Source: Prorocentrum cordatum (taxonomy: Eukaryota). From it: a stretch of 64,000 bases of DNA. The stretch lies in the NCBI GenBank assembly GCA_963575745.1, contig CAUYUJ010000301.1:1-64000 (forward strand), given 5' to 3'. Under the pieces are notes generated by a model, which saw nothing but the letters and a program-made list of their open reading frames with translations, had not been told where the DNA came from and made no database searches. The position numbers were made by a program, and so were the translations under genes. Of this stretch, positions 1 through 64,000 are shown one piece after another. The first letter of the stretch is position 1. Each line of letters begins with the position of its first letter.

Positions 1-104
1 GGACTCGAAAAGGGCCCGCCGAGGGGACCCCAGGAGGGCCTCTGGGGAGCGCAGAGAGAGCTGTGCGGGCCTTCAGAACGGCCTAAAGATGGCCTCACCA
101 TTGG

Positions 105-240
105 GTCGGGCATGTCCCCCTGCAGGCGGACTTGGGACGAAATATAAGAAAAAAAAAAAAAAAAAATGGTCAACACATCGTCCCCATACCATGTTTGTTA
201 CTATTTTTGAATGTTCCCCTTGTAGAGGGACAGGCCCGAC
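105..240. mobile_element. MITE family A (~135-150 bp), copy 1
   Basis: Imperfect 22-bp TIR: GTCGGGCATGTCCCCCTGCAGG vs revcomp of right end GTCGGGCCTGTCCCTCTACAAG. AT-rich interior. Homologous copy at 42129-42279. TSD not resolved. Confidence 0.75.
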
Positions 241-266
241 TTACCCCTAACAGAGCTCCAAGCAGC

Positions 267-451
267 CTTTCAGAAGCACGGCAGTTATGCGTGCGAATCG
301 TTTCTGATGGGCTGGTGGGGACTCGCGAGGCGACAACAATTCGGGGCTCCAGTCCATCACACGGGCCACTGAAGGACAGGGCGCAGAGCTCGAAAAAGTT
401 GCTTGCGGTCCAGAGGCCTGAGGAAGATCTCGGGCAGGACCAGGCAACATT
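267..451 (-). CDS. possible exon of unknown protein (NVAWSCPRSSSGLWTASNFFELCALSFSGPCDGLEPRIVV...)
   Basis: Non-repetitive open frame bounded by cag| and AG|gc. Not linked to other exons. Confidence 0.25.
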
Positions 452-1239
452 CTGACCTCTGAGGAGAGCTTCCAACAAGTCTCGATTTCGAAATCAGTGG
501 TTTACCTCCAATGTTCCCGCTGGGAACTCACTCCGGGACAGAAGCTCAGCGGGGCCCAGCGCTGCACACCCACACACCAATGTGCGCACACATTCTCGAG
601 GGATGCGTTCACGATGACCAGGCGGAGGCGGTGCAAACCAAACTTTATTCGATATCATCTTTCTTGAATGCTGTGACAGGGGTCGCAAACAACGACCACC
701 ACAGCGATGGCGTGGGTCCGCCGTACATCATTGTTAATCCAAAGCACCCCGCAGTACTTGCGCAGCCGCGCTGCAGCAAGCACGTTTGAACTCGTACTAT
801 GCACGCGGCTACCCCTGGGACAATGCAGCGAACTGCCAGGGCGTAAATTGAAATCTGCGCGGGGGTCCGAATCATGAGCGCCAGCACACCCTCGCAGAAA
901 GGCGGCTGGGGGCAGGGATGGAGGAGGGAAGGGAGAGGGAGGAGGAAGGAGGGAGGAAAGAGGATGGAGGGAAGAGGGTGGAAGGATCAAGGAGGAGAGA
1001 GAGAGAGAGGAGCGTGAGGGAAGCAAGAAGGAAGGTGGAGGGGTAAAGGGAGGAGGGAGGCGGGAAGAGAGAAGAGGGAGGGGAAAGAGGGAAGATGCGA
1101 GGCGGATTTTTATGTGTACATGTTCACCAGGGCCCCAGGGCCCCAGGAGGCCGTTCGGAAGGCAGTGGACCGCAGCGGGAGGAGGGGCAAAAAACGCGCC
1201 CCGGGGAAAGAAATTAACCTGACGAAGGACCCAACCAAT

Positions 1240-2756
1240 GCAACTGCGAGTGCCGCATTGTGGGTACCGCTTTCGGTGGAGCTCCCCATGGGGCCACGAA
1301 GCATGCAAGGGGTGCGCCGAAATCGGTGGTCGGTGGCGCGGACGCATTCGGACCCTGCCACTGGAGCCTTCGGTGGAGCCTATGGGGCCACGAAACGCTG
1401 TCCTGGGTGGCGGTGACGCATGCGGACCCTGCCACTAAAGCCTTCGGTGGAGCTCCCTATAGGGCCACGAAACGCTGTCCTGTCCTGGGTGGCGTTGACG
1501 CATGTGGCCTGTGCCACTGGAGCCTTCCACGGCGCCCCCGATGGGGCCACGAAACGCTGTCCTGGGTGGCGGTGACGCATGCGGCCTGTGGCACTGGAGC
1601 CTTCGGTGGAGCTCCCTGTGGGGCCACGAAGCGCTGTCCTGGGTGGCGGTGACGCATGCGGCCTGTGGCACTGGAGCCTTCGGTGGAGCCCCCTGATGGG
1701 GCCACGAAGCGCTGTCCTGGGTGGCGGTGACGCATGCGGCCTGTGGCACTGGATCCTTGAGTGGAGCCCCCTGATGGGGCCACGAAACGTTGTCCTGGGT
1801 GGCGTTGACGCATGCGGCCTCTGCCACTTGGAACTCTTCGGGTGGAGCTCCATATGGGACCCACAAAAGTTACGCTGTCCAGGGTGGCGGTGCCCGCATG
1901 CGGGACCCGCAATCAGTGCACTTCGGTGGAGCTCCCTATGGGGCCACGAAGCGCTGTCCTGGGTGGCGGTGACGCATGCGGACCCTGCCACTGGAGCCTT
2001 CGGTGGAGCCTATGGGGCCACGAAACGCTGTCCTGGGTGGCGGTGACGCATTCGGAACCTGCCACTGGAGCCTTCGGTGGAGCCTATGGGGCCACGAAAC
2101 GCTGTCCTGGGTGGCATTGACGCATACGGACCCTGCCACTGGAGCCTTCGGTGGAGTTCCCCTTGCCACGAAACGCTGTCCTGGGTGGCGGTGACGCATG
2201 CGGACCCTGCCACTAAAGCCTTCGGTGGAGCTCCCTAAGGGACCACGAAACACTGTCCTGGGTGGCGGTGACGCATGGGGACGCAACCACTGGGGCCTGT
2301 GGTGGAGCTCCCTATGGGGCCACGAACCGTGTGAGGGGTGTCCCGTAATGCGTGGCTGTGAGGACGCAACCACTGGGGCGTTCGGTGGAGCTCCCTATGG
2401 GGCCACGAACCTTGTGAAGGGTGTGCCGAATTGGGTGGCGGTGACGCATGAGGACGCAGCCATTGGGGCCTTCGGTGGGGCTGCCTATGGGGCCACGAAC
2501 CGTGTGAGGGGTGTGCCGTAATGGGTGGCGTGACGCATGAGGACGCAGCCACTGGGGCCTTCGGTGGGGCTCCCTATGGGGCCACGAACCGTGTGAGGGG
2601 TGTGCCGAACTGATGATGATGGTGATGATGATGACGATGATGATGGTGACGATGATGCTGATGATGGGGACAGGGAGGGGGGGGCAGTGGGAGGAAGGAC
2701 GCGGGCGCTGTCTGTTCAAAACGAGGAACCAACACCACAGGATGGATGGGAAAAAG
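1240..2756 (+). repeat. Modular element: ~17 tandem ~77-bp units + (GAT)n + conserved hairpin tail
   Basis: Unit core GCCACTGGAGCCTTCGGTGGAGCTCCCTATGGGGCCACGAA, period 77-78 (1591, 1668, 1746). (GAT)n at 2611-2666. Tail ACGAGGAACCAACACCACAGGATGGATGGGAA near 2721-2752. Same architecture at 35780-37680. Confidence 0.9.
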
Positions 2757-3041
2757 CAACAACAAAACAACGCCGCGGGTCCGAAACCCTTTCCCGAGGG
2801 GGTGGGGGGGAAAGCGCCCGGGGGGGGGGGGGGAACTGTAGCCCGGAGGATATGGACATCTCTGTACCCCCGAGAACCCGCACACGTCCAGATCCACCGC
2901 CTCCCGAGGTCCAGCAAAATCGGTTCCCGATATGCAAAGATCCCAACCTCGGAGAAGAGGGAGGGAAGAGGGAGGCGGGAAGAGAAAGGCGCGACGGGAA
3001 GAAAGAAAGTTTGAGCAGGGACCGACCGCCGTCCCGGCATT

Positions 3042-3220
3042 CCTATAGGCCTACCACGACATGTTCTTGGAACCCCCCAAAAAAATCGAATCACCAAAAC
3101 CGTGTTCTTAGAAGATAAACACGATGTTTTAATACAAGACAGCCCCAGCCAGAAATGTTCTCAGAGCATGTCGTGCAGACCACAAAAGGTTCTTAGAACA
3201 TTCTTTGGTGGGCCTATAGG
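3042..3220. mobile_element. MITE (~180 bp)
   Basis: ~32-bp imperfect TIR CCTATAGGCCTACCACGACATGTTCTTGGAACC / GGTTCTTAGAACATTCTTTGGTGGGCCTATAGG. Palindromic CCTATAGG at both ends (TIR end or TSD). Confidence 0.75.
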
Positions 3221-3699
3221 CGAGTCAGGACGCTTCGCCACTGCTTGAAGGGTGTCCCGGCACTCGCCACAAGGACCCCCTCTGCGCGGCGGTTTCCCGC
3301 GTCAGGACTCGGGCAGCATCGCCTAGCCGGCCGGCGACAACTGCCGGGCGGTGGCTGCCAAGAGTGGCGCACGCCGCGAGCAGGTCCGCCACCCCCCTCC
3401 ACCTCACCTCCTCGTCCTAATCCCTGGTCCTCCTCGCATTCGCCCCAACCTCCCTTCCTTGCCCCCAATACCTTTTGCTTGTCCGCCACCGCGCCCCCTG
3501 CCACGTGGGGGCGCGGCAGAATGCCGAGGGTCGTCTGAAGTTTTCAGTCGACTTCCAAAAACGCCCCCCCCCTGTGAGGTGCGGGCTTCGGCACAGTTCG
3601 CTTGCGCCTGAGCGGCACGAGTGGAAACGAGTGGGAAACGGGATGAGTCAGATGAGGGAGGGGGAGGAGGAGGAAGGGGAGGAAGTGGCGGCCTGAAGG

Positions 3700-4735
3700 G
3701 GTGATTGAACCAAATCCTTCCTTCCAAACCAAACCTGAACGACAATCCGTAAAGGAGAACTTCTTGTTCAAGAAATCCGTGCGCAAAAAAAAACATGAAA
3801 AGACAAACGAACAACTGTGATAATCCGTGCTGGCGGAATCGCTACTGACAAGAACCTTATTACAGGAGTAGTGACCGAGAGGATTGTATTCACATGTAAG
3901 CAATAAAAAGTAAAGGATCCGTTAGTGTACGTTGGTATATATGCCAGGCAAAGATAGCCATTATAAATCACAAGTGATACAGGAATTCATGCTACAAGGA
4001 GCCACTCAAACAAAACACGAAAAAACAACATTATTAAATCAGGCTTACTAGCGAAATACGTGTTCGACGAATCCTTCGTGGAAAAATCCGTAGGACAGGA
4101 AGCCGTTCTAAAGGAGTCCGGACTGCAAGAACTCTTACGGAAGGGAACCTCAATTAAGCTTTCTTCCTGGAAGAAGACTATGCGGGGTCAATTCGAAAAG
4201 AATACTGTATAGATTTGTCGTCATTGCTACAAGAACCCTTCCTGAAGGGATCCTTGCTCAAAGACTCCTTACTGCACGGCTGTATTACGGAAGGAATCCA
4301 CACTACACGAATATGTGCTGCAAAAATTCCAACACCAACATAAATAATACATAGGGACGGGAACCTCAATTAATGGCCCTTGGTTCAAATGAACGCTTTG
4401 CAAAAAGGAGTCTGTACAGAAAGAGGCACTACCAACTTCACACAAATTGAAAGAACCCGGTACAAGACGAGCCCGTACTAAAAGAGTCTGTACTGAAGGG
4501 ATCCTTTCTTAACGGCGCCTTCCTCAATGGATGTATTACAGAGGAGGCCCTTGCTAGAAGAGTCATTGGTGCAGAAGCTAGTACTCTACGAAACCTGACT
4601 GAAGGAATCCTTGGTTAGGACGTCTTACTGAACGAATGTGTTACTGATTGGATCCTGACTAAGAAGTCCTGTATGGCTGAATAAGTCCTAGAGTAATGTT
4701 TACTGGAGGGTCCTTATGTAAGGACTCCTGGTGCT
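3700..4735. repeat. Old, degenerate ~15-bp tandem repeat (consensus ~CTTACTGAAGGAATC)
   Basis: AT-rich island with recurring variants such as tactgaagggatcct, gactgaaggaatcct, tactgaacgaatgtg, tactggagggtcct. Confidence 0.7.
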
Positions 4736-4799
4736 CGACATTTTTACCACACACACACACAACACACAAGAACGACATCATTAACGGGTGGGGTCCCCA

Positions 4800-5937
4800 G
4801 GCTTGTGACGTCTGTAGGCAAAACGATTAAGACCCACGAGTGTCCAAGCGACGTATCTTTCCACATTCTGCGCACCAGGAAGAACCACCAGTTCAAGGGT
4901 CTTGGGGCGTGGGTGGCTCGCAGGCTTCCTGAATCCCTTCAAGTCAAACCACAGATTCTTTCGTGCGCAGAAAACCTCACCTCGACATTGAACAACATGT
5001 CCTTCCCCAGCGATGCAGTGTTCATGCGATACGACGTCCGAGACTTCATCATGTCTCGGGGTATCAACGAACTTATGCGCGGTGCTGTCGCTGATGTGCC
5101 CCAGGCTGAGCTCCTTTTGAACAACCAGTGCGTCCAGTCGAGACTGTACGATGACAGGATTTGGCAGGTAAACGTTGGCTCGGGGATGGGGGGGGATTTT
5201 TCGGGAGACTTGTCTGACGCGGAATTTTACCACAGGTTGGAACATTCCAGGGTGAACAATCGGATATGGATGTCCAGCAGGGGGGTCATTTTGTACGTAG
5301 GGTTCAAAGACGACACCTGGATCATCACTGAAAAGTGCCTCGCGCCTGTCTGGCACGTGCATGTGATTGGCTTGTGGCAGCTTCGGGTGTCGGTAATGGA
5401 AAACTGTTGCGCATGGAGCGAACATGTTAGACATACACACTTTTAAAAGTCCGTGTTCTGCCTCCACTGGAAACTTAGCATACAAGCCAATATGGAAAAG
5501 ACCAGTTTGGGCATTCCATTGTCTTTGTTCCGGAACACCCTCAAGGCATGCACGTTTTTTGGCCGTTTGCAAAGCTTGGGCATCTCCATCGTCATTCATC
5601 CATCATCCAGCGAAGTTTGGACGCAACAGGGGTGTCCATCGAGCGTCTCAACCAGCATTGATTTCACAAGTCCTTCATCTAACTTCTGCGTGCCTGGTAC
5701 TCCAAACGTCCGAGACCCACCGCCCGTCCCGCCCCCACTGCCAAATTGTGGGCGCGAGTCCCATACCACATGGTTGGGCGTCGACCGGTCTAGCGAAGCT
5801 GTTCAACAAGCCTTTATCCCTGGACATGCCTCGGAGCATTTGCGTGCAGTCTGTAGGGTCTATTCCTTCGATATCGGGCCTGCATGGGTTGTGCGGCAGG
5901 CACCTTTTGCCCAGTTGGTCCAGCAACTCCCGCACTA
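4800..5937 (+). mobile_element. Decayed, 5'-truncated Penelope-like retroelement reverse transcriptase
   Basis: RT motifs in order: KTIKTHE, FMRYDVRDF, QVNVGSGMGGDFSGDLSD (cf. PLE G-x-x-MG-x-x-x-S), YVGFKDDTW (YxDD position). Thumb-like YKPIWK/KTSLGIPLS follows across frameshifts. No GIY-YIG seen. Confidence 0.8.
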
Positions 5938-7751
5938 GTCACGCCTCAGCGTGCTAATTGGAGGTTGGTTGGGTGCGGACGGGGATCCTTGCTTACTCAT
6001 TTTCACGCACATGTTTGTAGCAGCAGTTGGCTCGGGGTTTTCCCTGCGCCCCAGGCCCGCGCACAGCGGTCTGCGTGCCCATTTGAATACTTCTCGGGTG
6101 GCAAACCGAATAACGTTTTAACAAGTGGTGCGTTTTGACGTCGCTGTCATAACATCGAAGGAAACCAAAAACAACGCCTCATTCCTCAATTTGACACAAC
6201 AACCACGACTAGTTGAAATTGTCGTAACGCGGGCTCTAGAACATTCTTACGAAACCCCACCAGCCTTAAGGCGACCGGTGGTGTAAAGAGGGTCACTTTG
6301 CTCTTCCACAACCCCTCCCCCCTTCGGGGAGGGGAACCTTCCCCTTTCCTTCCCTTGGGTTTTTTGGGGAGGGGCCGCGAGGTGTCAGAGGGTCCTTTTG
6401 TTCGGCCCCTGGGAGGGCCATTTTTGTTACCATTCACGTGGCCCCCGATGGGGGGGACGAACATCTGGCACCCCCCCCTCTTTTGACCAGCCGCCTCCAA
6501 GATGGCCCCAGGAGGCCCTCCACGGCTCCCAAGAGGCTCCCAGGAGGGCCCAAAGAACGCAACCAAAAAAACCAAAAGGCCTCCAAAAAACACCCGAAAA
6601 AACCTCCGAGAGGCCCCGAGCGGCCTCAGAGAGCCCAGTATGACCTCCAAGGTGGCTCAGATAGCCCAAGCTGGCTCAAGATAGCTCCCAAGTTGCTCCA
6701 AGCGGCCCCGAGACCGCTCCAAGACAACTCGAGATGGCCACGACGCCTTCCAAGCCTCCCTCGCTGTTTGACGATGCACGTACCTTCCTCTCTCCCCCCG
6801 TTAACTCTCATGGGCATCGTTTCAGAATGAGCTGGCGAAGGTACTTCCTTGATCGCGACCGCGGCGAAGGGGCGAAGCACAGAGGCGACGGCCTAAATTA
6901 GCGCACGGGAAAAGGAAGGCGAAAAGAGACAAGACCAAGCAGGGGAAGAGTCAAACAGGAGGCGAGCCTCGCTGCCGCTCACTGGAGAGCGCACGCCAGG
7001 AAATCCATCCGGCTGACGTGCAGAACCAAGTGGTAATTCGGGTAGCCAATCACGTCCCTGACGAGGAAGACCGCTGGAATAAGCACAGCAACTCCAGAAC
7101 AGGACGAAGGACGCGGAACGTATGGCAGCAGGCCGCCGTCTCAGAAGAAAGACTGGGCATGCGGGCGCTCAACGGAAAAGATTCGGATCGCCAGACACCG
7201 AAGGGTGTCGGGGTGAGCTGGTGGGGATACGCGAAGCGTCAAGACTTGCATTTGGAAAAAATAATCCGCATATAGGAAACCTGAATGAGCTCCGTTAAAC
7301 CGAACACAAGCCAGGACACCTGTCAACGATTGTGTTCCATGTTCCAAATACTGCAAGCGGGGAAGCCAGGTGCATTCATCTGTGATCCAGTTTTTTTCTA
7401 AAATCCTGAAAGATTATCCAGCCGAGAAACATTAGGCATTCTCAATACTTCCATACACTTACAATACTCAGTCTCTACATCTCTCCCTATCTCTTCCCCG
7501 CTACTCTCCTCCCAGTCGGGCAGCCGGCTCGTTTGAGATGCGCATTGTCGCTTCAATGCTGGCTACAAGTTTGCACTGGACGGCAACGATCCCTGGTATA
7601 AAACACAAAGGTCAACATTGGCCGTGCGCGCAGCGGTCTGGCCGCGCTTTCGCCCGAGACGGCCACAATGTATAAAAGAATCGGGCCCACACATCAATGC
7701 GAACTACATCTTTGTTCCGGACAGCCACGATCCCTTGCAGAAGAAAAACCC

Positions 7752-7893
7752 TTTGGACGCCCGCAACGGGTACGGAAAACATGGGCACAGTGACCATCAG
7801 CAACTGTTGTCCCAAACCAACAGCGGCCGCTGTTGGGCAGGCGGCCTTCTGCCTCGAATGTGCACAGGCCGCGGCGACACGGACAGCGAATCC
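7752..7893. mobile_element. Truncated copy of the 43621-43801 MITE
   Basis: Shares GGGTACGGAAAA..TGGGCACA..TGTTGTCCCAAACCAACAGCGGCCGCTG.TGGGCAGGCGGCCTTCTG..GTGCACAGGCCGCGGCGACAC with 43605-43746. Right TIR absent. Confidence 0.8.
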
Positions 7894-8246
7894 AGTTTCG
7901 GGGATGGACAGACCCCCCTTTAGTAAAACGTGGTTTAGTGAAAACGACCTGAGGCCCAAACCTGGCGGACGCAAGCCTGGAAAATGACGGCCACGGCGCC
8001 CTCTCGAGAACCGAAAACGGACAATTCACTAATCGACGTGTCACTGTTGGGGGTTCTGTCCACCTCCGACAGTTCAAAATGGACAAGAATCGCTGTTGGT
8101 CTTTGCACCTATATATTTTCCGTGCACATGCCGACCGTGCCGATACTCGCGTGCACCGTGCTCTCCCCCGTTCCGGTCCCGGCGGCATCCTCTTCCCGCC
8201 CAGCGTGTCGCTCAAGGCTTCTGAAGCGCCTCTCACGGGTCGGCTA

Positions 8247-8417
8247 TACGTAAGAGTGACCCTGGGTAAGAGTGACCTTTGGTGCGCGGCTTTTGGGGGG
8301 CCGCGGGGGGACCAAACCTGGGCGCGCAAGCAGCTGCCGCTGCTTCGTTCTCAGCCATCTGGGGACCCATCTGTGCCCGCACCAAAGGTAACTCCGGCGA
8401 AGGGTCACTCTTACGTC
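8247..8417. mobile_element. MITE (171 bp), TA-flanked
   Basis: ~40-bp imperfect TIR ACGTAAGAGTGACCCT...ACCTTTGGTGCG. TA at 8245-46 and 8418-19. Confidence 0.8.
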
Positions 8418-8536
8418 TAGTCGAACGGGGGGCAGGGCGGGAAGCCCGAGACCGCCTGGCCCAGCAGCAGCCCGGCGATGGTTTCGCCTGAGACTTCCTT
8501 TTTGTTTTCGGTTTCGCCTGGGACTCACTTGCTTAG

Positions 8537-8695
8537 CAAGAATAAAAGGACCCCCACCCCTTTGGGAGGGAACCTAAGTTCGGAGGGCCAGACACACTAC
8601 TGTCAACCCAAACCGCCCAGAAATAGTATCCCTAATGCGAGGGACGGGGCCACATCTTCATCGTGTTATTAAGGTTAGGGGTCCTTTTGTTCTTG
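8537..8695. mobile_element. MITE (~160 bp)
   Basis: 18-bp TIR CAAGAATAAAAGGACCCC / GGGGTCCTTTTGTTCTTG (1 mismatch). TSD unclear. Confidence 0.65.
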
Positions 8696-8943
8696 ATGAC
8701 TCCTTTCACTGAATTCAGCAAGTCGGACTCTCGCCTGAATGCCGACTACGTGTGTCGTCCGGACGGCCACGATCCCGTGGAAAAAACACTAAAGTCCACA
8801 TGGCCATGCTCACCCCTGTCCCAGCTGCAGCTGTTCTTTCTCGGGGCTTTCCGGCCAACCACAGACGCCATGTCCTTGCGGACTGAAGGCGCAAACAAGG
8901 CTGTGCATGCCAGTGAGGAGTTCGGCCGGCTACCTACCTCGGC

Positions 8944-9580
8944 GGTCCCACAGGTCTCGTAGGTCCCACACAAGTCCCACAAGTCCCGCAGGTCCCTCAG
9001 GTAGGGGGCCACCTGCGAACCCTACCCCTACCCCCCACGATTTCTGAGGGGGAGGGTGGGGTTCACTTCATTCGGGAGCTCCCGAGCGAAGTGAACCCCA
9101 CCCTCCCCCTCAGAAATCGTGGGGGGAAGGGGTAGGGTTCGCAGGTGCCCCGTATCGGGTCCCACAGGTCACACAAGTCCCACAGGTCTCGCAGGTCTCG
9201 CAGGTCCCGCAGGCCACAGAGACCCCCCGGGGTCCCGCGAGTCCCACCCGCCCGGCGGTCCCACGGGCCTCTCGGGCGCCGCACGCCCCCACGGGCCACG
9301 GAGGCCCCCCAGCTCCCCAGGCCGAGCAGGCCCCACGAGGTCGAGACAGTCCCACGGGTCCCACGGGTCCCACGGGTCCCACATGCCCAACAGGCCCCAC
9401 AGGTGTCATACATCCCGCAGGTCCCCCAGGTCCCACAGGTCCCACAGGTCGTACAGGCCACACAGGCCCTCCCAGGTCCCACAGGATCCACAGGTCACAC
9501 AGGTTCCACAGGTTCTGCAGGTCCCACAGGTCCCACAGGTCTCGCAGGTCCCCCAGGTCCCACAGGTCCCACAGGTCCCA
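8944..9580. repeat. 9-bp minisatellite (CAGGTCCCA)n
   Basis: Direct tandem repeats on both sides of the foldback insert at 9004-9152. Confidence 0.9.
9004..9152. mobile_element. Spacer-less foldback MITE (149-bp near-perfect palindrome), TA-flanked
   Basis: Arms of ~75 bp are reverse complements about the centre GGGAG|CTCCC (9078/9079). TA at 9002-03 and 9153-54. Confidence 0.85.
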
Positions 9581-10170
9581 TGGCAATAGCGCGGCCGAAC
9601 TTTGCCCAAACGTTTGGCCACATAGGCACATAGGCGTGTCCTAAACTGCAGGAGGCGGCGGTGATTCGCCGCAGGCGTCTTCGATACAAGAATGGAGGGT
9701 GGGTGGGGCTCAAAATATGGATCTCACTTCAGCGCCGCCAACTGTCGCCCTGAAAATGGCTGGCAGATACAAGAATGGGGGCGGTTACGTTTCGACGTGG
9801 GGCTCTCGCCTGTCGCATCCTCGACCATCATCAACAGTACCGGCCAGCTACACGAGAGGAGTGCGGCTCGTTTTCGACATCGGCCCATCGCTCGAGCCTT
9901 CCTGGACAGTTACGGCCACAAGTGCAAGCTTCTCCTCCTCCTCCTCCTCCTCCTCCTCCTCCTCCTCCTCCTCCTCCTCCTCCTCCTCCTCCTCTTTCTC
10001 CTCCTCCTCCTCCTCCTCCTCCTCCTCCTCTTCCTCCTCCTCCTGCTCCGGATCCACTTTCCCCAATCCGGAGGCCCGGACCGACCCCCGCGCCTCGAAC
10101 CTGGCGCCCCAGTCCCACTCGCAGGACCCGGTGCTGGGCCACCTCAGACGCGCCGAAGGGCCAGGGCCAC

Positions 10171-10341
10171 TCGGCGGCGCGCACAAGGGGGCGGAGGGAA
10201 GGGGGAAGGCTTCTTAGAATGAGGCTGCTTCTTAGAAGGCCCCGGCCTTACATCTATAGAGAAGGCCCGCTCCTTCTAAGAAGCAGGGGTGCTTCCGAGA
10301 AGCCCTCCCCCCTCACCCCACCCCCCTCTGCGCGTGGCTGA
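10171..10341. mobile_element. Foldback-type MITE family B, copy 1
   Basis: Inner perfect IR TGCTTCTTAGAAGG/CCTTCTAAGAAGCA around TCTATAGA, with outer G-rich/C-rich arms. Second copy at 35043-35206. Confidence 0.7.
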
Positions 10342-10475
10342 GATTGGGTGTCCGCCGCCCCCTACAGGGGACGGAAAAGGTGGAGTCCCTCGATCCCTGA
10401 AGTAGGAGGGCGCTCGAAGCAGACTGGAAATCGGGGACTCTAAAGATACCTGTTTTTTCAACGACCGACGAGTAT

Positions 10476-10630
10476 GAAGGGGCCCAAGGACACACAAATG
10501 AATACGCACAAATCCCAGGATGCCCCATATTTTCCAATATTTTCTGGGCGTCCGTCTTCCCCCCTACTTCCCATACGTTCCCATATTTTCCTGGAGATCC
10601 ACGACTAACTTTGTCTGTGTTTTTGTCCCC
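10476..10630. repeat. Dispersed ~155-bp AT-rich repeat family, copy 1
   Basis: Begins GAAGGGGCCC..GGACACACA and aligns by eye with 14136-14290. Confidence 0.6.
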
Positions 10631-12696
10631 CACCCGAGAGCAGTGATGCTGCGTCCTCGCCTCCGTGCTGGCCAGAAGCGCAGAGGGCATCCATCCGCGG
10701 TTTCCAAAACAGAGGCCCCCCTCGCCCGAGTGGCGGGCCCAAAGGGGGCGGTCGTCGTTCAGGCGGGCGCCCCCCGCAACTCAGGAAGGACGGCTGAGCG
10801 GGACTGCCGAGAGGGGGCACTCGGGACCTCTGAGAAGGTGCACTGCAGCATCGTTGGTGCACCCTCGGCTCACTGAAAGTCCGCCTCCTCCTCCTCCTCC
10901 CCCCCCCCCGCCTCCCCGTCCTCGCAGTTTTCCTTGCCGCTCTCCACGTGGCTCCTCCCAGTAGTCCTCCTTCTCCTCCTCCTCCTCCTCCTCCTCCTCC
11001 TCCTCCTCCTCCTCCTCCTCCTCCCTCCCTCCTCCTCCTCCTCCTCCTCCTCCTCCTCGTTATCCTCCTCCGCCTCCTCCTCCTCCTCCTCCTCCTCCTC
11101 CTCCGTCTCCTCAGTTTGATTGTAGTGTTCTTCCCCTCCCGTTTCTCGTCCTCGTGCTTATCGCCGTTGTCCTCCTCCTCCTCCTCCTCCTCCTCCTCCT
11201 CCTCCTGTTGCTCCTCCACCTCCTCCTCTTCCACGTCATCCTCTCCTCCCTTATGGCCCTTCAGTCGCATTCCCTGGCGCGCCCTCCCCGCGCCAGCGAG
11301 GGAGCAGCACCTCGGAAGCCGCGCTCGGGCGACACCCGCCGAGCCAGCAGGGGAAAAGGGCGGGCACAGGCCCGCCAGCTGCTTGACAGGCTTGCCTCTG
11401 ATCAGGTCTGGGATGTGTATTGATCTTCGGGCAGCTGCGCGAGGCACCAACTTCGGCGGCGAAGTTTGCACGCCTGCAGTCGTGGGGGGGAGGCGAAGAG
11501 GGGAGGCCCGAGGAGGGGAGAGGGAGGAATGGGGAAGGGGGGGGGAGACGGGGAAGGGAAGGCGACAGCAAGAGAAACGTGGAGGTGAAAAGGGGGAAGA
11601 GGAAGGGGGAGGGAGACGGGAGATCAGCGTGGCGGAAGGCGGGGGGACGGGAGGGGAGGAGAAGGGCCCGACCGTCTCCCTCCTCCCCTGCTCCACGTCC
11701 ATCCGTCCACATCCTTCTACTCCTCCTCTTCGCCCCTTCCTCCCCATGTTCATTCCTCCTCCTCCTCCTCCTCCTCCTCCTCCTCCTCCTCCTCCTCCTC
11801 CTCCTCCTCCTCCTCCTCCTCCTCCTCCTCCTCCTCCTCCTCCTCCTCCTCCTCCTCCCCTCCTCCCTCCTCCTCCTCCTCCTCCTCCTCCTCCTCCTCC
11901 TCCTCTCCTCCTCCTCCTCCTCCTCCTCCTCCTCCTCCTCCGTCTCCTCCTCGTCCCTCCCCACCCAGTCTGCCGCGCGCAAACGCGGCGCGAAGCCGCT
12001 CAAGCGGCGGCGCGCGCGGCCAGGGCCGTCGCGCCCGGGCCGTCGCAGCCGCTCTCGGGGGCAGCAGTCGAGGCCCAGCGCGCGCGGCTCGATTCGCGCG
12101 CGGCGACGGGAACCTGGCGCCCGACGCGCTAATCCACGAAGGCAGCGCACAGCGGGCGGCAGGCGCGCCGGGCCGCAGCGCCGTGGAGCTACGGCGCTGC
12201 GCGCAACACCAACATGAACAACTGGTCGGCGAGCCCGTAGTTGGCCGCGCCAGAGATATGTCATCCGCCGCCAGCCGGCCGGCCAGCGAGGTCGCTCTGC
12301 CCGGCGGCCGCGCGGCTGCCCGCCCACCCGCGGCGCCGGCGCATCCTCGGGCACTGGGCGCCAGAACTGTTGTTCCAAATCAAGCCGCCCTTCGCCACGG
12401 GGGACCACGAGCGCGACGACGCGCAGCTCCGGCCCGACTGAGCGGCGGCCTTCGCCAGGGCGAGTCGGGCCCCCGCGACGCGGCGCGAGGTGCCTCGGCA
12501 AGGCCGATGGCACCAAGTACGTCGAGCGAATATTTTGCGGAGCCCTCTCGCGCCCAGGACCCGCGGCGCCCCCTGCGACGCGCGCCCTTCGTTCCTTGCA
12601 GCAGGCAGCGGGCGACCTCTGGTCGCTGCGCATCATCGCCCGGGGCAGTCAGTCCCAGGCCGCGCGGCACGGGCCCCCGAAGACCCCGGCGCCCAA

Positions 12697-13503
12697 TTCG
12701 CCGGCCCAACGGGCCAGAGGCGTGCTAAGATCTCCGGTAACTGGTTAACAATTTTCTAGTTCGCGCGCGCGGGGCGGCCCCTGGGGGTCCCCGGACGAAA
12801 AGTACCCCGACCAGGTCCCGGCCGGGTCCCCCCGAGCGCTCCATGAGCGCACCAACAGGGCTCCGAGACGTCCCCGAGAGCCCCAAGAAAGGCCAAGAGG
12901 CCCCCAAGAGGCCCCCAAGATGGTACACGAGGGGTCCGACATGCCACAAGATCGCTCCAAGACGCCCAAGATAGCCCCCAGACGCCCCAAGAGGCCTCCA
13001 AGAGCACTCCCAATAGGGCCCCCGGAGGCAAAAATCATTGTTTTTCCATAGGTTTTTGAGAGATTTTGGAGCTTCCACCTTTTCGGCTTCCCGACGCCCC
13101 AAGACGGCCCAAGAGGCCCCCAAGATCGCCCCAAGAGGGCCCAAGAGGCACCCAAGAGGGCCCCAAGATGGCCCAAGAGGGCTCGAAGACGGCCCAAGAA
13201 GCCTCCAAAACGGTCCAAGAGGGCCCCAAGAACGCCCCCAAAGGGGCCCCAGAGAGGGAACACGAAACAACATTTCGAGCCCTCGGCCCTAAGAAGCCCC
13301 TACGAGGCCCCTAAGAGGCCCCAAGAGGCCCCCACGGGGCCCTCAGGAGGCCCCCAAGAGTCCCCCAAATGCCCCCCCGAGCGCCCCAGGAGTCCCCCAA
13401 GCGGCCCCAGGAACCCCCAAAGCGCCGCATTGACACCAGGCCCTCAGGCAAACGGCAGACATGAGACTGTATGGGCCGGCGGAATGAGCGAAGCGATTAA
13501 ATA
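12697..13503 (+). mobile_element. Non-autonomous element with CCCAAGA-periodic body, copy 1
   Basis: Left motif TTCGCC.GC.CAACGGGCCAGAGGCGTGCTAA...TTCGCGCGCGCG...TGGGGGTCCC and right motif TGGGCCGGCGGAATGAGCGAAGCGATTAAAT. Both are shared with 54751-55861. Confidence 0.7.
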
Positions 13504-14135
13504 ACATTGCCAGCCTGACACCCGGCGGAGGTCGCGTCGCTTGTCGCGCAAGCACTGCGCATGGCCAACGCGCGCGCCGCGCAGCTGGCCGCCGTCGTCG
13601 CGCAGGGTGGCATCGAGCCCGGAATGTGGGCCTGGCCCGCCAAGGGAAGGCCCCCCCTCGCCAAGCTCCGCGGGCGCGGCCACCATCAAGATCTAGGCCT
13701 GGCGGCAGTCGTTGTTCTTGCGCGCGGCTGCCAAGACCGCGGGCTGGTCTCCGAGCCAGGTCAAGTCAAGGCCACTGGCGGCCGATCCTCTGCGCCAGCC
13801 GACGTTGCCCAGCGCGCGCAGACGAAACGGGCGAGCATCTGGAGCGGCGCCGAGTGCGAGAGCAGCCCCAGTGACTCGGATAGCCCCATGGACGCGACGC
13901 GCCAACCGCAGGACCTCGACGCCTTCGCGGTCACAAGCGCGCCCCTGCAGTCGGCGGCGCAGCTTCGCGCGGCCCCCCGCGCCTCCCCGCGGGCAGCGCG
14001 GCTAGGGCCCCATGCCTTTCACCCCGGGCAACGCCGGCCAGTCGCCGCCACTGCCGTCGGCGCTCGGTCTCCAGCCGCGCGCGTCGGAGCTCCGGGGGCT
14101 GCCGGCCGAGGCGGGCGCCGATGGCCCGCGTCACT

Positions 14136-14290
14136 GAAGGGGCCCTGGGACACACATATAAATAAACACAAAAAACAAGATTCCACATATTATCCTATAT
14201 GCTCTTGGTTTTTTGTCTCCCCCCCAAATCCCATAGATTCGAATATTTCCTGGGGAATCGACGATTTAATTGTGTCCGCGCGTTTTTTCC
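14136..14290. repeat. Dispersed ~155-bp AT-rich repeat family, copy 2
   Basis: Homologous to 10476-10630. Confidence 0.6.
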
Positions 14291-14549
14291 CTCCTGGATC
14301 GCAGCGCTGGGCGAAGGCGACGAAGAGCTGGAGGCCGAACTCAAGGCCGCGCCCTCGCGCGCTCTCTCTCTACGGGCCGCGGGCCATCGCGAGAGCCATC
14401 GCAGTCAGGCAGCAGGCCGCGCGCCGCCAGCTGCCGCAGCTCGACCGCGGGGCAGGCCGGCCCCCAGCCCGCAATCCACGTCGCCAGTCGAGCATTGGCG
14501 CAGAGCGACGCGGACGACGAGGACACCGCCACGCCGGCCCCCCCCCCCA

Positions 14550-16410
14550 TGGACATCGAGAGCTGCGTCGTCAAGGTCCACTGGGCAGGAACGGCCCCGC
14601 AGCGGCGGCCGCGGGCTTCGCGCTGCAGATCCTGCGCCTGGCCACCACGGCCCACCAGGCCCCGAGGAGGGCCACGCGGGCGGGGCGATCCTCGACGGGC
14701 GCGCGACCTGCCCCAAGGATCCTGCCCACTTGCGTTTCCGCCTCGGGCACCCTGCAGGTCTTCGCGAGGAACCCGCGTGCCAAATACGTCGGGAGTGACG
14801 TCGATCGCCCCATGCCGGTTTGCCGCCTGGGCGTCTACGCAGACGACCTCACGGAGGCGCTGCAGGGCTCGGGGGCGGACTCCATCGGGCGCGCAGGCGA
14901 CGTCCTCACGACCTAACCTGCAAGCTGCGCGACGAGCTCTGGCATCCATCGGCGGCCACGCGGCGATCGCCAGAGCCCCGCAGTCCTACGACGGCTGGAA
15001 GATCGCGCGCAGCTTCCGTCAGCGTGGCATCCGCTTCGTCGGCTCCATGAACATCCTCGGCGCGGAGGCGTGAACTGACCGCCTGCCGCGCTCCGCTGTC
15101 CTCCGCCAGCTGCCCTCTGCCCGCGCCAAATTTGACAGATGCGCAAACTGTGCGGGGGGTCATCATGATTACCGCGGCCGCAGTGCCAGCGACTACGCGG
15201 GCGCGGCACGGGTATCCCGGGCGCCCCACCGCCAGCGGCGCACCAGACACAAAGCCCCCGAGAGGCGGCGACAGGCCGCGCGCCGCCCGTCACCCAGGCG
15301 TCAGATGGACTGACTCGACCGACGGCATGATCAACATATCCCAGCCTGGGCGGCCCCCATCCAGCGCTGGGCCTGTCCCGCGGCCTGCCCTAGGCTTCGC
15401 GGCGGCGGCAGCCGCAGGTCCTGCGCGCGGCGGCTGATCTACGGCAGTGCGTGGCGGTGCCGACTGACGGGGCCATCGCGGCGGCGAAGGACATCGGGTG
15501 GATCCCGACATCTTCGACAGCCCGGCGCGCGCGCAGGGCGAGATCCTGCCCCTCGAACGCGAGGCGTCGGCCGCAGTCAGAGCGCCCCACCTGCGGGGTG
15601 GCACGGCACCGCGCTGGGCGCATCCTGCGCAGGAGTGCGAGGAGGCGCCTGGGGGCGCGCCGACGCCCCGAGACAAGCTGGGCCACTGGGTCAAGACGCC
15701 ACAGGAACTGCGCAAACCTTGGCGACCCACGCGGCGGAGGCTTGTAGACGCGGCTCAGGAGGGCCACGCGCTCAGTCCGTCGTCATCGTCGCGCACTGGA
15801 CCAGGAAGGGGAGTGGCGCAGCCCAGCGGCGCAGACCGCGACGAATGCCTCCCGCGCGGAGCTGCGGGTCACCCTTCACCACTGTTGCGGACGGCGGCAC
15901 GGCGCCTCGGCCGAGATGTGCGACCCCACCTCAAAAAATGGCGACGCACGAGGAGGCCTGCGCCGCAAACGCGGCCTCCCGATTCTGAACGCGGGCGCCG
16001 AGGGCGCGCGCTGCATTGCCAGCTCCAGGCCAGCGCGACGAGTCGGCAGCTGGCGACGCGGGCTCGGCCGAACAGACGACTTCATGACTGGGGATGGCTA
16101 CTACGACAGCAGCTGTCGCAGCCGCTGGCATTGGCCAGAAGCGGCGAGCGCGGGCCGGGGTCTCGTCGTCACTCGCCACAGCCAGGAAGTCGTCGGCCAC
16201 TGCGGCGCCCTCCCAGGTTCCGCTCAGACGTGGCCGCGGCCACAGCACCGGGCGGCCTTGCAGGCGTTCCGCGTCGCCGCCCCGCCGATCACGCTCTACT
16301 CGGGCCACCTGCCTTTCGTGCAAGCTGTCCTGTTCGTCACGGAATATGCCCTCGCTCCCGCGCGCGCCAAGCGTGCAAGCTGGGAACTGATCTCCGAAAA
16401 AGTACCTGGT
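14550..16410 (+). mobile_element. Decayed non-LTR retrotransposon: RT followed by RNase H
   Basis: RT motifs across frameshifts: DIESCVVKVHW, GFALQILRLA, AILDGRAT, GVYADDL (YADD at 14836-14847), MNILGAE. RNase H-like GALPGSAQT...ALQAFRVAAPPITLYSGHLPFVQ...WELISEK at ~16204-16401. Confidence 0.8.
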
Positions 16411-16904
16411 ACCTGGCTCTCGGCGGCGCCGGCGCCATACGCAGTAGGATCACAATGTTTTGGGAGGATGCCCGAGTGTCTCTTCGGTCTCTGTGCTATG
16501 TACCTAGCCACGGGTGCAATCGGTCTGCAGGCCCGCTGCCTGATGGTCTCTGCGGCCGTTCCGTGCTCTGTGCCCGGCCGCCTGCAGTCAAATTTGATTC
16601 GCATGCCCGCCTCTTACTTGTCTTTGCGGCCGATGTGGCCCGTGCCCGTTGCTGCAGTTACACCTGTCTCGCATGCCCGCCCTGACCTTCTCAGTGGCTC
16701 TGCGCATTGCGCCCGCCGCTGTGAGCGCCTGCTCGTTCACGGGTTCCCCTCCTCAGTGCAGGCACGCCACGCGGGACCCGCGGCTCAGGCCAGCATGTTT
16801 TGAGCCGAGCCCACTTGCAGCCTTGGCAGCTGCGGTCCCACTCGAACGGATGTGGGTGTTGGAGTGCTAGCACTCTGCGGATATTACGGAGAACCTCCTG
16901 GTCA

Positions 16905-16905
16905 C

Positions 16906-16973
<68 letters not shown>

Positions 16974-17199
16974 GCAGCATCATCGTCATCATCATCATCT
17001 GCATCATCAGCAGCATCAGCATCAGCATTATCAGCATCATCACCACCAGCATCATTAGCATCATCACCACCAGCATCATCAGCATCACCATCATGATAAT
17101 CATGATCAGCATCATCATCAGCATCATCATCAGCATCATCATCAACATTCGCCGCTCCTCCTCCTCCTCCTGTTCCTCCTGCTCCTCCTCCTCCTCATC

Positions 17200-17231
<32 letters not shown>

Positions 17232-17310
17232 CATCACCACCACCATCATCATCATCATCATCATCATCAGCATCATCATCATCATGGTCCTCCTCCTCCT
17301 GCTCATCCTC
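16905..17310. repeat. (CAT/CAG/CCT)n compound microsatellite
   Basis: Direct reading. Confidence 0.9.
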
Positions 17311-17399
17311 CTCTTCGCTCCCGCATTATCCCTCACCGCCCCTTATTCACCCTTCCTCTCTCTTTCTCTCCCTCCCAACTCCCGCTCCTCCCACGGTAT

Positions 17400-19102
17400 G
17401 GCGAGCATCGAATCGAAATCGAGCGTTCAGTTGCAACAACCAGATGTGAGTCAAGCGGCATGCCTTAGAGAAAGTCTTTGCCTTCTCACCAGCATATGGC
17501 CTCCGCGCGCAAGATACATCAGCTGGCAATAAAAACAACACGACGATGAGATATTCCACAGGTCGGTACGCACATGCCTTACACCGACAACGGATCATGC
17601 TTATTATACACCCTGCAAGCTTTGCACTGTTGAAGCAAACACCACGTCTCACGTCTGGAACAGCAGCTGTGATATCGACGTCCCGCACCGAGCGCAGTAC
17701 ACGGGCAACAAACACATCTCAACACTGAGGACCGGTGACAGATCATGCGGCGGGTTCCGGACACCCTGAACCCAAAAATATCGTCATCTCTTGGAGGCGC
17801 ACCCTTTTACTACCGCCGCCTTCTGGCGGCCTGCCGCCTGCTTCAACCAACGGAACCGCCCTCGATTTTCTTCCGCCGCACTCCGCAGGCCTTCCGCCGG
17901 TTTACGCCGAGGAAGAGATGGCAACACCTCCGATCCTCACAGGCGAGGACCGTTCTGGAGCGCGCCGAATATTCATGTGACGCTCGACATGCGGAGGCGT
18001 CGCAGGGTCAATTAGCTGTGGCACCAGCGCGCGTCGAGCTTTGGCTGGGCCGAGAGTATACCATCAATGAAACGGACGGGCACACTAGAAAAACATCGCC
18101 AGTATCGCTGGATGGCCCACCAACATTATATTCGAAGGAAATATCCAAACAGAGGCGTGAGCGAAATAATGTTATCAGTGCTCGTTTTGCGATCGCTGCT
18201 CCTCGTTATGGTCTCGTTATGCCTTCGCTGCACAAACACATCATAACGAAAACGGTCCAGGAAGTAGCCAAAACACTGTTCAGCTCGAGCCCTAACTAGA
18301 GCTGCCTTCCAACTCCGCATCTGGAAAATCACCTCCGCCTGAAACCTCGCACACAGTCGGGCTTGATTGGACAAGACACGCGAAAGGACACGAGACACTT
18401 CCGAGGGCGACATTGCCATAGGAATGTAGAAAGCATGAGTTACGAGACACAGGACTCAAGGGTACCCTCGATTTGGCAGGGTCGACCTACTAATCATGGC
18501 CGACTGTATCTGACCAACCCGCTGGCGTGGATGGTTGAGCAAGTCACCTGCTCCAACAAAACCCCCTTCGGGTAGGAATTCACCACTAAGCGTACCCCTC
18601 CCGAAAGGCTGGGGCCTCCCCTCCCCTTCCGCCCCGCCACCACCCCTTCCACACACCCCTTCCGTCACCACCTCCATCCAACCCCACCCCACTCAGCGCG
18701 GCCGTGTTCGTGTGGCAAGACGCATGCCTGATGTGCGGCTGGATGCGCTTTTACTGTTGCCCGCACTGGCCCTTCAACTGAAAGATAAGCGGCACGACCT
18801 CTGCTGCAAAATCTAAAACGATTCACCACTCAGTGCTTGCATTCCCGCAGAGGTCGCTGCGGAAAGACAAGATTGAGACCTGTGGCAAGGAACGTGATTG
18901 AGCAAGCAGAAGAAAAAGCTCGGTCAATAAGTGTTTCAACATGTTTCATGACTGCCACACTTGGGTACCTCTTGGATACATCCGTTTTGCTCAGCACGCT
19001 CGCGCGTTCCTCTTCTGATTGCGTTGCCCTGTCGTCCCCCGACTTGAAAATATGGCGGGAGCTTGGTTTCTGCCTTACAACTTTCATCCCATGATGCACT
19101 AC
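17400..19102 (-). CDS. Probable further small exons of the minus-strand gene (unresolved)
   Basis: Unique sequence with exon-like segments, e.g. tag|VVHHGMKVV-AG|gc (19102-19074), cag|VSILSFRSDLCGNASTE-TG|gt, cag|AEVIFQMRSWK|gc. The chain could not be fixed uniquely. Confidence 0.35.
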
Positions 19103-19163
19103 CTACACCATGCTGGCGATCGGCCGCAAAAGGCGCCCGAAATGGAAACACGGCAACAACGGC

Positions 19164-19200
19164 CTGAGACGCACGGCAATCTGCGAATCGATGTGTAACC
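19164..19200 (-). CDS. exon (G)[12 protein letters not shown]
   Basis: Pyrimidine-rich ...ctgcag| acceptor, CAG|gc donor, phase 2->0. Completes the cupin motif. Confidence 0.65.
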
Positions 19201-22200
19201 CTGCAGTTGCGGATAAGAGTGAAGGGGCGGGCGTGGGGTGGGTCGCGGGTGGGTCGCGGGCGGGTGGTGGGTGGGTCGCGGGGTGGGTCGCGGGTGGGTC
19301 GTGGGTGGGTCGCGGGTGGGTCGCGGGTGGGTCGCGGGTGGGTCGCGGGCGGATCGCGGGTGAGTCGCGGGCGGGACGACTGAAACAAACAACAAACGAC
19401 AAACAATGAACAACAAGCACAACAACAACAGCAGCAGCAGCAACAACGAAAACAATCATGCTATAAATGCTCGTTCGTATCTGCTCGCGTGCTATTCAAC
19501 ACGTATATCCCAGACCCTCGATACCCGCCCTCTCCGTCTTCGATGGTACCCCCTTAGGGGCACATCTCTCTTACCTGCAACATTTATTTTCGTGCAACCC
19601 CTAGGGCAGGGGAAGAGAGAACGGATGGAGGAAAGGACAACGGGCAGGCCAGGCGGCGGGTTGCTGAAGCGCGCGTCCTGCATGAATCGTGAGGAAGTCT
19701 CGAGCGATAGCGCGATTCGCATGTGAATCGTGGGGAAATCCACACCGAGAGCGTGATTCCTGACGGTCGAGGGCGCGGCGTCTGAATAACTTGTGAGGAC
19801 GTCCCACGCGAGACTGCGACTCCTCTAGAAAGTGTGAGAAAGTCCCGCTCGACAGCGCGATCTGGGAATATCTTGTGACGAAGTGTAAGCCGCTGTTGTT
19901 GCAAACCAGAGGGCTGGAACACAGTTCGGTGAAACCTCACCATCCCTCGTAAAAGACTACGTGCGAGCCCCAGGGAGAAGCACTTTGATTGAAATGCAAA
20001 GGTTACCAGAAGGGGATCAACAATATTTTTGTTATACCTGAAAACTCAGAAACAACAACAACAACAACAACAACAAACCGGCGACGCTCGCTGGCGCCCC
20101 TATGATCGGAATAATCGGATCCGATTACTCCGATCATTGGATGATCGGAGTGATCGGATCCGATTATTCCGATCATTGGATGATCGGAATGATCGGATCC
20201 GATTAGTCCGATCATTGGATGATCGGAGTGATCGGATCCGATTATTTCGATCATTGGATGATCGGAATAATCAGATGCGATTACTCCGATCATCCAATGA
20301 TCGGATTACTACAATTCCGATTGTATTGGATGATCGGAATAATCGGATCCGATTACTCCGATCATTGGATGATCGGAATAATCAGATGCGATTACTCCGA
20401 TCATCCAATGATCGGAATACTACAATTCATTGTATTGGATGATCGGAATTAATCTTACTCCGATCATCCAATGATCGGAATAATCAGATGCGATTACTCC
20501 GATCATCCAATGATCGGAATACTACAATTCCGATTGTATTGGATGATCGGAATAATCGGATCCGATTACTCCGATCATTGGATGATCGGAATAATCAGAT
20601 GCGATTACTCCGATCATCCAATGATCGGAATAATCAGATGCGATTACTCCGATCATCCAATGATCGGAATAATCAGATGCGATTACTCCGATCATTGGAA
20701 TGATCGGAATAATCAGATGCGATTACTCCGATCATCCAATGATCGGAATACTACAATTCCGATTGTATTGGATGATCGGAATATTGGATGATCGGAATCC
20801 GATCCGATTACTCCGATCATTGGATGATCGGAATAATCAGATGCGATTACTCCGATCATCCAATGATCGGAATAACCAGCTGCGATTAATCCGATCATCC
20901 ATTGCTCGGAATAATCAGATGCGATTACTCCGATCATCCAATGATCGGAATACTAAATTCCGATTGTATGATCGGAATAATCAGATGCGACTACTCCGAT
21001 CATCCAATGATCGGAATAATCGGATCCGATTACTCCGATCATTGAATGATCGGAATAATCAGATGCGATTACTCCGATCATCCAATGATCGGAATAATCA
21101 GATGCGATTACTCCGATCATCCAATGATCGGAATAATCAGATGCGATTACTCCGATCATCCAATGATCGGAATAATCAGATGCGATTACTCCGATCATCC
21201 AATGATCGGAATACTACAATTCCGATTGTATTGGATGATCGGACTAATCGGATCAGAATACTCCGATCATTGGATGATCGGAATAATCAGATGCGATTAC
21301 TCCGATCATCCAATGATCGGAATAACCAGATGCGATTACTCCGATCATCCAATGATCGGAATAATCAGATGCGACTACTCCGATCATCCAATGATCGGAA
21401 TACTACAATTCCGATTCTATTGGATGATCGGAATAATCGGATCCGATTACTCCGATCATTGGATGATCGGAATAATCAGATGCGACTACTCCGATCATCC
21501 AATGATCGGAATAATCAGATGCGATTACTCCGATCATCCAATGATCGGAATAATCAGATGCGATTACTCCGATCATCCAATGATCGGAAAATAATTCTAG
21601 ATGCCGATTACTCGACATACATGATCTGTGGAATACTACAATTCCGATTGTATTGGTATGATCGGATTCGGATCCGATTACTCCGATCATTGGGATGTCA
21701 AAATAATCAGATGCAGATATATAACTAAATATATATCATCCAATGCTCGGAATAATCAGATGCGATTACTCCGATCATCCAATGATCGGAATAATCAGAT
21801 GCGATTACTCCGATCATCCAATGATCGGAATACTACAATTCCGATTGTATTGGATGATCGGTATAATCGGATCCGATTACTCCGATCATTGGATGATCGG
21901 AATAATCAGATGCGATTACTCCGATCATCCAATGATCGGAATTATCAGATGCGATTACTCCGATCATCCAATGATCGGAATAATCAGATGCGATTACTCC
22001 GATCATCCAATGATCGGAATACTACAATTCCGATTGTATTGGACGATCGGAATAATCGGATCCGGTTACTCCGATCATCCAATGATCGGAATAATCAGAT
22101 GCGATTACTCCGATCATCCAATGATCGGAATACTACAATTCCGATTGTATTGGATGATCGGAATAATCGGATCCGGTTTTACTCCGATCATGGGATGATC

Positions 22201-25200
22201 GGAATTATCGAGATTGCGATTACACGATCATCCAATGATCGGGAATAATCAGATCGATTACTCGATCATCCAATGATCAGAATAATCAGATGTGATTACT
22301 CCGATCATCCAATGATCGGAATACTATTCCGACTGTACTGGATGATCGGAATAATCGGATCCAATTACTCCGATCATTGGATGATCGGAATAATCAGATG
22401 CGATTACTCCGATCATCCAATGATCGGAATAATCAGATGCGATTACTCCGATCATCCAATGATCGGAATATCAGATTGCGATTTATTCCCGATCATTCCA
22501 ATGATCGGAATTACTAAATTCCGATTGTATTGGATGATCGGAATAATCAGATGCGGTTACTCCGATCATCCAATGATCGGAATAATCAGATGCGATTACT
22601 CCGATCATCCAATGCTCGGAATAATCAGATGCGATTACTCCGATCATCCAATGATCGGAATAATCAGATGCGATTAGTCCGATTTCATCCAATGATTCGG
22701 AATAATCAGATGCGATTTACTCCGATCATCCAATGCATCGGGAATAATCAGATGAGATTACTCCGATCATCCAATGTTTTCGCAATAATCAGATGGATTA
22801 CTCCGATCAACATGATCGGAAACTACTATTCCGATGATTGGATGATCGGATATTAATCGGAATCCGATTACTTCCGATCATTGGATGATCGGAATAATCA
22901 GATGCGATTTTTTACTACGACCATCAACCCCCCATGATCGGAATTAATCAGAAGATGCGATTAACTCCGATCATCCAATGATCGGAAAATCAGATGCGAT
23001 TCTCCGACGAGGGTCTCGTCGGGAATACTACAAATTCCGACGGGAGGGCCTCCGACGGAATAATCGGATCCGATTACTCCGATCAGTGGATGATCGGAAT
23101 AATCAGATGCGATTACTCCGATCATTCAATGATCGGAATACTACGAATCCGATTGTATTGGATGATCGGAATAATCGGATCCGATTACTCCAATCATCCA
23201 ATGATCGGAATACTACGAATCCGATTGTATTGGATGAGCGGAATAATCGGATCCGATTACTCCGATCATCCAATGATCGGAATACTACGAATGGATGATC
23301 GGAATAATCGGATCCGATTACTCCGATCATCCAATGATCGGAATACTAATATGAATACTACGAATGGATGATCGGAATAATCGGATCCGATTACTCCGAT
23401 CATTGGATGATCGGAATGATCGGACCCGATGACTCCGACCATTGGATGATCGGAATAATCAAATGCGATTACTCCGATCATCCAATGATCGGAATACTAC
23501 AATTCCGATTGTATTGGATGATCGGACTCCGATCATTGGATGATCGGAATAATCAGATGCGACTACTCCGATCATCCAATGATCGGAATACTACGAATCC
23601 GATTGTATTGGATGATCGGAATAATCGGATCCGATTACTCCGATCATTGGATGATCGGAATAATCGGATGCGATTACTCCGATCATTGGATGATCGGAAT
23701 GATCAGATGCGATTACTCCGATCATCCAATGATCGGAATACCACGAATCCGATTGTATTGGATGATCGGAATAATCGGATACGATTACTCCGATGATTGG
23801 ATGATCGGAATAATCGGACCCGATGACTCCGACCATTGGATGATCGGAGTAATAAGATTCCGATTGTATTGGATTCCGATTATAATGGATTCCGAGTGCA
23901 TTGGATTCCGATTATAATTGGTTCCGATTGTAATGGGTTCCAGTTGTATTGGGTTCCGAGTGTATTGGGTTCCGATTGTATGATCGGAATAATTGGATCC
24001 GATTACCCCGATCATTGGATGATCGGAATAATCGCATCTGATTAGTCCGATCATTGGATGATCGGACTAATCGCATCTGATTATTCCGATCATTGGATGA
24101 TCGGCGCAATAGGATTCCGATCGTATTGGGCCCCATTTTGGAATCTGTGGGATTCCATTTGGACGATCGGAATAATCGGATCCGATTCCCCCGATCATTG
24201 GATGATCGGAATAATCGGTTCCGATTACTCCGATCATTGGATGATCGGAATAATCGGATCCGATTACTCCGGTCATTGGATGATCGGCGTAATAGGATTC
24301 CGATCGTATTGGGCTCCATTTTGGAATCTGTGGGATTCCAATTGGACGATCGGAATAATCGGATCCGATTCCTCCGATCATTGGATGATCGGAATAATCG
24401 GATCCGATTACTCCGATCATTGGATGATCGGAATAATCGGATCCGATTACTCCGATCATTTGATGATCGGCGTAATAGGATTCCGATCGTATTGGGCTCC
24501 ATTTTGGAATCTGTGGGATTCCAATTGGACGATCGGAATAATCGGATCCGATTCCTCCGATCATTGGATGATCGGAATAATCGGATACGATTACTCCGAT
24601 CATTGGATGATCGGAATAATCGGATCCGATTACTCCGATCATTGGATGATCGGCGTAATAGGATTCCGATCGTATTGGGCTCCATTTTGGAATCTGTGGG
24701 ATTCCAATTGGACGATCGGAATAATCGAATCCGATTCCTCCGATCATTGGATGATCGGAATAATCGGACCCGATTACTCCGATCATTGGATGATCGGAAT
24801 AATCGGATCCGATTACTCCGATCATTGGATGATCGGCGTAATTGGATTCCGATCGTATTGGGCTCCATTTTGGAATCTGTGGGATTCCAATTGGACGATC
24901 GGAATAATCGGATCAGATTCCTCCGATCATTGGATGATCGGAATAATCGGATCCGATTACTCCGATCATTGGATGATCGGAATAATCAGATCCGAATACT
25001 CCGATCATTGGATGATCGGCGCAATAGGATTCCGATCGTATTGGGCTCCATTTTGGAATCTGTGGGATTCCAATTGGACGATCGGAATAATCGGATCCGG
25101 TTCCTCCGATCATTGGATGATCGGAATAATCGGATCCGATTACTCCGATCATTGGATGATCGGAATAATCGGATCCGATTACTCCGATCATTGGATGATC

Positions 25201-28200
25201 GGAATAATCGGATCCGGTTACTCCGATCATTGGATGATCGGAATAATCGGATCCGATTACTCCGATCATTGGATGATCGGAATAATCGGATCCGACTACT
25301 CCGATCATTGGATGATCGGAGTAATAAGATTCCGATTGTATTGGATTCCGATTATAATGGATTCCGATTCTATTGGATTCCGATTATAATGGGTTCCGAT
25401 TGTATTGGGTTCCGGTTGTATTGGGTTCCGAGTGTATTGGATTCCGATTGTGTGATCGGAATAATCGGATCCGATTACCCCGATTATTGGATGATCGGAA
25501 TAATCGGATCCGATTACTCCGATCATTGGATGATCGGAATTATCGGATCCGATTACTCCGATCATTGGATGATCGGCGCAGTAGGATTCCGATCGTATTG
25601 GGCTCCAAATTGGAATCTGTGGGATTCCATTTGGACGATCGGAATAATCGGATCCGATTCCTCCGATCATTGGATGATCAGAATAATCGGATCCGATTAC
25701 TCCGATCATAGGACGGTCGGAATAGTCGGATCCGATTACTCCGATCATTGGATGGTCGGCGTAATAGAATTCCGATAGTATTGGGCTCCATTTCGGAATC
25801 TGTGGGATTCCAATTGGACGATCGGAATAATCGGATCCGATTCCTCCGATCATTGGATGTTCGGAATAATCGGATCCGATTCCTCCGATCATTGGATGAT
25901 CGGAATAATCGGATCCGGTTACTCCGATCATTGGATGATCGGCGTAATAGGATTCCGATCGTATTGGGCTCCATTTTGGAATCTGTGGGATTCCAATTGG
26001 ACGATCGGAATAATCGGATCCGATTCCTCCGATCATTGGATGATCGGAATAATCGGATCCGATTCCTCCGATCATTGGATGATCGGAATAATCGGTTCCG
26101 ATTACTCCGATCATTGGATGATCGGCGTAATCGGATTCCGATCATATTGGGCTCCATTTTGGAATCTGTGGGGTTCCAATTGGACGATCGGAATAATATG
26201 ATCTGATTCCTCCGATCATTGGATGATCGGAATAATCGGATCCGATTACTCCGATCATTGGATGATCGGAATAATCGGATCCGATTACTCCGATCATTGG
26301 ATGATCGGCGCAATAGGATTCCGATCGTATTGGGCTCCATTTTGGAATCTGTGGGATTCCAATTGGACGATCGGAATAATCGGATCCGGTTCCTCCGATC
26401 ATTGGATGATCGGAATAATCGGATCCGATTACTCCGATCATTGGATGATCGGAATAATCGGATCCGATTACTCCGATCATTGGATGATCGGCGCAATAGG
26501 ATTCCGATCGTATTGGGCTCTATTTTGGAATCTGTGGGATTCCAATTGGACGATCGGAATAATCGGATCCGCATCCTCCGATCATTGGATGATCGGAATA
26601 ATCGAATGCGATTACTCCGATCTTCAAATGATCGGAATACCACGACTCCGATTGTATTGGATGATCGGAATAATCGGATCCGATTACTCCGATCATTGGA
26701 TGATCGGAATAATCGGATCCGATTACTCCGATCATTGGANNNNNNNNNNNNNNNNNNNNNNNNNNNNNNNNNNNNNNNNNNNNNNNNNNNNNNNNNNNNN
26801 NNNNNNNNNNNNNNNNNNNNNNNNNNNNNNNNNNNNNNNACTCCGATCATTGGATGATCGGCGTAATAGGATTCCGATCGTATTGGGCTCCATTTTGGAA
26901 TCTGTGGGATTCCAATTGGACGATCAGAATAATCGAATCGAATTCCTCCGATCATTGGATGATCGGAATAATCGGGTCCGGTTACTCCGATCATTGGATG
27001 ATCGGAATAATCGGATCCGATTACTCCGATCATTGGATGATCGGCGTAATAGGATTCCGATCGGATTGGGCTCCATTTTGGAATCTGTGGGATTCCAATT
27101 GGACGATCGGGAATAATCGGATCCGAGTCCTCCGATCATTGGATGATCGGAATAATCGGATCCGATTACTCCGATCATTGGATGATCGGAATAATCGGAT
27201 CCGATTACTCCGATCATTGGATGATCGGCGTAATAGGATTCCGATCGTATTGGGCTCCATTTTGGAATCTGTGGGATTCCAATTGGACGATCGGAATAAT
27301 CGGACCCGATTCCTCCGATCATTGGATGATCGGAATAATCGGATCCGATTACTCCGATCATTGGATGATCGGAATAATCGGATCCGATTACTCCGATCAT
27401 TGGATGATCGGCGTAATAGGATTCCGATCATATTGGGCTCCATTTTGGAATCTGTGGGATTCCAATTGGACGACCGGAATAATCGGATCCGATTCCTCCG
27501 ATCATTGGGTGATCGGAATAATCGGATCGGATTACTCCGATCATTGGATGATCGGAATAATCGGATCCGATTACTCCGATCATTGGATGATCGGCGTAAT
27601 AGGATTCCGATCGTATTGGGCTCCATATTGGAATCTGTGGGATTCCAATTGCACGATCGGAATAATCGGATCCGATTCCTCCGATCTTTGGATGATCGGA
27701 ATAATCGGATCCGATTACTCCGATCATTGGATGATCGGCATAATCGGATCCGATTACTCCGATCATTTGATGATCGGCGTAATAGGATTCCGATCGTATT
27801 GGGCTCCATTTTGGAATCTGTGGGATTCCAATTGGACGATCGGAATAATCTGATCCTTTTCCTCCGATCATTGGATGATCGGAATAATCGGATCCGATTA
27901 CTCCGATCCTTGGATGATCGGAATAATCGGATCCGAGTCCTCCGATCATTGGATGATCGGCGCAATAGGATTCCGATCGTATTGGGCTCCATTTTGGAAT
28001 CTGTGGGATTCCAATTGGATGATCGGAATAATCGGATCCGATTACTCCGATCATTGGATGATCGGCGTAATAGGATTCCGATCGTATTGGGCTCCATTTT
28101 GGAATCTGTGGGATTCCAATTGGACGATCGGAATAATCGGATCCGATTCCTCCGATCATTGGATGATCGGAATAGTCGGATCCGATTACTCCGATCATTG

Positions 28201-31200
28201 GATGATCGGAATAATCAGATCTGATTACTCCGATCATTGGATGATCGGCGTATTAGGATTCCGATCGTATTGGGCTCCATTTTGGAATCGGTGGGATTCC
28301 AATTGGAGGATCGGAATAATCGGATCCGATTCCTCCGATCATTGGATGATCGGAATAATTGGATCCGATTACTCCGATCATTGGATGATCGGCGTAATAG
28401 GATTCCGATCGTATTGGGCTCCATTTTGGAATCTGTGGGATTCCAATTGGACGATCGGAATAATCGGATCCGAGTACTCCGATCATTGGATGATCGGAAT
28501 AATCGGATCCGATTACTCCGATCATTGGATGATCGGAATAATCGGATCCGATTACCCCGATCATTGGATGATCGGCGCAATAGGATTCCGATCGTATTGG
28601 GCTCCATTTTGGAATCTGTTGGATTCCAATTGGACGATCGGAATAATCGCACCCGGTTCCTCCGATCATTGGATGATCGGAATAATCGGATCCGATTACT
28701 CCGATCATTGGATGATCGGAATAATCGGATCCGATTACTCCGGTCATTGGATGATCGGCGTAATAGGATTCCGATCGTATTGGGCTCCATTTTGGAATCT
28801 GTGGGATTCCAATTGGACGCTCGGGATAATCGGATCCGATTCCTCCGATCATTTGATGGTCGGAATAATCGGACCCGATTACTCCGATCATTGGATGATC
28901 GGAATAACCGGATCCAATTACTCCAATCATTGGATGATCGGCGTATCAGGATTCCGATCGCATTGGTCTCCATTTTGGAATCTGTGGGATTCCAATTGGA
29001 CGATCGGAATAATCGGACCCGATTCCTCCGATCATTGGATGATCGGCGTAATAGGATTCCGATCGTATTGGGCTCCATTTTGGAATCTGTGGGATTCCAA
29101 TTGGACGATCGGAATAATCGGATCCGATTCCTCCGATCATTGGATGATCGGAACAATCGGACCCGATTACTCCGATCATTGGATGATCGGAATAATCGGA
29201 TCCGATTACTCCGATCATTGGATGATCGGCGTCATAGGATTCCGATCGTATTGGGCTCCATTTTGGAATCTGTGGGATTCCAATTTGACGATCGGAATAA
29301 TCGGATCCGATTCCTCCGATCATTGGATGATCGGAATAATCGGATCCGATTACTCCGATCATTGGATGATCGGAATAATCGGATCCGATTACTCCGATCA
29401 TTGGATGATCGGCGTAATAGGATTCCGATCGTATTGGGCTCCATTTTGGAATCTGTGGGATTCCAATTGGACGCTCGGGATAATCGGATCCGATTCCTCC
29501 GATCATTGGATGATCGGAATAATCGGATCCGATTACTCCGATCATTGGAGGATCGGAATAATCGGATCCGATTACTCCGATCATTGGATGATCGGCGTAA
29601 TAGGATTCCGATCGTATTGGGCTCCATTTTGGAATCTGTGGGATTCCAATTGGACGATCGGAATAATCGGATCCGATTCCTCCGATCATTGGATGATCGG
29701 AATAATCGGATCCGATTACTCCGATCTTGGATGATCGGAATAATCGGATCCGATTACTCCGATCATTGGATGATCGGCGTAATAGGATTCCGATCGTATT
29801 GGGCTCCATTTTGGAATCTGTGGGATTCCAATTGGACGATCGGAATAATCGGATCCGATTCCTCCGATCATTGGATGATCGGAATAATCGGATCCGATTA
29901 CTCCGATCATTGGATGATCGGAATAATCGGATCCGATTACTCCGATCATTGGATGATCGGCGTAATAGGATTCCGATCGTATTGGGCCCCATTTTGGAAT
30001 CTGTGGGATTCCAATTGGACGATCGGAATAATCGGACCCGGTTCCTCCGATCATTGGATGATCGGAATAATCGGATCCGATTGCTCCGATCATTGGATGA
30101 TCGGAATAATCGGATCCCGATCGTATTGGGCTCCATTTTGGAATCTGTGGGATTCCAATTGGACGATCGGAAGAATCGGATCCGATTCCTCCGATCATTG
30201 GATGATCGGAATAATCGGATCCGATTACTCCGATCATTGGATGATCGGAATAATCGGATCCGATTACTCCGATCATTGGATGATCGGCGTAATAGGATTC
30301 CGATCGTTTGGGGCTCCATTTTGGAATCTGTGGGATTCCAATTGGACGATCGGAAGAATCGGATCCGATTCCTCCGATCATTGGATGATCGGCGTAATAG
30401 GATTCCGATCGTATTGGGCTCCATTTTGGAATCTGTGGGATTCCAATTGGACGATCCGAATAATCGGATCCGATTCCTCCGAACATTGGATGATCGGAAT
30501 AATCGGATCCGATTACTCCGATCATTGGATGATCGGAATAATCGGATCCGATTACTCCGATCATTCAATGATCGGAATAATCGGATCCGGTTATTCCGAT
30601 CATACACATGGGCTTGTGCTCTACTGCGGTTGCATGATCGGAATAATCGGATCCGATTACTCCGATCATTCAATGATCGGAATAATCGGATCCGATTACT
30701 CCGACCATCCAATGATCGGAATAATCGGATCCGATTATTCCGATCACACCGGCGCCAGCGAGCGTCGCTAATAACAACAACAACAACAACAGCAACAACA
30801 ACAACAACAACGACAACAGCAGCAGCAACAACAACAACCGCAACAGCAACAACAACAACCACAGCGACAACAACAACAACAACAACAACACCAACACCAA
30901 CAACAACAACAACAATAACGACAACAACACCAACAACAACAAACAAACAGCAACTACAACAACAACAACGACAACAACAACACCATCAATCACGGTCAGT
31001 TACAAACTGTTCGTTCGGATTTGCTCGCGGGACACTTAACACGCATATCCCAAACCCTCGATACCCGCCCTGCCCTCTTCGCTCTGGTCGCGCCCCCTTC
31101 GGGGTAAACATTGCTTACCTGCAACGTGCATTTCGCACAGCCCCTGAGGGGGAAGAGGGGACGGATGGAAGGAAAGGACAAGGGGGAGGGCGGAGGATGG

Positions 31201-34200
31201 AACATGAAATTGAATAACAGGAGGGAGGGTTTGGAACAAAAAACACGCGGCAGAACCAAACAAGCAGATCGGGCGGGTAGACCCTACCAGGCGGGTCGGA
31301 AGGTGGACCCAGGCGGCCAGGTCGAGCAACCGGGCTGCTGAAGCGCACGTCCTGCATGATTCGCGAGGACGGTTCGAGCGATAGCGCGTTTCCCAAGGAA
31401 ATCGCAAGGATATCCACAACGAGGGAGTGATTCCTGAGTGTCGAGGGCGCGGCGTCTGAATGAATTGCGAGAAGTCCCACGCGACAGCGCGATTGTTACA
31501 TGCATAAATTGTAAGGATGTCCCGCGCGAGAGCGCGATTCTGGAATAAACTGCGCGGAAATATCAGGCGGGAGCCGCTGTTGTCGTAAACGGGTGGCCAA
31601 CAACCCAAGTCTGAGACCCAAAACATTCCCTGGTAAAAACCTGGGTGCGAGCCCAAGGAAAAGCACTTCAACTCAAAAACGCAATGTGCCCCGGAAGGGC
31701 GACGCCAAGAATCCGCACCACGGAAACCCATTTCACCCACGCACCCAGGGACAGTGAATGACCGTTCGGCCCCCTTACTACGATGCATCATGGAAGGCGG
31801 AGTAAAACGAAATGCAAATTGACGGCTTCAAAACAAAAACGGCGCAAGCAGAAGGCGGTACACATATATCACTCTTTCAACGAGGTGGAACCATTACTCT
31901 CGAGGTCCTTCAGAGCCGCCTGGAGTCCTACTGCAACGGGGGCGCCCTTAAACATTCCGCAATACTCCGCTTCTCCCGAAGATAATGCCACTACAGTGTG
32001 GGTCGAAGTCCGCGACTTTATCATATGTGATACCCACATGACGGCACCTCCTCTCGTCGATGCGCGCGTCTTCTTGCGCCGTGCACAATCGGAGCTTGTC
32101 CATGCCGCAAGCTCCGCAAGACGTCCCTGCCGTCAACACTGATAACCATACCTGTCACGATTATGAAAATACTTTCCGAGGTCGGCGAGATTTCTCGAGA
32201 TAGCGCCGACATGGGCCGGGCACATTTTTTGCCTGATAACTACATGTCGGCATTGTGCGAATTAGTTTGCCCTGGCCACCAAAGCCCAGCCCCTCTTAAT
32301 TTCGCCATTTGGCCATGGCTCCAAACCTTTTTTTCCAGCTCAGCATGTCCATGGCCCGCCCCATCCCGCAACCCGCCCCGGCATCGTTCCACAATCCGAT
32401 TAAGAAAGCGGCTTGACTTCAAGTCGCGCGGTCCTGTCCCGAGCCTGCCCCGGAATTGAACGTCGAGTTCATTCGCAACGTGTCCTTCGAAACAGTCAAG
32501 ATAAACACCGACGAGCGCGCAATTATCTCGCCTCGCCCCACGCGCAAGCGAACACGGCGGCGCTTTTCCGCCATCAAATCCGACGTCGCGCGCAAAGTCG
32601 CGCAACAATCCCCCGCGCAGCCGGCGGCGCCCCGGGCGCCGCGCATTGACTTCCGCCGCATTGCGCACATGTCTGGCTCGCAATCTTCCTCCGGCGACCC
32701 GATGAAGACGTTTGCTTCGCCTTGGCGCAAAAATGCGCGCGACTAGTTCACGAACCCGCACATGAATCCTCTCCCGCGACTCTTCGGGCATGCCCTATTC
32801 CCTCGGCAACGGCCATAGAGAGGAACCGTTTCTTGATCCCTCAGTGGAGGGTGCGAGAAAACACACTCATTGGTTGAACTTGTGCTCAACTTGCTGAACC
32901 ACAAGACGGGATCGGCACTCAAGATTGGCCTCGTCGCCCATATTGATGTCAGTCCACCTCGCACCTCTGGGGGCTCTGCTAGCTACAGCCCCGCGCCCCC
33001 CCCCCCGCACCCTGCCATGGACCCCGCGTTTCTCAACGCGCCCCCCCCCCCCCCCCGGGCCTTCAACGCGAGCATTGGATCAAGCCCACTGCAAAGCTTC
33101 CACACACCTAGCGCGACCCCGAATTCCTCAACCACCCCTGCCGGCACCGAAATACTCCGCAAATCCGCTGATTAGGCCGAATGCCGCTTTACACTTGGAG
33201 GGCGAAGCGAGCGGCGACGTTGCGAGCCCCCCCCAATGAACTCTCTCCTCCTCCGTTCCTTCCCCACGATGTCGCTAAACCCCCGCCCTCAATAATCTGG
33301 CAGGCGTCCGAGTCTCGAGCAACTCGGCGCAGGCGCCGGCCCCGGAGCGGCCCCGGACTCCCGGGGGGCATTAGGCGAGAAGTGCCTCAGCGCATTCTGG
33401 CCCTGGTTAACGCAGGCCCGCGTCGACTTCCACTGCGCCCGTGCACACCCTCGTCGATTTCGATTCCATCGTCTGGACCGCTAGAATTCGCCCCTGGGCC
33501 ACGCGGCCCGAAGGTGCACCTCGAACGGTTGCGGGCCGTCTTTCGGCCGACCAGTCCGTGATCATAGCTCGACGCAGTCGGCCTGGGGATGCCCCCGACC
33601 ACCCCCCCCCTGCCATCGCGACGCGCCGGCGCGGACCTCGACTCATCGCGCTGAGAGCCCTACCCACACACAAAGGGGGCGGTCGGTCATGAAGCTGGCG
33701 ACTTTCTCCGGGAGAACCGCAGCCCCGCCCGCGGCTCGCTCGAGGTCATTACGACACTGATCCCCGCCGTGTCAACACCCCTTCACGCCGTGACATGTCC
33801 TGCGCTGGCGCCGCAGTCCAGCTCGAGGCCCCCTCGGGATGTTCGCAAAGAAACACCGAAACACTCTTCTTGTTCATGTCACAGATGTCCAACACGAACT
33901 CGAAGTGCTTCATTCCGTCGTCTTGCATGTTCCTTGCTCTCCTGGACAGAATTCCTTCGAATTGAAAGCCTGTGAACTATTGAAAGCCGCGCGCTTTGGG
34001 CATAGTATTAACAATAGGGCTGCCTGACGCGCACTATTTCTCATTTGAAACCCCATCGGCCCCCACATTCGTCGCGCGCGCCATGATCCATAGCAAGACT
34101 GGGCGCGGGCGCCATCTTCCCCGCCACGCCGGCCACTCGCACGGGCCAGTAAGCGTTGGAAACCTGCGACTGAAGCCGCGACGGATGTTGCCGCATCTCA

Positions 34201-35464
34201 CAGCCCCGCTGCCCTCACTAACCTGCTCGATGATATCTAGACTTGAATTGAACAACCACTCCACTGCATCGGATTCGAGACACGTCATGGTAAACCCACT
34301 GCGTACCCTATCGGTGTCCATCTTGTCATGTAATTCACCTATATGGCCCGGCTTCTCCTACATGGTCTCGCCACCTGGCCTCTGGCCTCCGCCGCCTCGC
34401 GCGCACTCTCGATGCATCTCTTTGCCCTCGCCCCCATCCACCTCTGACTCCTCTCGCCCTCAACCATCGCATCCCAAATGCTCTACCTTCACTTGACTGC
34501 CACTGACCCTGGCGGAACAACGGCAACCTGGCGCGCGCCGCCGTCGCAGCCAGGGGCGGCGCGGAACTCTGCCCATCCCGCGCAAGGTCCTCGCACCTCC
34601 ATCTGACCTTCATGTTTCCCATCGCCGGCCATGCCATCCATCCTTCTAGTTCCTGGATATGTGACGCGCGGTCATCTCTCATTGCTCAATCGCTCAGGGG
34701 CTCCAACCCGGATGTCCTCAGGCGCATGCACGTTTGTTTTAGGTTCACGCGGCTGTCGAATGGCTAACCCGTCTTCAATTGCCCATGGGCGCATGAATGG
34801 TTCGCCCCTATCTGGGCCCTGCCTGGAACAGTCGGGCCCCGCCCTCATTCGGGCCGCTGCTGACCACTTGCATCTTCAGGCGATCGCATGGTCAGGCCAT
34901 TCGACAACGCGTTCACGGCGCCCCGCCCAATGCGTCCATGGGCAGCGCCTCCCCCAGCCATCGCCGTGCATCCGCAACGCCCCGGCGCGGGCCCTGTGGA
35001 TCGCAGCAATCCCTCGAGCCACCACGAACTCGGCGGCGCCGCTCGCGGCGGCGCGCGCAGGGGGGCAGGGGGAGGGGGGAAGGCCTGGAGGGTGCTTCTG
35101 ATCAGGCGGCGGCCTCGTATCTCTAGAAAAGCGAGCGCCTTCTAAGAAGCAGGGGCGCTTCGAAGAAGCCCCCCTCTCCCCGCGCCCCTCTTTTGCGCGC
35201 AGCTGACGCTCGGGCTGCGACGGCCGCTCAAAGGCCGCGCGGGATCAAGTTGCATGGGCAACCCAACCCTTTTCACATCGCGAACCTCATCTGTATCCCA
35301 GATATCTCCATAACTTCCCTCGGGCCTGAACTCGCGAGACTTGATGGCGCCATCTGGAGCGCCGGCGATTAACTGTCGGCTTGTTCAAGGAACTCCCAGA
35401 AAGACCCCCCCCACACACCACCACCACCACCACCACCACCACCACCACCACCACCGCCCCACCC

Positions 35465-35526
<62 letters not shown>

Positions 35527-38500
35527 CACACACACACACACATACACACACACACACTTTCTTTAAGCCGTTACCTCCATGTGGGAGACTCTTCAAAATC
35601 CGCGGCGCTTTCTCCAAACTCGGGCAACGGTGCGTTGAAGTTCTCCCACGACACATTCCGCGGGCCGTTCTACCATCGACACGCATTGTAAACGCGTTGA
35701 TGAGAGAAGATGCAAAAACCACTAACCCAGGTACAAGAGTGCGCTCTTCTCCGAACTCAATGTTAAGACGCACGCGGGCCGCGCCACCTGAGACGGTCGG
35801 CGAAGCTCCCTGCGGGGCCACGAAACGCTGTACTGGGCGGGGGGGGCGCATGCGGGCTGCGCCACTGGGACCTTCGGCGGAGCTTCCTATGGGGCCACGA
35901 AGCGCTGCACTGGGTGTGGGAGACGCACGTGGGCTGCGCCACTGGAACCTTCGGTGAAGCTCCCTACGCGGGGGGTGCTATGGCTTTGACCAGAAGACAT
36001 CAAGCTTTGGACACCCCCGACCCCCCGTATAATCTTAGCGACAGGCGTTTGGTTAGGGAGCGGTCCGAATCCGATGGGCTCGTACCCCGTAACAATAGTA
36101 TATGTATACATACATAACGGTGTGATAAGTACTCCGTCCCATAAAGAATAAGCCCGGGAACCACTCCACCTTGGACCGGAACACAGTTCAAGCACTCTGC
36201 ATGGGTCATTTGAGAATGTCACTGTCATCTTCGTCATCATCCTTGTCATGCCGAGGCCAACGCGATGATCCATTGTACTCGTTACCGCTTTGGCTCAGCG
36301 TGGCCCTGGGATTCCTATATCCAACGCTGTCGTTCTTGCTTCGCTGGCTGGCCATCCCAGAGAGCTCACGAAGGCTCGCGAATCCGCATCAGGGCACTTT
36401 TGCATTCCAATCGGTCGTCCGCGGCATGCGGGACCAGCTGTGCATCTCTCCTCCGATGGTGAAAAACTTCAACGCCTGGCAAGTATGGGGCCACGAAACG
36501 TTGCACTGGGAGTGGGAGACGCATGCGGGCTGCGCCACTGGGACCTTCGGCGGAGCTTCCTATGGGGCCACGAAGCGCTGCACTGGGTGTGGGAGACGCA
36601 CGTGAGCTGCGCCACTGGAACCTTCAGTGGAGCTCCCTACGCGGGGGGTGCTATGGCTTTGACCAGAAGACATCAAGCTTTGGACACCCCCGACCCCCCG
36701 TATAATCTTAGCGACCGGTCTTTGTTCAGGGAGCGGTCCGAATCCATAGTATATGTATACATACATAACGGTGTGATAAGTACTCCGTCCCGTGAAGAAT
36801 AAGCCTGGGAACCACTCCAACTTGCACCCAATCACAGTTCAATCACTCTGCATGGGTCACTTGACAATGTCACTGTCATCTTCGTCATCATCCTTGACAT
36901 GCCGATGGCAACGCGATGTTCCATTGTATTCGTTACCGCTTTGGCTCAGCGTGGCCCTGGGATTCCTATATCCAACGCTGTCGCTCTTGCTTCGCTGGCT
37001 GGCCATCCCAGAGAGCTCACGAAGGCTCGCGAATCCGCATCAGGGCACTTTTGCATTCCAATCGGTCGTCCGCGGCATGCGGGACCAGCTGTGCAATTCT
37101 CCTCCGTTCAACGCCTGGCAAGTATGGGGCCACGAAACGCTGCACTGGGAATGGAAAACGCATGGGGGTTGCGCCACTGGGACCTTCGGTGGAGCTTCCT
37201 ATGGGGCCACGAAACGTGTGAGTGGGGTGGCGGGAGGAGGAGGGGAGGGAGGAGAGGAGAGGAGAGGAGAGAAGAGGAGAGGAGAGGTCAGGAGAGGAGA
37301 GAGGAGAGGAGAGGAGAGGCGAGGAGAGGAGAGGAGACAGGACAGACAGAGAGGAGAGAGAGGAGAGGAGAGGAGAGGAGAGGAGAGGAGAGGAGGAGGA
37401 GGAGAGGAGAGGAGCGAGAGAGGGGGGAGAGGAGAGCAGAGAGGAGAGAGGAGAGAGGAAAGAGGAGAGAGGAAAGAGGACAGAGGAGGAGAGGAGAGGA
37501 GAGGAGGAGAGGAGAGGAGAGAGGAGAGGAGAGGAGAGGAGAGGAGAGGAGAGGAGAGGAGAGGAGAGGAGAGGAGAGGAGAGGAGAGGAGAGGAGAGGA
37601 GAGGAGAGGAGAGGAGAGCAGGAACGCGGGGCGCTGTCCCTTCCTAACGAGGACCCAACACCACAATATGGTTGGGAACAATATGAGGCGCTGTAGGCGA
37701 CGCTCCAATCGAACGATTGGCAACGTCTGGAAGCAGAACCGTGAGGGGAGACGCGCACGAAATTCTCTCTTAACAAAAAACGCCAGGACGCCGTCCCTGC
37801 AAACTTTGCAATAAGGACACGAACCGCACCTCCTTCGCGATGCGCGACCTTGAGCATTCGAGCAACCGTGCACAGCTCAACCGATGCCACAACCAATGTG
37901 CCAAAACGGCTTGAGTCGAGGCTCGAGCCAAAAGGGCTACGGACCGTCCTGGGGGCCCCTGGGACCGTCTTGGAAGCCTCTCGGCCGTTCTGGGGCCCAC
38001 TTTGGGCCAGCCGAGAATGGAGCGCTGCGCCAAATCACCCGAGCATCCGCCAATTCCTGGGGCCCCTCCCTAGAGAGCGGTTCGCCCCAACCAAAACGTC
38101 GTCACGTGTGCCTCGCTCTTTCCGCCGCGCGGGCCGCGCCGCGCGAACGAGCGACGCACGGACTTGCCCGAAGAGGGCCCACGGCGTTCAACACCTGTTC
38201 CTGTTACGTTATCAACTCGCCTAACAAGAGATAGTCCGTCCACTGGAAATCTTGCGAGCCTCGAAGTCAAAGCTGTGTCTGGGGGGGGGCCCTGGAGAGG
38301 CTAGTGAAAACAACTTGGGGGGTGTTAGGGGCCGTCTTGGGGGCATGGTGGAGGCTTCTGGGACCGTGTTGAGGCCTCTTGGGCCGTCTTTGAGCCCTCC
38401 AGGGCAGTCTTCGGGCCGTGTTAGGCGGTCGGGAAACAGAAGACACCAAAATAACACCCCCCCGGAAACAAGCACGTATAATCAATCGGAAAAAAACACA

Positions 38501-41500
38501 AAGAATTGTACCGCGGCTAACCTTCAAACACGTAAGGAATACCTAACGTTGCGCCGAGTCGGGCCATATTGGGGATTGCCTCATTGGGCCTTCTTGGGGG
38601 CCTCCAAGGCCATCTTGTATCAATATCAAGCCATTTTGGAGCGGTCTTGGACCGTCTTGGGGCCTTCGTGGACCTGTCTTGGGCTATCTCGTGAGTAGAT
38701 GAAGCCATCTTGGCGCTCTCAGGCCGTCGTGGGGTCTTCTTGAGCTGTTCTAAGACGACCTGCGATTTGGGCCCCGAGTCGCCCCAAGTCGCCCGAAAAG
38801 ATGGCTCGGAGATGGCCCCAAGATGGTCCGAGGCAGCCCAAGGAACTACACAGAGGACCCAACCCAAGATGGCCGAAGAATCTGCCTCCAGATGCTCCCA
38901 AAATGGTCGTAAGAATGGAAAACGCATGACGTTATCGCAGTCCTGCTTGGGCTGGCGTCAGTGGGCTGCTCGGGCCCCGGGGAGGCCCGAAGAGGACTAC
39001 AAAACAGCCCCTGGAGGGGCCCGAACCCCTGGCGGAGGGCCCCAGGAGGGCGGCAAGAGGCCCAAGGAGTGCCCCAGAGCGGCCCAACAGCGGAGGCCGG
39101 CGGAGGGGCAGGCCCCAAGATGGCCCCAGGACGGCCCCCAAGAGGCCCTCCATGATGGCCCCGAGGCGGCCCACGATAGTCCGAGACAATCCTCAAGAAA
39201 CCTCCGAGGGGGCCCAAGAAAACGCTGGGAGGCACGGGAGGCCCCTGATAGCCCCAGGGTCATCCTGGAGTCCCTCAAAATTGCCCATATTACGTAGCAC
39301 CACGCACTTGCGGATAAGAGGGAGGGGGCGGCGAGGACGTCGGCAGTCTGCGAAGCTCTGAAGAAGCCCGCTGCAGGCGCATCATTTCACAAACTACAAC
39401 GAGCCCGCCGCAGGCGCCACCTTTTTTCGTTCAAGAAATATGGGTGGGTCGCGGGTTGGGTCGCGGGTGGGTCGCCTGCGGGTCGCGGGTGGGTCGCGGG
39501 CTTGGGTCCTGGGGGGGGCGACGACGGCAGACAACAACAGACAAACAGAAACAATCCGCGCCGCTCACTTCAGCCACGCGCCCAGGGACAGTGAATGACC
39601 GTTCGGCCCCCTCACTCTCATACGGCAGATTCACGTCGTATCGACCCCGGCGTTGGTTCCTGACGTCGCAGGGTCTTTCAAACTTGAACGATCGCCCGTT
39701 CAGTGAACGCCAGATCGTTCAACGACGGGCCGATTCTGGACCACGGGCGACGTTCAACCTTCAACGCCTGCGCTGGGGTCGCCGCTGGTGGACACGACGC
39801 GAACCTGCCGTAGTAGATCATAGAAGAACACTCGTCCTTGATGCGTGTGGTGTTCCTGTCTCTGCAGGCACCGATAAGCTTTTCGGCCCCCGTGGTTGCC
39901 TCAGAGGGCCCCACAGGAACGCTGAGAGAGCCCCAAGAATCCCCAGGAGGGCTTCGAGAAAACCCCAGGTGGCCCGAGAGAGGCCCAGCAGCGGAGGTCA
40001 GCGGGAGGCAGCTCCAAGATGACCCCAAGACGGCCCAACGAGGCCGCATGATGACCCCGAGGTAGCCCATGATGTTCCAGCTCAGCCAACAAAAAGCCTC
40101 CAGGCAGCCCGAAATGCTCGAAAACGGCCCTGAGGAGGCCCCACGAAGCCCCCAAGAAACCCCAGGGTCTGGGCCTGCCTCCCCCCTGCCCCGACGACGG
40201 CGACGGCCCTCCGCGTGCGGGAGGGAGCCTGGCGCAGCTCCCGCGGCAGCTCGGCCTCCTCGCCACCGCTCTCCGCGTCGCTCGGCGCCGTGGAGGACAG
40301 GTGCGCATCCGGGTCCTCGGGGGGGGGGGAGGGAGGGAGGGAGGGAGGGAGGGGAGGGAGGGAGGGAGGGGGGGGTGGGCGGAGGGCGGAGAGAGGGGGG
40401 GATTTTTTGGATTGCGCTCTGATTCGCCGAGGGGACGGTCAGCTTCGTGCGGCACTCAACTAGATGCAGACGCTGGCTGTGGCAACTGGTAACGATGCAA
40501 CAGTGCGCACATGCAGCATGGGCGCCAAGGTTTGGCAAGTCCACCCGCCCCCGTCCTGTCCCCACATACCCCCAGATTGGACGGAACTGCACGTGGCTGG
40601 CACGACTGATGGCCAGCTCGCCGTAGCTCTCATTCTGCACCTGAGGGGAAGGATAAGGCGCAAGAGCGAGGGGAGGTATGAACAGGAGGGGAGCAGGTGA
40701 GATAGCCGACGAAGGGCTGAAAAAAAGGCAGCTAAGGGGGCGGGCGCGGAGCAGGAGCCTGCGGGATTGCACGATTTTCGCACGCTCGACCTGTGTCCCC
40801 TGCCTGCATCAACGCCGCATTGCGAGCCGCATCCTCCCAACAAGCCTAAACCCACCCGCGGTCCCGACCATAGAAAGCTGAAAACGCTAGGCAGAGAAGC
40901 GGGGAAGGTGAGACGGCCTGACGGTCCCGATGCGCGGGCGCGGGGCGGCGCGCATGTCTGCGCCCGCCCAGAGAGAGGTTCGCCGTACCTGGTACGGCTC
41001 CCGGAACCTCTCGAACTGGGGCGGCAGCTAGAGACCGAACGGAGAGAGAAGCACCAGGAGGCAAGGGGAGGCAGATCATAGTGGGAAGCGGGTGAGATGA
41101 CCTGCGAACGGCCGAAACGGCAGCCGAGGGGGCGAGTGCGAGGCAGGGGCCAGAGGGACTACGATGTCGCACGCTCGACCTGTGGCCCATGCCTGATCCA
41201 ACGCCGTGGTACGAACCTCGTCCCCGCCAACAAACCTAAACCCTCCCTCGGACCCGACCATAGTACAGGGCAATTTTTAATAAATTGGATGTTTCAGAAG
41301 TCGGATTTATCATACATGATGAAACTATGAATACATGTATGCATGAATTCATCGTTGTTTCTAATACTAAATCCCTGCATGTTTAATACATGATCCGCAC
41401 GCGGAGCGTGTATTAAAAACGGCACTGTAAGCCGAAGCGCTAGGAAGGTAAGTGGGAACAGTGAAACGGCCTGGTGTGCCCGCTACGCGGGCGCGGGCCC

Positions 41501-44500
41501 CTGCGCGCGCGTGGCTGCCCGCCCCAAGAGAGAGGTTCGCCGTGAGAGAGGGGGAGGGAGGGAGGGAGGGGCAGGAGAGAGGCAGGGGGAGGAGGGGGCA
41601 GGGGGGGGGGGGGAGGAGGGAGGACGGAGGAGGGAGAAGGGAGAAGGTAGAAGGGGGCGGAGGGGAGGAGGACGAGGGGGAAGGAGGAGGGGTTGGTTGG
41701 TTAGGCCCTTGCGAAGAAGAGGGGGAAGCAGGGGGAAGAAGCAGGAGGGAGGAGCAGGAGAGGGAGGGGGCAGGAGGAGGAGGGAGGAGGTCCTCCACGA
41801 CCAGTGTCCGCTCCTCCGTACAATCTGCAGTGCCTCAAGGGAGCTGCTGGAGAGGGGGAGTCAGCAGGAGAGGATGCGGCGAAGAGCTGCGGGCGGCCCA
41901 CGCGTCAAGCAACATCACCTGCTACTTCGGCAGCCCGGCATGCGGCAAACACGTTCACGACTTGATTCCGCTCTCCCTTCTGCCTCGACTCGCCTGCAGC
42001 AGATCTGCCGTTCGGGCAAGACGCTCGTCGAGAACGGGCGCGCGCCCAGGGCGCCCGAGGCAGCCCCAGAGGGGCCCAGAGACTCCCCAAGATGTCCCCA
42101 TGGAGCCGCAAGGCGGTCTGAGACTTAGGTCGGGCGTGTCCTCCCACAGGCGGATAATGGACGAAACACAAAATTCGTCAAACAAATCATCAACAAGAAT
42201 GACACATATTCCAAAAATTGTCCCCGGACTATGTTTTGACTATGTTTGACAATTCCTCCTGTAGAGGGACGGACCCGACTGAACCCGAGACCGCCCCACG
42301 GCAAGAAGGGTCCAAGACAGCCCCAGGAACCGACCCGACGGCCCCGGAGACGGCTCTGCCCAGACCTCGTCGGCGCAGAGGTCGGAGGAGCCGTCGGGCC
42401 TGCCGCAGCACCCCCAAACGGCTCCCCGGACAGACCCCCCCCCCCCCGAAGGGCCCTCCAGAGCCCCCAGGAGGCCCCCGAGGTGCAGCCCAGGAAGCCC
42501 CCGGGAGGCCCCCAGCGGCGAGAACCCCTGAGAAGCCCGAGGCGGCCCCCAGAGAAGCCTCGCAGAGGCCCCCAAGGACGCAGCGCAGAAGGCACACAAC
42601 GGGTGGGCCCCGCCACGCAACGACGTCGCAGCGGCGCTGCAGAAGCGGACCAGGTGGTCTCCACCGTTCTGGGGAGCCTTCTCGGGAGAGAGCCGCGGAA
42701 CCAGCATGTTCAATGCTGCGCTGGCACGGCGCCGGAGCTTGCCGCAGCCAACTGGACAAGTATGGGCATCAGCGCATCGAGCCCAGAGTGCGCCAGCGTG
42801 TTGCTCGAAGCCTTTCATATCTTGGCCTTGCGAGGGAATCTTGAAGCCGAAATGCGATTTGGGGGCAGTAGGGGCAGAGAACCTTGTCCCAGCCCTTCGG
42901 GACCCTCCGGCAGGAGGTGGGAGGAGGAGGAGGAGGTCGTTCTTTCTCGCCCACAGGGCGGAAAACGAAGACCCCCACCTCCAATACCTCGGTTGCCGCA
43001 CCCCTCTCGCAGGACCTAACGGAGGAGGGGGGGACCTCCTCCCCCGCGTCCTCCCTCTCTCCGCTCCCTCCCCTCCTCCCTCGTCCCTCTCCCCCACCTC
43101 CCCTCCTCCCGCCAGTCCTCCGCCTCCTCCCTCTCTTCCCCCTCCTCCGCCCTCCCTCGTGTCCCCTCTCCCTTCCGCTTCCTCCCTCGCCTCCCTCCCC
43201 CTGCCCCTCCTCCTCGCCAATCCCCTGCCCTCCTCGCCCGAGCGAGCGCCGCACCCGACGGACGCCGGGCGGGCGCGCCGGCTGCTCGGAGCGCTCAAGC
43301 GGAGCACCCGACGACGCAGCGACGGGGCGGGCGAGGTGCAGCTCGCCTCGCCTCCGAGCGCCACTGGAAGCGAGCCGCGCCTCCTTCGCCTGCGGGTACA
43401 GTCGGGGCGTTGACCTAAGGAACCCTAAATAAGGAACGAGGCCCCATGTTTCCACAAGTCAAACTTCGACTTCCCATCGAAAACCAAAGGAAAACCTGAG
43501 GCAAGCTGCGAAACACTTCTTAAGGAACACCGAGCCCCTCCCAAACGAAAAGGGTTCCTTCTTCAGCGCCCCGACTGTAACAGAGATTGGTCGACCTCCC
43601 CGTCTTTGGACGGCCGAAGTGGGTACGGAAAAAATGGGCACAATGCCCAGCCACAAATGTTGTCCCAAACCAACAGCGGCCGCTGCTGGGCAGGCGGCCT
43701 TCTGTCTCAAAGGTGCACAGGCCGCGGCGACACCGACAGCGAGTCCTGCTCAAAATGAACAGGAACTGCTGTTGGGCATTGTACCCTTTCTTTCCGTACC
43801 CGTTTCGTTCGTACCGACCATACGCCCTCCGAAAAAACCCTGGAAGGGAGGCATCGGAATGAGACTCCACAGAAGAGCACGCCTTGGGGTTCCAACGGCA
43901 CCCTGGCGAAACTCCCCGGCACCAGAGGTTGCGGCAGCCCCTTCTGAATGGCTTTCTTGACACGCGAACACCAGGTTTCGGCGCCCACTGAAAACGTGCT
44001 GAAAGCTGCGCCGCACGTGAAACTACATGGTGCGTCGGCCGGCCGCTGGGGCTTGCTGGTGGCTGTTCCTTACGAGAGACTACTTTCGCTGCGGCCCCAA
44101 GAGTTTGCTGGAAGCTGCTCCGCGCGTGACAAATGTGGTTGCGGCATGCCTCGGCGCTTGCTCGAGGATGCCCCGCAGGTGGAAACACGCTTGCGGCAGC
44201 CCTTGGGGCTTGCTGTGGGCGGTTCCGCGCGTGACGCGACGCGCTGTCTCGATCCTGAGTTCCCCGCGTCCTGACAGAGCCCCGAGGCGACACCAATCGC
44301 GGAGCCAGACTCCCGCCGATGCGGCGTGTGACGCTTCACCCCCTTTGAAGGGTGCCGCGCGGGGGTAGAGAGGGAGGAGTACTCCAGATTTCGTAATAAA
44401 AGGGAGGGGGTCTGGACCCTCCAAGACAAGCCATTTCAGACCTCCCCCGTGGGAGAACCCTCCAAAACATCGTCCCCAGACCCCCCAGGCCCTCCAAGAT

Positions 44501-46056
44501 AGCCTGGAAGAGACCCCCCCCCCGAAATGAGACCCCCCTCCCTTTATTACGAAATCTGGAGTAGATGTCCCCTTCGGCGCAGGCGGAGCAGGTGTCGGAG
44601 GGGCTGGGACCCGAGCGGCGCGAGAGCGCAAATGAGCATCACCACCCCAGACGAGAGGCCGGGATGCGCTCGCGCGAAATCATACCCCCCCCTTTTCTCT
44701 TCTCTCCTCCTCCTCCTCCTCCTCCTCCTCCTCCTCCTCCTCCTCCTCCTCCTCCTCCTCCCTCCTCCTCCTCCTCCTCCGCCTCCGCCTCCGCCTCCGC
44801 CTCCGCCTCCTCCTCCTCTCCTCCTCCGCCTCCTCCTCCTCCTCCTCCTCCTCCTTCTCCTCTTCTTCTTCCTCCTCCTCCTCCTCCTCCTCCCACGCAG
44901 ACGCTCCACCAACGTGCAGCAGGCGGAGCTCTGTGCGCGAGCTTGCGCTCAAAACAGAACAAGCATGCCCCCCCCCGCTGTGCGGGCTTTCCCCTGGCTT
45001 CTTTCTGCCCCTCCCCTGGGGCCTAGACCCTGGACGAGCGAAATTTGGTGGTCCCCAAACGTGGTGGTGAGAACACCCGGTGGTGAGTTTTGGGCAATTT
45101 GGGTAATGGTTTTCGAGCGCTGGCTGGCCCAGGAAACGCAAAACCTCGTGGCGACCGCGTGTCCCCAAACCTGGTGGTGACCCAGAATTATTTTCGGGGG
45201 AATCGGGGTCACCACCGGGTGTCTCACCACCTGGTTTGGAGACCACCAAGAAATACGGTGCAGGTTCTGCTTGCCGCGTGTCCGGGTTCGCCCCGCAGCT
45301 GTGCCGGTCTTCTGTGGCGCCGGCCGCCGCTCCAGCACATCCCTGGCCTCTTCTGCGCGTCGGTTGCTTTCCCGCTCAGCATCTGCCGCCCCCGCAGCTT
45401 CACGCAGTCTGTTCGTCGAGGGCGGTACTATTCCGATGTGCCGACCGTTTTCTGTTTCCCGTCTCGCTGGTCTCCTGATGTAGCTCTTGACTGCTTGCGA
45501 AGCCGCCCGTCGCATTAACATCCCTCCTCCTCCTCCTCCTCCTCCTCCTCCTCATCCACCCACCCACCCACCCACCCACCCACCCACCCACCCACCCACC
45601 CACCCACCCACCCACCCACCCACCCATCCATCCATCCATCCATCCATCCATCCATCCATCCAATCCTCCTACTCTTTCTTCTGCATCCTTGGCCATCGAC
45701 ATGAAGCTGGACTTGTCGGCAAGGCCAAAGTACATGTCGCCGCTGAGGAGCCCGTCCTGGAAGCCCTGCCGATGCGCCGGCGCGGCGGGCGAGGGCAGGT
45801 CGAGCGAGAGAGGCGCGGGCGGGCCGCGCGCGGGCCACGCGGCGCGGAGATGCTGGATCCGCCCACGAGGGGTCGACAGCATCACTCGCGAGGGGGCAGT
45901 CGCGAGGGGAGCAGCGGGGGAGGGGGGGGGGCGCGAGGTGCGAGGCGGCAGGGGAGCCGCGCGGCGGTGCGCGAAGGCCGGGGGAGAGGGGCGCAGCAGG
46001 CGGCCCGCAGCGGTGGCAGACGCAGCGGGCGAGGAAGCACACACACACACACACAC

Positions 46057-46105
<49 letters not shown>

Positions 46106-46106
46106 C

Positions 46107-46165
<59 letters not shown>

Positions 46166-49100
46166 CACACACTTTTTCGTCAGCGGCGAGGCGGCGAAAT
46201 CCGCTCCAGCGAACAGCTAGGGGCACAAACCAGCGAATTGGCCGGCGTGCAGGGAGGGAGGGGGGGAGGCCGAGAGGAAGAAGGGACGCTCAGACGCCGA
46301 AGAGTTCAGACGCTGAGCGGCCGGGGGGGCAGCAGCAGCCAGGCGCACAGGGCCAGAGTGCGGTGGGCGGCCGTGGCGAACCACGGCGGCAAGGGTGGCG
46401 GGGAGTGGCAGCCAGCCAGGAGCTAGGGAAGCACGAAACACCGCGGTACCGCGGCGCCCCGAGGAGAGAGCACAGCACTGAGCCGTACAGGGGCGGGAGC
46501 AGCGGAAAGTAGGCAATGACAGGGGCACTGCAGCGTGACCGCCCGAGGCCAGGTGGCCGGAGGGCGGGGTCGGGCGGGAGGCAGCGGGCAGAAAGCACAC
46601 ACGCACACACACACACACACACACGGCAGAGGGAGAGTGAGAGGGAGAGGAAAAGAGAATGGGGAGGGGAGAGGGGAGGAGGGGAGGCAGAGAAGGAGGA
46701 GGAGGAGGAGCAGCAGCAGGAGGAGGAGGAGGAGGAGTAGGAGTAGGAGCAGGAGGAGGAGGAGTAGGAGGGGGGGGCAAGCTGGGAGCGCTCGAGTCAA
46801 ATCTGACGTCCTGCCCCTCCCTCCCATCAATTGTGGGGAACCCCTCGGTATTCGCACAGTCGGGCGTCGGAGTGGACAATGACCATCAAAGAGTGCGCGA
46901 TGCATCGCATTGCATAGCATGGCGCAGGAGAGCACGGCAGAGCGTAGTGAACATGGCATAGTATGTTGTGGAATCTCAGTCAAGCAAAACATATCACAGT
47001 ATTGCAGCGCAAAACATGGCATAGCATCGCGGTACACAACATGGCATGGCATGGCATGCCATGGCATGGCATGGAGCAGTATTGCGCGGTATGGTACAGC
47101 GCAGCCCAGCCTTGCATATCACAGCATTGCAAAGCAAAGCCTGAAATGGCATGATCGGAACACCTTGCCTAACACTGAATTGCATGCCGTGGCTGCATGG
47201 ACGGTGCTGCCGGAAGGAGGTGAGGAAGAGAAGGAGGAGGAGGAGGAGGAGGAGGAGCAGGAGGCAGAGGAGGAGGAGCAGAAGGAAGAGAAGGAGGAGG
47301 AGAAGGAGGAGGAGGAGGAGGAGAAAGCCTGAAATGGCATGATCCGAACACCTTGCATAACACTGAATTGCATGCCGTGGCTGCACGGACGGCGCTGCCG
47401 GAAAAAAACCATGACGGAAAGCCGACGGTCTGGAGATGAGGCCAGTGAGTGCTGCGGCGGGAGGAGCCACGTTGTGGGGTCCCGAAGATGCGGGGAGGAG
47501 GACAGCGCTGCGGCGGGATCACCGTGCCGATGGACCGAAGACGTCAAAACGAGACCGGCGCTGCCGCGGGAGCACGATTCTCAAAAAAAAAAAAAAAAAA
47601 AAAACGCAGGAATGAGGCCAGCTCTGCAGCGGGAGCACGATTCTGAGAAAACAGACAGGGCAGCGATTGAAATTCCTTCCTTCTGTGGGCAGCACTGCGC
47701 GGAGAAGGCGGGACATCTTCTGGACGGAGTAAGGGAGGAAGGAGTCAGCTGGAGAGGTGGAGAGGTGGAGGAGGAGGAGGAGGAGGAGGAGGAGGAGGAG
47801 GAGGAGGAGGAGGAGGAGGAGGAGGAGGAGGAGGAGGAGGAGGAGGAGGAGGAGGAGAGGCTCGTATGCTGCCCACCCTTCTCCGTCCTGCCTCGCGCCG
47901 TCAACTGCGGCCCTGGGCGGGGGCGGCATGCTCTCGGACCCGGACGCCCTCGACCAACAGAACTGTACGGTTTCCCCCGGGGCAGTAGGCGACCCGAGGA
48001 GGAGGAGGAGGAGGAGGAGGAGGAGGCGGAGGAGGAGGAGGAGGAGGAGGGGGAGGAGATGGAGGAGGAAGATTGGAGGAGGAGGAGGAGGAGGAGGAGG
48101 AGGAGGAGAAGGAGGAGGAGGAGGAGGAGGAGGAGGAGGAGGAGGACGGGTCGCCTAAGCCCTTCCTAGAAACCCTCCAGGCAGAACCCCCCACATTTTC
48201 TCTCGCTGTGGCTTCGCGCCTCCATGTTTTGCGGGTAGCCCCAGTACGAGGAGTGCTCGTACCCCAAGAAGCCCTCGCTGAAGTCCCACATATCCTCCCC
48301 ATGAGGAGGCGGGCATGCACAGCGCTCACGAGACAAGCAGAGGGTGGAACCAGACGGACATGATGCTCGACACGCAGGAAAAGATGCCCTCCGACGAGAC
48401 GCTTATGTGGAGCATCGCAACAACTCACTCCATCGATCGGAGGCAATGCGATTAGCAACGGACAAACCAGTGTGCAACGCAACCAACGCGCCGTCACGAG
48501 CCAAACCTGCGTCAGCGATCGTCTGGCATTGGCACAGACAGAGGACTTTGGGTCGTCCGTCGATTGACAAGACTAGTCCGTTCGACACGCTCTGCCACGC
48601 CTGTGGATCAGCTTGGGCCAAAGCTGCTGCGGGGAGGGACGAATTCCGAGTGAAGCACAGGAGGATGGAAGGGATGAGGAGGAAGAGGAGCAGCGGCGCG
48701 AGGAGATGCGGCAGCAGCACCAGTAGAAGCAGCAGCGGCAGCAGCAGTCAGACTCTCCTCTGCGTAGCACTGCTGGTCCATGGCAGCCATGTTCCACCAG
48801 AACTCCTTCGGGGAGGGACGGGTAGCTCTGGAGCAAAGCACTCCGCCCCTGATCAGACAGCTCAGAGGCGGCAGACACAAGGGAGAAGTTGAAGAGACAC
48901 GGGGGCCACAGAGCCACTACATTCGAAAAGAGGACTCATACCCCCCTCCAAGCCAAAAACATGTTTCTACACAACAAAATTACCCCAGTGCGACCCTACC
49001 TAGAAGTTGGAGCCCCTAGGAAAGCAGCATTAGCTGCTGTGCTATGCTATGCTATACTATGTCATGATATGCCATGATATGCCATGTTATGTTGCGCCAT

Positions 49101-52100
49101 GTTATGATATGTTATGCTATGATATGATGCGCTATGCTATGATATGATATGATATGATATGCTAAGATATGATATGGCATGCTGCGCTGTGCTATGCTAG
49201 GCTATGATATGATATGATAAGCTGCGCTATGATATGCTATGCTATGTTATGCTAAGCTAGTATGTGTCATGCTGTGCTATGCTATGATATGCTATGCTAT
49301 GCTATGATGCGCTATGCTATGATATGATGGGTGTTGCTATGATATGCTGTGCGGCGCTATGCTGTGCTACGCTATGCTATGCTATGCTGTGCTCTGCTAT
49401 GCTAAAGCTCGGCGATGCTAAGATGATGGTAAGCTAAGCTAAGATAAACCTGAGCTAAGATGAAGCTAAGCTAAGCTAAGATGAAATACATTAAGTTCAG
49501 ATGGGATAAGCAACGCTAAGCTAAGGGGACATAACTGGGGGAACCACGGGGCGGATGCCGGGGGAACCGCCCAGGGCGAGGACCACTGCCCGGCCCTTTA
49601 AGCATAGAGGGTAAGAACCCTTCTAGGCAGCGCCTAGGTAGGGAAAAAACGACGACGTAGCCCCAGCGAGCACCCCGATGGCTACAAGAGCACCCAACAG
49701 AGCCCCAGGAGGCCACTGCCAGATCTCAGCATCGCCCCAAAAGTCCCCGATAAGTCCGCGCCCCATGAGAAGCCCCAAATACGGCCCATAATGGGCGCGA
49801 ACGCATGCACTATCCCGAACTGGAATCGCCGCATGACCAAGATGGTTCCGGAACCGAACCGAAACGGCCAGCGAAAGGTGGTGCAACGCGCTCCCTCTTT
49901 CAACCCCCTTCCGTCCCTTTCGGGGAGGGCCTGATCACTGCTCCATATTAATCTCATTCCGCCACCGTGCCTGCACGGACTGGACGTGTTAGAATGCTCG
50001 TCTGTGGTCTGACAGGTTTTTCACATGTTTTTGAGGGCCGCCCCCCCACCCTCGTCGCGCGCGTCGTCCGAAAACCGCCCCCCCTGAATTCGCTCTCTGG
50101 CCTTCAGACGTCCAGGATGGCCTCCAAAACGGCTTCCAAGACAGCCACGATGGCATCAGACGGCCCAAAACGGCACAAAACGTCATAAGCGGCCCTCTAA
50201 AGGGCCCCAAGACGGCCCAACAGGCTCTCAAGACGGCCCAAGAGGGTTCCAAGAGGCCATCCAGGAGCACCCGAGGAGGCACAACATGGATTTTCGCTAC
50301 TGTCTTGTGGGTATTTGCAAGATGTTGCGGTTCTCGCCTGGCTGGGTTTCCGACCGCCCAAGACAGCCCAAGGGGCCTCCAAAATAGCTCGAAGATGGAC
50401 CAAAAGGCCCTCAAGAGAGCCCAAAGTCGGCCCAAGAGGAGCCCGAGATCGCCCACGAGGCTCCCGGGAGAGCCGAAGGCTTCAGGCCAGCCAATTCTAA
50501 ACATGCTCGGGAGAACCCGAAAGGGCCCCCATGAGGCCCCAAGAGGCCCCCAACAGGGCCAAAATAGGCCGCGAGGAAATTGGAATAAAACTCAATCCTC
50601 ATCCTCTTCCTCGTCCTCGTCCTCGTCGCCACCCTCGCCCTCGTCATCCTCCTCCTCCTCGTCAAGCTGCCCCTGACCTGCTGGCGGCCAGGAATGTTCA
50701 TGAGATCCATATGCGTGTGGCAACGAACCACGCACCGACGACTTCGTCAAGCAGGTCGAGCTGGTGTTAGGGAAATGCAGGCTGAACAGGTACTTACCGC
50801 GGGTTCGTTTTGTGTCGACCTCGGCGTTGGTTCCTGACACCGCGGGCAACCTTGAACGATCGGTCGTCTCTGACACGTCCGATCGGTCAACATCGACCGA
50901 ATCTGGGTCGCCAGCGGCGTTCAACGTTGAACGCCGGCGGCGGGGTCACCGCCAGTCGACACCGCGAACCTACCTTAGAAAAAACTGTGCTGCGCAATGC
51001 ACCAAGGCAGATGGCGGGGACGTGGTCATGGATCAAGACGACTACATCAAACGACTTCGTCCCATTGCTCATCTTGGTTTCGTCGGGGCCTCCCCAAATG
51101 CTAAGGCTAGTGGTATGGCCATCGATATGTACGTTCGCCTGCGATGGCTCCTATCATACTTAATACTCAGGCGGTTCTGGAATATGGTGCATGTAGTCTC
51201 GTTGCACCGCGTCCAAGAACTGACCGATATACAGGCGAGGCGAAATGCCATTACCCGTAAGCTCTTCAAACCCCCGAGAAGATCACTCATCGGTCAATGG
51301 CTCCAGATGGGGCGCTGGACATGCACGGCGACTCTGGGCGCAAGAAAATCACTGGTGAAGAAGACGACGAGAGCAAATGATACGGCCTTATAGGTTGAAA
51401 TTTGCTGCGCCGTATTAACACGAGCAGCGAGGAACATTTTGTACGTTGCCTTCCCAGCTGTTGTGAATATCATCGTCTGCAGGTCAGGTCAAGCCACGCG
51501 GCGGAGGCGCTGGCCGATGGCCGCAGCCTTGGCGAGTGCTGCGCGACATTGGCCACCTTGCTCGAGCTTATCAAACGACTGATTACTCCGTCAGAGCTCA
51601 AAAGGATTCGTGAACATGGAAGGCTCTGCACGCAGCTATACCGTACCATTGATGCTGAGACGGTGTACGAGCCTCTCTCCAGCAAGGGCCTTCAATTCGC
51701 CCGTAAAGACTCTGTTGGGCAACATCAGCTGGATGCGAGAAGTTCCTCGACTACGGCGGCAAGCGCGACGCCCAGCCGCGCGGCCCCCGCGACGCGACGG
51801 CCACCGGCCGCGCGAAGGGCACCGTCGACCGAGACGTATTTGTTCAAGACAAGGCTGGCATTCAGAGCTACAGGCATGATGTGAACACTCATGCCCTCTG
51901 CAGGGGCGGCAACCCTTCCACCGCCACTACACGAACCGCTGCGGCTGCCCACGCGCCTACATCGACCCTGGAGGTCTGGTGGATTTCGCCTGCGGCCGCC
52001 TGGTATGTTGAAGCAGACACAGAGACAGATGGGGCCCTCTTGCTGGCCCCGCGCTGAGCTGTCGCGGATTCGCGACAGCTCCTCGTCGGCGCGGGCTTGC

Positions 52101-53239
52101 GGCCACGCTGCGCTCTCCTCAATCGTGGAATCGCAACTACGCTCTGCCAACCTTTGCCTTACCGATCAGGGGTCAGCCCTTGTCGGTAACCGTCTGGGCT
52201 CTCAGGACTGGCCACGGGCCTGTCCTGAATTAAGCTGCCGAAATTCAATGTTCTGTCGCATCGCGCAGCTGAGTGCTGAGCCGCCGGAATCAGGGAAACG
52301 TGACTCCGACTCGCAGCGCCCTGTATGTGCATATCCATGCACTGCTTCAGTGGTCTGAGGTGTCGACCACCGATCCCTTGTGTTCAATGAAGCGCTCCCT
52401 TGATTTCTACATCAGGACGGCGGCTGGCAAGCTTCGCCCCCCCTCCTCCTCCCACTCCTCCCACTCATCCCCTCCTCCTCCTCCTCCTCCTCCTCCTCCT
52501 CCTCCTCCTCCTCCTCCTCCTCCTCCTCCTCCTCCTCCTCCTCCTCCTCCCCCCTCTTCCTCCCACATCATCCTCCCACTCCCCTTCCTCTTCCTCCTCC
52601 TCCTCCCTCCTCCTCCTCTCCTCCTCCTCCTCCTCCTCCTCCTCCTCCTCCTCCTCCCCCCATCCTTCTCCCCCATTCTCCTCCCCCATCCTCCTCCTCC
52701 TCCTTCCTCCTCCTCCTCCTCCCCTTCCTCCTCTCCTCCTCCTCCTCCTCCGCCTCCTCCTCCTCCTCCTGCCCCCTCCTCCCCCTTCCCCCTCCTCCTC
52801 CCCCTCCTCCTCCTCACTCCTCCTCCTCCTCCTCCTCCACCTCCTCCTCCTCCTCCCCTCCATCCTCATCATCATCATCATCAACATCACATCATCACCC
52901 CAGCATCAGCATCAGCATCACCCAGCATCAGCATCAGACCAGCACCAGCAGCATCAGCATCATCAGCCATCATCAATAACGCATGCCATCCATGTCATCA
53001 AGCAAATCAAGCATCATCATAATAATTCAACCCCTCTCTCCTCCTCCTCCACCTCCTCCTCCTCCTCTCCCTCCTCCCCCACTCCTCCCCCTCCTCCCCC
53101 TCCTCCTCTCAATCCACCCCTACCTCCCCCATCTTCCACCCACCCTCCTCATCCTCCTCCTCCTACCTCCTCCGTCTCCTCCTCCTCCTCCTCCTCCTCC
53201 TCCGTCTCCTCCTCCTCATCCTCCTCCTCCTCCTGGCTC

Positions 53240-53278
<39 letters not shown>

Positions 53279-53279
53279 A

Positions 53280-53335
<56 letters not shown>

Positions 53336-53437
53336 CGCCCGGCACCCTGGTCCTGGGCCTCGAAGGCCTCCCCGTCGGCCTCCTCCTCCTCCTCCTCCTC
53401 CGTCTCCTCCTCCTCATCCTCCTCCTCCTCCTGGCTC

Positions 53438-53476
<39 letters not shown>

Positions 53477-53477
53477 A

Positions 53478-53533
<56 letters not shown>

Positions 53534-53577
53534 CGCCCGGCACCCTGGTCCTGGGCCTCGAAGGCCTCCCCGTCGGC
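19164..53577 (-). CDS. Multi-exon gene span (partial): uncharacterised protein with a cupin-like motif
   Basis: 20 exons of 20-95 nt, each preceded by AG, each ending in G before GT(6)/GC(9)/GA(5). All junction phases are compatible; 1074 nt = 358 codons with no stop. Start and stop not identified. Confidence 0.7.
20081..30768. repeat. TIR-bounded 10.7-kb satellite of 39-bp palindromic units with a 183-bp higher-order repeat
   Basis: TIR GCGACGCTCGCTGGCGCC (20081-98) / GGCGCCAGCGAGCGTCGC (30751-68). Unit ATGATCGGAATAATCGGATCCGATTACTCCGATCATTGG. HOR landmarks at 24288, 24471, 24654, 24837. Confidence 0.95.
26740..26839. other. Assembly gap (100 N)
   Basis: Run of N inside the satellite, so true array length is unknown. 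Confidence 1.
31850..34460 (-). mobile_element. Decayed Ty1/copia-like pol (integrase - RT - RNase H order)
   Basis: RT from ~32960: [77 protein letters not shown]. RNase [46 protein letters not shown] (~32090-31962). Weaker integrase-like remnants at 33900-34460. Many stops and frameshifts; no LTR found. Confidence 0.85.
34508..34527 (-). CDS. exon VAVVPP(G)
   Basis: ccag| acceptor, GG|gtcagt donor, phase 0->2. Confidence 0.6.
34608..34652 (-). CDS. exon [15 protein letters not shown]
   Basis: ccag| acceptor, AAG|gtcaga donor, phase 0->0. Confidence 0.65.
34823..34873 (-). CDS. exon [17 protein letters not shown]
   Basis: gaag| acceptor, CAG|gcaggg donor, phase 0->0. Confidence 0.6.
35043..35206. 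mobile_element. Foldback-type MITE family B, copy 2
   Basis: Shares CCTTCTAAGAAGCAGGGG.GCTTC..AGAAGCCC and the terminal GCGCG..GCTGA with 10171-10341. Confidence 0.65.
35286..35325 (-). CDS. exon (R)[13 protein letters not shown]
   Basis: ttcag| acceptor, GAG|gttcgc donor, phase 2->0. Confidence 0.7.
35575..35669 (-). CDS. exon [31 protein letters not shown](R)
   Basis: gtag| acceptor, AG|gtaacg donor, phase 0->2. Confidence 0.7.
35780..37680 (+). repeat. Second modular ~77-bp-unit element with a duplicated ~500-bp insert, (GAGGA)n and hairpin tail
   Basis: Same core as 1240-2610. Inserts at 35967-36483 and 36640-37122, each TA-flanked. (GAGGA)n at 37233-37618. Tail ACGAGGACCCAACACCACAATATGGTTGGGAA near 37648-37678. 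Confidence 0.85.
37796..37848 (-). CDS. exon (G)[17 protein letters not shown]
   Basis: caag| acceptor, AGG|ga donor, phase 1->0. Confidence 0.55.
38221..38250 (-). CDS. exon (D)FQWTDYLLL(G)
   Basis: caag| acceptor, TAG|gcgagt donor, phase 1->1. Confidence 0.6.
   Translation of the reverse strand: MSSGRTISC
39441..39616 (+). mobile_element. Short, internally deleted copy of the (GGGTGGGTCGC)n/(CAA) element
   Basis: 11-bp repeat, CAA-rich tract, then a tail identical to 31744-31775. Confidence 0.75.
39623..39810. mobile_element. MITE family C (188 bp), TA TSD, copy 1
   Basis: TIR CGGCAGATTCACGTCGTATCGACC vs CGGCAGGTTCGCGTCGTGTCCACC. TA at 39621-22 and 39811-12. Homologue at 50797-50975. 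Confidence 0.85.
39809..39855 (-). CDS. exon (G)[15 protein letters not shown](D)
   Basis: gacag| acceptor; donor G|gcaggt lies in the MITE TIR; phase 2->1. Confidence 0.6.
40570..40640 (-). CDS. exon [23 protein letters not shown](G)
   Basis: cttatccttcccctcag| acceptor, GG|gtatgt donor, phase 0->2. Confidence 0.7.
40779..41543. repeat. Diverged ~210-bp direct duplication (40779-40986; 41168-41543, interrupted by a MITE)
   Basis: Both copies run CGCACGCTCGACCTGTG...CCTAAACCC...CCCGACCATAG...GAGAGAGGTTCGCCGT. Confidence 0.8.
41266..41427. mobile_element. Tc1/mariner-type MITE (162 bp), TA TSD
   Basis: TIR CAGGGCAATTTTTAATA vs CAGTGCCGTTTTTAATA. TA on both sides. Empty paralogous site at ~40873. 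Confidence 0.85.
41793..41833 (-). CDS. exon (G)[13 protein letters not shown]
   Basis: ttgag| acceptor, GAG|ga donor, phase 1->0. Confidence 0.6.
42129..42279. mobile_element. MITE family A, copy 2
   Basis: GTCGGGCGTGTCCTCCCACAGG ... CCTGTAGAGGGACGGACCCGAC. Homologous to 105-240. Confidence 0.75.
42614..42677 (-). CDS. exon [21 protein letters not shown](G)
   Basis: gaag| acceptor, G|gcgggg donor, phase 0->1. Confidence 0.55.
43352..43414 (-). CDS. exon [21 protein letters not shown]
   Basis: ttccttag| acceptor, GAG|gcgagg donor, phase 0->0. Confidence 0.6.
43621..43801. mobile_element. MITE (~180-215 bp)
   Basis: 29-bp IR GGGTACGGAAAAAATGGGCACAATGCCCA vs GGGTACGGAAAGAAAGGGTACAATGCCCA, weakly extending to ~43605/43820. 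Partial copy at 7752-7893. Confidence 0.8.
44382..44561. mobile_element. Stowaway-like MITE (180 bp), TA TSD
   Basis: Near-perfect ~31-bp TIR CTCCAGATTTCGTAATAAA(A)GGGAGGGGGTCT. TA at 44380-81 and 44562-63. Confidence 0.9.
45045..45249. mobile_element. MITE (205 bp) with candidate 5-bp TSD GAAAT
   Basis: ~41-bp TIR TTGGTGGTC(C/T)CCAAAC..GGTGGTGAGA(A)CACCCGGTGGTGA. GAAAT at 45040-44 and 45250-54. Confidence 0.8.
45688..45765 (-). CDS. exon [26 protein letters not shown]
   Basis: ggcag| acceptor, AAG|ga donor, phase 0->0. High GC at third positions. Confidence 0.7.
48220..48294 (-). CDS. exon [25 protein letters not shown]
   Basis: ggag| acceptor, GAG|gcgcga donor, phase 0->0. Confidence 0.7.
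48758..48805 (-). CDS. exon [16 protein letters not shown]
   Basis: gaag| acceptor, GAG|ga donor, phase 0->0. Confidence 0.6.
49030..49650 (+). repeat. Pentanucleotide SSR element: (ATGCT/ATGAT)n -> (CTAAG)n + hairpin tail
   Basis: 5-bp periodic tract at 49030-49525, ending CTAGGCAGCGCCTAGGTAGGGAAAAAA. A reverse-oriented (GCATG/GCATA)-type tract lies at ~46900-47135. Confidence 0.75.
50690..51745 (+). mobile_element. Decayed Ty1/copia-like RT-RNase H fragment
   Basis: [52 protein letters not shown], then [45 protein letters not shown]. Stops and frameshifts; interrupted by a MITE. Confidence 0.8.
50797..50975. mobile_element. MITE family C, copy 2, inserted in the copia RT
   Basis: Aligns with 39623-39810 (CGGCGTTGGTTCCTGAC, CTTGAACGATCG, CGTTCAAC, CGCGAACCT). 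TA at 50795-96 and 50976-77. Confidence 0.8.
52082..52151 (-). CDS. exon (R)[23 protein letters not shown]
   Basis: aaag| acceptor, GAG|ga donor, phase 2->0. Confidence 0.5.
52220..52252 (-). CDS. exon (G)[10 protein letters not shown](R)
   Basis: gacag| acceptor, AG|gc donor, phase 2->2. Flanking introns are 67-68 nt. Confidence 0.5.
52320..52398 (-). CDS. exon (G)[25 protein letters not shown](G)
   Basis: caag| acceptor, GG|gc donor, phase 1->2. Confidence 0.5.
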
Positions 53578-53910
53578 CTGGTGCGGTTGCAGGTCCCACG
53601 CCGCCTTCGCGGGCGCGGTGGGCCCAGGGCGGCCCCCGCCCAAGGCGGCCCGGGGGAGAGATCGCCGCCCGAAGCGGTGGGGGTAGAGAGAGAGAGAGAG
53701 AGTATTCCACCTGCTCCTCCTGCTCCTGCTCCTGCTCCTCCTCCTCCCCTCCTCCTCCTCCCCCTCCTCCTCCTCCTCCTCCTCCTCCTCCTCCTCCTCC
53801 TCCTCGCCACTCCTCTTCCTCCTCCTCCTCCTCCTCCTCCTCCTCCTCCTCCTCCTCCTCCTCCTCCTCATCATCACCACCACCACCACCACCACCTCCT
53901 CCTCCTGCTC
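52440..53910. repeat. (CCT)n/(CAT)n/(GAC)n compound SSR block with a 198-bp tandem duplication
   Basis: Direct reading. The duplicated unit includes (GAC)n and a 34-nt exon (53346-53379 and 53544-53577). Confidence 0.9.
53544..53577 (-). CDS. exon [11 protein letters not shown](G)
   Basis: accag| acceptor, G|gtgccg donor, phase 0->1. Confidence 0.5.
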
Positions 53911-53982
53911 CTTATTAATAGGCGTCGGGGAGGCGTCACCCGCGCCGACAGCCCCACATCGGCCCCCGTCGCGGGCAGCCAC

Positions 53983-54045
53983 CGCGCGCCGAAGGCGCTC
54001 CGACCCCCGTTGCGGCGCGACACGATACGAGGCGAGGTTGAACCC
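53983..54045 (-). CDS. tentative exon GFNLASYRVAPQRGSERLRRA
   Basis: ccccgcag| acceptor, GCG|gt donor, phase 0->0. Confidence 0.35.
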
Positions 54046-54189
54046 CTGCGGGGGGGGCATCCCCCCATTCTGATCAAGAAACCCAGAGCACTCGGCTCTG
54101 GGAGACGCAGCTAAAATCGCGGCAGCCAGCTTGTCTATGCCTTCGGCCCCGGGACCGTCATATATAAAAAGTTCGGGAGGAGACCAAGG

Positions 54190-54338
54190 TGTCAGAAAAT
54201 GTCCCCAAAATGTCAGGGATGTCCCCCAGAGCTCCCGTCAGGGATGTCCCCAGGAGCTCCCGTCAGGGATGTCCCCAGGGATGTCAGGGATGTCCCCACG
54301 GGAGGAGACCAAAAGCTCCCGTCAGGGATGTCCCCAAG
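54190..54338. repeat. ~21-25-bp minisatellite GTCAGGGATGTCCCCAGGAGCTCCC
   Basis: About six tandem variants. Confidence 0.8.
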
Positions 54339-54750
54339 GAGAGGTCGAGATCACCAGGGACCCAGGCCGCGGAAAAAGCTGCTTCGGCAGAGGAGATGGA
54401 GAGAGAGAGCGAGAGAGAGAGATCCCTTCCACCGTGCAGCCATGGACGGACAGAAGAAAGAAGGACAAGGAGACCGAGGCAGGACGAGATAGGACGACGA
54501 GGCGAGGTGGGAAGAGATGGAGGGGATAGAAAGAGAGAGAGAGAGAGACAGAAAGAGAGAGAGAGAGAGAAAACAAACAAAAAAAGAGCGAGAGAAAGAG
54601 AGAGCCGGTCACGCGAGACAGGATGAGACGAGGAAGAATTGCAGAGAAGAGATGGTAAGGATAGGGTGCATGAAGAATATGACGAGGAGGAGATGAGAAG
54701 AGAAAAGCAGGGCGGAGAATAAGGAATAGGAGCATCGAGCGCTCAGGAAG

Positions 54751-55861
54751 TTCGCCAGCACAACGGGCCAGAGGCGTGCTAAAATCTCGAAGAAGAGATC
54801 CAGAATAGTTCAAATTCGCGCGCGCGCGGCTCGGCCCTTGGGGGTCCCTAGTAAAAGTCCCCTGGAAGATTCCAGAAAACCCCAGGCCAGAGATGGTTGT
54901 TCTTCAAGACGTGGCCTTCAGGGCTCTCAGCGGCGTTCCAGGGCGCTCCATGAACTAGCCAAAGAGCGTGCCAAGGAGCTCAGATTGCGATCCAGCACGG
55001 CCAAGGATGACCTCAAACATGCTTCAGAGAATCTCAACACGGCCCAAAGCCGCTCCAAGACAGCCCAATATCGCCTCAAGCAGCCCAAGAGGCCCCCAAG
55101 AGCACTAGAATCCTAAGAAGAGAAACATGTTGATGTTCCGATGTGTGTTCTATGATTCTCCAGTTCTTGCCTTTTCGGGCCTCCATCGGCTCAAGACGGC
55201 CCAAAAGCCCTCAATATGACCTCCAGACTACCCAAAGGGGCCATGAACTAACGCAGGAGACCCCAAGAGGCCCCAAAGATCGGCCCAAGTCAGACAAGGC
55301 GGCTCCCTGACGGCCGCGAGACGGCCCACGAGGGCCCCGAGACGGCCTAAGGGGCCCCCCAAGAGGGCTCCAGAGGCCCCCAGGAGGGCCCAGTATAAAG
55401 AGGAATCCGAACTGACATGCTGAGACTTCCCCGAAAGGCAACCGAGATCGCCGCCAGGCTCCTGAGAGGCCCACAAGAGACCCCAGGAGACCCAAAAGAC
55501 AACGCCAAGGGGCCTCTGGAGGTCTCAACAATGCCGCCAAGAGGGTTCCGAGATGCCTCCCGAGAGACACCAAGAAGCCTCTTGAAGAGGCGTCTTGTCC
55601 ACGACACCTTTGCACCCCAAGACGCTATATGAGAAATCCAGCCGCCTCCACCTACACACCCTCAACCACGCATCACAACAAACACAAGGCACCCTGAGAC
55701 TACACCTCAAACGATCCAAGAGCCCCACCGGAACTCCGAACAAGACTACTTTGCAAATTCCCACCTCCCAAGCATCTCCCGCTGGTCACGAGCACACACA
55801 CACCACCACCCGCCCACAGTGATGAGATGTGGGCCAGCGGCATGAGTGAAGCGTTGAAATA
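54751..55861 (+). mobile_element. Non-autonomous element with CCCAAGA-periodic body, copy 2
   Basis: Same left and right terminal motifs as 12697-13503 (right end TGGGCCAGCGGCATGAGTGAAGCGTTGAAAT). Confidence 0.7.
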
Positions 55862-56254
55862 TATCATGGCATAGAGGCGAACAACCGCGCGCAAGCGCGC
55901 TTCACGCGCGCCTAGATTCTTGTCCGTGCAACGCAGACCACACTACCAGCGAACCTCAGGCTGCATCCTCCTAATCTTCCTCAATCTCCTCACCCCATTC
56001 CTCTGGCATCTGAGTGCCATCAATATCCACCTCTCATAAAAAATGGCGCCGTCTCTATGTATCAGCATGTGTCTCAATTTCTTCATTGAACTCCTTTCTG
56101 ACCGTGTGTCTCCCATGTCCCGTTCTCCTTTTTTACTCGTTTGCCGTTATCTACTTCCCGCTCCGCCTCGTCCATATGTTTGCCCTTTTCCCTCCCCATT
56201 CACCCCCTCGCTTCCCTGCTGCACTTTGCATCTTACTCGTCTCCGCCCTTCCTC

Positions 56255-56292
56255 CTGCATCGGTCCCCCCTGCCACCCCCCACTCGCACCGC
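56255..56292 (-). CDS. tentative exon (G)GASGGWQGGPMQ
   Basis: cttcaatttgcag| acceptor, CAG|ga donor, phase 1->0. Confidence 0.35.
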
Positions 56293-56527
56293 CTGCAAAT
56301 TGAAGCGTAAGTGCGGGTTTGGGGCACATGGCTGCGGCTCCAGTCACTCGTGCTCCAGCTGCTGCCTGTGCTGCTTGCCCTCCACCCTTGCCCGCAGACC
56401 ACCAAACTGTGCACCCCGCTGATAGGACCCCCTGAGCCCCTGAGCAGTCACATTCGACTGGCACCAGCCACCCTCTGCCGCACTTCCCACCAACCCGTTC
56501 AAACGACAGCCGACTCGCACTGCTTAC

Positions 56528-56606
56528 CGGATGAGCCGTCGTCTGCGCAGGGGGCGCAGACCACCCCGTCCATCTGCGCAAGGAACTCGGCCTTGATGCG
56601 CCGAGC
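56528..56606 (-). CDS. exon ARRIKAEFLAQMDGVVCAPCADDGSS(G): AAA+ ATPase-like segment (katanin/spastin/Vps4 clade)
   Basis: ccag| acceptor, G|gtaagc donor. The peptide closely matches the RR(I/V)K(T/A)E(F/L)LVQMDGV helix that follows Walker B in that clade. Confidence 0.55.
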
Positions 56607-57354
56607 CTGGCCATTCGCAGCTTTGCGCACTCGGCCAGGAGGGTAACCATGAGATGCAATGAATGGCGTGATACCTCTCAGATGAATTCATCAATCAATT
56701 CCCGAGGAGGGGAAACTCGCACCAGTGGCTGACACCAAACTGCACTGCGCAACGCACAGCAAGAGGTCAAGGACGAACCTGGCGCACACTGGCACGCACA
56801 GGTGTCAGGCGCTCGTGACTGCAGGACCGCCAGCCTGTCAGCACCGGCCAGTCGCAAGGAATGCGCATTGCCGCGGCAACCCTGCACGGAGCCCCTCCCA
56901 GAAGCCCAGGCGACCAGCGGCCGGCCAGCACTTCCCTGTTAGGACAGAGCAGGCCCTCGCGACGAGGGGGCGCCGTCAGGAGCCCCAGGCGTGAGCGCGG
57001 CAGGCGAGAAGCCAGGGGGAGCTGCCGACTCCGAGAGGAGGTGGCCAGGGGAGGGGGGAGGGAACCCAGCGACAGGCGACAGCTCTCGTCCTGCTGCGAC
57101 TCCCAGAGCAACACTCGCACCCGCTGGGCCCACTCGCGTCTGTCCTGCTCTTTTCGCTCGCTCCCCATCCACCGCTCGCTCCACCGCTCGCTCCCGCCCC
57201 CTCCACCGCTGCGCCCGCTCCTGCTCCTGCACGTCCCTGCGGCTCCTGCTCCCGCTCGCGCACGCTGCTCCCGCTTGCTGCTGCTGCTCCTCCACGTGAT
57301 CCTCCTGCTCCTGCCCCAGCTGCTTCTGCTCCCGTCGCCGCTGTTTCTGGTCAT

Positions 57355-57432
57355 TGTTGCGTTCCTCCTCCTTTTCCTCCTCCTCCTCCTCCTCCTCCTC
57401 CTCCTCCTCCTCCTCCTCCTCCTCTTCCTCCT

Positions 57433-57466
<34 letters not shown>

Positions 57467-58400
57467 CTCCTCCTCTTATTCTGATTAGTCTTATTATTCT
57501 TCTTATTAATCTTATTCGTATTATTAATATTATTCTTATTATTCTTATCATTCTTATTATTATTCTTATTATTCGTATTAGTATTATTCTTCTTATTATG
57601 CTTCTTCTTCTTCTTATTATTATTATTCTTCTTATTATTCTTCTTGTTCTTATTATTCTTATTATTATTATTATTCGTCTTCTTCTTCTTATTATTAGTA
57701 TTATTAGTAGTAGTATTAGTATTATTAGTCTTCTTATTATGATTAGTATTATTCTTAGTAGTTTTATTCTTCTTCTTATTATTATTAGTCTTCTTATTAT
57801 TCTTATTATTCTTCTTATTAGTCTTCTTATTATTCTTATTCTTATTATTATTATTATTCGTCTACTTCGTCTTCTTATTATTCTTCTTAGTCTTCTTATT
57901 ATTATTATTCGTATTCTTCGTATTATTCTTCTTAGTCTTATTCGTCTTCTTAATATGCTTCTTCATATTATTAGTATTATTCTTCCTATTCGTCTTATTA
58001 TTCTGCTTAGTCTTCTTATTATTCTTCTTATTAATCTTATTATTATTATTCGTATTCGTATTATTCTTCTTATTAGTCTTATTAGTCTTATTATTATTAT
58101 TATTCGTATTCTTATTATTCTTATTCGTCTTCTTATTATTATTCTTCTTATTATTATTCTTCTTATTATTATTATTATGATTATTCTTATTATTATTATT
58201 ATTATTCTTATTCTTCTTATTATTATTATTATTATCCGTCTTCTTCTTATTATTATCATTATTATTATTATTCTTATTCTTCTTATTATGCTTATTATTG
58301 TTATTCTTCTTTTTTTTCTTATTATTCTTATTTTTCTTCTTCCTCCTCCTCCTCCTCCTCCTCCTCCTCCTCCTCCTCCGCCTCCTCCTCCTCCTCCTCC

Positions 58401-58432
<32 letters not shown>

Positions 58433-59300
58433 CTCCGTTTCTTCCTCCTCCTCCTCCTCCTCCTCCTCCTCCTCTTCCTCCTCCTCCTCCTCCTCCTCCT
58501 CCTCCTCCTCCTCCTCCTCCTCCTCATCCTCCTTCCTCCTCTTCCTCCTCCTCCTTCTCTCCTCCTCCTCCTCCTCCTCCTCCTCCTCCTCCTCCTCCTC
58601 CTCCTCCCTCTCTCCTCCTCCTCCTCCTCCCTCTCTCCTCCTCCTCCCTCCTCCTCCTCCTCCTCCTCCTCCTCCTCCTCCTCCTCCTCCCTCCTCCTCC
58701 TCCCTCCTCCTCCTCCTCCTCCTCCTCCTCCTCCTCCTCCTCCTCCTCCCTCCTCCTCCTCCTCCTCCACCTCCTCCTCCTCCTCCTCCCTCCTCCTCCT
58801 CCTCCTCCTCCTCCTCCTCCTCCTCCTCCTCCTCCCCCTCCTCCTCCTCCTCCTCCTCCTCCTCCTCCTCCCTCCCTCCTCCTCCTCCTCCTCCTCCTCC
58901 TCCTCCTCCTCCTCCTCCTCCCTCCTCTCCTCCTCCTCTCCTCCCTCCTCCTCCTCCTCCTCCTCCTCCTCCTCCTCCTCCTCCTCCTCCTCCTCCTCCT
59001 CCTCCTCCTCCTCCTCCTCCCCTCCTCCTCCTCCTCCTCCTCCTCCTCCTCCTCCTCCTCCTCCTCTCCTCCTCCTCCTCCTCCTCCTCCTCCTCCCCTC
59101 CTCCTCCTCCTCCTCCTCCTCCTCCTCCTCTCCTCCTCCTCCTCCTCCTCCTCCTCCTCCTCCTCCTCTCCTCCTCCTCCTCCTCCTCCTCCTCCTCCTC
59201 CTCCTCCTCCTCCTCCTCCTCCTCCTCCTCCTCCTCCTCCTCCTCCTCCCCCTCCTTCTCCTCCTCCTCCTCCTCCTCCTCCTCCTCCTCCCCCTCCTTC
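57355..59300. repeat. (CCT)n - degenerate (ATT/CTT/AGT/CGT)n - (CCT)n trinucleotide block
   Basis: Direct reading; AT-rich part at 57478-58340. Confidence 0.95.
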
Positions 59301-60039
59301 TCAAAGGTCGAATTGCCACGTGTTCCGAACTGCATGGCTCACGCGCGGCCCAGCAGGGAGAGGAGCCCAGCGGTGCCGAGCAGACTCATGTCGAGGGTGC
59401 AACGCAGTCGAACCAATGAAAGTGCACACGAAAGAGCACGGGTGCGAAAACTTTCGGTGGCGGCCCCCTGGAGCCGAAACGAACCGGGAACGGCAACGTT
59501 TCAGGACAATCCATTGCGTTTCGCTTCGGGGGTGGTCCGGACGGACGAGTCCCACCCGCCCTCTGGGCTAAGGTGGTCCAAGGCGTTTCCTCTTCCAATC
59601 CCTGATTCCCCTTCGTGTACCCCTCCCCCTGCCTCTCCCATGGTCTGGACGAAGGGCGAGGAGCGGGCAGAGCGCACAAGATGGCCCATATGGCTCCAAC
59701 AGGGCTGGCTCTAGTTCAGATAGCCCAAGATGGCCTCCAAGATGGCCCCGGACGACACAAGATGGTTCCAGATGGCCTCTAAGATGTCACAGCATGGCGC
59801 CAGGTAGACCCCACTATACTTCCACTAGAACCACGCGCGAGCTTCGCGCGCGCTTAGGTTCTAGGGCCCTAGCAAGGCCCACTCCGTGGCCAAACTGCAC
59901 TCAAGTGGGTACCCACTGTTGCCTTGAATCTGTATTGAGGAAGTAGCACGGCTGCGGGCCCAACAGGCGCACATGAAATACAAGGAGACACCCATACGCT
60001 TCAATTTGAAACAATGCCACGAAATCGGTCCTTTTGAGC

Positions 60040-61200
60040 GACCTCTTGGGGGCGTCACGAGGGCCTCCTGAAGTATCCAAACGGTGTCTCAAGCAGTTTC
60101 GTGGCTGTCTCGGGCGGTCTTCAGGCTCTCATCTCGTCCACTTGGTAAGGTTTGGGGGCGGGCCTCTTTGGGACCTATGTGGATTATCTGAAGGAGTTGT
60201 TGCGGCCTCTTGGTAGCATCTTGGGCGTTTCTTGGAGCCTCTTGAAGACCTTTCCGGGTCTCTGGGGGGCCCCTTGGGCTGTTTTGGAGCGCTCGCGGCC
60301 GACAGACGCCTTCGGAAGCCCTCTTGGATGTCGACAGTCTTTGGGCATTCCATAGGCGTCTTTGGGCGGCCTCGCCGGCGTCCTGGGTTCCTCTCGGGGG
60401 CCTCCTGGGCCATCTCAGCGCCGCCTCGGGCCGTTGTGATGCCCTCTTGGGCCCCCCGGGCGGTCTCCGGGCAATATTGGGGGCCACAGTGGCGGTCTGG
60501 GCTGCTGCAAAAGCAAAATCGTGAATGATGAAGTTGTTGAAAACGCCATACGCGTTTTACATTTCTGGCCTTTTTTCGGAAGTTTCCTCGAGGGCCTTTG
60601 GGGCCGTTTTCTCGCCGTCATCGGCTGTCTCGGGGGCTTTTTGGGCAGTCCTGCGATCAACACAAGCCATATTGGCGCCGTGTTGGCGGCCTACGAGCGT
60701 TCTCTGGGACCCTTGAAACATATTCGCTGCTCCGCTCTTGGCCCCGCCTCGGGGACATTGGGAGGGCCTGGGTAGCGCCGTTTCGGGGGCCAGCTGAGCC
60801 GCCTTAGGGCCCGTCGGGGCTTTGGCACGCAATTTCGGCGGTTTTTTTTGCCCATCCGGGGCCGCCCGGGCCGCCCAGAGCGCCTCGATGCTCGAGAACG
60901 CGAGCGCGCCAAAATCTTGCCACTGAAGCCTGTTGGATGCCTGTCGGGTCTATTGGGAACCCTCTGGGGAGCTTCTTGGAGACAATTTTAACCCTCCTGG
61001 GGGCCGTTTTGGGGGCGTCTCGGGAGCCCTCTCGGGGCGGGGGGCTCGACCTGTCAATTCAAGTTCCCCCTGTCGGGCCCCTCTCGGGGCCCTTTTCGGG
61101 CGCTCTTGGGCAGTTTCGGGCGCGCCCCTCGGGCCGCCGCGGGGCCCTCTCGGGGTGCCTCTCGGGGCGATCTCGGGGCCCGCCAGGGCATTATTGGACG
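60040..61200 (-). repeat. CCCAAGA-type degenerate periodic repeat (reverse orientation)
   Basis: Recurring TCTTGGG/TCTCGGGG motifs. Related blocks at 6495-6760, 38540-39290, 39900-40170, 50100-50570 and 62190-62345. Confidence 0.65.
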
Positions 61201-62624
61201 CTGGTAAAACCAAGACGACGAATTCTACGAACCGCGCCCGCTTCCTCAGAAATTGGGGCGAGTTTCGCCCCCTGTTTTTTCCCGGACTCGCCTAAGTCGC
61301 GACAAGATGACCAATCGAAAAACAACTGTGCGGAGTCAAGACGCTGCGACGGCCTGCCACTTTAAACGGCGCCGACCCTGCCTGAAATTCACGCGCCGAG
61401 AGAGCTCTCGCACAAACACAGAATGGATACCACGTGCAACGCACACGTATGCCATCTTTTCGCCGCGCGCGCCGAATCCGCAGACCAACCAAACCTCTCT
61501 CCCCGACCCGTGCCCGACGGTTGAGCTCGAGCCGCAAGCGCCGGTATTGCGCTACAGAAGCTATGGCAAAATCATAGAACGGTGCATATTTGTTCCACCT
61601 TCTTTGAGGCCTGCGCCTCACCTCCTCGTCGGCCCGCCGCTGGCACTCCTTGTTGGCGCGCCGCTGGCCCCTCTTCGGATTGTCTCTCGCGTACCTATGC
61701 TGGGTCACGTTTCCAAGACGGGCCATTCGTCCAATCGCATTTCGGACGCGGATCCGAGTGCGATTTCCAATCTCCTCTGCGCCACCATGTTGTAGTCGAA
61801 GAAAACGGTGAAGAGCACGTCCGCGAAATATGCCTGTGACCATCGGTTTTGCTAATGGGGATGCCACTCCACCGCAGACTGCCCACCTCCCCATGGACAT
61901 CGGCTCCGATTCAGACATACTTGGGCTCGGCCGAGATTTGGTGAGCGTCGACGTTGAGGTGAGATCGACGGCAATCACGTTGGAATCATGACCCCACGAT
62001 GCACCAGGCAGAGACACCAATCCCGCTGGAATCATTGCCAACGCAATCGTGATATACAGAAGCGTTGCCATGGCACCCGTGGTCTCGCTGATGCTGGTTA
62101 ATCCCGCGTGCGCTGCCACTGCTCACTTCCGGTGAACGTGGAGACTGGCACCCACAAAATGGTTTGCACCACAATGGCTGCGGGGGAACGGTTTTTGCCT
62201 CTTGGAGCCCTCTTGGGGGTCCTCTTTGACCCGTCTTGGGGCGCCTTGAGGGCCTCTTGGGCCGTCGTGAGGCCATCTGGGGAAATCCTGTACCAATCTG
62301 GAAGCCATCTTGTGCTTTGCGGAAACCATCTTGGCCCATCTTGAACTCCCTCGAAACTTCTGTGAATGCCCCACAACTATTTACACTGGAAACCTCTTGA
62401 GACTGGAAAAAAACACCCAGCGCGTGGTGGGGTGACCGACCTGCCCAACGCCAGGGCAGCCGGCGGCGAGGCTCCCTGGTCCCCTCCCCCCCCACTGTAC
62501 ACTGATGGGCCTGTTTTCCACCCATCATAGACTACCCGTCCCGCCCCACAGGAGTCGTGGAGATGGCGACTGGCGGGGCGGGCAGCGGGCAGACCTGGAA
62601 AGGAAGTCGGCTGCGGGATCCAAC

Positions 62625-63350
62625 TCCTCCTCCTCCTCCTCCTCTTCTCCTTCTTCTTCTTATTAGTATTGTTTTTCTTTGTCTTATTATTATTATCATT
62701 AGAATTATTAGTAGTAGTAGTAGTAATAATAATACTACTATTACTAGTATTAGATTATTGTTATTATTATTAATAGTATTATTAGTAGTAGTATTATTAC
62801 TATTATTATTACTAGTGTTATTGCTATTCTTCGATATATTAATCGTATCATGTTTCTTATTAGTATTATTGTTCGTCTTATTCTTATTATTCTTATTACT
62901 AGTGTTAAGATTATGCGTGTTAATAGTATTATCCTTATGCTCATCAGTAGCATTAGTAGTATTAGTCTTATTATTAATATTAATCGTCGTTTTAGTATTA
63001 TTCTTATTCTTATTATTATTATTAGCAGTATTAGTGTTAGTATTCTTAGTCGTAGTATTATTCTTCATATTCTTATGATTAGTATTAATGTGTTTATTAT
63101 TATTCTTCTTCTTATTAATATAAGTAGTATTCTTATTCGTCTTATTATTATGTAATTGTTGTTCTTATTCTTAATATTCATATTCGTATTACTCGTATTA
63201 ATATTCTTATTGTTATTAGTGTTATTATTAGTAGTATTAGTATTCGTCTTCTTATTATTCTAATTATTATTATGCTTATTATTATTATTACTCCTCCTCT
63301 TCTTCTTCCTCCCCCTCCTCCTCCTCCACCTCCTCCTCCTCCTCCTCCTC

Positions 63351-63402
<52 letters not shown>

Positions 63403-63555
63403 GACGACGACGACGACGACGACTACTACTATTCCGCCTCCTCCGCCTCCTCCGCCTGGGCGCTGGGCGCTGAGTGGCATCAAAATCCTCTGGGAATGCT
63501 ACCACCCCTCCTCCTCCTCCTCCTCCTCCTCCTCCTCCTCCTCCTCCTCCTCCTC
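62625..63555. repeat. (CCT)/(ATT/AGT)/(ACT)/(GAC) compound trinucleotide block
   Basis: Direct reading; same layout as 57355-59300. Confidence 0.9.
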
Positions 63556-64000
63556 CGCGGTAGAGCCTTGTCGCTCTCCTCATCGCCCCGAGCGCCGCAC
63601 AGGGAGTCCGCCTGTCGCCGGGCGGCCGCGAGCGGGAAAACGGCCGGGGCAGTGATGCCCGGAACCGGGAGGCAAAGGTGGTCCCGACGGGGGGGCTGGG
63701 CGACCGCGGCCTTGGGCGGTGGCACGGCACCATCACAAGGAGAGACCCGGGGCCGCGATGCGCCGGGAAGGAAGGGAGGGGGAGGTGGGGGGTGGGGAGG
63801 TGGTGAGGCGGGAGGAGAAGGGAGCGAGGGGAGGTAGGATTTTTCCCCCACAGAGTTTCACCGCCGAACGAAATCAATACATGCTCTGGTCGCTGAGAGC
63901 GTGGGAGGGCAAGGGGAGGTGGGGGGGCGACAGGCGGTGCGCGGGAAAGGGGGGGGGCGCAGTGCGAGAGGGAGGCGGGAGGAAAGGCGAGAGAGATCGA

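What the first reader, a model, noticed from the sequence alone, without database searches (positions are those of the whole stretch)
20081..30768. 10.7-kb satellite of self-palindromic units enclosed in transposon-like terminal inverted repeats
Seen: the array is bracketed by a perfect 18-bp IR (20081-98 / 30751-68), and the inversion continues inward through about three repeat units. Each 39-bp unit is a 36-bp palindrome with one mismatch, centred on GGATCC, plus a 3-bp linker. The only clearly unique insert is 30 bp at 30604-30633, with just three units to its right. (CAA)n continues on both flanks. Inference: a ~300-bp foldback/MITE (TIR + 3 units + core + 3 units + TIR) inserted into a CAA tract and its left arm amplified to >10 kb, making a satellite-seeding cassette. 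TE-born satellites are known in general (foldback- and Helentron-derived arrays). I do not recognise this family. No clean TSD is visible.
Basis: partly seen in the sequence, partly recalled or inferred. Interest (0 to 1): 0.8.

Follow-up and report, generated by a model that had tools for sequence, protein, structure and literature searches.

The report
Hairpin-unit satellite array with inverted-repeat ends
A 10.7-kb block of a short hairpin-forming repeat sits as a clean insertion inside a CAA microsatellite and carries matching inverted 18-base ends, so it looks like a satellite that grew inside a small transposon-like cassette, which is a known route to satellite DNA.

Summary
A tandem array (20099-30750, with a 100-N gap) of a 39-bp unit (36-bp near-palindrome plus 3-bp linker) is bounded by an exact 18-bp inverted repeat (20081-98 / 30751-68). 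It sits in same-strand (AAC)n tracts.

The foldback model is only partly supported.
- The bulk of the array is unidirectional.
- The inward continuation of the inverted repeat is mostly a by-product of palindromic units.
- The 30-bp "core" lies in the slot of the 30-bp spacer of a 183-bp higher-order repeat (66+39+39+39). It is probably a diverged spacer, not a foldback loop.
- The amplified block is shaped like the right-terminal block, not the left arm.

An insertion is supported. The flanks are two direct copies of a high-copy repeat, and the left copy's own CAA tract is empty. If each end is placed 4 bp outside the repeat, an 8-bp AACAACAA duplication restores an in-phase tract, but this is uninformative in a microsatellite.

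Contigs of one public run put the unit at thousands of copies. Whether other loci carry the same ends could not be tested: no genome is held and the end zone was masked.

Best reading (about 0.45): a MITE-like cassette whose internal repeats expanded in place, as in Tetris, Xstir or DTC84. Interest is modest.

The parts
19376..20024 (+). Left copy of the flanking high-copy repeat 'X'. It is preceded by its own degenerate CAA tract (19376-19450), which carries no array, so it serves as a paralogous empty site.
   Evidence: blastn and local alignment to 30918-31712 give 73-74% identity in the same orientation.
20051..20076 (+). Left (AAC)n tract, 8.7 copies, 100% matches.
   Evidence: TRF; sequence.
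20077..20080 (+). ACCG, a possible degenerate outer part of the terminal repeat. The right counterpart TAAT reads ATTA in reverse complement: 1 match and 3 transitions.
   Evidence: Read. Not significant on its own (chance about 1/16).
20081..20098 (+). Left 18-bp terminal inverted repeat.
20099..20257 (+). 3-bp spacer CCT plus four terminal units with GGATCC centre and TGG linker. Units 2 and 4 (20141, 20219) carry inverted-type markers (GTG..TAT).
20258..23839 (+). Left domain: 39-bp units with centre CAGATGCG and linker CCA, mixed with 33-bp units and GGATCC/TGG units. The stretch 21580-23200 is rich in small indels.
   Evidence: TRF 73% matches.
23840..23981 (+). Patch of 16-bp repeats (GATTCCGATTGTATTG). 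A near-identical second patch lies at 25312-25451.
   Evidence: TRF.
23982..30567 (+). Right domain: 183-bp higher-order repeat made of a 66-bp module (a 33-bp-like unit plus a hairpin spacer) and three 39-bp units. Of the 27 full-length blocks analysed, 26 lie here and are 90-99% alike, with no gradient by distance.
26740..26839 (.). 100-N assembly gap inside the right domain. The same higher-order repeat, in the same orientation, lies on both sides.
30568..30750 (+). Terminal block of exactly 183 bp: unit (36) + 30-bp 'core' (30604-30633) + three units with TCA, CCA and ACC linkers. It is 75-79% identical to the higher-order copies.
30751..30768 (-). Right 18-bp terminal inverted repeat.
30773..30982 (+). 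Right (AAC)n tract, 69 copies, 82% matches. It is preceded by TAAT (30769-30772).
   Evidence: TRF.
30918..31813 (+). Right copy of flanking repeat 'X'. Alignment runs to 31712, and high-copy depth in run X1 continues to about 31813.

Best explanation
The segment 20077/20081-30768/30772 is one insertion into an (AAC)n microsatellite. It is a non-coding cassette bounded by short terminal inverted repeats and filled with hairpin-forming subrepeats. In other words, it is a MITE-like non-autonomous DNA element carrying an internal tandem array.

After insertion the internal repeats expanded in place by unequal exchange or replication slippage, which hairpins favour. There were at least two phases. 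An older mixed 39/33-bp domain lies on the left. A young 183-bp higher-order repeat lies on the right, and its block has the same layout as the outermost right-terminal block.

Each unit is built from four copies of a 9-mer (ATGATCGGA or ATAATCGGA, two direct and two inverted). This gives inverted half-site pairs with spacing 0 and 3, the layout of sites bound by a dimeric protein such as a transposase.

Shown:
- the anatomy
- the insertion-like context
- the hairpin potential
- the high genomic abundance of the unit

Inferred:
- transposition
- the order of expansion
- protein binding
For: - The exact 18-bp inverted repeat lies precisely at both array borders, and each end is separated from the first or last unit by 3 bp, the position of a linker. 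Shuffles give a mean of 0.09 matches at up to 3 mismatches.
- Both flanks carry (AAC)n on the same strand. The flanks are two direct copies of one repeat at 73-74% identity. The left copy's own CAA tract holds no array. An inverted duplication or a fold-back artefact would have inverted the flank as well.
- If the ends are placed 4 bp outside the repeat, AACAACAA flanks both sides (20069-76, 30773-80), and removing one copy restores an in-phase (AAC)n (read).
- The array has no coding capacity. 7 array ORFs gave only sub-threshold Pfam matches with 0 stretches that pass on their own.
- All 17 long odd-sized segments inspected (the 18th printed holds the gap) are degenerate units, not foreign DNA.
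- The unit is abundant. In run X1 the summed word depth is 11,574-25,034 over 30400-30601, against 4.8 for a 254-bp contig with no differences in single-copy flank.
- There is precedent for satellites arising from repeats inside elements with terminal inverted repeats: Tetris (PMC4079207; abstract and sections 10 and 17 read), DTC84 (PMC3879986; abstract), and Xstir and miDNA4 (passages of the review PMC12628747).
Against: - No second copy of the ends was seen. The 18-mer occurs nowhere else in 64 kb.
- The unit, and the end-plus-unit pattern, gave 0 matches in metagenome, genome and viral contigs.
- No TSD can be proven. In a microsatellite any length of 2, 5, 8 or 11 fits.
- At 10.7 kb this copy is far longer than a MITE.
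- The thousands of unit copies could all lie in plain arrays, or in this one locus behind the gap.
- No transposase or autonomous partner was found. 296 flank ORFs gave no credible Pfam family.
Confidence: 0.45

Rival explanations
1. An ordinary satellite array with no transposition. It either grew at the centre of a pre-existing 36-bp palindrome (the two 18-mers placed together form one, the same length as a unit). Or it entered a break there as extrachromosomal satellite DNA. Palindrome centres are fragile, and the units themselves are palindromes.
For: The two ends together make a perfect 36-bp palindrome, equal to the unit length, and the borders lie in unit register. The unit is very abundant, as expected of a free-living satellite. 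No second copy of the ends was found.
Against: It needs two events in one CAA tract: first the palindrome, then the array. The paralogous CAA tract of the left flank copy holds no such palindrome. The 18-mer is unrelated in sequence to the unit half (4 of 18 by eye).
Confidence: 0.25
2. A ~300-bp foldback element (end + 3 units + 30-bp core + 3 units + end) whose left arm was amplified to more than 10 kb.
For: Two of the four left-terminal units are inverted-type, against 2 of the other 133. The right-terminal linkers (CCA, TCA) are the complement of the left-terminal TGG. Left against the reverse complement of right is 106/114, and 0 of 74 internal windows do as well in reverse complement. 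The stretch around the core folds as a long hairpin: -36.6 kcal/mol, z = -9.9.
Against: The bulk of the array has the orientation of the right-arm units, not of the left arm. The core lies in the register of the spacer of the 183-bp higher-order repeat, and in-register identity is 14/30 (shuffle p = 0.011). 14 of 74 internal windows match the left end as well or better in direct orientation. Any two neighbouring units fold on each other, so the hairpin around the core is not specific to it.
Confidence: 0.1
3. An assembly artefact. The two contigs either side of the 100-N gap come from different arrays or are wrongly oriented, so the 'pair' of ends does not belong to one element.
For: A gap of unknown size lies in the array. 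Hairpin-forming satellites are hard for long reads (bioRxiv 10.64898/2026.07.13.738322, listing and abstract start only). The stretch 21580-23200 is rich in small indels.
Against: The directional 66-bp module and the 183-bp repeat have the same orientation and 90-99% identity on both sides of the gap. The flanks are direct copies of one repeat, and both carry (AAC)n on the same strand. Even if two loci were joined, each array would still end in the same 18-mer.
Confidence: 0.07

Closest known systems
Tetris foldback element and TIR-220 satellite of Drosophila virilis (PMC4079207)
   Same: A non-autonomous element with inverted ends whose internal tandem repeats were amplified into kb-size satellite-like arrays. 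No ORF and no known autonomous partner.
   Different: Tetris has long inverted arms (up to 1,735 bp) holding 220-bp repeats in both arms, 8-10-bp TSDs, and several copies. Here only 18 bp are inverted for certain, the array is unidirectional, the unit is a 39-bp palindrome, and only one copy is known.
Tandem-repeat-containing MITEs: DTC84/pearl of bivalves (PMC3879986), Xstir and miDNA4 of Xenopus (as described in review PMC12628747)
   Same: A 'cassette' of short inverted-repeat flanks around a variable number of core repeats. In DTC84 palindromes in the repeats are proposed as hotspots of copy-number change. DTC84 also has a microsatellite at the array end. Composite MITE-plus-array forms exist.
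   Different: Those elements are short (up to about 5 repeats) and high-copy, with defined TSDs. In DTC84 the microsatellite lies inside the element. Here the array has about 270 units, the (AAC)n lies outside both ends, and the copy number of the ends is unknown.
Drosophila FB foldback elements (recalled from memory, not checked in a call)
   Same: Inverted ends built of short tandem subrepeats, often with no coding capacity.
   Different: FB arms are inverted relative to each other along their whole length. This was tested here and not met.
Dyad-symmetric centromeric satellites (PMC5889037, listing and abstract start only)
   Same: Satellite monomers with strong dyad symmetry predicted to form non-B DNA. 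The array is an AT-richer island (41-46% GC) in a roughly 60% GC region.
   Different: There is no evidence of centromere location. The dyads surveyed in that paper are under 10 bp, whereas here the whole 36-bp monomer is one palindrome.

Membership tests
Foldback (FB-like) transposon | Long terminal inverted repeats that make up most of the element, with arms in opposite orientation. | tested here: not met
   The ATA..TAC asymmetry points the same way in 133 of 137 units. ATGATCGGAATAATC occurs 106 times and the inverted-type ATGATCGGAGTAATC 0 times. Only 18 bp are inverted for certain.
Foldback (FB-like) transposon | Arms composed of tandem subrepeats. | tested here: inconclusive
   Units abut both ends in register. 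The inverted relation of the terminal units is ambiguous: 106/114 in reverse complement, but 14 of 74 internal windows are as good in direct orientation.
Foldback (FB-like) transposon | Target-site duplication (8-10 bp in Tetris). | tested here: inconclusive
   None at the 18-bp ends. AACAACAA appears on both sides if the ends are set 4 bp further out, but the site is a microsatellite.
MITE / non-autonomous TIR element | Terminal inverted repeats. | tested here: met
   18/18.
MITE / non-autonomous TIR element | No coding capacity. | tested here: met
   The whole interior is repeat units. 7 array ORFs gave only spurious sub-threshold Pfam matches.
MITE / non-autonomous TIR element | Small size (hundreds of bp). 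| tested here: not met
   This copy is at least 10,688 bp (20081-30768).
MITE / non-autonomous TIR element | Many dispersed copies with the same ends, and empty sites. | not testable with these tools
   No genome is held. The end zone 30762-30992 was masked in the only read-laying run. There were 0 matches in the public contig collections.
Satellite DNA with higher-order repeat | Long head-to-tail array of a short monomer. | tested here: met
   TRF: period 39, 97.5 and 180.1 copies.
Satellite DNA with higher-order repeat | Higher-order period whose copies are more alike than the neighbouring monomers within one copy. | tested here: met
   The 26 full 183-bp copies of the right domain are 90-99% alike, while the modules within one copy differ (66 bp against 39 bp, TCC against TAC variants).
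Satellite DNA with higher-order repeat | High genomic abundance. | tested here: met
   Run X1: summed word depth 11,574-25,034 against 4.8 for single-copy flank. These are contig depths and therefore rough.
Helitron/Helentron-borne satellite | No terminal inverted repeats; 5' TC and 3' CTRR ends with a subterminal hairpin; insertion into AT or TT. | tested here: not met
   The ends read GCGACG... and ...CGTCGC and are inverted repeats. The Helitron end motifs are recalled from memory.

The most novel reading that the evidence does not exclude
The 39-bp palindrome is the main satellite of this GC-rich microbial eukaryote, of unidentified lineage, at roughly 0.1-0.4 Mb per genome. It is spread as cassettes with terminal inverted repeats. 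Its 9-mer half-sites (inverted pairs with spacing 0 and 3, about 500 exact copies in this array) would be binding sites of a dimeric protein, either the mobilising transposase or a chromatin or centromere protein. On this reading a transposon's binding-site array became a structural, possibly centromeric, AT-richer island built entirely of cruciform-capable units.
Probability: 0.1. Interest if true: 0.65.

Novelty: new member of a known kind. Interest (0 to 1): 0.35.

Why it matters
If the ends prove to be shared by other arrays, this would be a clean example outside animals and plants of a satellite caught while still inside its transposon cassette. Both ends are intact, the ancestral-looking terminal block is preserved next to its amplified descendants, and the monomer is a complete palindrome. 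That would make the steps from element to satellite readable in one locus. It would also give a tractable case for how hairpin-forming repeats expand and why they break assemblies. If the ends are unique to this locus, it is an ordinary satellite array with an unusual border.

Tried and rejected
- Earlier findings: nothing for this genome or sequence, and the word search returned only unrelated items.
- Rfam at gathering threshold: 0 matches.
- Pfam on 146 ORFs of 150 aa or more, and on 150 of 151 ORFs of 75-149 aa, all outside the array: only low-complexity or sub-threshold matches, and no transposase.
- Public collections: end-plus-unit pattern, 0 in metagenome contigs. A 32-mer of the unit, 0 in genome, viral and metagenome contigs.
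- Literature: three sequence strings, 0 papers. A search on '39-bp, satellite, palindrom, BamHI, tandem' listed no paper that held '39-bp' among the 12 shown, and none described this satellite.
- The search for homologous proteins with the array-end ORF: 704 candidates, none scored (only lengths of 91-291 aa were searched).
- The search of protein representatives: 17 hits at E up to 0.001, and none at 1e-10. Two ENA-only clusters (P0012, 2 members; P0017, 5 members) have a 13-residue period and are 42-46% identical to array translations. They may be translations of a related satellite, but their DNA could not be fetched. P0014 has the same period but looks unrelated.
- The search for related loci in genome contigs: one chance 26-residue match (L001), and none for the window's own ORF.
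- Read laying: runs X22 and X23 laid 0 and 1 contigs, which is no proof of absence. The zone 30762-30992 was skipped, so the copy number of the ends is unknown.
- A 123-bp X1 contig spans the core (30578-30700, depth 94.2, 3 differences). This mean depth could reflect about 20 copies of the core, or a single-copy core next to multi-copy unit words. No conclusion was drawn.
- Core against 66-bp module by local alignment: score 14 against a shuffle mean of 14.5, so no similarity. Only the in-register gapless comparison, chosen after seeing the register, gave 14/30 with p = 0.011.
- Telomere-type repeats: none.
- Substitution spectrum of the higher-order copies: 95 transitions and 115 transversions, nothing telling.
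- The 3-mismatch end-like site at 18020-37 lies in unrelated sequence.
- The organism could not be identified and was not pursued by record.
Full report
**What is there**

The window is about 60% GC and extremely rich in microsatellites. Neither 146 long ORFs nor 150 of 151 shorter ones outside the array gave a credible Pfam family. Rfam found nothing. Between 20099 and 30750 lies an AT-richer block (41-46% GC) made entirely of short tandem units. TRF reports period 39 over 20102-23858 (97.5 copies) and 23975-30603 (180.1 copies), and period 183 over much of the right part. A run of 100 N sits at 26740-26839.

**The ends**

GCGACGCTCGCTGGCGCC at 20081-98 is the exact reverse complement of 30751-68.
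- These are the only exact copies in 64 kb.
- One 3-mismatch look-alike at 18020-37 lies in unrelated sequence.
- Shuffles give 0.09 matches on average.
- The repeat is exactly 18 bp long.
- Each end is separated from the first or last unit by 3 bp (CCT on the left, ACC on the right), which is the position of a linker. The ends therefore sit in register with the array.

**The unit**

The right-domain consensus is ATGATCGGAATAATCGGATCCGATTACTCCGATCAT plus TGG, a 36-bp palindrome with one mismatched pair.
- Of 137 units of exactly 39 bp, 45 have one mismatched pair, 24 have two and 46 have three.
- The unit is itself two direct and two inverted copies of a 9-mer. Exact counts in the array are ATGATCGGA 158, ATAATCGGA 105, TCCGATTAC 69, TCCGATTAT 7 and TCCGATCAT 159.
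- A unit folds as a DNA hairpin of -12.3 kcal/mol (z = -4.9).
- GATC occurs 52 times per kb in the array against 2 per kb elsewhere; 3.8 per kb is expected from composition.

**Internal organisation**

The array is unidirectional. ATGATCGGAATAATC occurs 106 times and GATTACTCCGATCAT 97 times along the whole length. The inverted-type strings occur 0 and 2 times.

- The left domain (20258-23839) uses centre CAGATGCG and linker CCA. It is mixed with 33-bp units and with GGATCC/TGG units.
- Patches of a 16-bp repeat occur twice, in near-identical form (23840-23981 and 25312-25451).
- The right domain is a 183-bp higher-order repeat: a 66-bp module plus three 39-bp units. The 26 full copies in this domain are 90-99% alike, on both sides of the gap and without any gradient by distance.
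- All 17 long odd-sized segments inspected (the 18th printed holds the gap) are degenerate units and none is foreign DNA. The stretch 21580-23200 is rich in small indels.

**The 30-bp 'core'**

The core occurs once in the window. However, the last 183 bp before the right end (30568-30750) have exactly the length and layout of one higher-order copy (66+39+39+39), and the core occupies the slot of the 30-bp hairpin spacer.
- In-register identity is 21/36 for the unit-like part, 14/30 for the core and 104/117 for the three units.
- A shuffle test of the 14/30 gives p = 0.011.
- This comparison was chosen after I had seen the register, and a free local alignment found no similarity. Homology of the core with the spacer is therefore suggestive, not shown.

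Either way, the core is better read as the spacer of the outermost, most diverged block than as the loop of a foldback element. The amplified block of the right domain is shaped like this right-terminal block.

**Does the inversion continue inward?**

For:
- Two of the four left-terminal units (20141, 20219) carry inverted-type markers, against 2 of the other 133.
- The right-terminal linkers CCA and TCA are the complement of the left-terminal TGG.
- The left three units match the reverse complement of the right three at 106/114, better than any of 74 internal windows in reverse complement (maximum 104).

Against:
- 14 of those 74 windows match the left end as well or better in direct orientation (maximum 108).
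- Any neighbouring units pair with each other.

Only the 18-mer is a secure inverted repeat.

**Context: an insertion**

(AAC)n lies on the same strand on both sides (20051-76 and 30773-30982). The flanks are two direct copies of one repeat of about 0.7-0.9 kb (19376-20024 and 30918-31712, 73-74% identity). This repeat is itself high-copy in run X1 (depth 1,500-14,000 over 31006-31813).

The left copy is preceded by its own degenerate CAA tract, which has no array, so it acts as a paralogous empty site. An inverted duplication or a fold-back read artefact would have inverted the flank too, and it did not.

At the 18-bp ends there is no TSD. Four bp further out the ends read ACCG and TAAT (ATTA in reverse complement: one match and three transitions). 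AACAACAA then flanks both sides (20069-76, 30773-80), and removing one copy restores an in-phase (AAC)n. Lengths of 2, 5 or 11 would do the same, so this is compatible with a TSD but proves nothing.

**Abundance**

One public run (X1) holds a 254-bp single-copy flank contig without differences at depth 4.8. Satellite words reach a summed depth of 11,574-25,034. This implies a few thousand units, of the order of 10^5 bp, of which this array (about 270 units) is a few per cent. The rest lies either at other loci or behind the gap.

A freshwater metagenome run (X2) holds two 151-bp single-copy pieces without differences, so the organism or a very close relative lives in fresh water. The zone of the right end was masked in that call, so the key question remains open: do the ends occur at other loci?

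**Searches outside the window**

No genome is held. The following found nothing:
- the unit and the end-plus-unit pattern in three contig collections
- the sequence strings in the paper library
- the array-end ORF in the word-indexed protein search
- the locus searches

The exhaustive protein search gave only weak hits. Among them are two small ENA-only clusters with a 13-residue period, 42-46% identical to array translations. They may be a related satellite, but their DNA could not be fetched.

**Interpretation**

Best reading (about 0.45): a MITE-like cassette with 18-bp (perhaps 22-bp) inverted ends and internal palindromic subrepeats inserted into the (AAC)n tract. It then expanded in place, most recently as a 183-bp higher-order repeat. 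This is the route described for Tetris (PMC4079207; abstract and sections 10 and 17 read), DTC84 (PMC3879986; abstract), and Xstir and miDNA4 (passages of the review PMC12628747).

It is not a foldback element in the strict sense, because the test for inverted arms was not met.

Rivals:
- a plain satellite that grew in, or entered, a split 36-bp palindrome (0.25)
- a mis-join at the gap (0.07)

The mis-join is made unlikely by the concordant orientation of the directional 66-bp module and of both flanks.

**Verdict**

This is a new member of a known kind, of modest interest until the ends are found, or shown to be absent, at other loci.

Noticed in passing
window 19376-20024 and 30918-31813: Two direct copies (73-74% identical) of a repeat of about 0.7-0.9 kb that begins with a CAA tract and contains GC-rich TTCG hairpin motifs. 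Its words reach a depth of 1,500-14,000 in run X1, so it is a major dispersed or tandem family of this genome. Its nature is unknown.
   Followed up: partly
window 1332-2609, 35766-35968, 36484-36639: Tandem repeats of 74-90 bp that share one motif (…GCCACTGG.GCCTTCGG.GGAGCTCCCTA.GGGGCCACGAA…) occur at three places in the window. They form a second satellite-like family.
   Followed up: no
whole window: No credible protein family in 296 ORFs scanned. Very long trinucleotide tracts are present, for example (TCC)n at 58341-59302 (about 319 copies), TTA-rich 57476-58341, (TCA)n at 16902-17285 and (CCT)n at 52442-52867. The window is a gene-free, microsatellite-laden region.
   Followed up: partly
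window 21580-23200: Units here carry many single-base insertions and deletions, unlike the rest of the array. This could be uncorrected long-read error in hairpin-forming sequence, or an older, decayed part of the array.
   Followed up: no
window 23840-23981 and 25312-25451: Two near-identical patches of a 16-bp repeat (GATTCCGATTGTATTG), each starting with the same variant unit and lying 1,472 bp apart. This indicates a larger duplication inside the array.
   Followed up: no
proteins P0012/P0018 and P0017/P0019-P0022 (ENA metagenome assemblies, contigs up to 18.9 kb): ORFs with a 13-residue period (…RSLADRNPTI…) are 42-46% identical to translations of the array (tblastn E about 1e-11 against the window). 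They may be a related 39-bp satellite in another organism.
   Followed up: partly
window 32140-32290, 32396-32546: Two 151-bp contigs of a freshwater metagenome run (X2) match single-copy flank without a difference, so the source organism or a very close relative occurs in fresh water.
   Followed up: no
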